Positions 1 to 43,071 of a stretch of DNA of 43,071 nucleotides are shown here, in pieces. Location: IMG/VR virus record IMGVR_UViG_3300014489_000001, positions 64,001-107,071 of that record; one strand, 5' to 3'. A program made the position numbers and the translations under genes. The notes under the pieces are model-generated. The model searched no databases, was not told where the DNA came from, and was given only the letters and a program-made list of their open reading frames with translations. This stretch comes from a virus. Lineage: Duplodnaviria > Heunggongvirae > Uroviricota > Caudoviricetes. Position 1 is the stretch's first letter, and each line of letters starts with the position of its first letter.

Positions 1-5
1 TCTAT

Positions 6-94
6 GCTCCTGCCTAGTAAGATCCTAGGGAAATGCAGAGATTTAATCTCGGTAGGACTTCGGTCCGAAGTGGGTTCAAGTCCCACCAGGAGTT
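6..94 (+). tRNA. Atypical class II tRNA-like gene (Leu-TAA-like or ochre suppressor TTA; possibly degenerate)
   Basis: Acceptor GCTCCTG/CAGGAGT, canonical T arm GTGGG-TTCAAGT-CCCAC and long variable hairpin GGAC-TTCG-GTCC. The D arm and anticodon loop (ATTTAAT) are non-canonical. Confidence 0.6.
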
Positions 95-102
95 CCCTTT
101 AC

Positions 103-175
103 GCCTCGTTCGACTTCTGGTTGAGGTCATCAGGTTTTCACCCTGAGTAGGTGGGATCGAAACCCACACGAGGTA
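103..175 (+). tRNA. tRNA-Glu(TTC)
   Basis: Acceptor GCCTCGT/ACGAGGT, anticodon arm TCAGG-TTTTCAC-CCTGA, T arm GTGGG-ATCGAAA-CCCAC. Confidence 0.88.
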
Positions 176-179
176 ATCA

Positions 180-250
180 CGGGATATAGCTTGAAGGCCA
201 AGCACGCGGTTTGGGACCGCGAGTCGACAGTTCGATTCTGTCTATCCCGA
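180..250 (+). tRNA. tRNA-Pro(TGG)
   Basis: Acceptor CGGGATA/TATCCCG, anticodon arm CGCGG-TTTGGGA-CCGCG, T loop TTCGATT. Confidence 0.92.
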
Positions 251-261
251 ATGTAGATTAT

Positions 262-333
262 GGGCTTGTAGTTCTAACGGGAAAACATCGGATTTGCACT
301 CCGAAATTGAGGGTTCGATTCCCTCCAGGTCCA
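262..333 (+). tRNA. tRNA-Ala(TGC)
   Basis: Acceptor GGGCTTG/CAGGTCC with the G3:U70 Ala identity pair, anticodon arm TCGGA-TTTGCAC-TCCGA, T arm GAGGG-TTCGATT-CCCTC. Confidence 0.92.
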
Positions 334-339
334 CTGTAT

Positions 340-411
340 TGCTCGGTAGTACAATCGGTAGTATGCCTGGCTGTTAACCAGGAGACCTAGGTTCGATTCC
401 TAGCTGAGCAG
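340..411 (+). tRNA. tRNA-Asn(GTT)
   Basis: Acceptor TGCTCGG/CTGAGCA, anticodon arm CCTGG-CTGTTAA-CCAGG, T arm CTAGG-TTCGATT-CCTAG. Confidence 0.93.
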
Positions 412-452
412 TTAGCGGTAGTTTCCACTTCATGGAGATGACGCCGCTTCGA

Positions 453-531
453 GACCCACGGTAGCCCAAAAGCAGAGGCACCCTGATACAAAAGGGTTTA
501 AGTTGGAGGTATCGAATCCTTCACGTGGGTC
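453..531 (+). tRNA. Degenerate or atypical tRNA (anticodon GAT or TAC in an 8-nt loop)
   Basis: Closing stem GACCCACG/CGTGGGTC, D-like TAGCCCAAAAGCAGAGGC, anticodon stem ACCCT/AGGGT with loop GATACAAA, T-like arm GGAGG-TATCGAAT-CCTTC. Confidence 0.55.
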
Positions 532-540
532 CTATAAAAT

Positions 541-576
541 AAGCCCGCATAGAATTCTATGCGGGCTTTTCGTTTT
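541..576 (+). terminator. Intrinsic terminator of the tRNA cluster
   Basis: Perfect 28-bp palindrome AAGCCCGCATAGAATTCTATGCGGGCTT followed by TTCGTTTT. Confidence 0.85.
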
Positions 577-613
577 GAATCGAATCATTCTAACATTTAT
601 TTTAACATTGCTA

Positions 614-642
614 TTGACAAGCCGTTAAAAATATGTTATAAT
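614..642 (+). promoter_or_regulatory. Consensus sigma70 promoter with extended -10
   Basis: TTGACA (614-619), 17-bp spacer, TG-T-TATAAT (637-642). Confidence 0.9.
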
Positions 643-712
643 AGAGTAACAGCGGACACGCTCAGGAATCGAATCGGAAATGATTACATGGCAAGAAAGG
701 TAGAAGTCTAAC

Positions 713-1051
713 ATGGACAACAACAAGAAAATACATATCGCTGAGTGTAAAAAGCGATTCGAGCAATGGCGTCAGAATCACCGATTCATCATTCGGTACG
801 TTCGTCACGCTGCAAACAAACACCCATTCGCCGTTGTGCTGGCTTACGCTGATAATGGCCAGATTCGAGTAGGGTTCAGTAAGTGCAACAAGACTGATGT
901 TTGGAATCGCTACATCGGTCTGCTGAAAGCCATCGACGATGGCAGGTCTGATAATGCCCGCGTAATCCCGATGCGAATCATGAAGGAAGTCCACGAGATG
1001 ATCGATTTCGCGCACAGCGACAAGGGCCGTGAGTGTTTAGAAGTGGCATAA
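713..1051 (+). CDS. Hypothetical phage protein (112 aa)
   Basis: RBS AAAGGT, sits downstream of a strong promoter. GFSKCNKTDVWNRYIG resembles the GxSxCxxxDxFxxxxG motif of a widespread small phage family. Confidence 0.75.
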   Translation: MDNNKKIHIAECKKRFEQWRQNHRFIIRYVRHAANKHPFAVVLAYADNGQIRVGFSKCNKTDVWNRYIGLLKAIDDGRSDNARVIPMRIMKEVHEMIDFAHSDKGRECLEVA

Positions 1052-1088
1052 GAATCGAATCAAAATCCGAACTATTTTGGAATAGGTC

Positions 1089-1117
1089 TTGACAAGCGCG
1101 GAATTTTATGTTATAAT
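1089..1117 (+). promoter_or_regulatory. Consensus sigma70 promoter with extended -10
   Basis: TTGACA (1089-1094), 17-bp spacer, TG-T-TATAAT (1112-1117). Shares TGTTATAATAGAGTA with the promoter at 614. Confidence 0.9.
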
Positions 1118-1225
1118 AGAGTATGAGCCGAAGGGCTAAAGAATCGAATCCCACGCAACTGGAATCTAGACGCGAGAATTTAGATTCCTGAGATACTGCT
1201 TAGTTTCTCGCAGGAGAGTACCGTT

Positions 1226-1639
1226 ATGAAATGGTTTCTTGCGCTCGTTGTTTTGGGAATCACCTGCATCGACGTGGAAGCAGGTCCGATTCTCAACTGG
1301 CTACGCTCCCAGCGTGCAGGCTATGAATCTCCGGTAACGTATTACCAAGAGGTCGCGACGCAGCAATCGTGTTGCTGCAACGATGGCGTCACTACGACAC
1401 CGCTTCAAGCCGCACCAACGCCTGAGCCGATTCAGGTCGCTCCAATGAACCAGCTCAACACCGACCGCCAGCGCCAATCGCAGTTCGACAATGAAGTTCA
1501 ACGGCAGTTACAACTGCAACATGGGTCGCAGCAACAGATTCCGCCGGTCGAACGTCGAACTCTGCCCGAACGGCCGCTATCGAATCGTCCGCTTTCCGAA
1601 CAGCCATTCCCGAATGAGGCGCCAGCGCTTCCCAAGTAA
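1226..1639 (+). CDS. Secreted Gln/Pro-rich hypothetical protein
   Basis: RBS AGGAG, signal peptide MKWFLALVVLGITCIDVEA, low-complexity Q/P body. Confidence 0.75.
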   Translation: MKWFLALVVLGITCIDVEAGPILNWLRSQRAGYESPVTYYQEVATQQSCCCNDGVTTTPLQAAPTPEPIQVAPMNQLNTDRQRQSQFDNEVQRQLQLQHGSQQQIPPVERRTLPERPLSNRPLSEQPFPNEAPALPK

Positions 1640-1652
1640 AGGGAGGTTCGCA

Positions 1653-1748
1653 ATGAGATGGATACTCGTAATCATTATGCTCGGAATGATTGTGTATGAG
1701 GAAATACCAGTCATAACTCCGAAACCGATACCGATTATAAAACGGTAG
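1653..1748 (+). CDS. Small membrane peptide (31 aa)
   Basis: RBS GGGAGG at 1641, MRWILVIIMLGMIVYEEIPVITPKPIPIIKR. It is the 3' part of track ORF 1491..1748. Confidence 0.6.
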   Translation: MRWILVIIMLGMIVYEEIPVITPKPIPIIKR

Positions 1749-1789
1749 CGAAAAAGGCCATGTAGCATCTTGCTACATGGCCTTTTTCG
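1749..1789. terminator. Bidirectional intrinsic terminator between convergent units
   Basis: Stem AAAAAGGCCATGTAGCA-TCT-TGCTACATGGCCTTTTT, giving a U tract in each direction. Confidence 0.9.
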
Positions 1790-1807
1790 TTTTCACTCGT
1801 CAGTGAT

Positions 1808-2800
1808 TTACAGCTTTTTGAATTGTGCCCAGAATGCAGCGTTTGGCGCGCCGAGACCGGTGCAATAATCATAACCAGGGCCAGCCTTATAAGCACCGTT
1901 AGAACCCTTGGTAATGTCGGTCATCAATTTAGACGCATAGGCCGTCTCGATGAAATTCTTGATACGTTGTGTCGTGTTGCTTGCAACACACGCAACGCCA
2001 CCAGCTAACATTGGACCAACAGCCGACGTGCCACCAAAGGTGTTCCAAACACCCTTGATCACGATTGGATATCCGCTGTTCGGATCAGCATCCAGAGCCA
2101 TGTCTGGAACACCACGCATTGTGCCCAAAGACTGATAGGCTGGTTTTGTGTAGAGTTTGGAAATCCCTCCACCACCATCTGCCCAAGCCTCTTCGTCGGT
2201 AGTGATGGATGTACCACCAGCAGCTACCGAGTGTGGCGAACTTGCCGGGAAATCCACGTTCGAACCTGGATCACCATCGGTACTGCCGTTGTCACCGGAT
2301 GCAACGAAAACAGGAATGTTAAGATTCTTGCACGCAAGAATCGCGAGATTCATTGCCGTGTTGTCGCCGTTGGCTTCATCGGAACCCCAACTGATTGTGC
2401 AAGCAACACAGGTGTCCATCGCTGCAACCGCTGCGACTGCGTTGGCAAAAGAGTCGTCCGTGTTTTGTGCGAAAAAGATTCGAATGCCGACTTTGCCGCG
2501 AGTAGCGCCGATGATATTCTGGATGTCGAGAGCATTCTCTCCATCGGCAGAATTGGGATCACCTGTATAATCATTCTTGGCGCCATCGACGGAATAATCA
2601 CGAACATCAGGACGCGGCAAACCGTACTGTGTACAGTATGCGACGATATCAGCCCAAGCGTAACCACCACCAAGGCTGATGATTGCCACATTGACAGGAT
2701 GAGAACCTGGCACAGGGAATCCATACCGTTCAGCCAGAGACACACCCGAAAAGCTTACATGTGGCTTTTCAGCCTTCGGGCGTTTGATGTAAGATTTCAT
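1808..2800 (-). CDS. S53 family (sedolisin/kumamolisin-like) serine peptidase, catalytic domain only
   Basis: GENALD (Glu/Asp), TISWG, ASGDNG (oxyanion Asp), GGTSAVGP (Ser), and Ca-site-like DITKGSNG...GYDYCTGLGAPN. RBS AGGAGG places the start at 2800. Confidence 0.93.
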   Translation of the reverse strand: MKSYIKRPKAEKPHVSFSGVSLAERYGFPVPGSHPVNVAIISLGGGYAWADIVAYCTQYGLPRPDVRDYSVDGAKNDYTGDPNSADGENALDIQNIIGATRGKVGIRIFFAQNTDDSFANAVAAVAAMDTCVACTISWGSDEANGDNTAMNLAILACKNLNIPVFVASGDNGSTDGDPGSNVDFPASSPHSVAAGGTSITTDEEAWADGGGGISKLYTKPAYQSLGTMRGVPDMALDADPNSGYPIVIKGVWNTFGGTSAVGPMLAGGVACVASNTTQRIKNFIETAYASKLMTDITKGSNGAYKAGPGYDYCTGLGAPNAAFWAQFKKL

Positions 2801-2816
2801 CTCTACCTCCTGGGAA

Positions 2817-2846
2817 AAGAAAAGGCCGTGGAACGATTCCACGGCC
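2817..2846 (-). terminator. Terminator-like hairpin abutting the S53 RBS
   Basis: GGCCGTGG-7nt-CCACGGCC followed by TTTTCTTTT on the minus strand. Confidence 0.7.
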
Positions 2847-2854
2847 CTTATTGA

Positions 2855-3427
2855 TTACAGCGTTGGTGGTGTCTCGTACACCAAGATGCAGCGAACGATG
2901 CCGACTGTGGCAGTTTCGAGTGTGCCCGTCAAGAGGCAACACAGACTGTAAGTCACTTGACTTGCATTCAAACTTGCAGCGTCACCTGGGACGTTGCCAA
3001 TCTGATATGCTGCTGCCAAGTTAGCAGCACCAGCCAACAGAGAGTGTGGCGCCGAGCCTTCGAGACCGATGCCGAGGGAGGTACCAGTGACACTGGTGAC
3101 TGCCGTCAGAATCTTGAAAGCCGCCAACTTGACCTTGCTGCCGGCCGGAACAACTGCGATTGGCAAATTCGAATTGCCGCCGCTGACAGAGAGGTCAAGA
3201 GTCACGTCGACGCGAACTTCTTGCAGACCAGCCGGATCAGTCATGACGCGAGTACGCAGACCATCGAAATTGAGTTCGACTTCCTGCCTGGTGCTGATGG
3301 TGGTACCACGATTCGGATCGGTGTAGGTACCGTAATTCACCATCTTGATCACGTCGGCGTAGAAATCATATGGAGGCAACGCAGCTGCCAAGCAAGCAGC
3401 GACTGGTTGACCGTTCAAAAACTTCAT
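2855..3427 (-). CDS. Putative virion decoration/structural protein with N-terminal leader MKFLNGQPVAAC
   Basis: RBS GGGAG. C-terminal beta-rich segment (KILTAVTSVTGTSLGIG...VRCILVYE) resembles cement/decoration jelly-roll proteins. Confidence 0.55.
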   Translation of the reverse strand: MKFLNGQPVAACLAAALPPYDFYADVIKMVNYGTYTDPNRGTTISTRQEVELNFDGLRTRVMTDPAGLQEVRVDVTLDLSVSGGNSNLPIAVVPAGSKVKLAAFKILTAVTSVTGTSLGIGLEGSAPHSLLAGAANLAAAYQIGNVPGDAASLNASQVTYSLCCLLTGTLETATVGIVRCILVYETPPTL

Positions 3428-3428
3428 G

Positions 3429-3695
3429 TTAAATCTCCCGTTTTGTACAAGTCTGACAGTAACTCGGATTCACATAGAGTCCGATCAATGAACAACTATC
3501 AACGATTTTGCTTCCCAAAGGACATTTGACACGGATGCCAATTTGACGAAACTTGCAGGGTTTATATTCCAAGACAAACCGATAAGGATCGGATGGGTCC
3601 CGAACATAACCCGGCTCACTGAATCTCGGTGGCATACCTCGACATGGAAACACAATGTCGAAGCCAACCATTCTTGCACCAGGTGGAAGATTCAT
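3429..3695 (-). CDS. Small Cys-rich hypothetical protein (88 aa)
   Basis: ATGA overlap with the upstream gene; 6 Cys including a terminal CQTC. Confidence 0.65.
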   Translation of the reverse strand: MNLPPGARMVGFDIVFPCRGMPPRFSEPGYVRDPSDPYRFVLEYKPCKFRQIGIRVKCPLGSKIVDSCSLIGLYVNPSYCQTCTKREI

Positions 3696-4585
3696 GGTGA
3701 TATCCCGGTATCGTAAGGACTTGGAGGCGGACTTGGATACTCGAAGCTATTAGGTATCTCAGGTGTACCATTAACATCGACATACGGATCAGCATCAGTC
3801 CCAGCGTGCCAAGATGCATCATCATCGTAACCAGAATCCCAGCCGACTGCTTCAACTTCATAACCTACAGAATACACTACACCTATTGCACCAACAAAGT
3901 TACCAGCAGTTTCATAAAATCCAGAAGCATCTCCTGGAAAATTAATTTGATGTGCACTCCATTGCGGACATGGTAACATATGGTGTCTAGTGTGTGGTGT
4001 ATACCAATAAGTTCCTTCAAGACCAGTTGTTGTATCTAATGTTACAAATGACTGAGTATAAGGATTTATATCAGTGATTACTGATGGTTGTCCAGGGCCA
4101 ACACCGAATGCTTGGATGGTAAAATTAACAGGACCACAACCGAAACTATATACGGTGTTCCTATTCCAGTAGAAAATAGTGGGGCCAAATTGCTCTGATG
4201 TTGGTAGGATACCATCTGGTCCAAAGCTAGATGCATACAACACTGTAACACGAAGTCGAATATCCGTTTGACCATCCGGCCAAGGACATTTGTCGATTCT
4301 AACACGCCTTCTAAGCATTGTACCTTTTTTGCCAAAGTATGACTCAGCATTGGCAGTATTCATTCCAAATCCACCTTCAATAGCTAGTGCATTGCTAGCA
4401 TTTTGAGTGGTAAACAGATGACCAGTCAGTGGTGAGGAACTAAAGGGAGACAAAATAAAAGGTTCTGATTCTGGTGCATGTAGGGGGTCTACATAACCAT
4501 GTTGAGACAATGCTTTAAACATGCGTGCAAGTATACCAGCAGAAACTGTCTGTGAATCGGGACTAATTGGATCGCCGAGATTCAT
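3692..4585 (-). CDS. Putative tail-associated protein (297 aa)
   Basis: RBS GGGAGG, directly downstream of the tail tip gene. Beta-rich with an acidic/Pro-rich C-terminus. Confidence 0.6.
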   Translation of the reverse strand: MNLGDPISPDSQTVSAGILARMFKALSQHGYVDPLHAPESEPFILSPFSSSPLTGHLFTTQNASNALAIEGGFGMNTANAESYFGKKGTMLRRRVRIDKCPWPDGQTDIRLRVTVLYASSFGPDGILPTSEQFGPTIFYWNRNTVYSFGCGPVNFTIQAFGVGPGQPSVITDINPYTQSFVTLDTTTGLEGTYWYTPHTRHHMLPCPQWSAHQINFPGDASGFYETAGNFVGAIGVVYSVGYEVEAVGWDSGYDDDASWHAGTDADPYVDVNGTPEIPNSFEYPSPPPSPYDTGISP

Positions 4586-4601
4586 TTATACCTCCCAGAC
4601 C

Positions 4602-4636
4602 AAGCAGTACACCAGATTAATTCTGGTGTACTGCTT
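4602..4636. other. Perfect 15-bp intergenic inverted repeat without U tract
   Basis: AAGCAGTACACCAGA-TTAAT-TCTGGTGTACTGCTT. Confidence 0.85.
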
Positions 4637-4640
4637 GAAA

Positions 4641-7600
4641 TTAGCCGACCCACACGGGCACCTGCATCGTGTACTCTACTGCACTGTTAGGACCACCATC
4701 TGATGGATTACCGTTTGAACCTTTTCCAGTACCAGAATCCTTTTTAGTACCTTTAGCAATCAATGCCCAGGTACCGGCAGGTACATTGTCACCTGTGATC
4801 TGCAATTGCTTAACGAAATTAACGACTTGTGGTGTCCCATTGAGACCTTCCATATAGACGTTTACAACGTAAGGTCCAGAGCCAGAACCACTCTGAACAA
4901 CACCAGGGAATGTACTTGCACCAGGTGTTCCGGGTACAAATAAGTACGAAGAATTAGTCTGAACTCTTGCAGATGTAAAAGCCTGAGCAGCAGCAGTCAA
5001 AACATCAGAAGCAGACTGTACTGCGGCTAATGCATCCGTTGCTGCTTGTTGTGCTGCTTGTACTCCAGTCTGGGCACCACTGTTACCAGGATTAGCATTA
5101 GCAAAAGCAGTAGCAGTAGCCGATGCGGCACTAGCTTGTTGTGCTTTCTTCAAAGCTTGTTGTGATGCGACCATAGCAGCAGCGTAAGCTGCCGCTGCTG
5201 CCGCTGCTGCACCTGCGTCACCAGTTGTCCAAACTAATTGACATACCATGACCCATGTATCTGGTTCCACTGGTGTAGAATTATTTTCTGCATCATAGGA
5301 AGCATCAACTGCGGTCCATGTAATCGGTGGCTGCGTAAGTCCTTGTGTATAAGCCTGAGTTACATAAGACCCTGGTTGCGGTGGAGTACCAGCAGTTGTA
5401 GGTCCAGACACGATCTGTGCTGGAAATGTAACTGTTGGCGTTTTCGTCGTCGTACCTGCTGTCGATGTGGAATCAGCAGGTGCTGTTGCATCCGCAGGTG
5501 GAACTAATCCTGTTACAGGATCAGTCGGTGTTGGCTGAAATGGCAAGAATCCTGGATCAGTACGACCATCAAGATTACCCATTGGTGTAATTGGTGCCGG
5601 TGGTGAATTCTCAGGTGGTTCTGTCTGACCAGGAGTAGGGCTACCGGAATCAATAGCCTGCCTAATTCCTTTATTCATAGGGAATGTGGTTCCACCAGAT
5701 GGTCTGGCAGATGAAATATCACCACTCGCTGTGATACCTGGCCCGCTGCTTCCTGGTTGATCAAGGATAGTAGGATAGAATAAGAACGTACTATCCACTG
5801 GCCATGCAAAATCATACTGAGTCATTTCACCAAGCCGCACAGGCATCCATACTTCAAACTCAATTTCCATAGTATCAGAATTAAGATGCGTACTGTTTAT
5901 CAAACCAGTAATCATCCCTGTGCAAACCCAATTACTTGCAAAGTTAATTGCAACAGGATCAAACGATTCCAATTGAAGTTTGTGCAATGGTGTCTTGAAC
6001 TTTACCAACTTCCATGTATTGGATTTTCGAATCAACCAGAAGGTTGCAGCCAAATCAACCATACTAGGATTATTGTACGAATACCAATCATAATCCTGAA
6101 TATGTAGACCATACTTTCCTTGGTTATTACGGAGAATGACCTTATCTGTACCGCTTCCTTTCTCGCTATCACGAAGTGGACCGTAATCCATTTTGTAACT
6201 GGCCATCAATTTCGTGACCAAATTCTCCGTAGGCGTGCAATCCAATTCAAGAGAACCAAAGATGATATCATCCAAAGTAATCGTGTCAACAGCATCCGGC
6301 TCAGGCACCAAGTATCGCATGTAGAATATACGATTCTTGAGCCAAATTGCGCATCGTGCTTGATATGCAATCTCACCTAAAACTTGAATGATATTTTTTC
6401 TGTCAAACAAGCAAAAGTGGCTAGCAAAATTATTTACTTGAGCACGTACTGTTGCAAAACTTGCTGAATCAATACCAAACTTGGTATATGTTTGAATCAA
6501 CCAAGTAATGATATCAACAGTATTTGGACCAACTGGTGAAATCAGGTCGGCATAGATTGTATCTTCCCAACCCTCGTCCCAATACGTCATTGGTCGAACC
6601 AATGTTATGACTGTTGCTAAGAACGGTGCGACATCATAATCGCCGAACTGTTGAATAGATACGTCATAATAATGATTGTTGGGTAACCCTGTACCAGGTG
6701 TCAAAATATTGTCACCTGCTGCAAATCCTGCTAATGCAGTATTCACACCAACGAACGGATTACTACCGTCAAGAATTTCACCAAATGGTGTTGCAGCAGT
6801 AATATTACCTAATGTGTCACCAGTGCCACCACTAGGGATGCTCGTCAACAATTTCGTTTGATTGAAATCTCGCGTCGCATACAAACCTACAACAGTGCAA
6901 GGCAGCATCGCTGCAATGTATCGTGTAGGGAGCGGACTTAACCATTTGATTGCAGTGCCAGCCTTGATAAAAGCAAAACCACCACCATGCACAGTTATAC
7001 TGACAGGAGTTGCAGGTTGATCAATTTCTAAGTTTCCATAGAAATTGTAGATACCAATCTGACCACCTGAATATGAATAAGTGACAGGAACCTTTCTGGC
7101 AACTGATATGATAGTCATAGTGGAATCACCACGACCATCACTATTATTACGAGGCGTAATTGTAACTGTTAAAATCAATGGTCCAACTTCAATCAATGCT
7201 GTTTGATTTTGTGGGAATGTACTTCCATTAAATAACGTCACTGACGTTATTTCAAAACTCTGTTCTTGTCCAAGTTGACGTTCAAGCCTCCCAAGGTCGT
7301 TATTTATTGTATTACCTTGATCAGCATCTGCTTTCAATAATGCATTGTTGGTAGCAAGATTAACATCATCAGCTTTTTGAATAGCATCTGTTAATGCCTT
7401 GCTATTAGCGGCATCTGCGGCATCGGCAGCAGCAGAATCGGCAGTAATTTTGTCTTCTGCGTCTTTTTTTGCCTGGGTCAACTCATCACTAGGCGACCCA
7501 CCAGCTTGTGTGATTAAATCGATTTCCTCTTGAATCACTGCCAAAGCAATCGTATCAGCGGTCGCTGTATTAAGACGATTTAAATCTAATGCAACTTGTG

Positions 7601-8330
7601 CTAATGTAAAAGCATTTTCTGCATCAGTGCCAGCCTTTGCTTGAACATCAGCAGCTTGTAATGATTTCGTTGTCTGATTAGCTGAGAAAGCACTTTCCTG
7701 TTGAAACAGATTGAATAGTTGTGCATTAAGTGCTGGATCATGAACACCAAAACTATCCATAATAATCGCACTGGACACAATATCAAATCGAAGAGACGGA
7801 ACTTTCAACGGTGAACCAAAAGGCAATGGCCAAGCTTTGCCGATTAAATCATCAGGTAGTGTGGGGAAATCACCTTCTTCGGCCGAGAATCCAATTTCTT
7901 GATCCTCGACTTTAGAGATTACCTCAAAACTCAGTGTACGATCTTTCTCGCTCCACGCAATTGGAGTATTGACGTAACCTTCAAAAATGATGAATTTGTC
8001 ATCGAATGAAAGTTCGGTGAACCATTGATAGACATTAACCAACTTAAAATGAAAATCTATAACATTATAGAGATTCTTAATCGTCTGGTCGATATCATCA
8101 AGTTTGATAGTAATCGATTGTGAAGAAGAAGAGCCGCTTATAGACACTACATCTTCAAGGTGACCAAGCTCAAGAATCTTGCCTTCTAATTGCGGCAAAT
8201 CAAAAAATGCACCACGGTCGCAATAGAACCAACTGTGGGCGCCATCCCAGATGCATTCCACAACGATCAACGGTTCGCCACCGCGTGCCGTAGTAATCTG
8301 GGCCATTGCATTCGCACTGATGTTTCTCAT
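4641..8330 (-). CDS. Tail tip / central tail fibre (hub-like) protein, 1229 aa
   Basis: Lies two genes after the TMP. N-terminal tail-tip segment (FEGYVNTPIAWSEKDRTLSFEV, GKAWPLPFG), hub-like core (NIIQVLGEIAYQARCAIWLKNRIFYMR), Ala-rich coiled-coil inserts. Confidence 0.75.
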   Translation of the reverse strand: MRNISANAMAQITTARGGEPLIVVECIWDGAHSWFYCDRGAFFDLPQLEGKILELGHLEDVVSISGSSSSQSITIKLDDIDQTIKNLYNVIDFHFKLVNVYQWFTELSFDDKFIIFEGYVNTPIAWSEKDRTLSFEVISKVEDQEIGFSAEEGDFPTLPDDLIGKAWPLPFGSPLKVPSLRFDIVSSAIIMDSFGVHDPALNAQLFNLFQQESAFSANQTTKSLQAADVQAKAGTDAENAFTLAQVALDLNRLNTATADTIALAVIQEEIDLITQAGGSPSDELTQAKKDAEDKITADSAAADAADAANSKALTDAIQKADDVNLATNNALLKADADQGNTINNDLGRLERQLGQEQSFEITSVTLFNGSTFPQNQTALIEVGPLILTVTITPRNNSDGRGDSTMTIISVARKVPVTYSYSGGQIGIYNFYGNLEIDQPATPVSITVHGGGFAFIKAGTAIKWLSPLPTRYIAAMLPCTVVGLYATRDFNQTKLLTSIPSGGTGDTLGNITAATPFGEILDGSNPFVGVNTALAGFAAGDNILTPGTGLPNNHYYDVSIQQFGDYDVAPFLATVITLVRPMTYWDEGWEDTIYADLISPVGPNTVDIITWLIQTYTKFGIDSASFATVRAQVNNFASHFCLFDRKNIIQVLGEIAYQARCAIWLKNRIFYMRYLVPEPDAVDTITLDDIIFGSLELDCTPTENLVTKLMASYKMDYGPLRDSEKGSGTDKVILRNNQGKYGLHIQDYDWYSYNNPSMVDLAATFWLIRKSNTWKLVKFKTPLHKLQLESFDPVAINFASNWVCTGMITGLINSTHLNSDTMEIEFEVWMPVRLGEMTQYDFAWPVDSTFLFYPTILDQPGSSGPGITASGDISSARPSGGTTFPMNKGIRQAIDSGSPTPGQTEPPENSPPAPITPMGNLDGRTDPGFLPFQPTPTDPVTGLVPPADATAPADSTSTAGTTTKTPTVTFPAQIVSGPTTAGTPPQPGSYVTQAYTQGLTQPPITWTAVDASYDAENNSTPVEPDTWVMVCQLVWTTGDAGAAAAAAAAYAAAMVASQQALKKAQQASAASATATAFANANPGNSGAQTGVQAAQQAATDALAAVQSASDVLTAAAQAFTSARVQTNSSYLFVPGTPGASTFPGVVQSGSGSGPYVVNVYMEGLNGTPQVVNFVKQLQITGDNVPAGTWALIAKGTKKDSGTGKGSNGNPSDGGPNSAVEYTMQVPVWVG

Positions 8331-9208
8331 TCTAACACACCTTGATACTCAATGGTTACGTCGTAAGACCCGCAATTCATGTCGCTAGTGCATTTCACAT
8401 CTGGAGCCGGAGTTGAAATGATTCCAGTCCAAACATTGCCTTCGTAATCGATCAATTCAATAGTTTGACCGACAGTCTGTTCAAGGAAATTCAATGTGTT
8501 GGCTGCATCAATACGGCTAATGTTCTTGAACGTCCAGACCAATGTTTCAATGATCGGCCAAACTGGATCAGAATAGATTTCTAAATCGCCGCCGCGAGTT
8601 TCGCGTTGGATTCTTAAGAATTCTATCCTGTCAATATTACCAAGTTCAGGTGCCTTGAGACGCAGATTCAAAGCACCACAACTATACGTTATTCCTACTG
8701 GAAGAGTAGTATCAGGTACAGCTATATTGTAACTGTTGACAGCATCCGTAATAAAATATACGGCTACTGATACTAACGTAAGTGCTTGCGAATCCGACCG
8801 ATTAACAATCAAAGTCGGATGGGCAATTTGTGCTAATGCAAATGCATTTGCTACGGCTCGACTAGGCTTAGCATTTTGACTGATTACTAATATGTTCCGA
8901 CCGTACTGTGGATTGACGCTTGCGCCAATCTGAGTCAAGAACAGAGCGTTACTGAGATCAAAATATTGCGTGTGTCGTGGTGCAAATTGAGAAATACCTA
9001 ATGCTGAACTTACAGATAAATGTAAGTTCAACGCTGGCTGCACATTTTGTTGAAGCACTAAAGCTTCAACAAAATCAAATACACCTTTACTAATCCTGGC
9101 AACCTGAGTGATTACTAAAAATGTAAAAACTCGTTGAGGCGGTCGTGGTGGTATCTCAATTTGAGTCAAGTTGAGCGACGTTGATACCGAAATATTCAGA
9201 GTCGCCAT
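8327..9208 (-). CDS. Distal-tail-like protein with N-terminal degenerate beta repeats
   Basis: Position after the TMP block. The C-terminal ~120 aa (APELGNIDR...YEGNVWTG...YDVTIEYQG) parallels the C-terminus of 18765..20858. Confidence 0.6.
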   Translation of the reverse strand: MATLNISVSTSLNLTQIEIPPRPPQRVFTFLVITQVARISKGVFDFVEALVLQQNVQPALNLHLSVSSALGISQFAPRHTQYFDLSNALFLTQIGASVNPQYGRNILVISQNAKPSRAVANAFALAQIAHPTLIVNRSDSQALTLVSVAVYFITDAVNSYNIAVPDTTLPVGITYSCGALNLRLKAPELGNIDRIEFLRIQRETRGGDLEIYSDPVWPIIETLVWTFKNISRIDAANTLNFLEQTVGQTIELIDYEGNVWTGIISTPAPDVKCTSDMNCGSYDVTIEYQGVLE

Positions 9209-9221
9209 ATTAGCACCTTAG

Positions 9222-9253
9222 AAAAATACCGGGTGGCCTTACGACCACCCGGT
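9222..9253 (-). terminator. Intrinsic terminator-like hairpin
   Basis: ACCGGGTGG-8nt-CCACCCGGT followed by ATTTTTC on the minus strand. Confidence 0.75.
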
Positions 9254-9266
9254 GGTTACAAACCGA

Positions 9267-9830
9267 TTACGCAGACGTTGTGTAGGTGATGTTCAACTGA
9301 TCACCAGAACTTGTAGGAACAGGCGAACCGAAAGGTGCCGTCGCCCACAATTTACCTGTCGTACCGGAGATGGTACTGTTACTGCACACGAAGATTCCAT
9401 AAATCGTGCCACCAGAACCATTGATGTTGAACACGGCTGCACTGGCATTGGTCACTGTTCGCACACCGTCGGAAGCAGTACCAGAACCCCAAGCAACGCG
9501 AGTAGATTGCGAGTACGCTGTGAATTCTGTCCAACCAGCGTGACTGCCCATCACGTCACCAGCGGCCAAAGCCGAGAAGCCGGAGTTAGCGATAAATCCG
9601 ATGTACCACGACGTATTGGCAATTTGCGTCGCAGTGTTGAACATGACATTGAACAGCGTATTCACGCCTTCGTTCGTAATGTCATTCTTGGTGAAGTGCC
9701 TTCCCAAGAGCTTGCCACCACGCAAATGTTCCATGCAGATGGGGTTATTGAAACGCAGACGACTGCCAAGGTCACGATCCTTTTTGGCCGTGAACTCGAC
9801 CTGTTGCTGCATCGTAAACGATTGAATCAT
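9267..9830 (-). CDS. Tail collar/fibre-base-like structural protein (187 aa)
   Basis: ITNEGVNTLFNVMF...WYIGF...TIYGIF...GDQLNITYT pattern typical of phage fibre-attachment proteins; paralogous to 30876..31727. Confidence 0.65.
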   Translation of the reverse strand: MIQSFTMQQQVEFTAKKDRDLGSRLRFNNPICMEHLRGGKLLGRHFTKNDITNEGVNTLFNVMFNTATQIANTSWYIGFIANSGFSALAAGDVMGSHAGWTEFTAYSQSTRVAWGSGTASDGVRTVTNASAAVFNINGSGGTIYGIFVCSNSTISGTTGKLWATAPFGSPVPTSSGDQLNITYTTSA

Positions 9831-9844
9831 TTTGATTCTCCGAG

Positions 9845-12800
9845 TTAGATGTTACCACGCCGCTGTTCACGACGTATTCTGCTGTAAACTGCACGCGCAG
9901 TTTTGTCTGGACTATCTGCACCGTTCACATTGATGTTCATGTGACCGATGCTGTTGTTGACTGTACCACCCGTGGCGTATCCACCGCCTCTTGGCGAATC
10001 TCCACGATTCATTGAAACCAATTGGGAATAAAACTGACGACTCGAATCTGGATTCATAACGAACTCACCAACGCGAGCGTTGATTCGTACATTATCTGGA
10101 CCCATAGCCGAGAAGGCATTTCCAATCAAACCACCGCTTGCGAATCCTTCCTCATCTTCATTAGGTACTGAACCGTTGAAGATATTCGATCTGTCACCTA
10201 CTCCTGGAGAATTTACTGTTAGAACACCACCACCAACAGTTGTTGACCCACCGCCAGGACTTGGCAACGTATACGTGCCATCTGCATTTGGTTTCAATAT
10301 ATTTGGTGCCTTTGGAATATACAAATCCTCAGGTTTGACACCAAACATACGAGCAACTGCTGTAATCGCATCTTGCGAATTCTCAGTATCACGACCTGGT
10401 GAATATTGAAGCATTCGTTGCGCTGTTGCCAAGTTTGATTGATAAAGATTACTCGAATTCACAGCAGGTCCAAATTCCGATCCATTACCTGCTATTGAAT
10501 TTTGAGGACCGCCAGCACCAAATGGTCCACTACCAGTACCAAGTGAACCAGAACCACGTGAACCAGAACCACCGCTAGCACTGACACCAACAGCAGGTCC
10601 TGGGGCAAATGCCGGTGCCGTAGGATGATGCGATGCAGTTGCATGACCAACTGCACCTGTTGCTAGACCATCCATAGCAGTAGCTATCATACCAGCTATG
10701 CCACCACCATGACCTGGAGAAGCAGAAGCAGTATCACTACTACCACCTGCACTTGCTTGTGGTCCAATATTACCGTCCGCATCCATACGTGACGGGCTTG
10801 GTGCTGTTGCACCACGCGGTGTAGTCGCACCACCATTCAAAGAATCCCATAAAGCTTCCGCACTACCAGGTGCTGGTGCAGAGGTTGGCGTTGCTCCTGG
10901 CGACCCAGGTGCCCTCAACGAATCAAACATCGAAGATGCTGCATTCATACTCTGAATTCGCATCTCTCTAACTACTGCCTGCTCTGCCTGCAATCGCACT
11001 ACATTTGCTTCTCTCAGATTGCTGACCGTTGTTCTTCCTTCTTTGATGATACTTCGATCAGCCATCGAGTCACTACGATCTGGATTCCTTGCATCCTTCT
11101 GATCGAAAATCTTCTGAGCAATGTTAAGCAAACGTTCCAACGCCGCCGCAGCAAGCTGCATGTTTTCTGGCGTCTTATCTCTCTGTGCTGCCAAAGCAGC
11201 AGCATTATTTGCAGTTTTAGCATTACGCAACTCAGCTTGGTCTTGTAGACTGATATTGTCCCACGCCGTCAAGTGAGTATGTCCAGCAATCTCATTGCCA
11301 ATCGTTTGAGAATCAGTTAGACCCTTATTCTCCATTCGATTAGCTTCTGATGCATTCAATCGGCTTTGTGCAATCAATTGAGCACTGCTCTTGATTTCAG
11401 CAATAGCAGCATCAAATTTCTGCTTAATCTCGACATGCGCTTGCATAGCATTTCGTAATGCTAATTGTGCGTCTACGTGAGCATTCAATGCGTCACGTGT
11501 ACGACTCAAATCTGCATCGGATGGCGCATCACGATGAATCTGATCGCGTTGCTCGCGACTAATCTGCCCGGCCCTGAGCATCCTATCGGCATTATCCGGA
11601 CCAATCCTCGCAGCCCTAGTAAGCTCGGCCATCACCCTTTCTACACCGCGCGTTAGACTTTCATTTAACGCGGCACCACCACCAGGCCCTGCAAACTGAG
11701 GATTAAGTTCCCCACCATGCTCAACATTGTTTTGACGGAAAAATCTACTTGTAGTAAGTGATGCTTCTTTATTAGCATCACGTTGAGACTTAGAGGCATC
11801 CTCTGCTGATTGTTGACGTTGCCTTAGCATTGCCTGATAAGCAGCTTCTCGTTGTGCCGAAGCAGCATTTAAAGCATTTGCACCTGCTTCACGTTCATCG
11901 TTGAATGGATTATATTGCTGTGCACGTCCAGTCAATCGTCCTTGCAAATCAGCATTACGTCTCGACCGCGCAGCTTCGGTATTAGCAATCTCGTCGTTAA
12001 TGCGTAGAAGTTCTTCTTCTTTACGGCGAGCAGAAGCGATACTAGCATCATCGCCCTTTCTATACAATTCAGCTACTTCTGCTGTCACCCTTGCAGTACG
12101 ATCACGAAGTAAGGTAAGTTGATTTGCAGAATCATTATTTTGCAGCTTATTTAAAGCAACAGCATCTCTTGCCTCTGTACCAGCATGTTTTCCCTTGAAA
12201 GGGGAAACCATGTGCGAACTTCCTGCCGTAGCCAAACGATGCTTGAAAGCATCCTGATCAGCCTTATCGGCAGCCTCACCAACCCGCTTCAAAGAGTTAA
12301 TGATTTCTGCTTCGGCCTTCTTGGCTATGCTTTCAAAATCACTAAGCACTTTACTTAAAGAATGCATAATGCCTTGAGCCGCAGCCTCAGCCTGCTCTTT
12401 CATCTGACTTGCAGCTTCCCTCGCCGACTCAACGGCTTTCTGGGATTCCATTACTTGCGGTTTGAATGATTGAGTAACAACCTGTTCTTGCATCCTTGCA
12501 GTGCCTTCTGTTTCCTCCCGCTGACGACTCAGACCAGCATTATAAGCTGTTTCATTTGCTGCCCTAGCCTCATTTAACTTCCTTGTTGCCTCCGTCATTC
12601 CAGCAAGTTGGCGATTTATTAGGCCCAAACCTTCGCCAACCTTACCCAACCAGCCAGCCCAAATAATAAAGCCATTAACAGTATTAACAATCACTGGTGC
12701 CCATTTAGCAATCTCAGTACCGATTGCAATAATCGGTCCAGAAAATTCACCAAATGCTTTGAAAGCATCAAGAATCTTAGGACCAATTTCGGTTGCGAAT

Positions 12801-14026
12801 GCTGTCGCAATCTTATTGAACTCAGCCTGGAACGTAGTATTCTCACGAATGACTTGTCCAGCCCGCGCAGCTTCTGCTGCAAGCTCTTCACGATTATTAA
12901 GAGGATTTTCTCCCCTACTTAATTCTTCGCCTAATGTCAGAGTACCAAGGGCGCGACGCGATGAAAGTAATTTTCTAGCTGACTCGCCAGTTTCATCCAT
13001 TCGTTCGGCTAGGAGTCTTAAAACATTACCCAATCCGCCATCAGCCGCAGCCGCTTGAACACTGACATATCCGTGATTCAGAAGAATCTTATCAAATTCT
13101 GCTGTTCTTCGTTCAAGCCCCGTCAATGTGCCTTGCAACTGAGACATTGCATCGGCGCCGGTTGAACCGCGTGCTTTGAGTAGCTCGAAAGCATGAAGCA
13201 TGTCCGGCAAGGTGATATTCAGACGAGCAGCACTTGCACCTGTATTGCGAAGTGTATCACCAATTGACTCAAGATCACCACCGTGTTGTGCCACATGGAA
13301 CAACTGATTCATCGTGTTGGCAGCTTCACTTGTAGGAAGCCTGAAAGCCTGCATTATGCCACCTAAGGTGGACATAGCTGAGCCAGTCGATATACCAGCC
13401 ACCTGGGCTAATCGCATAGCCTCAGTCAACGTGTTCATGTCTCCGGCCGATTGAATGGCTCCAGACTGAACACCTTGTCTTGCTGCTGATGCTACCTCAC
13501 CAATTGGCTGATTGAACTGATTAGCTCTCTGGGCCATTTGCTGGCCTAATTGCTGCGTATTACCAACATTTTTATTGAGGGCCTGAATTTGGCCCATTTT
13601 TGCTTGGAATTCAGCAGCAGCCTTGACAGCTTCTCGCATACCGGAAGCGATGTCAAGAAAGACGTGACGAATCGTTGTAACTGCAAGCAAACGAGCAATG
13701 CTGGTCGCAGTAAGTCCAAAAATGCCGGCAGTTTTCTTGGCAGCATTTCCAGCATTATCAAGTTCTTTAGTAGCTTCTTTTAACTTGATGCTGACGGCTT
13801 CCCAACCCTGTGCCGTATTCTTCAAAGTACCTTGTATCTGCTGACCAGCGCTATTGATTCCTTGAAAACCAATCTTTAATTTTTCACCAATGTCATTGAC
13901 TTGCGTCCAAGTTTTAGAAAGCTCGAATGATGCAGTATTGATTCCAGAAAGCGCACCACTAGCTTGTGCTGCACCGCTGACGACACCACTGGCATCAAGC
14001 AGGATTCTTTCAACTGTATCAGCCAT
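9845..14026 (-). CDS. Tape measure protein (TP901-type core), 1393 aa
   Basis: Long helical Ala-rich protein downstream of the chaperones. Core repeat (AMSTLGGIMQAF...LKARGSTGADAMSQL) and the typical C-terminal GFASGG...GEFVMN motif. Confidence 0.92.
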   Translation of the reverse strand: MADTVERILLDASGVVSGAAQASGALSGINTASFELSKTWTQVNDIGEKLKIGFQGINSAGQQIQGTLKNTAQGWEAVSIKLKEATKELDNAGNAAKKTAGIFGLTATSIARLLAVTTIRHVFLDIASGMREAVKAAAEFQAKMGQIQALNKNVGNTQQLGQQMAQRANQFNQPIGEVASAARQGVQSGAIQSAGDMNTLTEAMRLAQVAGISTGSAMSTLGGIMQAFRLPTSEAANTMNQLFHVAQHGGDLESIGDTLRNTGASAARLNITLPDMLHAFELLKARGSTGADAMSQLQGTLTGLERRTAEFDKILLNHGYVSVQAAAADGGLGNVLRLLAERMDETGESARKLLSSRRALGTLTLGEELSRGENPLNNREELAAEAARAGQVIRENTTFQAEFNKIATAFATEIGPKILDAFKAFGEFSGPIIAIGTEIAKWAPVIVNTVNGFIIWAGWLGKVGEGLGLINRQLAGMTEATRKLNEARAANETAYNAGLSRQREETEGTARMQEQVVTQSFKPQVMESQKAVESAREAASQMKEQAEAAAQGIMHSLSKVLSDFESIAKKAEAEIINSLKRVGEAADKADQDAFKHRLATAGSSHMVSPFKGKHAGTEARDAVALNKLQNNDSANQLTLLRDRTARVTAEVAELYRKGDDASIASARRKEEELLRINDEIANTEAARSRRNADLQGRLTGRAQQYNPFNDEREAGANALNAASAQREAAYQAMLRQRQQSAEDASKSQRDANKEASLTTSRFFRQNNVEHGGELNPQFAGPGGGAALNESLTRGVERVMAELTRAARIGPDNADRMLRAGQISREQRDQIHRDAPSDADLSRTRDALNAHVDAQLALRNAMQAHVEIKQKFDAAIAEIKSSAQLIAQSRLNASEANRMENKGLTDSQTIGNEIAGHTHLTAWDNISLQDQAELRNAKTANNAAALAAQRDKTPENMQLAAAALERLLNIAQKIFDQKDARNPDRSDSMADRSIIKEGRTTVSNLREANVVRLQAEQAVVREMRIQSMNAASSMFDSLRAPGSPGATPTSAPAPGSAEALWDSLNGGATTPRGATAPSPSRMDADGNIGPQASAGGSSDTASASPGHGGGIAGMIATAMDGLATGAVGHATASHHPTAPAFAPGPAVGVSASGGSGSRGSGSLGTGSGPFGAGGPQNSIAGNGSEFGPAVNSSNLYQSNLATAQRMLQYSPGRDTENSQDAITAVARMFGVKPEDLYIPKAPNILKPNADGTYTLPSPGGGSTTVGGGVLTVNSPGVGDRSNIFNGSVPNEDEEGFASGGLIGNAFSAMGPDNVRINARVGEFVMNPDSSRQFYSQLVSMNRGDSPRGGGYATGGTVNNSIGHMNINVNGADSPDKTARAVYSRIRREQRRGNI

Positions 14027-14600
14027 TTCTTATCTCCGTCTTTTCGATGTAATCCGAAATCGCTGGCACATCGTCCAGTAAATTTTCATGCAGATAATTA
14101 ATAAATGCCATGTGACCAGCGGCGAAACTCAACCAAGGTGAACTTGGCGTATAAGGATTCGCACTTGCATCATTGATGACATAATACAAGATTGAGGCGG
14201 CGTAATTAAATATAAATACGCCATCTTCTTGCGTGAATACCTTATCTGGAGCGGTTGAAAACTGTCTAGCATTTTCAGGTGTTTTGGGTACTTTGCCACC
14301 GGAATCGGTATAGTAAGAAACCTTACCGTTCAACGGGACGTTGTACACTTTCATTCGTCTCTTGTCCAATTTCCTTCTGAAAGATTCTGGACTAGAGGAA
14401 GCACTCAAACCAATAGCGTCTGCAAGATTAAGAAGGCTTCCGCGTGCAAATCCAGTTTGGACTGGCACGCGGATTAGTACAGCCTTCGCAAATTCTCTCG
14501 CGGCATTCCTCATTACAAGTTGAATAGCTTTAAAGAATGCGGCCGTGTAAGGCTCTCTCTTAAATCCAAACTGAAACAGTGTTGATTTAATGAAAGGCAT
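14019..14600 (-). CDS. HK97 gp10-like neck/tail completion protein
   Basis: VPVQTGFARGS matches the PVDTGxLRxS motif of the HK97-gp10-like family; TAATG coupling to the upstream frame. Confidence 0.6.
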   Translation of the reverse strand: MPFIKSTLFQFGFKREPYTAAFFKAIQLVMRNAAREFAKAVLIRVPVQTGFARGSLLNLADAIGLSASSSPESFRRKLDKRRMKVYNVPLNGKVSYYTDSGGKVPKTPENARQFSTAPDKVFTQEDGVFIFNYAASILYYVINDASANPYTPSSPWLSFAAGHMAFINYLHENLLDDVPAISDYIEKTEIRNG

Positions 14601-14839
14601 TATATCCTCATTCCAATCTTTGCAAATTGTAACTTCTCTTCGGCTTCTTCATAATCGCGTACTTGACTATACGCAATCATTCGAGCTTTCGAATCGGCGC
14701 CGCAACCATCCCAAGTATCCTTAACATCAGGGGGTAGGATTCCTATACGTTCGCAAGCCCGCCAGATGGCGTAGTCACCTGTCCGTCCGCTGGGGACGAG
14801 GCGTCGGAGACTCGTACCGCTTGCGATTGTATAAAACGG
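14600..14839 (-). CDS. Tail assembly chaperone gpT-like extension (-1 frame)
   Basis: Open -1 frame FYTIASGTSLRRLVPSGRTGDYAIWRACERIGILPPDVKDTWD...MRI* with no usable start codon. It ends in TAATG overlapping the next gene. Confidence 0.72.
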   Translation of the reverse strand, partial: PFYTIASGTSLRRLVPSGRTGDYAIWRACERIGILPPDVKDTWDGCGADSKARMIAYSQVRDYEEAEEKLQFAKIGMRI

Positions 14840-15276
14840 TTCCGTGCTTCCTCAATCTTCCGCTCATTCAAACAGTTTGCAATCATGCAACCCTGTGTGA
14901 TGAGGTTCCGTTCGATAAGACTGAAACCGGCATCCTGCAATTCCTTCTCGAAGTTCAACCACGTATCAGGGCGATTTATGTCAATCGTATCCCAGGTAAG
15001 CCCTTCCGTAGCTTCCAGGGACTTGATAAACATGTAGTAGGTTTGAAGCCTCGTTTTGTTGTTCAGCGCAGTGACGAAACTCTGATCGCGGTAATTCTTT
15101 TCACGACCAGTACCGGGCTTGATAATCCATGGAGCTTCCGGTTCTGGACACAGCTTGTTGAAAGTCTCATAATCAGCCACAGCCTGTGCCTTGAAGATGA
15201 TGTCCTCACCGTTACCCCGAGGGATAACGATGAGTTCAACATTGAGACTTTTGATTTCCTTGCCCTGGATACGCAT
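14743..15276 (-). CDS. Tail assembly chaperone (gpG-like)
   Basis: Between tail tube and TMP; RBS GGAG places the start at MRIQGKE (15276). Confidence 0.8.
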   Translation of the reverse strand: MRIQGKEIKSLNVELIVIPRGNGEDIIFKAQAVADYETFNKLCPEPEAPWIIKPGTGREKNYRDQSFVTALNNKTRLQTYYMFIKSLEATEGLTWDTIDINRPDTWLNFEKELQDAGFSLIERNLITQGCMIANCLNERKIEEARNRFIQSQAVRVSDASSPADGQVTTPSGGLANV

Positions 15277-15286
15277 GACTTCTCCG

Positions 15287-16441
15287 TTAGTGAGTGATAA
15301 CTTGGTTGAACGCGTCCTTGGCCACACGAGTGACCGTCGGTTGAGTGAGGTTGCACTTCGCCGTGCACGCGATCATACCGGTCTTTGCATCGTGCTGGAG
15401 TTCTTCGTACCGGAACTCCGCGAGGTCGATGATTTCATTGTCCACGCCGGGGCACGGTGGGACATAGTAGATTTGCAATCGGACGCAATACGGTTCGCAA
15501 GGATCGACACCGGCCGTCACCCAACCAGCAGCCTGGCCGGTTTGCTTGAGGGCGTCTTCCACCATGATGGCTTCACCGCTGGACGACTTGATGAAGACCC
15601 AAGCGAACTCAAGTTTGATTTCGAGTGGGTCTTCGTCACCGTTTCGCACTGCATCCAAGAAGCCACGATTCTTCTTGTATTCGCGTGGCTTCTTCTCGGT
15701 CCACGTGCAGTTACCGTCGCCCAGCTTCACGTTCAGGCTGTGCGGCTGGATGGTCAATGACTGATCATCCTGAACACCCACGGACAAACCAGGAGTGAAT
15801 GTAATCGAAGTCGTGTTGCCATCCGTCTCGGTATGCGCCGTGACGGTGTAAACATTGTCGTCAGGCAGACGATTCGTATCCGTTGGTACGATCTTGAACG
15901 TGTCACCAACGCTCCAGATGCCAGTGCCGGTGTCGATCAACATGGTCGTCGCAGCAACCGCGTATGCGTACACACCAGTAATCACTGCGGCCGATACGAA
16001 AGTGATTGGCGCCGAGCCGCTTGTTTCCATACTGTTATCGGAGTCGACCGTAATCAGATTGGTTTGTGGCTCACTTGCCAAGACGCCAGCAAATGTCACA
16101 GTGAATGGACCAGCGCCCGTTGTACCAGTCACAGTAACGCCACCAGCACCGATTGTTGGAATACTTACCAACGATGCCTGGAGTCCAGCAGCAGTGTAAG
16201 TGCTAGCCCACGCAACTGTGGACTTTGCGCCGAGGAAATCAAAATCAGTTGATCCGGAACCACCAACAGCCGTTGCGCTGAGTGTCAAGGTTTGGGTGGC
16301 AACAGTGCCAGCGTTGTTCACGAGGAACGAGCCAGCTGCAAGGCCGGGGCCGATGTAGCCGTCGTAGATAAAGACGTTCGCGTTCTTGAGGTCGAAATAC
16401 GCGCAAAACGTCTGAACCGGAATACCGGAAAGAAACTTCAT
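15287..16441 (-). CDS. Major tail tube protein with two inserted beta domains and leader MKFLSGIPVQTFC
   Basis: RBS AGGAG. Split tube fold (FDLKNANVFIYDG ... LNVKLGDGNCTWTEK...LEIKLEFAW...FRYEELQHDAKTGMIACTAKC) and highly-expressed codon style. Confidence 0.85.
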   Translation of the reverse strand: MKFLSGIPVQTFCAYFDLKNANVFIYDGYIGPGLAAGSFLVNNAGTVATQTLTLSATAVGGSGSTDFDFLGAKSTVAWASTYTAAGLQASLVSIPTIGAGGVTVTGTTGAGPFTVTFAGVLASEPQTNLITVDSDNSMETSGSAPITFVSAAVITGVYAYAVAATTMLIDTGTGIWSVGDTFKIVPTDTNRLPDDNVYTVTAHTETDGNTTSITFTPGLSVGVQDDQSLTIQPHSLNVKLGDGNCTWTEKKPREYKKNRGFLDAVRNGDEDPLEIKLEFAWVFIKSSSGEAIMVEDALKQTGQAAGWVTAGVDPCEPYCVRLQIYYVPPCPGVDNEIIDLAEFRYEELQHDAKTGMIACTAKCNLTQPTVTRVAKDAFNQVITH

Positions 16442-16454
16442 GTTCAAACTCCTG

Positions 16455-16943
16455 TTAAAGATCGAGCCACATGTTGTAGTGGGCTTCGATGATTGATTGT
16501 GTAATCTTCACATCAACATCCAGTTGACCGAAGTGGGCTACTTGAATAGCGTTCTTATCGTCCGCTTCAAGTTGAAAACAGCCAAGAAGACTCTTGTCGT
16601 CACACTTACCCGTGCCATACTTAAACACAGGAATTGAATTGGCGTAAGCAGAATAAACAATCCCAACTGTTGCATCATGCGCGTAGGCGTTTACCTGATC
16701 CAATTTTGTCGATACTAAGAAGTTAACAATCACCTGATGGTGAGATGTACTCAAAGTAATCGGCGTAGAGATAGGCCCATTAAAACGAGCTTCGGCCCAT
16801 CTGTCCTGCTTGGTGATGTAATTGCCATCCTTGTCAACATGCTCGTTAGTCTCGATATAACACGTGACACCTTTCCCTTTGATGATGTCCGTGAACCATT
16901 TAATCATCGAGGCTCGCATCCACCGTGGCCAGTTTTCATTCAT
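16455..16943 (-). CDS. Probable tail terminator protein
   Basis: Size (162 aa), position immediately upstream of the tail tube, alpha/beta pattern. Confidence 0.55.
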   Translation of the reverse strand: MNENWPRWMRASMIKWFTDIIKGKGVTCYIETNEHVDKDGNYITKQDRWAEARFNGPISTPITLSTSHHQVIVNFLVSTKLDQVNAYAHDATVGIVYSAYANSIPVFKYGTGKCDDKSLLGCFQLEADDKNAIQVAHFGQLDVDVKITQSIIEAHYNMWLDL

Positions 16944-17430
16944 TGTTAGTGCCCTGCCTTAAACACACCTTGGAACAAACAGGGATATTAAGAACTTGAA
17001 AGGGTTCCAAACCTTTTGTCTCTTTCAGGGCCATTAAGAATCCATAATCGCCCATGAGGTTAGTAACATGACTAACTTGGTATCTGATATCCTCAGCAAC
17101 CATGTAGTCATCAACCAGCGGTGTAAACGCAACTGGTAGATCCATCGCATCCAAGATACACATACGAATGCCAACATCAAAGTAGCCACCGTATGTGAAC
17201 GCACGATTTTCCGCAATGAAGGCTCTTGAATAAGCGAACTTTCTGGAATCTTGTTCAGACATGATAACAGCTAAGGGAATTTCAATTTTCGTTCTGGTGC
17301 GACAAATCACACCTGTAGCTGTATCAATATCTTCACTGGTGAACCGATAGAGGTCTACCGGAAACCCATAATCCAGTTTCAGCTTATACATCACGTTCTG
17401 GATGTAGCTCAACGAATTCATTGGATTCAT
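16936..17430 (-). CDS. Probable head-closure (stopper) protein
   Basis: YGFPVDLYR...DTATG...DYMVAEDIRYQV pattern of SPP1 gp16-like beta-barrel stoppers; synteny. Confidence 0.6.
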   Translation of the reverse strand: MNPMNSLSYIQNVMYKLKLDYGFPVDLYRFTSEDIDTATGVICRTRTKIEIPLAVIMSEQDSRKFAYSRAFIAENRAFTYGGYFDVGIRMCILDAMDLPVAFTPLVDDYMVAEDIRYQVSHVTNLMGDYGFLMALKETKGLEPFQVLNIPVCSKVCLRQGTNNE

Positions 17431-17437
17431 GCGTCAC

Positions 17438-17704
17438 CTATTTAGTCCTAATGATCTCCAGCGTCTTGTTCACCAATTCTCGTAACGGAGTATACAGCTT
17501 CGTTACAGATGCCTTAATGATTTCAGCACCAAGGTTTTGTTGATTGCTGTAAACAACAACAGGTTTGTTTAGATTCATAGGCTGATCAGCTACAACCACA
17601 TCACATGGACTATGCTCATCACCTATGAATGCATCGAACCCTGATGCATTTAATGCCGACACCAACATTGTTCCTGCTTGTGCTATAATACAAACACGAA
17701 TCAT
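17438..17704 (-). CDS. Minimal receiver (CheY-like) fold protein
   Basis: RVCII..., DVVVADQPM, PVVVYS follow the REC strand order; the acidic pocket after beta1 is missing. Confidence 0.45.
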   Translation of the reverse strand: MIRVCIIAQAGTMLVSALNASGFDAFIGDEHSPCDVVVADQPMNLNKPVVVYSNQQNLGAEIIKASVTKLYTPLRELVNKTLEIIRTK

Positions 17705-18108
17705 TTTGGTACTCTCCGTTCGAGGTCTTCGACTTGCGAACGGAGAATTGTGTTAGCTGCTTTCAATTTTTCAATTTCGGCAGAATTTTCATTCTTCTCT
17801 GTTTGCAATGCAACAATCTGCTGTTTCATGTTCACGTTCTCCATCAACGTTGCGATATGTGCAGTCTGCATATCAAGAATGCGTTGCTGGACTTCCAGCA
17901 ACTTAGATTCAAGTTTGTTCGATTTGTCAATTTGATCTTGACTAAGTTGACGATAGTTTTTGACAATGAAATCGATGTCAGATTGGGATTGAACCGTTTT
18001 ATCCTTCTTACGGTTTGTGACCCACTCAGAAATCTTAGGCAGGAGAGCCCCTAAGCCAGTCATAACAGTCATCAACACGCCAACCCAAACTGGATGAATT
18101 GGTTCCAT
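17701..18108 (-). CDS. Single-TM coiled-coil protein (holin-like or membrane anchor)
   Basis: TM segment VWVGVLMTVMTGLGALL followed by a long heptad coiled coil. Confidence 0.6.
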   Translation of the reverse strand: MEPIHPVWVGVLMTVMTGLGALLPKISEWVTNRKKDKTVQSQSDIDFIVKNYRQLSQDQIDKSNKLESKLLEVQQRILDMQTAHIATLMENVNMKQQIVALQTEKNENSAEIEKLKAANTILRSQVEDLERRVPK

Positions 18109-18110
18109 TT

Positions 18111-18764
18111 TTATACTCTCGTAAGGAAACACTCAGCTGGATCGCGGAGAAACGGTTTCAAATATGACCAAGCCCGAAAACTAGGGATACCAGCACGCAT
18201 GTAATCAGGAATGAAGTCACGATTGAAAGCAGTGCGAACACCGCTAAAAGAGTGACTCTCCGTGGCCAGCAAGTCTGCCTCGCGGTCAGGATCGTATCCT
18301 TGAATTAGCTTCATAGCTATTTCATAGCAAGCATATTGAATGTCAGTTGGGACCACTGTGTCAGCAGCATCGTCCAGAGAAGCCAACGTTACAGGGATAC
18401 CAGATTCATTCACAACGATCTGGGTTGGTGATGCAATCGGCCCACGTGGAAACTGATGTACTTGAGACGGATCGGTTTTATTTCCAGCAAAATTCAACCG
18501 ATCAATCATCTGCGTAGCTTCATGCAATGCGGATCGTTTGTCGTTACTATTCGCACGTTTCCAAGGTGTACTTCGAAGACGATTATCGAAGTAATTATTC
18601 GCATCTGACAATGTCCCATAAGCATCCAGAAATTGACTATTGTCAATTGTCGGAAAATGGACCGGGAATAAATTATGCAGCAACGACCGAACAAGATTGT
18701 TGGCCGTTGCTGGGCCATGCGTCAACGTCAAAGTATTCGTCAGTGATTCATTGAAAGTTGACAT
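18111..18764 (-). CDS. Head-tail adaptor (DnaT-like/SPP1 gp15-like)
   Basis: YGTLSDANNYF...W...KRSALHEATQMID...QFPR...VPTDIQYACYEIA motif set of phage adaptors. Confidence 0.8.
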   Translation of the reverse strand: MSTFNESLTNTLTLTHGPATANNLVRSLLHNLFPVHFPTIDNSQFLDAYGTLSDANNYFDNRLRSTPWKRANSNDKRSALHEATQMIDRLNFAGNKTDPSQVHQFPRGPIASPTQIVVNESGIPVTLASLDDAADTVVPTDIQYACYEIAMKLIQGYDPDREADLLATESHSFSGVRTAFNRDFIPDYMRAGIPSFRAWSYLKPFLRDPAECFLTRV

Positions 18765-20858
18765 TTAGTTAATCCTCACACCTTCAAAATCAAGTTCGAC
18801 CGAATACCACTCACCACATGGAGGCGTTCCATGTTTTTCAGCAACCAAATCAACAGGGTCAGTGAGGAAATTTACATTCCACATTTCACCCTTCCAATTG
18901 GTCATGTTGACTCGTTGAGTAAGATTCTGCAACAAAAATACTCTAAGTTCATAAGCTTTCTTGCGAGTGATTATGAACTTGTATTTCAATTTTCTTGAAG
19001 CATTCTTTCGAACATAGGTGTATATGTCGCCAGTAATGGTTCTAAGAATCTTGATAGCACTTACAGGTGCTTCTGCATCACCTAACTCTGGGTTAGGTAA
19101 TACGATTGTTGAAAACCTACCAACGATTGTTGTCGACCTACCAGGCACTGGACAACATATGCCACCACCCTGGCCACCCATCGTATAGATGAGGTTTGAT
19201 ATGACAAGAAAGCCACCTGTACCATCAGGTATATGATGTTCAGGGAAGAACATCAAAGTGCTTGTCACACTTCGCACAAGATTCAAAGCAACACTAACGC
19301 TATGAGTTAGCGTCAAACTCTGACTTATATGTCTGCTCTTGAAAGCGGCATGAACTACAGCTTGAGCTACCGTCAAACTTTGATTTATGCCAGTCCTTGC
19401 AAGTGCAGTTGTAGTCTGAATTACGACAAGTGGTTGCGTTATCGTCCTATGCAAAAGCTTCTGACTATGCACAGTCTGTGCAATTGTCAAAGACTCACTT
19501 GGGCTTCGCGGCCTAATCAGTGGTGCAGATACCGTCTGAGTAAGTGTCAAACTTTCAGACGAACCATCACTATGCGGGTCATAAGCTGTAACCAAAGTTT
19601 GAGTAATCGTCAAACTTTGAAAGAAGCCAGACGACTGAGTCTCAGTTGCAGATTGCGTAATCGTCAACGACTGATTGATACTTCTCGGCTTGAACTGGAA
19701 GTAATCAGCAACACTTATGAGACTGAGACTATTCGAAGCACTGTGACCGAATGTACTCCCAGATCGACTGAGAGTTTCTGTAATCGACAGACTTTGACTG
19801 GCCTTTTGATTCGGAGTTTTATAGATAGCACTTTGAGTAATGGTCAAAGTGTTACTAGCTAATTCGTCTCCTACCTCAATGGCATTCTGAGTAATCGTTA
19901 ATGTCTGAGTGACACTACGATTAAACACACCCGCTCTGACGACAGATTCTGAAATTGCTAATGCGTCAGTGTCAGTGCGATGGAATGCACCTATTCTGAC
20001 AACAGATTCTGCAACCGTTAATGCGTCAGTTGTTGTTCTTGGTTCAGTTATCAGTCGTACAGCAGATTCTGCAACTGCTAATGCGTCAGTTGCAGTAAGA
20101 CTGAAAAGACTGCTAACGCTAAAGAAGTCGTACTTCTTTGGCTTCTGCCGTAGATTCCAGCGAGTTGCTGGATTCCACATGTTCGTTACAACATTTTGTG
20201 GCAATGCGTAATTGTAGATTCTTGGGTCATCCATGTGCCCAATGAACCAATCACCTGTGTTAGATCCATCCGACAATGCACCGAAATATACCTGGCTTGC
20301 ATTCGTTCCAATGTTGCCAGTTACGCCAAGTGTGGCATCAAGCTGACCATCAACATAAATCTTAGTGTTTACACCATCGTAGGTGCAAATAACAAGATGC
20401 CATTTTCCGTCAATAACATTGATGCTGCCTACGAGTTCATTACCAGCCTGGTAGGCATTGTTTGTAGAGATCAACCAGTGCAGATGGCCTGTGGTTGCCT
20501 CGGCGTATATTGACCAAGAATCATTTACAACACCCCACATTGCTGCAAGGTATTGAATTCTTGATGTGGCGGTTGAATTAACCCAAAAAGTTACAGATAT
20601 TGCATCAGTTCCTTGCAGCAATCCTGACGAGCTAACTAAGTGTGTATAGCTCGTTGCACCGTCATATGTAAGTGCAGTTTGCCCACCATCTACACCAAAG
20701 ACCCAAGAAGGTGTATCTAAAGGAAATATCTGTCCAACATCGCCACTGCCGGAGAAATCATACAAGTTACCGGAACCGAAACCACCAGGCCCCCAGAAAA
20801 CTAATCCTGGTGCCTGGACACTATTTCGATTCAACCTAAATGGAAATAGTGGTTTCAT
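18765..20858 (-). CDS. LamG/ConA-like domain + ~20-aa beta repeats + Dit-like C-terminal domain (697 aa)
   Basis: LamG motifs (ISVTFWV, DGKWHLVICTYDG..KIYVDG, GHMDDPRIYNYAL), about 17 SLTxTQ/TDALxxAES repeats, C-terminus similar to 8327..9208. Confidence 0.85.
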   Translation of the reverse strand: MKPLFPFRLNRNSVQAPGLVFWGPGGFGSGNLYDFSGSGDVGQIFPLDTPSWVFGVDGGQTALTYDGATSYTHLVSSSGLLQGTDAISVTFWVNSTATSRIQYLAAMWGVVNDSWSIYAEATTGHLHWLISTNNAYQAGNELVGSINVIDGKWHLVICTYDGVNTKIYVDGQLDATLGVTGNIGTNASQVYFGALSDGSNTGDWFIGHMDDPRIYNYALPQNVVTNMWNPATRWNLRQKPKKYDFFSVSSLFSLTATDALAVAESAVRLITEPRTTTDALTVAESVVRIGAFHRTDTDALAISESVVRAGVFNRSVTQTLTITQNAIEVGDELASNTLTITQSAIYKTPNQKASQSLSITETLSRSGSTFGHSASNSLSLISVADYFQFKPRSINQSLTITQSATETQSSGFFQSLTITQTLVTAYDPHSDGSSESLTLTQTVSAPLIRPRSPSESLTIAQTVHSQKLLHRTITQPLVVIQTTTALARTGINQSLTVAQAVVHAAFKSRHISQSLTLTHSVSVALNLVRSVTSTLMFFPEHHIPDGTGGFLVISNLIYTMGGQGGGICCPVPGRSTTIVGRFSTIVLPNPELGDAEAPVSAIKILRTITGDIYTYVRKNASRKLKYKFIITRKKAYELRVFLLQNLTQRVNMTNWKGEMWNVNFLTDPVDLVAEKHGTPPCGEWYSVELDFEGVRIN

Positions 20859-20861
20859 TGG

Positions 20862-21557
20862 TTACCCTTGTACGTAAACGCCTTTATAGGTGACTTGATG
20901 GCCGCTACTGGCAAGAGCAATACCAGAATTCTGCGCAATAAAAATAGTCCAGTATCTAGGCATAAAGCCAAATACACCAGTCAATCCTATTGGTGCGAAT
21001 GGATTCACCTGATTAGCAGTAATCGCTACAGCCAGTGAAGTTATCAAATACATACAACCACCTTCAATCTGTGAAGAGGTTATTGTTTTGAGATTATCAG
21101 CACCGGTTAAAGTATCTGGCCAAGTTGGTGTATCATCAATAGCTGCTACTGCATTGATTTGAATTGATCGACCATATGAAGGCGATCCTGAACCATTCTT
21201 TATAAATCCTGAAACTCCGATTTCAAGTGGCGCACCTGTTGCACCATTATCGACAGCCAAAGCCTCTGCACCAGACAAAATAAGCGTGTCACTTGCCAAT
21301 GAAACCAAACTCGTATACGTCATGTTTACAGAAGCTTGGAATGCGAATTGAAAGTTGACGTTCTCTTTGAAATCCAACCATCTAGATGATTCTTTAACTC
21401 CACGAAGATTGCGATTCCGTGAGCTAAATTCAATTCGATGGCCACGATGTTTATACTCCCAGGATGTCATTTCCCTAATAAGTGGTGTACCTGGGGTTGT
21501 ACGAATATCGTGGAATCTTTTGCAATCAAGGCAATATGCTCGAAAGGCCATATCCAT
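20862..21557 (-). CDS. Zn-ribbon + beta-sandwich virion protein, paralogue B
   Basis: CLDC..H...HRGH N-terminus; ends QVTYKGVYVQG like the upstream gene. The track start at 21671 overlaps that gene, so 21557 (or 21551) is preferred. Confidence 0.75.
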   Translation of the reverse strand: MDMAFRAYCLDCKRFHDIRTTPGTPLIREMTSWEYKHRGHRIEFSSRNRNLRGVKESSRWLDFKENVNFQFAFQASVNMTYTSLVSLASDTLILSGAEALAVDNGATGAPLEIGVSGFIKNGSGSPSYGRSIQINAVAAIDDTPTWPDTLTGADNLKTITSSQIEGGCMYLITSLAVAITANQVNPFAPIGLTGVFGFMPRYWTIFIAQNSGIALASSGHQVTYKGVYVQG

Positions 21558-21561
21558 TTCA

Positions 21562-22311
21562 TTACCCTTGAACGTAAACGCCTTTATAGGTGACCTGGTT
21601 TCCGCTGGCATTAATCGACTGTCCAGAATTATGAACCACAAATATAGACCAATATCGTGGCATAACTCCAAACAATGCAGATAACGCAGTTGAAGCCACT
21701 GGATTTACTTGACTTGCAGTGGCAGCTATAACCAGAGATGTTATTTGTCTCAACCCAGACGATAACATATTTGCATTACTAATCGTCTTGGTTGCATCTG
21801 TACCGGCTAATGTATCTGGATAGGTTGGCGTATCATCAATGGCTGCATAGCCAAACATATTGATTACTTTGCCAGCAGTTGGCGTGGTGCCGCTGTTCTT
21901 GATTAACGCTGAAACTCCGATTTCAAGCGGACATCCTGTTGCACCATTATCGACAGCCAAAGCCGACGCACCAGCCAAAAGACTCGTATCACTGGCTAAC
22001 GAATTTAACGTTGTGTACGTTAAAGCTGCCGAAGAAACGAATGCAAATTGGAAATTGTTGTTCTCTTTGAACTTCAACCACCAAGGTTCCTTTCCAATTT
22101 TCTCATATTGGGAATCATCAAGATCGCGAGGAATATCACGATCTCGTGAACTGAATTCGATTCGATGCCCGCGATGTTTGTATTCCCAAGATTCCATTTC
22201 CTTAATTAACGGTGTACCCGGGAAAGTACGAATGTTGTGGAACGTTTCGCAATCGAGGCAAAACGCCCGAAAGGCCATCGTTGGCCCATTACCCGACTTG
22301 AGTGTGGACAT
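21562..22311 (-). CDS. Zn-ribbon + beta-sandwich virion protein, paralogue A
   Basis: Tandem paralogue of 20862..21557, sharing SWEYKHRGHRIEFSSR, LAVDNGATG, AAIDDTPT and QVTYKGVYVQG. Confidence 0.8.
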   Translation of the reverse strand: MSTLKSGNGPTMAFRAFCLDCETFHNIRTFPGTPLIKEMESWEYKHRGHRIEFSSRDRDIPRDLDDSQYEKIGKEPWWLKFKENNNFQFAFVSSAALTYTTLNSLASDTSLLAGASALAVDNGATGCPLEIGVSALIKNSGTTPTAGKVINMFGYAAIDDTPTYPDTLAGTDATKTISNANMLSSGLRQITSLVIAATASQVNPVASTALSALFGVMPRYWSIFVVHNSGQSINASGNQVTYKGVYVQG

Positions 22312-22319
22312 TTTTTACC

Positions 22320-22841
22320 TCAATACGTTTGTGTGAGACTCAGATCATTACCAGGATCATCTACTGCGATTGCGTTACGTGCAAAACGCACCCAATCAAA
22401 GAAACGATTCATTGGTGGATTACCGTTTTGCAAAACCAAAGTTAAGTCAGAAAACAACAATAACATAGTTAAAGCGTTTTGGACATAACCCAACTTACCA
22501 ACCATTGTCAAGGTTGGTGTTCGTTCAGTAGCGAATGTTTGTGCAATATACAACCACGCAGGATCAGGAATCGGTGCCGGATACACAGTGTTGCTAACAT
22601 CAGCAAATGTGTTAATTGCAGATGGAGAAACCACATTGGTTTGAAGATTAATCCAAGTGAAGAAAGAATCATTCAAACTATTGGGTATGTTGAATGATAC
22701 CTCTTTACCCAATTCAGACATATCTCCTGGCAAATTAACAACACCTGTCGATGCAACTGAAAGCATAATCGGTGTATTTGCATTTGCAAATACTTGACAC
22801 AAATACACCCAATAAGGGTTAGGAATCGTTATTGGGTACAT
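22320..22841 (-). CDS. Hypothetical protein with internal two-fold repeat
   Basis: YPITIPNPYWVYLCQVFA...FFTWINL versus YPAPIPDPAWLYIAQTFA...FFDWVRF. Confidence 0.65.
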   Translation of the reverse strand: MYPITIPNPYWVYLCQVFANANTPIMLSVASTGVVNLPGDMSELGKEVSFNIPNSLNDSFFTWINLQTNVVSPSAINTFADVSNTVYPAPIPDPAWLYIAQTFATERTPTLTMVGKLGYVQNALTMLLLFSDLTLVLQNGNPPMNRFFDWVRFARNAIAVDDPGNDLSLTQTY

Positions 22842-22871
22842 AGCGGACCTCAGTGTAAAAATGACGTTTCG

Positions 22872-22939
22872 GTCTCGCTCCACAAAGTGGAATCCCCGAT
22901 CACGGCGTCAATCCGGCCTTCACAACGTCAAGGCGAGAC
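22872..22939 (-). ncRNA. Putative four-way-junction (tRNA-like) structured RNA
   Basis: GTCTCGC/GCGAGAC closing stem with three internal hairpins: CCTT/AAGG, CCG(G)AT/ATCGG, TCCAC/GTGGA. Confidence 0.4.
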
Positions 22940-22946
22940 ATCTGAG

Positions 22947-23020
22947 TCGCGGGAGCAGGATTCGAACCTGCGTCGGACGGCTTATGAGACCGTGCTGGGA
23001 CCTCTCCAGTCGATCCCGCG
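22947..23020 (-). tRNA. tRNA-Met(CAT), elongator or Ile2 type
   Basis: Acceptor CGCGGGA/TCCCGCG, anticodon arm ACGGT-CTCATAA-GCCGT, T arm GCAGG-TTCGAAT-CCTGC. Lacks initiator hallmarks. Confidence 0.9.
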
Positions 23021-23026
23021 AACATA

Positions 23027-23054
23027 AAGCCTGGTGGCTCATAGAGCCACCAGG
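23027..23054 (-). terminator. Hairpin after the major capsid gene
   Basis: CCTGGTGGCTC-TAT-GAGCCACCAGG followed by a short CTTTATGTT tail. Confidence 0.65.
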
Positions 23055-23106
23055 TAATCTAAGCCACAAGGACTTAGTAATCCCATTGCTGGGAGTGGTT
23101 AACGAG

Positions 23107-24513
23107 TTACGCCAACATGACAGCGCCGAGGTTCGTGTCGAGGGTCTTGATACCGGCGAGGATATCGAGAGTCACACGCGTGCCCTGGGCCTTGCCGTCG
23201 TAAGTCAACACAACACGAACGGACAGGCCGTTGTAGTTGACGTTGGCTGCGGCAGCGCCGATTCCCTGGCGAGGCAGTTCCATCGGACGAGTCACCAACG
23301 CGATGGCGTTCCGGTGGAAGGCGAAGTTGTATTCGCCGGCCGGGGACAGATTCACATTGTCGCCGTCATTGATGGCGACTTCCAGCGAACGATCCAGAGT
23401 AACACCAACCAGCGCGTCGACCGCGATAATCGTGTACACGGCGTTCGTGCCGACAACACCGAAGGAAACCAACTGGCCAACCACAGGAGCCACGGTGAAC
23501 ACGTCGACCGTGATTTCCTTGTTGTAACCAGCCGGATAACCAGCCGGGCTGACAGCCTGATTCACCGCACCCACGACGTAGTTCGTGATGATTGCATCGT
23601 CAGCCACAGCCGCCTGGAGAGGAGGCGTGAAGACGAGTGTCGTCACCGAAGAAGTACCACCCGTGATGACACGGTGAGGAATCGTGTCGCCAGCCACCGT
23701 GAACCACATGTTCGCAGTGAAGTTGGTTGTGCCGGTGTCGATGACCATCGTGGTCGCACCAGCGGCGTAGCCACCGGAGTAATTCACGAGGTAGGTGATG
23801 TCAATCGAGTTGCCAACGGCAACGGACGACTGGTGCTGGCACATGTACGTGTTGAAACCGTACTTGCGGCCGATGAAGGCTTCCTGCAACGCCTGGCCCT
23901 GGTCACCGACCTGTTGAGCCTGCGTGAAGATCGCCAGGTTCAAGAGTGTGGTTTCCGTGGTCGGAGTGAGGATCAAGTTTCGGCCATCGACGTAGGCCAG
24001 ATTCTTGTTCATCTTCTCGCGCGTGCCGAGGATGGCATCCACGCCGTTGGAAGTCGTCATCGCATTCAAGTAGCCGTAGCTGTTCGGCATGAAGTTCGCG
24101 ACCTGGCCGAGAACGACTTTGTCGAGGAACTGCGCATGTGCCAACATGGCTGGCCGCATGTATTCGGTCACCAGGTCCTTGAAAGACTTGCTGGATTCCG
24201 AATCGTAGATCACGAAGGACACGTGGATCAGCTGATCCAGCACGACCGGGACGTTGGTCGCCGTCGCATCTTGATCGGTCACGTCTTCCGTGCCGGTCTT
24301 ACGCAAAGCGGTGAACTTGGATGGCCGACGCGTATTGACCGTATCGCCGTAAGAGGCGATCAACGGGCTGAAATCGCGGTGGACCAGGTTCGCTGCGACC
24401 ATGTTTTCCTCAAGGATGGCCAGGGATTCCTGTGCCCACATCTGAGGAACGTACGCGCTGTTGTCGTTCACGCAAAAGGTTTGAACCGCAACAGCATTCA
24501 AGAATTGCAACAT
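23107..24513 (-). CDS. Major capsid protein (HK97 fold, P22-coat-like) with two inserted beta domains and leader MLQFLNAVAVQTFC
   Basis: YVPQMWAQESL, LVHRDF..., GDTVNTRRP, FIGRKYGFNTYM, AFHRNAIALVTRPM, YD...LDILAGIKTL. RBS GGAG fits the ATG at 24513. Confidence 0.93.
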   Translation of the reverse strand: MLQFLNAVAVQTFCVNDNSAYVPQMWAQESLAILEENMVAANLVHRDFSPLIASYGDTVNTRRPSKFTALRKTGTEDVTDQDATATNVPVVLDQLIHVSFVIYDSESSKSFKDLVTEYMRPAMLAHAQFLDKVVLGQVANFMPNSYGYLNAMTTSNGVDAILGTREKMNKNLAYVDGRNLILTPTTETTLLNLAIFTQAQQVGDQGQALQEAFIGRKYGFNTYMCQHQSSVAVGNSIDITYLVNYSGGYAAGATTMVIDTGTTNFTANMWFTVAGDTIPHRVITGGTSSVTTLVFTPPLQAAVADDAIITNYVVGAVNQAVSPAGYPAGYNKEITVDVFTVAPVVGQLVSFGVVGTNAVYTIIAVDALVGVTLDRSLEVAINDGDNVNLSPAGEYNFAFHRNAIALVTRPMELPRQGIGAAAANVNYNGLSVRVVLTYDGKAQGTRVTLDILAGIKTLDTNLGAVMLA

Positions 24514-24531
24514 TTTCAAATTCTCCGAGTA

Positions 24532-25353
24532 TTAGACCTTGTTAAGGCCCGTTTTGATACGATAAGCCCGATACTGTTCTGTAGTCATCGTAGATGGATC
24601 AACTTCGCCGCCCCTGCCGCCGCCACTACGATTACCGGCACCAACGCCGGCAGTTGCAGTAGATTCGAACAGGTAACCGAACCGAGGATTCTCTTTCATC
24701 TTCGCGACAACCTCGGGGACAGTCAGATCGAGATTGACAACCTTGCCATCTTTGTCCTTATCGACATACTTCGTCTTCGGGACAAATTGACCGGTCGCTT
24801 TGCCTTCGTCATCAATCACTTCGACCAAACGTGTCTTGGGTTCCAACATGGCGATCAATGCGTCAGAGTCGAACGCCTTGTGGGTAACCGCCTCACTTGT
24901 GATAGCTTGCTGGATTTGAGTCGTATGGAAACGATTCTTCCAGGAGTCACGATCCTCGGTGAGTTCTTTGGTCGTGGTCTCAAGCGTCTTCTTGAGTTTT
25001 TCCTCAGTCTTGGCAGCCAATTGTTCTTTCGTCAGAACGCTGTTTTGCAAATCTTCGATCTTTTGCGCCAGGTTATGACGCTCTTGATCGTTCAGGCTTT
25101 TCGATTTCTTGAGTTGTTCAAGTTCAGCAACGTGTTTGTTAATCTGAGTCACGTGCTTACGGCGATCTTCCGCCACGATCTTGTTCACTTCATCCTGAGT
25201 GAACGACTTCTTCGCAGCAGCCGCAGCGTCAGCCTTAGCCTTCGCCTCTGCCTCTGCCGCCTGTGCTGCCGCAGCCGCTTCTGCTTCCGCAGCCGCAGTA
25301 CCGTCGTCTTCGCCTTCGCAGTAAGTGTAGACCAGTTGCCCATTAAGATACAT
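24532..25353 (-). CDS. Capsid scaffolding protein with leader MYLNGQLVYTYC
   Basis: Acidic Ala-rich linker, KKSFTQDEVNKIVAE motif, coiled coil, C-terminal DPSTMTTEQYRAYR. Lies between portal and MCP; RBS GGAG fits 25353. Confidence 0.88.
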   Translation of the reverse strand: MYLNGQLVYTYCEGEDDGTAAAEAEAAAAAQAAEAEAKAKADAAAAAKKSFTQDEVNKIVAEDRRKHVTQINKHVAELEQLKKSKSLNDQERHNLAQKIEDLQNSVLTKEQLAAKTEEKLKKTLETTTKELTEDRDSWKNRFHTTQIQQAITSEAVTHKAFDSDALIAMLEPKTRLVEVIDDEGKATGQFVPKTKYVDKDKDGKVVNLDLTVPEVVAKMKENPRFGYLFESTATAGVGAGNRSGGGRGGEVDPSTMTTEQYRAYRIKTGLNKV

Positions 25354-25411
25354 TGTTGAGAACTCCGAAAACCCTACATAAGTAAAACTCGATGAGACGT
25401 AGGTAATCTTA

Positions 25412-27184
25412 TCAAGCTTTGACATTGGCACCGGCAGCATTGCCTCTTACCGGTTTGCCTTGTTTCTCTTTCTTACTTGCTTGAGGATCAGTACCACTGT
25501 CACTGATTCCACGAGCTTGAGGATCACTACCGGGCGGGTCACCAGCTGGCGCCACCTGTGGTGCCGGTGTCTGAGCCGCTTGAACTCTAGCCAAACGATC
25601 AGCATGGTCCTTCTCAGCCTTCTTCGATTCCCCGTCAGCATAACCGCGAAGTTTCGAAGCTGTTTCTGTACAAACCAAACCATTCTGTACGTCGACGGTA
25701 ATCACATCCGGGTCGCTACTCAACCCAGGTGCATTATCGATTTCCTTGTAAATCTTAGTCATGACTTCCTTGGAGCTTGTAGCACCAAGTAAGGCATTTG
25801 CCAGTTTCTTACCAACATTCCGTTGATAAGTTTGACTTGGCACTAAGGTCAACATACCACCCAATTGAGTAGCTTCATTGCGACGATCAGTTTCCGTCCG
25901 AAGAGTATAGTTGTCTGGATAATTAACCGTCGCAACCGGCAGATTCTTCTTTTCATACATAGACCATATGTTGGCGATCTTTCGTTCGCCGTTTTCCAAG
26001 GTCAACCCGATGTAACTCAAACCGGATTCCAAAGTAGCTTCATCCTTGGTCTTGGATTCAGCCGAAGCCATCCTTGGGCCTTTGAGATTCGCAATCGTCA
26101 AATTAAGCAGTAGTCGAATCTCAGCCATCAACTGAGCCTGTTTCTCCATAGATGCCCTCATAGGCTCCGGAGAAGGATTGATAAATGCAGGTGGATTCAA
26201 CCCTCGTGGATATTTTCTACCCTTACTGACACCAACCCTGACTTCTTCATTGCCGGCTACACCAGAGCCAGCGACCTGTCCTTGCGTACCATCATTTCCA
26301 GGACCGCGTAAATGAACACTATCAGCACGCGGCTCGTATTGCTCAACGTAGAACGGAAAGTTCGCTTTCAGAGCATACGACATATCTGCCGAAGCCAAAT
26401 TCAGTAAAGCAATTTGGTAATCGGCGATATTTTTCATCAACGAGTCTGAAATCTCGAAGAGGACAAAGGGGACGATTGGTAGCTCAAGGACAATTGGCTT
26501 ATCAATTTTGTTTCCGAGTTTGTCAACTGGCTGCGATTTTTCATCGTAGAACGAGACGAGGATTGCGCCGTCTTCCCGCCATATACGCCGGAAACGCTCG
26601 GTGTAGCTAGTCGGGAAGCCGAAGTCCGGGTCGTACTCATAAATGTAATCCCTCAATAGGACCGCTTTAAATTGACTCGGGTCTTCCGCGTCATCAAGTG
26701 CCCAAGCCCGAATGTCTTCTGTGAAGTAAGTGTACAAGTATGGATGCTTGCCACTTACATCGGCTAAAGATGAACCAGGCTTGAGCGGTGGCATATCTAC
26801 ATAGACACCCACCTTTTTCATCTTTAACATTTCTTCGAGGACGTGGCAACCAATGTAATAGTTCATTGAACTACCACAAAGGTCAACACCATTTTGACGA
26901 CCTTCACAAGCTTCTTGATAACTCTTGCTACCACCCACTCGCGTCACATCAGACATGCGTTGGTAGATGGAGTTCTTCACTTCATCTAATCCGGCTTTAG
27001 CGAAAGCAGGACAGTATGACATATCTCGACGTGTCAAGAAGTCGCTATCGTCTTCACGATTGCTGAACTGCTTGAGGTATTTCAAGATAAAAATGTGGCC
27101 TGATTCGTAAGTATATCGCCATTTTATCCATTGCTGCAACATCAACTCATAATCTGGGTGAGTAATGTCTGTTATCATGCTCAT
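25412..27184 (-). CDS. Portal protein (DUF4055/SPP1-like)
   Basis: HPDY...W..W...Y.....YLKQFSNREDDSDFLTRR N-terminus typical of this portal group; size and synteny fit. Confidence 0.88.
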   Translation of the reverse strand: MSMITDITHPDYELMLQQWIKWRYTYESGHIFILKYLKQFSNREDDSDFLTRRDMSYCPAFAKAGLDEVKNSIYQRMSDVTRVGGSKSYQEACEGRQNGVDLCGSSMNYYIGCHVLEEMLKMKKVGVYVDMPPLKPGSSLADVSGKHPYLYTYFTEDIRAWALDDAEDPSQFKAVLLRDYIYEYDPDFGFPTSYTERFRRIWREDGAILVSFYDEKSQPVDKLGNKIDKPIVLELPIVPFVLFEISDSLMKNIADYQIALLNLASADMSYALKANFPFYVEQYEPRADSVHLRGPGNDGTQGQVAGSGVAGNEEVRVGVSKGRKYPRGLNPPAFINPSPEPMRASMEKQAQLMAEIRLLLNLTIANLKGPRMASAESKTKDEATLESGLSYIGLTLENGERKIANIWSMYEKKNLPVATVNYPDNYTLRTETDRRNEATQLGGMLTLVPSQTYQRNVGKKLANALLGATSSKEVMTKIYKEIDNAPGLSSDPDVITVDVQNGLVCTETASKLRGYADGESKKAEKDHADRLARVQAAQTPAPQVAPAGDPPGSDPQARGISDSGTDPQASKKEKQGKPVRGNAAGANVKA

Positions 27185-27201
27185 GTTGAATCACCCTTTA
27201 A

Positions 27202-27474
27202 TCAGACAGAAAAGTAACTAACACTGTCACCATTGTTCAATGCGATAAAGAACAAGTCCATAGTTACAGTTTTGTCGGCTGGAACGAAGGTTGTTTCACT
27301 TGGATACAATATGTATCCATTACTACTACTTACATCCGAACCGCCCATGTAAATAGGGCCTGTATTGTTCTTATCGGCTTTAACTTGGATGCCGATTAAA
27401 AACATGTCAACAACGAGTTGTGTCTTTGAAACATTGCTTAAAGCAACATTTCTACCTAAAAATCTAAACCCCAT
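27202..27474 (-). CDS. Small beta-rich virion protein (90 aa)
   Basis: IQVKADKNNTGPIYMGGSDV...GYILYP pattern common in small phage structural proteins. Confidence 0.6.
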   Translation of the reverse strand: MGFRFLGRNVALSNVSKTQLVVDMFLIGIQVKADKNNTGPIYMGGSDVSSSNGYILYPSETTFVPADKTVTMDLFFIALNNGDSVSYFSV

Positions 27475-28793
27475 GGGTATATTCCAAGTATGTAAAGAGT
27501 CATAAAACTGTTGCTGACAAGAGCAGCATTTGGACCATTACCAATTGCAATGTCTGATTGAGACAAACTGTCTGTTGTAATTCTATTACCAACAAACAAT
27601 CTTATGACAGATTCAGACATTCCCAATGATTCTGTTGCAAAAACAGTATAGTGCCCTGAGACAATGCTTGTGTCAATAACTTCTGATTCAGTCAACGAAT
27701 CAGAACTAACACGTTGGCCGTCGAAGATTCTTACAACTGATTCACTAATGCCTGGAGTGTTGTGAGTTGTTCTAAAACCAACAAACAATCGAGCTACAAC
27801 CTCAATAACAAGCAAAGAATCAGTAGCACCACGGTAAGCACCAAAACCCTCAGACATTGATTCGGAATCAGATAAAGAATCCGTAGTAACCCTCAATAGG
27901 TGACTACTTTTAGTTGCCGATTCTGATAACGACAATGAATCATCTGGCGTTCTCAGACCAACAAAGACTCTTGAAACTGATTCAGACAATCCTAGATGTT
28001 CAGTTGTTGAGCGAATACCAACCAACATCCTATGAACACTTTCCGAATCAGTTAGTGAATCAGTTGCAGTTCGATATAAACCAACGATTCCGATTACTGA
28101 TTCTGAAAGTGTTAAAGCATCGGTAGCTGCACAAATTAGACTTTGTCCAGAAGATGCAGATTGAGTGTTACTAAGGGCATCAGTAGTTGTACGGTGACAA
28201 ACCAGTATCCTACTGGCAATTTCAGAATCATGCAGATTATCTGTCGATGTTCTATGACCAACAAATAATCTTGTCACTACTTGTGAAACTGTCAAGGAAT
28301 CAGTTGGACTTCTGATTGCAATCAAAGTCTTTCTTAAAGACTCAGCAATCGTTAACGAGTCTGTTGTCGTTCTCAATGCAGCTAAGATTCTCTTCAAAGA
28401 TTCAGCTAAAGCCAATGCATCAGTTGCCGTTCTATGGGCAACCAATGATCTCGATACAACTTGTGCTGATGTTGGTGCATCAGTTGTTGTTCTATGTGCG
28501 ACCAATAATCGTTTTACTGATTGAGCGATTGCAGTTGCATCTGTAGCAGTTCTCAATGCGAGTAGAATTCTACTCACTGATTGAGAATCCGAAAGAGCAT
28601 CAGTTGTTGTTCGATGACCAACAAATACCCTATGTACTACTTGAGAATTTGAAAGAGCATCTGTTGTTGTTCTGTGTGAAACTATTGTTCTTGTTACTGA
28701 TTCAGAAATAGTTGGTGCATCTGTTGCCGTTAATCCTATTGGCAGTAAAGATGTATCTGAAAACGGCAGATCAGAAAATGCACCATCCGTCAT
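27456..28793 (-). CDS. Repetitive fibre protein with about 20 copies of a 20-aa repeat
   Basis: Units like RTTTDALSNSQVVHRVFVGH; N-terminal GAFSDLPFS motif. Confidence 0.85.
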   Translation of the reverse strand: MTDGAFSDLPFSDTSLLPIGLTATDAPTISESVTRTIVSHRTTTDALSNSQVVHRVFVGHRTTTDALSDSQSVSRILLALRTATDATAIAQSVKRLLVAHRTTTDAPTSAQVVSRSLVAHRTATDALALAESLKRILAALRTTTDSLTIAESLRKTLIAIRSPTDSLTVSQVVTRLFVGHRTSTDNLHDSEIASRILVCHRTTTDALSNTQSASSGQSLICAATDALTLSESVIGIVGLYRTATDSLTDSESVHRMLVGIRSTTEHLGLSESVSRVFVGLRTPDDSLSLSESATKSSHLLRVTTDSLSDSESMSEGFGAYRGATDSLLVIEVVARLFVGFRTTHNTPGISESVVRIFDGQRVSSDSLTESEVIDTSIVSGHYTVFATESLGMSESVIRLFVGNRITTDSLSQSDIAIGNGPNAALVSNSFMTLYILGIYPWGLDF

Positions 28794-28794
28794 G

Positions 28795-29097
28795 TTAACC
28801 TCTTAAAGCTGCTAATGCTTTTATTGCATCCGCTTTAATAATGCCTTGAACTTTCATTTTCTCGTCCGTCGTCAAAGAAGCCCAAGTTGCCGGCGATGCT
28901 TGAATTGCCAATGCTGCTTGCAGAGTCAATTCTTTAACTTGTACGGCTAAACGATTAACTGAATCATGAATATATGGTCCTTGTTTTCCTGGCATAGCAA
29001 CGAGTTCGACATCTATCGAACCGTCAGTCCATAGTCGTGGTTCTGCGACATGTTGAATGTCTGTTAATCGTCCATTCAGAAGTTTGCCGTAAATCAT
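28795..29097 (-). CDS. Hypothetical protein (fibre-associated)
   Basis: ATGA overlap with the upstream fibre gene; 100 aa. Confidence 0.6.
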   Translation of the reverse strand: MIYGKLLNGRLTDIQHVAEPRLWTDGSIDVELVAMPGKQGPYIHDSVNRLAVQVKELTLQAALAIQASPATWASLTTDEKMKVQGIIKADAIKALAALRG

Positions 29098-30560
29098 AAC
29101 GACTCCACATAGCCACCTATGTAAACATCTCCACTACCGCCACTTACAAGGTAATCCAAATACTGAGCACCATCGCAACTAACAAAACTCTGTGTGCCTG
29201 TTGAAGCACCAAAAGTAGGACGAGTAGTTGCTGTATTTCCAGCTGCACGTTTACGTAAATATGTAAAATCGGTAGTAGAAGCTGATGAAATTTCAGCAAT
29301 AACTTCTGTAGCTGTCGGTGGTACCCATGCATGACATCCTAAATTAGTCCACCCTGTTTGAGTTCCTCCATTTAATGCCACTGTATTGGTTGTTGAATCT
29401 TCAAACGCATAAGTCCGATCAATGCTTAATCCAGCTTGATCGAACCAAACAACCTGAGCAGAAGTATTAAGACGAACAGAACCGATTCGACGTATACTTA
29501 TTGCATAGCCAGTTAATCCGTATGGAGTTGTGCGTTGTGTTGACCAATAAGCAGTGGTACCAGAAGTTCCTGACGCAATGAAAACATAAAGATAAATCGG
29601 TGAGTTGAGGCCGCTAACCGAACACAACTGACCAATCGTATATGTTTTGCCACTGAGTGTTCCGAATGTAGCTACTGCACTTAGAGACGTATCAGTGATA
29701 ATCTTCAATACGGGAAGAGGACCGCCACCTGTAGCAACACTTATTGAAGGTTGCTCAATACAGTTGGGTGTCTGTCCTGTGAAAGCCGTTCCAGGTGTAG
29801 CACCTATGGTCAAAGCCGTATCAGATGCAATTGCAGTGATAGCATAATAACCTAAAGATGCTGTACCGATTAAATCGTTGACAGCAAATTCACTCATGAA
29901 TTTGGTGCCAGTACCAGTTACAGCAGTAGAACTGCTAGTAATCGTTCCAGTACAAGTACGCACACCAAATGATGTGGTGAATGTAGTGCTTGATCCTGTA
30001 GCGACTGCACCAGATGTGCTTACTGTTCCAGGACCAGTAAAAGAATCATCACCAAGAGCAGCACCAACATTAGCACTGCTAATCGTATAAGTGGTACCAC
30101 CAACTACTGAGATAGCGGCTGCACCATTTGAATCCACGCACATTGAAGTTGGAGAATTCTTATTAGGAAATCCAACCATAACAGTGGTTGTACTAATCCA
30201 ACTTAACGGTAACCCATAAATAAATCCACGTTCAGTCATTGCAAGTTGAGCAGGAAGTGAAAGAAATACATTGGTATGGCTACCAAGTGTAATCGCAGTA
30301 CCCGCTCCACTGCTTCCTGCTACGACTGTATTTCGTGTAAGTGTAGTTCCAGATAAGGTGTATGTCCCAATACCGACTTCCCAATTGCCAGTCGGATTAC
30401 CGTTGGAATCTACAGAAACAAGAGTATAATAGCAAGTGTTACCATTACCAACCACACCGAAGGATTGGTAACCTAACACTGCTCCAGCTAGTGTAATCGT
30501 GCCCGTACCAGTAGTAATGGTAGTTTCACGAACACGATCATACCAAACTGGAGTAGTCAT
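29094..30560 (-). CDS. Tail/head fibre-like protein (488 aa)
   Basis: N-terminal DRVRETTITTGTGTITLAGAV..YQSF...WEVGIGTY motif of a widespread phage structural family; Gly/Thr-rich beta body. Confidence 0.78.
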   Translation of the reverse strand: MTTPVWYDRVRETTITTGTGTITLAGAVLGYQSFGVVGNGNTCYYTLVSVDSNGNPTGNWEVGIGTYTLSGTTLTRNTVVAGSSGAGTAITLGSHTNVFLSLPAQLAMTERGFIYGLPLSWISTTTVMVGFPNKNSPTSMCVDSNGAAAISVVGGTTYTISSANVGAALGDDSFTGPGTVSTSGAVATGSSTTFTTSFGVRTCTGTITSSSTAVTGTGTKFMSEFAVNDLIGTASLGYYAITAIASDTALTIGATPGTAFTGQTPNCIEQPSISVATGGGPLPVLKIITDTSLSAVATFGTLSGKTYTIGQLCSVSGLNSPIYLYVFIASGTSGTTAYWSTQRTTPYGLTGYAISIRRIGSVRLNTSAQVVWFDQAGLSIDRTYAFEDSTTNTVALNGGTQTGWTNLGCHAWVPPTATEVIAEISSASTTDFTYLRKRAAGNTATTRPTFGASTGTQSFVSCDGAQYLDYLVSGGSGDVYIGGYVESL

Positions 30561-30868
30561 TGGCTATAACTCTTAACACCAAGCGTTTCATCCGCTGTCA
30601 CATGCACGATCTTCGTCTCTCGTATGGTTGATGGCCACGGAACATGCACAACAACATCAGCTTTGGTTAATCCAAATTTGCCAAGTTCAGCTGGTCGCAA
30701 CTCGGCCAAAATATCCCAATTGTCACGGTTAATCGTTCTTATGCCAGTTATCGGGTGGAATGAAACACCATGCCCGCAGACTGCACAAGAATGTGGATGT
30801 TGAGCTTCGGCAGCCTGCCCGGAAGTCTCAAAGTGACCACAAAATCTGCAACGAAAAGCATACTTCAT
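30557..30868 (-). CDS. Zn-ribbon hypothetical protein
   Basis: CRFC...CAVC; coupled by overlap to the downstream gene. Confidence 0.65.
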   Translation of the reverse strand: MKYAFRCRFCGHFETSGQAAEAQHPHSCAVCGHGVSFHPITGIRTINRDNWDILAELRPAELGKFGLTKADVVVHVPWPSTIRETKIVHVTADETLGVKSYSQ

Positions 30869-30875
30869 GTTTACC

Positions 30876-31727
30876 TCAACCAGAAAGAGTCACGGTGTCA
30901 GTCACAGTAAGTGTATCGCCGTTGCCGACAGTTGCAGCTTGATTCAGGACCGTTTCAAGGATTACAGGATCAGCACCAGCAGCAGTCAAGCAGAGAAACA
31001 GACCCATCTTCACGATGCTTGTAAAGCTGCTCGTAACACTGAATGCCTTCTGCAACGTAAACGTCGCCGCACCATAAGTGTGAGCATACGTTGCCAAAGC
31101 ACGAGTACAACCACCGCTTGTGATTTCACTCGCTAGTGCAGTATCGGCAGCAGATGCCGCACCGGAATCTGTTGTCAGACCCATAAAGCGGATCGAAGCT
31201 GGACCACCAGCACCGATTATGAATCCATTCGTATTGGCAGGTGTCGTACCGAGACCATCAACAGCTGTCCACCATTGGTCCAATGTGAGGATGGAAGTTG
31301 TATTGGACACGATATTTGCATAAACAGGCGGTGTACCAACATTGGTCACCGACGCATATACTCGCTTACCTGCAAGACCAAGTTGTGGCGTTGCAAGATT
31401 GCTTGCAGTCCAAGGTGTGCCTGTGCAAGTAAGAGTCGATGTCGTAACATTGGTTGCTGGTGTACCTGCACCGCCGGCAGGAATTGCACCAGCCAATGCA
31501 TCAGCTTGCCAATCTCGACCAATGTTGGTCAGAAGATTGAAACTCGATCCGAGATTGGTTATCGACCCATCTCGATGAGTAATAAACGCATGAACTTCAT
31601 TGGGTCCCATGCGCAAGCTATTAACTACAACACGACCACGACGAATCTCAAGAACGCCACCATCATTACAATGGTTGATTCTTGTGAAAGGCCAAAGTCT
31701 TTTTGTCAATGATTCGAAAAGTTTCAT
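30876..31727 (-). CDS. Collar/fibre-base-like structural protein with an insertion (283 aa)
   Basis: NLLTNIGRD...FMGL...AADTALASEI...GDTLTVT pattern; paralogue of 9267..9830. Confidence 0.65.
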   Translation of the reverse strand: MKLFESLTKRLWPFTRINHCNDGGVLEIRRGRVVVNSLRMGPNEVHAFITHRDGSITNLGSSFNLLTNIGRDWQADALAGAIPAGGAGTPATNVTTSTLTCTGTPWTASNLATPQLGLAGKRVYASVTNVGTPPVYANIVSNTTSILTLDQWWTAVDGLGTTPANTNGFIIGAGGPASIRFMGLTTDSGAASAADTALASEITSGGCTRALATYAHTYGAATFTLQKAFSVTSSFTSIVKMGLFLCLTAAGADPVILETVLNQAATVGNGDTLTVTDTVTLSG

Positions 31728-31735
31728 TGTATCCC

Positions 31736-33421
31736 CTAAACAGGTACGCTGGACATGTTCTGTGACTGCCCCACATTGAACGCAAATGGCAGAGCAATCT
31801 CTGCATAGTTACGTGCATGTGCCAAGTGGTCTTCGTCTCGTTCCTTCTTGACATACTTGCCAACAGGATTACCGTCCTGATCTTTTTCATACACACGCAC
31901 CAAAGCTTTTAGGTGCATGATATATTCAAGATCAGTATCAATAGGAAGATCAATGCGTTGAGCCTTGATACGACCTAATGACATATCCAGCCAAGATGTA
32001 CGGTCCACCGTAATCGTCGGCTCGGATGTATTCATTGTACCATCATCGTTTTTACCGACGTGGATTTGCTTACCTTGAACACCACGACCATAGAAGCACA
32101 TCTTGACGTAACCCCAGAATCTCGATGCGAACTCAAAAGCCTTTCGGCGTTCAGGATTAGCGTCGATAACACAGAAGTTAACGCGCCATTGTCGCATCAA
32201 TACATCAAGTTCTTCAAATGTAAACACTTTGCCCATCGTAATGACGCGGCAATATGATTCCATGTTGAGGTCGTTCTTGACATAGGGCGGTGGTTGCCAC
32301 ATGTCAATTTCGTAGTGAATCCATTTACCAACGTCAACACCCATCGTGACAACATTGGTAACTTTTGTTTCACACTTTTTGTAGTTCTTGAAACAAGCTT
32401 TAATCATTTCATCAGAAAGCTTGGCTCCAGCTACAGTGTGGGCTAATCCGCCCTTAGAGTTCCAGTATTCTTGCTCATCAGCAGGGTTGAATTCTGCCTT
32501 AATCGCCGCTTGTGCCAACTGATATGGCGTTACTGTCGGCGAGTATTGCTGATGGATGTAGAATCCACGCTCTTCTCGGTCGGTGTAGCTCTTGACCCAC
32601 ATGCCACTTGCAAGCCACTCGAACTTAGTCTTATGTTCAAGCTTAGCTTTGCATTGCAAGCAAATCAAGTGTGAGTTTTTCAAGTCAGGATCAAACAGGT
32701 CTTTACCTGTGATCACCAATGACTTAGGAAACTCAAGTTCAACCATCCGGCTACAACTAGGACACTTGAAAAAGAAGTGTTCCTGTGTCGTCAAGCCGTA
32801 CAAATCGTCGATACCAAATGTCGGTATCGTTGGTGTACTAATCGCCCAAGCTGACTTAGTCAACTGGCCAGACTGTCGTTCCATAGCCAACGGGATGTTC
32901 TTTTCCACCATCTCGTCGACTTCGTCCATCACTAAGAATCCGACTGGAATGGACTTGAGTTGAGATCGACTTTTACTTCCTCGGATGTATAAGTTAGTTG
33001 GCCCAGCTCGCTTATGCCCAATGTTCTTGACATCGGAGAACATATTGGAAAGGTGCGGCGATAATTCGAGGGCAGGGTCAAATCGTCCGGTACTAAAATC
33101 GGAGGCATCGGGAGTCTTCGAGGGAAGTACATAAAGACAATCCACCCTTTCAATGTCGATTTTAAAGAATGTGAGGTTCAATACACATTCAGTATAACCC
33201 ATCTGAGCCGACTTCTTACCCACATTGAAGTCCGCCGTGGAATCATGCATCTCCCTAAGCCAAGGATGATGCTTGAATCGCCACGGTCCTGGGAAGTCCT
33301 TGCCTCCCAGGATTCGGTACTTCTCAGCCCATTGAGATGGAGTAGTGATTGCTTTCCTACCCAAACCGGCAGCTATCCGTTCCGCCATCTCACGGACAAG
33401 ATTGTGAGTAAATTTAGACAT
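31736..33421 (-). CDS. terL: Terminase large subunit, lambda gpA-like
   Basis: KKSAQMGYTE (gpA-type Walker A), LVMDEVDE (Walker B), ISTPT, Zn motif CPSC...CLQC, MGVDVG nuclease Asp, DHLAHA. Confidence 0.95.
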   Translation of the reverse strand: MSKFTHNLVREMAERIAAGLGRKAITTPSQWAEKYRILGGKDFPGPWRFKHHPWLREMHDSTADFNVGKKSAQMGYTECVLNLTFFKIDIERVDCLYVLPSKTPDASDFSTGRFDPALELSPHLSNMFSDVKNIGHKRAGPTNLYIRGSKSRSQLKSIPVGFLVMDEVDEMVEKNIPLAMERQSGQLTKSAWAISTPTIPTFGIDDLYGLTTQEHFFFKCPSCSRMVELEFPKSLVITGKDLFDPDLKNSHLICLQCKAKLEHKTKFEWLASGMWVKSYTDREERGFYIHQQYSPTVTPYQLAQAAIKAEFNPADEQEYWNSKGGLAHTVAGAKLSDEMIKACFKNYKKCETKVTNVVTMGVDVGKWIHYEIDMWQPPPYVKNDLNMESYCRVITMGKVFTFEELDVLMRQWRVNFCVIDANPERRKAFEFASRFWGYVKMCFYGRGVQGKQIHVGKNDDGTMNTSEPTITVDRTSWLDMSLGRIKAQRIDLPIDTDLEYIMHLKALVRVYEKDQDGNPVGKYVKKERDEDHLAHARNYAEIALPFAFNVGQSQNMSSVPV

Positions 33422-33968
33422 TTATAGGCTCAGCTAAGGTGTTCACTTCCGTGATGCTCTTCAAGATGCGTTCCGATACTCCCTGTATCTTATCAGGAGG
33501 ACAAACCTCACCAATAATTTGAATAATCACATCACCGAGCATCATCACAGTAGATTTGTCAAGCAAGGAACCGGTTGACAATTCAAGTTTGTGGCAACTC
33601 GCAACAACTTTCTCAATCTTCATTGCCAGGTCGGCAATCTTGTTTGAGTAAAGAAGTAGCTCATTATCACTTTTACAGAGATTAACTGTCTTCTCCAGTA
33701 GCATACGGAGAATGCCAATCTCTTCTCGGAGCGATTTTACTGAATCATTATCAGCCAGTTGGTTAACACGATGCTGATAAACATTGAGTTGGTAATTGCG
33801 TAAGGCTGTTTTCTCAGCCACCTTGTTGCCGATGCCAAAATGTATCCTGCAAAACTTCTGGCCTTCAACGGCTTTAAGATTGCAAGCTCCATTTTTATTG
33901 ACACCTTGACAACATTTAGGGTCGTCAGGCTCACAACGCTCATACACAGATGCTTCTTCTACTGACAT
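33414..33968 (-). CDS. Probable terminase small subunit
   Basis: Overlaps the terL start; CQG..K.G.C......FCRIH Zn knuckle plus helical oligomerisation region (SLREEIGILRMLLE). Confidence 0.65.
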   Translation of the reverse strand: MSVEEASVYERCEPDDPKCCQGVNKNGACNLKAVEGQKFCRIHFGIGNKVAEKTALRNYQLNVYQHRVNQLADNDSVKSLREEIGILRMLLEKTVNLCKSDNELLLYSNKIADLAMKIEKVVASCHKLELSTGSLLDKSTVMMLGDVIIQIIGEVCPPDKIQGVSERILKSITEVNTLAEPINV

Positions 33969-34543
33969 TTTTTCTCACTTTGAATGGAAGCCACTGTGAT
34001 TACACGGTGCTCAATATGACCAATGTGTACTGATAGATATTGGTCACACCAAACGTCGTAGCCAAGCTTGATGACATCTTCACAGAAATTGATATCCTCA
34101 CCCCACTCACGACCATCCTTGTATCGCATTTGAAAATATGGCTTTTCCATTTTCTCAAAAACTTGCATGTTAATCAGCAAACAGCCAGTTGGCATCTTTT
34201 TCATCGCAAGAAGATGCTCACCATTCTGCACTAGGGGTTCACCTAGTACATCGTAAGGTGGCTGTCGTTTGCAATAGGTGGCGCCAACAATGTCTTTGTT
34301 ATGGCTTAAAAGAACGTCTATGACGTTGCATGGGAATGTCATATCAGAATCGAGGAAAAGCAAATGCGTAGCTCTTTCTTTTTGTGCAACATCAACAATT
34401 GCATTTCTTGATTCTGTTATGTATGGAGAACGCCAATTAGTACACAACTTATTGTGTTTGTCGTAATTCCATATAGCCAATGTAGACATCCAGAAATCAG
34501 CATCAACTTGCTGACGTGACGGAACGCCAACCAAGATTAACAT
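33959..34543 (-). CDS. Glycosyltransferase family 2-like protein
   Basis: ILVGVP, RNAIV, LLFLDSD (DxD), PTGCLLI, GEDINFC, HIGH. RBS GGAG places the start at 34543. Confidence 0.88.
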   Translation of the reverse strand: MLILVGVPSRQQVDADFWMSTLAIWNYDKHNKLCTNWRSPYITESRNAIVDVAQKERATHLLFLDSDMTFPCNVIDVLLSHNKDIVGATYCKRQPPYDVLGEPLVQNGEHLLAMKKMPTGCLLINMQVFEKMEKPYFQMRYKDGREWGEDINFCEDVIKLGYDVWCDQYLSVHIGHIEHRVITVASIQSEKKCQ

Positions 34544-34804
34544 AAATCTCTCCAAAGCATGATGAGCCAACAACCCAAAGCTGTACCAATTGCGCCAGCC
34601 AAAGTAATCAAAAATCGCTTGTACCATTCCTTGTAATCAACAAACCATGCCGAATAGAAGAAATTCATTAGATGGAGAGTAAATGCTGTAGAACATGCGA
34701 TTGCTATCCGACCTTCAAAGGAACACCAGCAAGTGCCATGCCCACAAAATATCGGCAATACATGCCAAAAGAACTATAATAAGACACTGTATTGCCAGTT
34801 TCAT
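34537..34804 (-). CDS. Small multi-TM protein split by a +1 frameshift at CTT-TGA
   Basis: 29-codon ORF from 34804 (MKLAIQCLIIVLLACIADILWAWHLLVFL*) continues in the +1 frame as EGRIAIAC...WRDLC. The fusion fills the gap between the flanking genes exactly. Confidence 0.55.
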
Positions 34805-34808
34805 GGAA

Positions 34809-35417
34809 TTACTCAGCTTCTAAAGCCTTCTTTATGTTCTTAGCATGTACGCTAAATCCTAATCCATTCTGTTGAGTGGCCACATTGATGCCAAGTAACT
34901 CACCGTTGATATTGAACAACGGGCCACCGGAGTTACCAGGATTGATGCAAGCACTGGTTTGAATCAAACCGTGAAGCGTTATGGCTGTCAGTTCCATATC
35001 ACGGTCAAGGCCACTGACGATACCGGTCGTTACCGAATTTTTCTGACTATAAGGATGACCAATAGCGATTGCGACCTCGCCAATGAGCGGGTCGAGGCAC
35101 AATTTTACTGGTTTTAGCTCGATTTTGACCCTCACAAGAGCCAAATCGTAGTTAGGATCGTCGAAAATCACTTGGCCATCGACGATTTTGCCGTCATTTG
35201 TGTATATTTGTACGGTTGAGTATGCCATTACAACGTGACTTGCAGTTGCAATCACGTCTTTACTGACAGCGATTCCTGTTCCTCGTGCTCGTTTTCCGAT
35301 TTTCACTGCAACAACGCTATCGTAAGTGTCTTTATACACTTTCGATACATCTGTGCTGCGTTCAGCGGCACAAACTGGAAAAACAAGCACGAAGAACAGG
35401 AATAATCGCTTCATCAT
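34809..35417 (-). CDS. Secreted trypsin-like (S1C, HtrA/DegP-like) serine protease without PDZ
   Basis: Signal peptide; TASHV (His), DLALV (Asp), INPGNSGGPL (Ser). Confidence 0.95.
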   Translation of the reverse strand: MMKRLFLFFVLVFPVCAAERSTDVSKVYKDTYDSVVAVKIGKRARGTGIAVSKDVIATASHVVMAYSTVQIYTNDGKIVDGQVIFDDPNYDLALVRVKIELKPVKLCLDPLIGEVAIAIGHPYSQKNSVTTGIVSGLDRDMELTAITLHGLIQTSACINPGNSGGPLFNINGELLGINVATQQNGLGFSVHAKNIKKALEAE

Positions 35418-36709
35418 CACACCTTTGCATTAGCATTGATGTGGCCAGCGTAGCCATTCTTGTGGCTATAGAGGAATGCTTGTGCAGCCCTCATGCCGCC
35501 CACATAGCCCTTTTTGAAATGCCACGAATCAGTTCCACACAAACTCGGTAGAACACGCACCAAGACGCCATCAATAGTCTCGGCAGAAGAATAATGAGTC
35601 TCTTTCACTTTGTGATAGTGACCAATCTTCCACTCTCGGTGTTTAGTTCGTGCCCAAGCTTGCGGCCAAGCACCAGCCATAATCGCTGGTAAGGAAGCAT
35701 GTTTTTCTTCATTGCCGTGAGTGTATGCAAGTAGGTTCACACCATACTCAACATGTTTTCTCGGCATTTCGGTCGCATCAATCGTGACATGAGGCGTCTG
35801 CCGATAATGCGCTTCAAGAACTTTGATTAGATACCAAGAGGTATTCCAATCGTGATTACCTGGAACCCACAAAACATCTACAGGTGCGATACCCATCAAC
35901 AGGTCGATAAGATTAATAAGAGCTTTCTGGCCTGTTGAAAAGATCTTGGCTAGACGACCATCAACATCTTGTGGCGTCCCGGCTGTTGTCATGTTTGCAG
36001 GGCCATCAATATGGAAGAAATCCTGCCCAATCGGGAGAACAATCTTCTCAATATTGAAGTTTCGTGATTTTTCAATCAACTCGTGGGCCGCGTCACTAAA
36101 GATTCGCTCAGCGATCTTCAAATCGTAATTCTCGCCTGTTTCGCGGCCCCAAGCGAGTTTACCAAAATGATGATCCCAGATGCTTACTTCAAGCATATAA
36201 GGATCAACGTGATGCTCAAATTTATGCGGCTCATATTTGTGAGCAGGAATCTGAGCAAGGAAGAGCTTGACGCCCTCCTCAATCATCTTCGGTACTTTGC
36301 GGCGAAGCCAAATCTTGACTTGCCATAATTCCACGGCAGCCAATTGGCGTTTCCAATGGTTGTGGTGTACTTTTTGTGACTCGACACGGCCAACGCAATC
36401 CCACTTGTTGATCATGTGTTCCTTAACTTCCCAGATTGATAAATCGACCTGAGCAGTTTTGAGAGCATCAGCAATAGTCCGAATAGTCGAACTCTTGCTG
36501 GTGATTACGACAGCATCTTCGGTTTCCGTTTGTTCAAAACCCTCTTCGGTCGGTTCATTGTCAGTTTGATTACCAAGTGTTCGCCACTTGCAATCAATCT
36601 GAACTTTGGTTCGGCCCATACGTTCGGCGATGTCTTTTGATGTCAAGTCTTGCTGTTTGAGCAGTTTCAGTGTATCTTCTTCGGACGCAGACCAAGCCTT
36701 ACCGGCCAT
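35417..36709 (-). CDS. HTH/Myb-like domain + calcineurin-like metallophosphoesterase
   Basis: WSASEEDTL...IAERMGRT N-terminus; DHHFG, GQDFFH, PGNHD, THG and GHYH motifs. Confidence 0.85.
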   Translation of the reverse strand: MAGKAWSASEEDTLKLLKQQDLTSKDIAERMGRTKVQIDCKWRTLGNQTDNEPTEEGFEQTETEDAVVITSKSSTIRTIADALKTAQVDLSIWEVKEHMINKWDCVGRVESQKVHHNHWKRQLAAVELWQVKIWLRRKVPKMIEEGVKLFLAQIPAHKYEPHKFEHHVDPYMLEVSIWDHHFGKLAWGRETGENYDLKIAERIFSDAAHELIEKSRNFNIEKIVLPIGQDFFHIDGPANMTTAGTPQDVDGRLAKIFSTGQKALINLIDLLMGIAPVDVLWVPGNHDWNTSWYLIKVLEAHYRQTPHVTIDATEMPRKHVEYGVNLLAYTHGNEEKHASLPAIMAGAWPQAWARTKHREWKIGHYHKVKETHYSSAETIDGVLVRVLPSLCGTDSWHFKKGYVGGMRAAQAFLYSHKNGYAGHINANAKV

Positions 36710-36744
36710 ACGAAATCCTCCAACTGAGGAAAGAGTTAATTACA

Positions 36745-37308
36745 TCACTCTGAGCCGCCCCAAATTCTACCTGTTGGGCATTTTGGGCACTCAAACCACC
36801 CAGGCGTCAAAGGATAGAGAGTATGAAGGATACCCATACGAATCCTTTCTTGGCTCGTATAGACATTAAAATCAACACGAACCAACTTGCCATTCTTTGG
36901 AACACCGACGATGTATCCAGGTTTTTCACCTTGGATAGCTTTTACTTGGACAACTCGCCAAGGTGTGTTGACCAAGTGAGTGACACCAGCAACCTCAATG
37001 ATTACTGGTTGTCCATCCTCGATAGCCTTGGCATAGATTGCTTCCAAATCCATTGGATGGTTACAATCTTTGCATACACAAGTTCCAGTTGTAACGCAAC
37101 CACAAACACATTTAGCGTTTGGATTACCTTCATTGCAGTTCTTACAGGTACATTTCCCTGTAGCAGTGCAACTGCATTTACAACCAGAATCGAGAGAAAC
37201 TTCCGCAAAGGCGAAAGCAGCTTTCGCCTTTGCGGACATTGAACTCTCACCGTGTACGACGATTACTGCACTAAGCAGTATGATCAATACTCCGATGAAA
37301 CGAGTCAT
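36745..37308 (-). CDS. Secreted protein with two metallothionein-like Cys repeats
   Basis: Signal peptide; CKCSCTATGKCTCKNC and CVCGCVTTGTCVCKDC. Confidence 0.75.
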   Translation of the reverse strand: MTRFIGVLIILLSAVIVVHGESSMSAKAKAAFAFAEVSLDSGCKCSCTATGKCTCKNCNEGNPNAKCVCGCVTTGTCVCKDCNHPMDLEAIYAKAIEDGQPVIIEVAGVTHLVNTPWRVVQVKAIQGEKPGYIVGVPKNGKLVRVDFNVYTSQERIRMGILHTLYPLTPGWFECPKCPTGRIWGGSE

Positions 37309-37317
37309 TGGCGCTCC

Positions 37318-37623
37318 TTACGCAGCCGGCGCAGGAACCGGCGTTGGGAAGAACAGGGCGAGCAACGCGGCGATAACGCCAGGCCACAAAGCCGTGTTAC
37401 TGAAAGCCGCGAAGATTTGAGGAATCATCGCGAACAGAGCAGCCCACGGAATCGTAGGCAGCGTAATGGCCTTTGGCGACATCTTCTTGGCCAAAGCGAT
37501 CACATCATTGATAACTTCGAGGACCGTGGCCTGGGCGCCAGGATCATAGCCGACCATCGCACCGGCGAGGGCTTCGTGGTGTTCAACGGGAACATTGTTT
37601 TGAGCAATGAACTTGGAAATCAT
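37318..37623 (-). CDS. Hypothetical membrane protein
   Basis: RBS AAAGGT; C-terminal hydrophobic helices and PTPVPAPAA tail. Confidence 0.65.
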   Translation of the reverse strand: MISKFIAQNNVPVEHHEALAGAMVGYDPGAQATVLEVINDVIALAKKMSPKAITLPTIPWAALFAMIPQIFAAFSNTALWPGVIAALLALFFPTPVPAPAA

Positions 37624-37635
37624 GGTAGTCACCTT

Positions 37636-37812
37636 TCACTTTTTGTGGAAACCCATAAGGGTTTTCCTGAGGTTGCATCGTTTCTGAGTCAATGGACTCA
37701 GTTTGCCAGAAGAACACAATTCTCCTGGCGTTTTACCTTGAGCCTTGGCGGTAGCTGTTAGAGAACCAGGATTCTCAATCGCTTTGCCAATGAACTTTTT
37801 CTTTGGTTTCAT
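37636..37812 (-). CDS. Small basic phage protein
   Basis: KKKFIGKAIENPGSL...KRCNLRKTL resembles the common KKWIQKAIKKPGAL...RARLAQTL phage family; RBS GGAG. Confidence 0.7.
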   Translation of the reverse strand: MKPKKKFIGKAIENPGSLTATAKAQGKTPGELCSSGKLSPLTQKRCNLRKTLMGFHKK

Positions 37813-37964
37813 TCCGGTTTCTCCGGAAACATTGCGTGATGATCCGTTGTGGTCAAGTCCATGCAACCACATTCGGGGCATACATCAATGTCAGCGGTAG
37901 TGATTGGATCGGCCGTTACTTGCGGCACACCCTCTGAATTAATTGAGAGGAATGATTCATTCAT
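37809..37964 (-). CDS. Small CPECG Zn-knuckle protein (51 aa, absent from the ORF track)
   Basis: MNESFLSINSEG...DVCPECGCMD...EKPE*; TAATG overlap upstream and ATGA overlap downstream. Confidence 0.65.
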   Translation of the reverse strand: MNESFLSINSEGVPQVTADPITTADIDVCPECGCMDLTTTDHHAMFPEKPE

Positions 37965-38236
37965 TAGTTGTGCGCCGTTGCGTTAGGGTCGTCATATGGT
38001 TCGGCCGGGTCAGGCAGATCATCGAAGAAGAAACTCCGATGAACGTTCTTGTTTGCCGTCTTCTCCGTCTCGAAGATATTGGCTTGATTCGGCGTATGGA
38101 TAACCATTTGGCCGTTGCGATTGAAATTCGCATCAGGCTCAACTTCTTTCCGTACTGCCGGCAAGTCATTGAACTTGACGTTGTACTGATTCATCGGATG
38201 CTCAGCACCCGGCGAATATGCTTGGTCTTCATTCAT
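37964..38236 (-). CDS. Hypothetical low-complexity protein (90 aa)
   Basis: Stop/start overlaps on both sides; Asn/Asp/Pro rich. Confidence 0.6.
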   Translation of the reverse strand: MNEDQAYSPGAEHPMNQYNVKFNDLPAVRKEVEPDANFNRNGQMVIHTPNQANIFETEKTANKNVHRSFFFDDLPDPAEPYDDPNATAHN

Positions 38237-39174
38237 CAGAATGTCTCCGCAAAGAGAATGTGATTATTCTCGTCAAAGTAACGCACAGTTACGTTAGCTT
38301 TGTTGATATCCATAATGGCGAATGAATGGTAATAGCGAATGCCATCATTACCATAAGTAATCGGTTCACAAGGAATCTTACTAACAAAGTAATTCTCCCT
38401 GAGCAATTCTGGTACACCACCAGCACCAACTGTACGCATCCGTTTGATGCCCATATAATCATGGTAGACAGCTAGTCGATGTTCATGACCCGTGAACCAA
38501 GCCGCCACACAATCAAGATTACCAAGCTGATTTGCAACAATGTTGTTAACATCTTGGAATCCTGAAAACGGTTGATGATGGCTCAATAGAATCGTTTTAC
38601 GATTCAAAAGATTCTTAACCCAGAGAGCTTCTTCTGGATGAAGATGAACTGGTCCTTTATTGAATCTGTCACTCCAACCAGTATTCATGCCAATAAGTTG
38701 GATGAATTTATTGCCGAGCGTAAAGTGGCAACTGTGTTGGCCAATCATGTCTGTAGCGTAGTAATAACCAGTACCGCCAGAGTAGGCGTCATGATTACCC
38801 ATCAATGTGAACCACTTCGTTTCTGGTATTTCCATCAAGAGCGGCTGCAAGAATCGTCGATCAACTTCATTCTTCGTTCCTGAGTAATAGATGTCACCCA
38901 AGTGCATGAAGTAATCGGGTTTGTATGTTCTAATCTGGCTGAGAACATTTTCTGCACTCTCAGTCCCGGTGCCCCAATCGCCAACAATTGCAAGAGAACA
39001 TGACTCCGGGAGTGTGAACACTCCCGGAGCTAGACGGTAAAGTGCCTCAACGTTGAACAGATACGCAAATAGAGTTTTAGCCCACCCCAAATCGAGTTTG
39101 GAGAATTTGAAGTCATCTTGGATTGACATCAAAATGGACTTAAAACGACTACGTATCGGAGTGAAGAGACCCAT
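38236..39174 (-). CDS. Calcineurin-like metallophosphoesterase (purple-acid-phosphatase-like)
   Basis: GDWG, HLGDIYY, GNHD, SHH and GHEH motifs. Confidence 0.92.
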   Translation of the reverse strand: MGLFTPIRSRFKSILMSIQDDFKFSKLDLGWAKTLFAYLFNVEALYRLAPGVFTLPESCSLAIVGDWGTGTESAENVLSQIRTYKPDYFMHLGDIYYSGTKNEVDRRFLQPLLMEIPETKWFTLMGNHDAYSGGTGYYYATDMIGQHSCHFTLGNKFIQLIGMNTGWSDRFNKGPVHLHPEEALWVKNLLNRKTILLSHHQPFSGFQDVNNIVANQLGNLDCVAAWFTGHEHRLAVYHDYMGIKRMRTVGAGGVPELLRENYFVSKIPCEPITYGNDGIRYYHSFAIMDINKANVTVRYFDENNHILFAETF

Positions 39175-39176
39175 GA

Positions 39177-39401
39177 TTACGCCATCTTGTTAGGTTCTTT
39201 GGCTTGATCCCAAGTGTTACCCTGGGCCGTAGTGACAATCTTCACACCATTGTGCACAATGGTGCCTTGCATACCAGCGATGGCTGCATCGTAATCCATT
39301 TGTGGACCACCGCTACAGGCTTCCGGCAAAGGGCCAGAGCGGTTCTTCGACATGTCTTGGTTGCACCAAGTCTTGTCGGCGTAGCCGTTCATGAACTTCA
39401 T
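39177..39401 (-). CDS. Small hypothetical protein with leader MKFMNGYADKTWC (74 aa)
   Basis: RBS GGAG and ATGA overlap fix the start at 39401. Confidence 0.7.
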   Translation of the reverse strand: MKFMNGYADKTWCNQDMSKNRSGPLPEACSGGPQMDYDAAIAGMQGTIVHNGVKIVTTAQGNTWDQAKEPNKMA

Positions 39402-39697
39402 TTGATTTCTCCAGTAGCGGTACAAGAATCAACCATCATCCGGCCAACACCTGTCCGCCGCACTTTGGTGTCGGGGAATGTCAGTGTACCTGTAAACGTC
39501 CTGCCATCAATGATAATCGTAACGGCTCCGGTTACTTCCTTAGCAACCATGAACTGTCCTTCACGATGCACAGGTTCAGGTGGAATGATTACAGTAATCG
39601 TTCCACCTGTCCGGGCGGGCTGACCGTGAACTGGCATAATCGACAATCCGATTGTCAACACAACAATGCCAGCTAGATAGATCACCAGTCCTTTCAT
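39398..39697 (-). CDS. Secreted hypothetical protein
   Basis: RBS GGAGGG; signal peptide MKGLVIYLAGIVVLTIGLSIMPVHG. Confidence 0.7.
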   Translation of the reverse strand: MKGLVIYLAGIVVLTIGLSIMPVHGQPARTGGTITVIIPPEPVHREGQFMVAKEVTGAVTIIIDGRTFTGTLTFPDTKVRRTGVGRMMVDSCTATGEIK

Positions 39698-39716
39698 ACG
39701 TCATTACCCTCCAAAA

Positions 39717-39744
39717 GCCAGCGTGCCACAAAGGACACGCTGGC
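39717..39744 (-). terminator. Intergenic hairpin, copy 1 of a duplicated element
   Basis: GCCAGCGTG/CACGCTGGC stem followed by TTTT and RBS GGAGGG on the minus strand. Confidence 0.7.
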
Positions 39745-39752
39745 ATGAGTTG

Positions 39753-40697
39753 TTAAAACACCCAAGGAATCATGTCCGCAAGGAATCCGTCGAATGCGGA
39801 ATACGCGAACACTTCTTGCTGGTCGCAAATATACTGCATATCAGCTTTGCGAACCCAGAATCCACCGCCTGGAGCGCCGGAGGGGCAAATACCATGGCAT
39901 AACCAACCCCAGGAATTTTGAATCCAGAAGATTTCGCCAAGGTTTGGATGGTCCCAATATGCCGACACCGACATCTGGTGGTTCCATGTGGTTACTCTTC
40001 GATTGAGCAACACACCACTGGTAACACCTGGCGACATCTGTCCGCCCCAATTGGACGCACAGGTAACGCCATACTTGTTGACGAGAGCATCACGAACATC
40101 ATCCGTTGTACGCATCAAAGCAGTCGTCTTGACAGGGTGAAGCTTACCCTGAGTGACATACTGAGCGGGTGCACCATGGTCACCCCATGCACGATCGATT
40201 GCACCTGGCCAATTCAGTGTCTTGCCATCGTCATCATACGTGTACTTCTCAGCATTGACATCGAAGTCAATAGGAAGAACACCGTACTTGACTGCGGCTT
40301 CGGCACAACCAGAACCGGTGCCACCGTCGTCATTGTCACCATTGCTTCCAGTGATTCCTGCACACACGCGACCCATGGCATAGCCATAAGGTTCGTAAGG
40401 CATGACGAACTTCTGCGACGGATCGAGCAGAATCTGATTCAGCATCGTGTAGGCTTCGGTCTTGGCTTTGCCTTGACCAGTACACGAACCAACGTTTTGA
40501 TAGAAACAAGGCAGGTCTTTACCGAGGACGGAGCGAGCAGCGTCCCATAGACAAACCTTCTCAACCGCCTTGAAATTGCCCTTCATTCGGAAAGCGGGCA
40601 TAGAACCCATAATCCGATTATGTTGGTCATTTTGATCGGTAGACCGCTTATCAGGATGCAGCCAACCTGCTTCCAGGTGCTGTCCATCTTTGTACAT
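39753..40697 (-). CDS. Papain-like (C1A) cysteine protease
   Basis: QNVGSC (oxyanion Gln, catalytic Cys), WNHQM (His), WIQNSWG (Asn). Confidence 0.9.
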   Translation of the reverse strand: MYKDGQHLEAGWLHPDKRSTDQNDQHNRIMGSMPAFRMKGNFKAVEKVCLWDAARSVLGKDLPCFYQNVGSCTGQGKAKTEAYTMLNQILLDPSQKFVMPYEPYGYAMGRVCAGITGSNGDNDDGGTGSGCAEAAVKYGVLPIDFDVNAEKYTYDDDGKTLNWPGAIDRAWGDHGAPAQYVTQGKLHPVKTTALMRTTDDVRDALVNKYGVTCASNWGGQMSPGVTSGVLLNRRVTTWNHQMSVSAYWDHPNLGEIFWIQNSWGWLCHGICPSGAPGGGFWVRKADMQYICDQQEVFAYSAFDGFLADMIPWVF

Positions 40698-40957
40698 TAT
40701 TGCAACTCCGGAAGTTCGACTGTCTTGCCAACCAGGGCATGTGTACAGTCATTGTGGTAAGTAATCTGACCATTGGTCAGGGTGAAGTGGCAACAATAGA
40801 TTACGTTGCCTTCATCAATAGCACGAATGTTGACACTTTTGTTAAGTGTCGGTGATTCAAAATTACCATTGAATACCCAACGTGCATCAACATTGTGTCG
40901 TTGATGGCAAGCTGGACATTGAAGCGTGTAACCGTCTCCGGCACGTTTGAATCGCAT
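40697..40957 (-). CDS. DUF6527-like Zn-binding protein
   Basis: CPAC..H...W.FNG....PTL..S......CHF..T.G.I....DCTH.L.G..V.LP pattern. Confidence 0.75.
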   Translation of the reverse strand: MRFKRAGDGYTLQCPACHQRHNVDARWVFNGNFESPTLNKSVNIRAIDEGNVIYCCHFTLTNGQITYHNDCTHALVGKTVELPELQ

Positions 40958-40972
40958 ATTTACCCTCTAAAA

Positions 40973-40999
40973 GCCATTGTGCCACAAGGACACAATGGC
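40973..40999 (-). terminator. Intergenic hairpin, copy 2 of a duplicated element
   Basis: GCCATTGTG/CACAATGGC stem; compensatory changes relative to copy 1. Confidence 0.7.
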
Positions 41000-41007
41000 A
41001 AAAGGTC

Positions 41008-41616
41008 TTATTTGACTTGCCTTAGCAGGACAGAGATTCGCTGTAACTGAGCGACGAGCTTCTCCCTGTCGAATGTACCAGTCGTGAATCCGGTCATCTC
41101 CGCCGCAATCAACTTCTGCATCTCGACCAGTTTGCCGTTGCATCCAAGCTTCTTGGCAACCTGACTAAAGACGGTTCCGAGTTGAGTGTACGTCGTGATG
41201 TCGGTTCGACCCTTGGCAAACGCAGCACCTTGATCGTAGAGTTCAATTAACTCTTCAAGATGTGTACCTTTGTCCTTGTCTGCATCGTAGGCCGATTGCA
41301 AACTCTTCAACAGATCGGTGGGTTGCGGAGGCAAATCTCCGATTACCACGACCCACGTCTTCATCTTGTCTTTGGCGTAACTGGCCACAACGTAGTAGGT
41401 ACCGTTTGTGTAACCAAGCAATCGGAGCTTGATCACTTTCACATCGTCGTTGTGTTCACGAATCAACTCACCATTGACTGGAGGGACAACTACCCAACCG
41501 AGGGCGTCGCCGATGGTGATTGTTGCCAACTTGCCTGCTGGCATTGTCACTGATTCCTGTCCAAACCCGATTCCGCTGAGGACAAAAAGAAGCAATGTTG
41601 CGAAGACTTTTTGCAC
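41008..41616 (-). CDS. Secreted two-domain hypothetical protein (first gene of the late run)
   Basis: GTG start with RBS GGGAG, signal peptide, beta domain + PPQPT linker + helical domain. Confidence 0.75.
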   Translation of the reverse strand: MQKVFATLLLFVLSGIGFGQESVTMPAGKLATITIGDALGWVVVPPVNGELIREHNDDVKVIKLRLLGYTNGTYYVVASYAKDKMKTWVVVIGDLPPQPTDLLKSLQSAYDADKDKGTHLEELIELYDQGAAFAKGRTDITTYTQLGTVFSQVAKKLGCNGKLVEMQKLIAAEMTGFTTGTFDREKLVAQLQRISVLLRQVK

Positions 41617-41729
41617 GGATTTCTCCCAAAAAAATTAAGATGTCAAAAGCACTGTCTCTATAGTAATATACTCCACTTGGCGGGAATTTACCATACGAAT
41701 AAATTGGCCGAAACCCGTGCAAAATAATT

Positions 41730-41965
41730 ATGACACACGACTCTTTTTCCAGTGCAGATTTAGACAAGGCCAATTTAGAAATGAACCACGACTTTTTGAT
41801 TGAATAATTTTTCAGAATTTTTATAGTGAGGATTACGATTCATGAATCATGAACCACGACTTACGAATCTTAGTTTGACCCTCCCTCCCTCTGTGCACCT
41901 TAGAACCATAGAATCATAGAATCATTTGTCGTGCGTCATGCGTCATGCGTCATGTCTCCGCGATC
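41730..41965. repeat. Short direct repeats in the non-coding region
   Basis: ATGAACCACGACTT at 41781 and 41849, variant ATGACACACGACTCT at 41730, ATAGAATC x2, TGCGTCA x3. Confidence 0.75.
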
Positions 41966-42260
41966 TGTGAGATTTGTAATCCCTTTCTGAAAATTTCTAG
42001 TAGCGATATAGTGTGGGGCGGGGGCGGTGTTGCAAAATCATACATCACTATGTTGATAAGATTAGACCCACCGGGGACGTGGGCGCCTGTCCACTATGGG
42101 AACTAAGGGTTTCCACGTATAGCTATTTCCGATAGACAAGCGCTTGCCTATCGGTTTAAACCGCATCGATCTAAATCCTTTCTAAGTAAGGTATTGTGTT
42201 CGTTTCTCTATTAATAATACCTTTTCAACCAAATAAATGTAAAGTATTCTGCAAAATAAC

Positions 42261-42289
42261 TTGCATTCCTGCCCTACGTGGGATACTAT
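42261..42289 (+). promoter_or_regulatory. Putative sigma70 promoter
   Basis: TTGCAT, 17-bp spacer, TACTAT, preceded by an AT-rich UP-like tract. Confidence 0.65.
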
Positions 42290-42328
42290 TTAATATCTGA
42301 GAAGTAACCCAAACAAAAGGAAGTAAAA

Positions 42329-42445
42329 ATGAAAAGTATCCTCTTCTCTTGTCTCGCGTCCGCTATCGTGTTCAATGTGCTTTTTCCTAATACACTTGCG
42401 ACGATCCGCGCGATTGTCAATGTGTTCGGCCCCTTGACCAAATGA
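42329..42445 (+). CDS. Small hydrophobic peptide (38 aa)
   Basis: RBS AAGGAAG; MKSILFSCLASAIVFNVLFPNTLATIRAIVNVFGPLTK. Confidence 0.5.
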   Translation: MKSILFSCLASAIVFNVLFPNTLATIRAIVNVFGPLTK

Positions 42446-42555
42446 GGTTTGAATATGTTGCTCACTTGTGTTATCTTTGTTTTCTGGTTTCTTGCCCTGC
42501 CCTATGTTTGCTTAGGTCTTCATTACCTTGCAAACGAATATTTTGGAGTTTAACT

Positions 42556-42900
42556 ATGTTATACGGACTTCTCATTTTCGGCGTTTTTATTAACCTCATT
42601 TACAAGGGGTTAATGTCCTTGCAACGTAGGGGAATTATTGCCCTATTGCTAGTCCTGTCCGTTGCAACGTCAAGCTATGCTGCAAAGGGCGCTTCACGAA
42701 AAGTATCGTATACGGTGCCCGGAACGAATAGAACGTATACGTTGACATATAGCGCGCCGTCCGCGCATATCATCTCTCCCCTGCCACTACGAACTATCGG
42801 CGCGCAGCATATCCCTACGAATAGCAACGGTATTTTTCAGGGGAATAATTATCACAAGAATGATGGAAGCGCTATTTTCAACGCAGGCGCGCCAAAGTAA
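42556..42900 (+). CDS. Membrane/secreted hypothetical protein
   Basis: RBS GGAG before the ATG at 42556; two hydrophobic segments; followed by a terminator. Confidence 0.55.
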   Translation: MLYGLLIFGVFINLIYKGLMSLQRRGIIALLLVLSVATSSYAAKGASRKVSYTVPGTNRTYTLTYSAPSAHIISPLPLRTIGAQHIPTNSNGIFQGNNYHKNDGSAIFNAGAPK

Positions 42901-42921
42901 ACGGACAGGACAGAAACGAAT

Positions 42922-42953
42922 AAAACCGCCTGGACTATTCCAGGCGGTTTTTT
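42922..42953 (+). terminator. Intrinsic terminator
   Basis: AAAACCGCCTGGA-CTAT-TCCAGGCGGTTTTTT. Confidence 0.9.
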
Positions 42954-42957
42954 ATTG

Positions 42958-43071
42958 CGCCTGGCGTTCGGCCCCGCCTGCCAGGAGTCTACCGCCTGGC
43001 GTTCGGCCCCGCCTGCCAGGAGTCTACCGCCTGGCGTTCGGCCCCGCCTGCCAGGAGTCTACCGCCTGGCG
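42958..43071. repeat. Perfect 35-bp tandem repeat, at least 3.25 copies, truncated by the window end
   Basis: Unit CGCCTGGCGTTCGGCCCCGCCTGCCAGGAGTCTAC at 42958, 42993 and 43028, with a partial copy at 43063; no spacers. Confidence 0.95.

Follow-up and report, generated by a model that had tools for sequence, protein, structure and literature searches.

The locus raises a simple question: why do a coat protein, a scaffold, a tail tube and two further late proteins, otherwise unrelated, begin with a common peptide? The window, by which we mean the whole stretch of 43,071 nucleotides analyzed here, belongs to a 107-kb phage genome, five of whose late proteins carry an N-terminal tag of 12–14 residues ending in Cys: the P22-like coat protein, the scaffold, the tail tube, a 190-aa protein of the tail module and an orphan of 74 aa. 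The features concerned are the following, with ↓ denoting, here and below, the junction between leader and body.

24472–24513, minus strand: leader of the coat (major capsid) protein, MLQFLNAVAVQTFC; junction set by leaderless homologues, M↓ANS(L/F)(D/S)AF.
23107–24471, minus strand: mature part of the coat protein, P22-coat-like (Pfam PF11651, E 3e-30; phrog_283, E 1e-59).
25318–25353, minus strand: leader of the scaffold, MYLNGQLVYTYC; homologues all begin at the equivalent Met.
24532–25317, minus strand: body of the scaffold, acidic, Ala-rich and coiled (phrog_206, E 7e-15; weak PF06810 match).
16403–16441, minus strand: leader of the tail tube, MKFLSGIPVQTFC; leaderless orthologues, MA(R/Q)I(E/D)L(R/K), begin exactly at the junction.
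15287–16402, minus strand: body of the tail tube (major tail) protein, assigned by position and by Atlas neighbours, which are tail-tube families.
39363–39401, minus strand: leader of the 74-aa orphan, MKFMNGYADKTWC.
39177–39362, minus strand: body of the 74-aa orphan, with no Pfam or PHROG family.
3392–3427, minus strand: leader of the 190-aa protein, MKFLNGQPVAAC, one residue shorter.
2855–3391, minus strand: body of the 190-aa protein, tail module (distal end), with no Pfam or PHROG family.
25412–27184, minus strand: portal protein (phrog_145, E 2e-29), adjoining the scaffold gene.

The coat protein belongs to the P22-like family by a significant profile match, in which its residues 19–234 align with positions 5–221 of PF11651. 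For the scaffold, gene callers choose an upstream ATG (297 aa), whereas the start at 25353 is backed by the homologues, whose leaders end in ...TYC↓EGE or ...(F/Y)↓EGE. The tail tube gene lies behind the head-completion genes and ahead of the chaperone and tape-measure genes, and the structural matches of its product begin at residue 13. Less can be said of the two smaller carriers: the 74-aa orphan has no homologue in the sister genome G006 and its Atlas search returned no usable result, while the 190-aa protein, which had been labelled decoration-like on first inspection, lies distally in the tail module and matches no family, leaving that label unsupported. Two paralogues of the latter in G006 lack the leader and start with MATPQAALEF... 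and MAVSTPNLDY... Directly after the junction the coat protein reads VNDNSAYVPQMW, the tube AYFDLKNANV and the scaffold EGEDDGTAAA.

We have re-read the five N-termini from the sequence, and all agree, in residues and coordinates, with the sequence-only reading that first pointed them out; its statement that each start has a ribosome binding site of its own also stands, as a GGAG site is found 6–9 nt ahead of every one of them. Exactly five ORFs start with the pattern M(K)F(L/M)(N/S)G....T(F/Y/W)C, and over all six reading frames of the 107,071-bp genome the consensus expression has five matches, 5/5 directly after a start Met. When the first 18 residues of 161 ORFs were compared all against all, six of the ten pairs among the tagged N-termini ranked within the top 15 of 12,880 pairs, with a top score of 43 against a background mean of 11.4 (SD 3.3). 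A profile made exclusively from the leaders of six other phages was also searched against this genome's 3,734 candidate N-termini; the coat protein (E 7e-5), the tube (E 2e-4), the 190-aa protein (E 0.02) and the scaffold (E 0.1) came back, whereas the 74-aa orphan, which resembles this phage's own leaders only, did not. Among 8,209 candidate N-termini from this phage and the sister phage together, a profile scan picked out the five and three of the sister's, and no others. Clearly, the shared leader of the five late proteins is real and far beyond chance, as the expression search, the ranked pairs and the profile scans alike indicate. Conservation is indeed at the protein level, as had been proposed, since synonymous codons vary among the copies: Thr is encoded by ACC, ACT or ACG, and the Phe, Asn and Gly codons differ as well.

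The leader is not a peculiarity of this phage. Over 1,400 homologues of the coat protein were recovered, with prophage relatives in Planctomycetota, and 108 of 111 coat-protein relatives carry a leader of 5–36 aa with the consensus (K/Q)F(L/I)xAxPFxTVY↓AND, the other three being leaderless and reading M↓ANS... where the rest have leader↓AND... Similarly, nine tube orthologues, this phage included, are tagged and read leader↓A(Y/Q/A)(F/I)DLK, and at least 13 are leaderless, starting with MA(R/Q)I(E/D)L. Across the family the coat protein and the scaffold nearly always have the leader and the tail tube often does. Leaderless coat and tube orthologues begin exactly at the junction, which substantiates both the idea that the fold begins right after the tag and the idea that the tag, present on head and tail proteins, is separate from it. 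The leader diverges fast, in the fashion of a propeptide: mean pairwise identity (n=94) is 0.25 over its last 12 residues, 0.56 over mature residues 1–12 and 0.88 over mature residues 13–24. The tag is thus modular, with an exact junction, occurs family-wide and evolves in concert within each genome. Prophages in Thermoguttaceae, Pirellulales and Planctomycetaceae MAGs have coat and scaffold leaders of the type LYLSRP(F/W)V(A/S)C(Y/F); this phage is distant from that branch (37–43% coat identity), and its host, judged from such prophage relatives alone, is probably a member of the Planctomycetes.

The sequence-only reading had laid emphasis on the Cys, and here the comparison points elsewhere. 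The last leader residue is Tyr in 83 of the 111 coat relatives and in 12/12 leaders of four sister genomes, and Cys in 9/9 leaders of three genomes (this phage, L068 and L071). The terminal codons are TGC or TGT in the Cys-type and TAC or TAT in the Tyr-type leaders; Cys at this end marks a lineage in which the usual Tyr has been exchanged by a single transition, TAC to TGC. The state has switched together in all tagged proteins of each genome, the one exception being a contig in which the coat leader ends in ...QTFN and the scaffold leader in ...YTYC. The last seven residues of scaffold and coat leaders match far better within a genome than across genomes, with BLOSUM scores of 20.0 and 2.6, respectively, in 13 genomes; none of 100,000 permutations attains the observed score. 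Recent gene conversion is ruled out as the source of the shared terminal Cys, since the flanking synonymous sites differ. With Tyr occupying the same position in so many relatives, and with Cys as a lineage variant, an exposed or cross-linking N-terminal Cys is unlikely to be the core function; moreover, if the cut falls where the leaderless orthologues begin, the Cys would depart with the leader.

A precedent for such an arrangement exists in the staphylococcal phages, where the coat and scaffold of 80alpha and the major tail protein of phi13 have one leader that is cut by the host protease Prp (PMC5744158), and where a Prp-dependent leader is found also on the phage 80 coat protein and on ribosomal protein L27 (Wall et al. 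2015; PMC5744158). We consider it about an even call that the leader described here is a modular propeptide, which a single trans-acting factor recognises and which is probably cleaved off after its terminal Tyr or Cys. It would act as an N-terminal assembly leader on the proteins that polymerise in bulk, in a large lineage of phages with a P22-like coat that probably infects Planctomycetota. The trans-acting factor would read the non-prime side, a hydrophobic and aromatic pattern ending in Thr-x-Tyr, or in Thr-aromatic-Cys in this phage, and is most likely an endopeptidase that cuts directly after the last leader residue, which would free mature N-termini in register with the leaderless orthologues. 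Before the cut, the leader may hold the subunits in a state unable to assemble, or keep them chaperoned, a role that has been suggested for the Prp-cut leader of 80alpha. Both cleavage and the gating of assembly are inferred from sequence comparison.

Which enzyme could cut it? Host Prp, with mimicry of L27, is ruled out: Prp (PF04327; MEROPS C108) has no match in the phage, in five prophage-bearing host genomes or in 151 sampled Planctomycetota genomes, in a search in which control genomes did match, and L27 of the five host genomes starts with MAHKKGQGSS directly after Met. The suggested check for the leader on this ribosomal protein thus came back negative in all five, and since L27 is unextended, the host offers no protein that the leader could mimic. 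The cleavage motif of the (K)LNLQ(F/H)F↓A type is not present in this leader family either. A 12-column prophage-leader profile, in a low-sensitivity search of the five host genomes, retrieved only prophage genes and non-N-terminal noise, and no host protein with such a leader. Within the phage, two proteases can be set aside, both being absent from the leader-bearing sister genome G006: an S8/S53-like gene product (1808–2842) and a trypsin-like protease of family S1 (34809–35420, with a signal peptide). The latter protein appears to be exported. Around the coat gene of six prophages from Planctomycetota, 40 ORFs were scanned and showed no recognisable peptidase, and the proposed search for leader–protease co-occurrence revealed no enzyme common to all leader-bearing phages. 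There remains one phage-encoded candidate, for the subclade of this phage only.

39753–40697, minus strand: predicted cytoplasmic papain-like cysteine protease (clan CA, C1-like), recognised by catalytic residues and fold.

Residues Gln67, Cys72, His240, Asn261 and Trp263 of this protein are invariant in 45 homologues, and with these homologues AlphaFold2 yields a model of pLDDT 92.9, compared with 31 from the single sequence. Foldseek places the model with xylellain (3ois, E 1e-10) and cathepsins B, L and S at a probability of 1.00, with 274 PDB matches at E≤1e-3. By sequence, no Pfam match at E≤0.01 (including PF00112, Peptidase_C1) was obtained and the profile reaches the PDB only at E∼0.05, to aminopeptidase C and xylellain. 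The product is a very divergent papain-like member of clan CA, which shares with xylellain and cathepsins B and L the Gln-Cys-His-Asn-Trp set and the papain fold, and unlike them is phage-encoded, lacks a signal peptide and falls below detection by PF00112. The gene shares its contigs with the closest coat relatives, those of at least 75% identity, and is uncommon among host genomes (2/151); it encodes the only protease common to all leader-bearing genomes of this subclade. A hydrophobic residue at P2 of the independently defined junction (Val in 56, Ala in 16, Phe in 13 and Cys in 7 of 111; Phe, Tyr, Phe, Trp and Ala in this phage's five leaders) would suit the S2 pocket of papain-type enzymes, which favours hydrophobic P2 residues. 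The small leader-bearing prophages, however, have no such gene within 10 kb of the coat gene, and it is missing from three of the five host genomes that carry them, so that this enzyme cannot be the general answer. A complex prediction of the protease with coat residues 1–45 gave, with no controls alongside, a score of 0.00 and weighs neither for nor against the pairing. Eight protease columns (14, 22, 23, 85, 108, 224, 226 and 283) differ between Cys-type and Tyr-type phages, a lead only, as the comparison covers two Cys-type (this phage and P0124) and six Tyr-type related sequences. We know of no role of the C1 family in phage morphogenesis, and our literature search found none for papain-family peptidases. 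Overall, the papain-like protein is a tentative candidate for the leader-processing enzyme of this phage, possible and on the unlikely side; slightly more doubtful is the fuller proposal of a new kind of morphogenetic protease system with the leader as its recognition tag, in which a cytoplasmic phage protease of clan CA would trim the coat, scaffold and tube as well as accessory proteins, with a specificity for the terminal residue that co-evolves with all of its substrates and separates Tyr-type from Cys-type phages.

The best surviving alternative to a cleaved propeptide, which we regard as rather unlikely, is that the leader is retained uncut, either to dock at a chaperone or an assembly site or to let leaders pair with one another, for instance through strand pairing of scaffold and coat N-termini that gathers the subunits. 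No universal protease has been found, and in 80alpha the scaffold leader is required for assembly while its cleavage is dispensable, so a tag can function without removal (PMC5744158). Also, the matching of leaders within genomes is what self-pairing peptides would be expected to show, and the NG or SxP centre between hydrophobic stretches could form a hairpin. However, coat and tube orthologues without a leader exist at the same register, which argues that fold and assembly are independent of the peptide, and the leader diverges much faster than the mature N-terminus next to it. Furthermore, the carriers end in different structures (head shell, scaffold and tail tube), which leaves direct pairing of leaders without an obvious role.

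Far less probable is a capsid-targeting sequence of the T4 type, which loads proteins into the prohead and is removed by the prohead protease. The internal proteins of T4 are unrelated phage proteins with shared short N-terminal tags and set a precedent, and cargo is a conceivable role for the two small tagged proteins; yet neither 30 scanned gene products of the window (Pfam and PHROG scans for S77, S78/U35 and ClpP/S49) nor the 40 ORFs of the six prophage modules include a prohead protease. The portal gene abuts the scaffold gene, leaving no room for one there, and the ORF map and these scans uphold the earlier remark that none lies between the portal and coat genes. In addition, the leader has no (L/I)xE-type end, and the tail tube, tagged in nine genomes including this one, is not head cargo. 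We find equally improbable an element acting at the level of nucleic acid, either a 5′ coding element that boosts the late proteins made in largest quantity or a linker for recombination placed where genes begin. Those tagged include the three proteins required in greatest amount, ribosome binding sites and spacing are uniform, and codon bias in the coat and scaffold genes is extreme, with no TTA, CTA or TCA; but it is the amino acid pattern that is conserved while synonymous sites are free, the hydrophobic and aromatic pattern and the exact junction persist across a family whose DNA varies widely, and a concerted switch of one residue between Tyr and Cys has no rationale at the RNA level. Finally, a signal centred on the Cys, as a lipobox-type lipoprotein signal or for exposure or modification of an N-terminal Cys, is scarcely credible even though Cys ends all five leaders here and VAAC in the 190-aa protein resembles a lipobox, since 12–14 residues with no hydrophobic core (h-region) are too short for a signal peptide, most relatives and all sister-phage leaders have Tyr, and coat, scaffold and tube are cytoplasmic assembly proteins.

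Tagging of coat, scaffold and tube thus recurs in a very large family of uncultivated phages, whose prophage relatives belong to a phylum, Planctomycetota, in which neither Prp nor an extended L27 was found. If the tag is cleaved, a new processing enzyme is at work, which could be a host protease that has a cellular substrate as well, or the papain-like enzyme of the phage; were the latter true, it would be the first clan CA maturation protease in tailed phages, acting on both head and tail. The concerted switch between Tyr and Cys amounts to a natural experiment on specificity, and the modular leader helps to annotate correct start codons and to find further assembly-linked proteins in these phages.

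To our knowledge, there are only two cases in which a leader common to several structural proteins of a phage is understood, the Prp system of Firmicutes (host or phage) and the prohead proteases of T4-like phages; our literature search found no paper on such leaders outside the Prp system, nor on virion proteins of Planctomycetes phages. The LYLSRP-type prophage leaders represent the same phenomenon on the same coat and scaffold families, and differ in ending in Cys-Tyr or Cys-Phe instead of aromatic-Cys, in tagging two or three proteins instead of five, and in that this phage encodes a papain-like protease. With the T4 capsid-targeting sequences and the propeptides cleaved by gp21 the leader has in common that a short N-terminal peptide, thought to be removed, is shared by unrelated proteins, and it departs from them in lacking both the prohead protease and the (L/I)xE end, in marking tube and scaffold, and in the P22-like coat. 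Closest is the 80alpha/Prp system, to which the sequence-only reading had considered the tag analogous yet distinct, and this holds on both counts. The layout is alike, with a leader of 13–14 residues on non-homologous coat, scaffold and major tail proteins, a head module with no phage prohead protease and recognition that would lie on the non-prime side. In contrast, only two motif features are common to both, an aromatic residue before the junction and, often, Ala after it; the motif itself is (K/Q)F(L/I)xAxPFxTVY↓A, or ...T(F/Y/W)C↓ here, instead of LNLQFF↓A, Prp is absent, and, unlike the Prp leader, this one drifts, co-varies within each genome and ends in Tyr or Cys.

The sharing of one leader by five late proteins of the phage, namely the coat protein, the scaffold, the tail tube, a 190-aa tail-module protein and a 74-aa orphan, stands as a whole. 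The window forms the final 43 kb of a phage record totalling 107,071 bp (IMG/VR), and its late genes all lie on the minus strand, on which three protease-like proteins are also encoded.

Late genes, in order, and protease-like genes of the window
31736-33421, minus: terminase large subunit, first in the late order listed
25412-27184, minus: portal
24532-25353, minus: scaffold
23107-24513, minus: P22-like coat protein
between coat protein and tail tube, minus: head-completion genes
15287-16441, minus: tail tube
9845-14026, minus: tape measure
after the tape measure, minus: distal tail genes
34809-35420, minus: S1 trypsin-like protease (Pfam Trypsin_2, E 1e-27) whose N-terminus has a signal-peptide-like segment, directly upstream of the terminase genes
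1808-2842, minus: S8-like protein of 344 aa, weak Peptidase_S8 match only (E 1e-3), classed as S53-like in the sequence-only reading; its gene follows immediately downstream of that for the leader-tagged 190-aa protein
39753-40697, minus: divergent papain-like protease, from invariant residues in 45 homologues and model fold

The five N-termini are exactly as the sequence-only reading gave them, with GGAG ahead of each at a uniform spacing, and, written as a regular expression, the consensus has five matches across the six translated frames of the 107 kb, every one of them immediately behind a start Met. When 161 ORFs were compared all-against-all over their first 18 residues, 6 of the 10 pairs among the five fell within the top 15 of 12,880 pairs, and when 8,209 candidate N-termini from this genome and its complete sister genome G006 were scanned with a profile, only the five and three of G006 were recovered. 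The similarity of the five leaders thus exceeds chance, and it is conserved at the protein level, as had been proposed, the DNA of the copies differing at synonymous sites. When this genome's own sequences were kept out of the profile, the coat protein, tube, 190-aa protein and scaffold still ranked within the top five genes (3,734 candidates), and the leader of the orphan resembled this phage's own leaders only. The orphan shares a minus-strand stretch (36745-39746) with a calcineurin-like metallophosphoesterase (38236-39174) and a 99-aa ORF. This stretch, which is flanked by the papain-like protease gene and by that of a secreted 187-aa protein, two genes that adjoin in G006, is an insertion confined to the lineage of this phage.

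In database gene calls the scaffold begins at an upstream ATG (297 aa, 24532-25440, minus), overlapping the portal gene end and burying the leader inside the protein; the leader Met is the start in all homologues. An 832-codon open frame (22861-25359, plus) runs antisense to the entire coat and scaffold genes because these contain no TTA, CTA or TCA codons, against 12-15 in portal and terminase; the frame marks extreme codon selection and does not represent a gene. Directly downstream of the coat gene lies a tRNA-Met (CAT; 22946-23020, minus), and four tRNA genes (Glu-TTC, Pro-TGG, Ala-TGC and Asn-GTT) cluster at 103-412 (plus). A small single-pass membrane protein (17701-18132, minus), with counterparts in the related loci L003, L019, L021, L029, L068, L069, L072 and L073, keeps a conserved place between the coat (or adaptor) gene and the head-completion genes, which is odd for a membrane protein.

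Coat relatives were drawn from viral contigs, genome contigs and the protein database (1,424 matches at E <= 1e-20 in the latter). A leader is present in 108 of 111 full-length homologues, usually of 14-15 residues (range 5-36), with the consensus (K/Q)F(L/I)xAxPFxTVY followed by AND. Residue counts at its last position are Tyr 83, Phe 7, His 6, Gly 5, Cys 3 and Asn 1, so that the Cys emphasised earlier is a local departure from a modular leader that is found family-wide and ends in Tyr. The three leaderless homologues begin with M directly followed by ANS(L/F)(D/S)AF, which fixes the junction. Scaffold leaders likewise end in Tyr, Phe or Cys, then (E/D)G(E/D). The tube carries a leader in nine genomes, the window among them, and lacks it in at least 13, where it starts MA(R/Q)I(E/D)L(R/K), precisely at the junction; both G006 paralogues of the 190-aa protein are leaderless. 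Mean pairwise identity is 0.25 in the leader versus 0.56 and 0.88 in the next two 12-residue blocks. Near-universality, leaderless orthologues starting at the junction and fast divergence are the features expected of an appended propeptide; the earlier placement at a fold boundary holds to this extent, and the alternative that the leader is part of each fold came out unfavourably.

The leaders of one genome are alike and evolve in concert. Over the last seven residues of scaffold and coat leaders, BLOSUM scores are 20.0 within genomes versus 2.6 between (13 genomes), a value reached by 0 of 100,000 permutations. In the window's subclade, 9/9 leaders of three genomes (the window, L068 and L071) end in Cys and 12/12 leaders of four (G006, L069, L072 and L073) in Tyr. 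The codons are TGC/TGT and TAC/TAT respectively, and recent gene conversion is ruled out because the adjacent Thr codons differ. The Cys type does not form a single clean clade on the coat tree, where P0006 (Cys) pairs with P0007 (Tyr) at support 96/96, which reflects repeated switching or else recombination. The closest relative, a 98,880-bp contig (P0002, P0182; 87% coat identity), is the sole mixed genome seen: its coat leader ends in QTFN, and its scaffold leader ends in YTYC and contains INGF(K/N)C in duplicate. The simplest reading of these sequences would be that the leader end is read by one common factor, which differs between phages.

As to the protease, no prohead protease family occurs in the head module, as had been noted between portal and coat, nor in six prophages, where 40 ORFs flanking the coat gene were scanned. 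The S1 and S8-like proteins are both missing from G006. Sequence searches of Pfam, PHROG and the PDB gave no match to the papain-like protein; Gln67, Cys72, His240, Asn261 and Trp263 are invariant in its 45 homologues, and its model (pLDDT 92.9) matches xylellain and cathepsins with probability 1.00. It is a papain-like protease, divergent and cytoplasmic, as had been suspected from the sequence alone in another note. The hydrophobic P2 at the junction set by leaderless orthologues would suit it. Leader and protease co-occur in part: the gene is co-resident on contigs of coat relatives at >=75% identity, but no copy was found close to the coat gene in small prophages or in 3 of 5 of their host genomes. 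Homologues found number 56 against >1,400 for the coat and are rare in host genomes (2/151). The papain-like protease is therefore at most the solution for one subclade. On one Thermoguttaceae chromosome (L066, G001:C1:3579307-3583236) a homologue lies about 2.1 Mb from the leader-bearing prophage.

We favour a reading in which one trans-acting factor would recognise the leader, which would be removed at the junction and, by analogy with phage 80alpha, may gate assembly. A serious rival is that the leader is a retained tag, never cut. New here are the proof of the junction, the concerted Tyr/Cys switch, the tag on five proteins, the rejection of Prp over a Planctomycetota sample and the candidate papain-like protease.

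The host phylum is most likely Planctomycetota, since prophage relatives occur in Thermoguttaceae, Pirellulales and Planctomycetaceae MAGs, embedded in chromosomes and large contigs; for this phage the assignment would follow from 37-43% coat identity. The Prp system is rejected, as Prp (PF04327) was not found in the phage genome, five prophage-bearing host genomes or 151 sampled Planctomycetota genomes, and L27 of those five hosts, proposed as a possible carrier of the leader, starts MAHKKGQGSS, with neither leader nor extension. The leader is thus, as initially suggested, analogous to but distinct from that of 80alpha, whose coat and scaffold are cut by the host cysteine protease Prp, an identical motif occurring on the phi13 major tail protein, and whose scaffold leader is required for assembly, yet its cleavage is dispensable (PMC5744158). 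In architecture, with coat, scaffold and major tail protein sharing a leader, this Prp-dependent system is the closest analogue.
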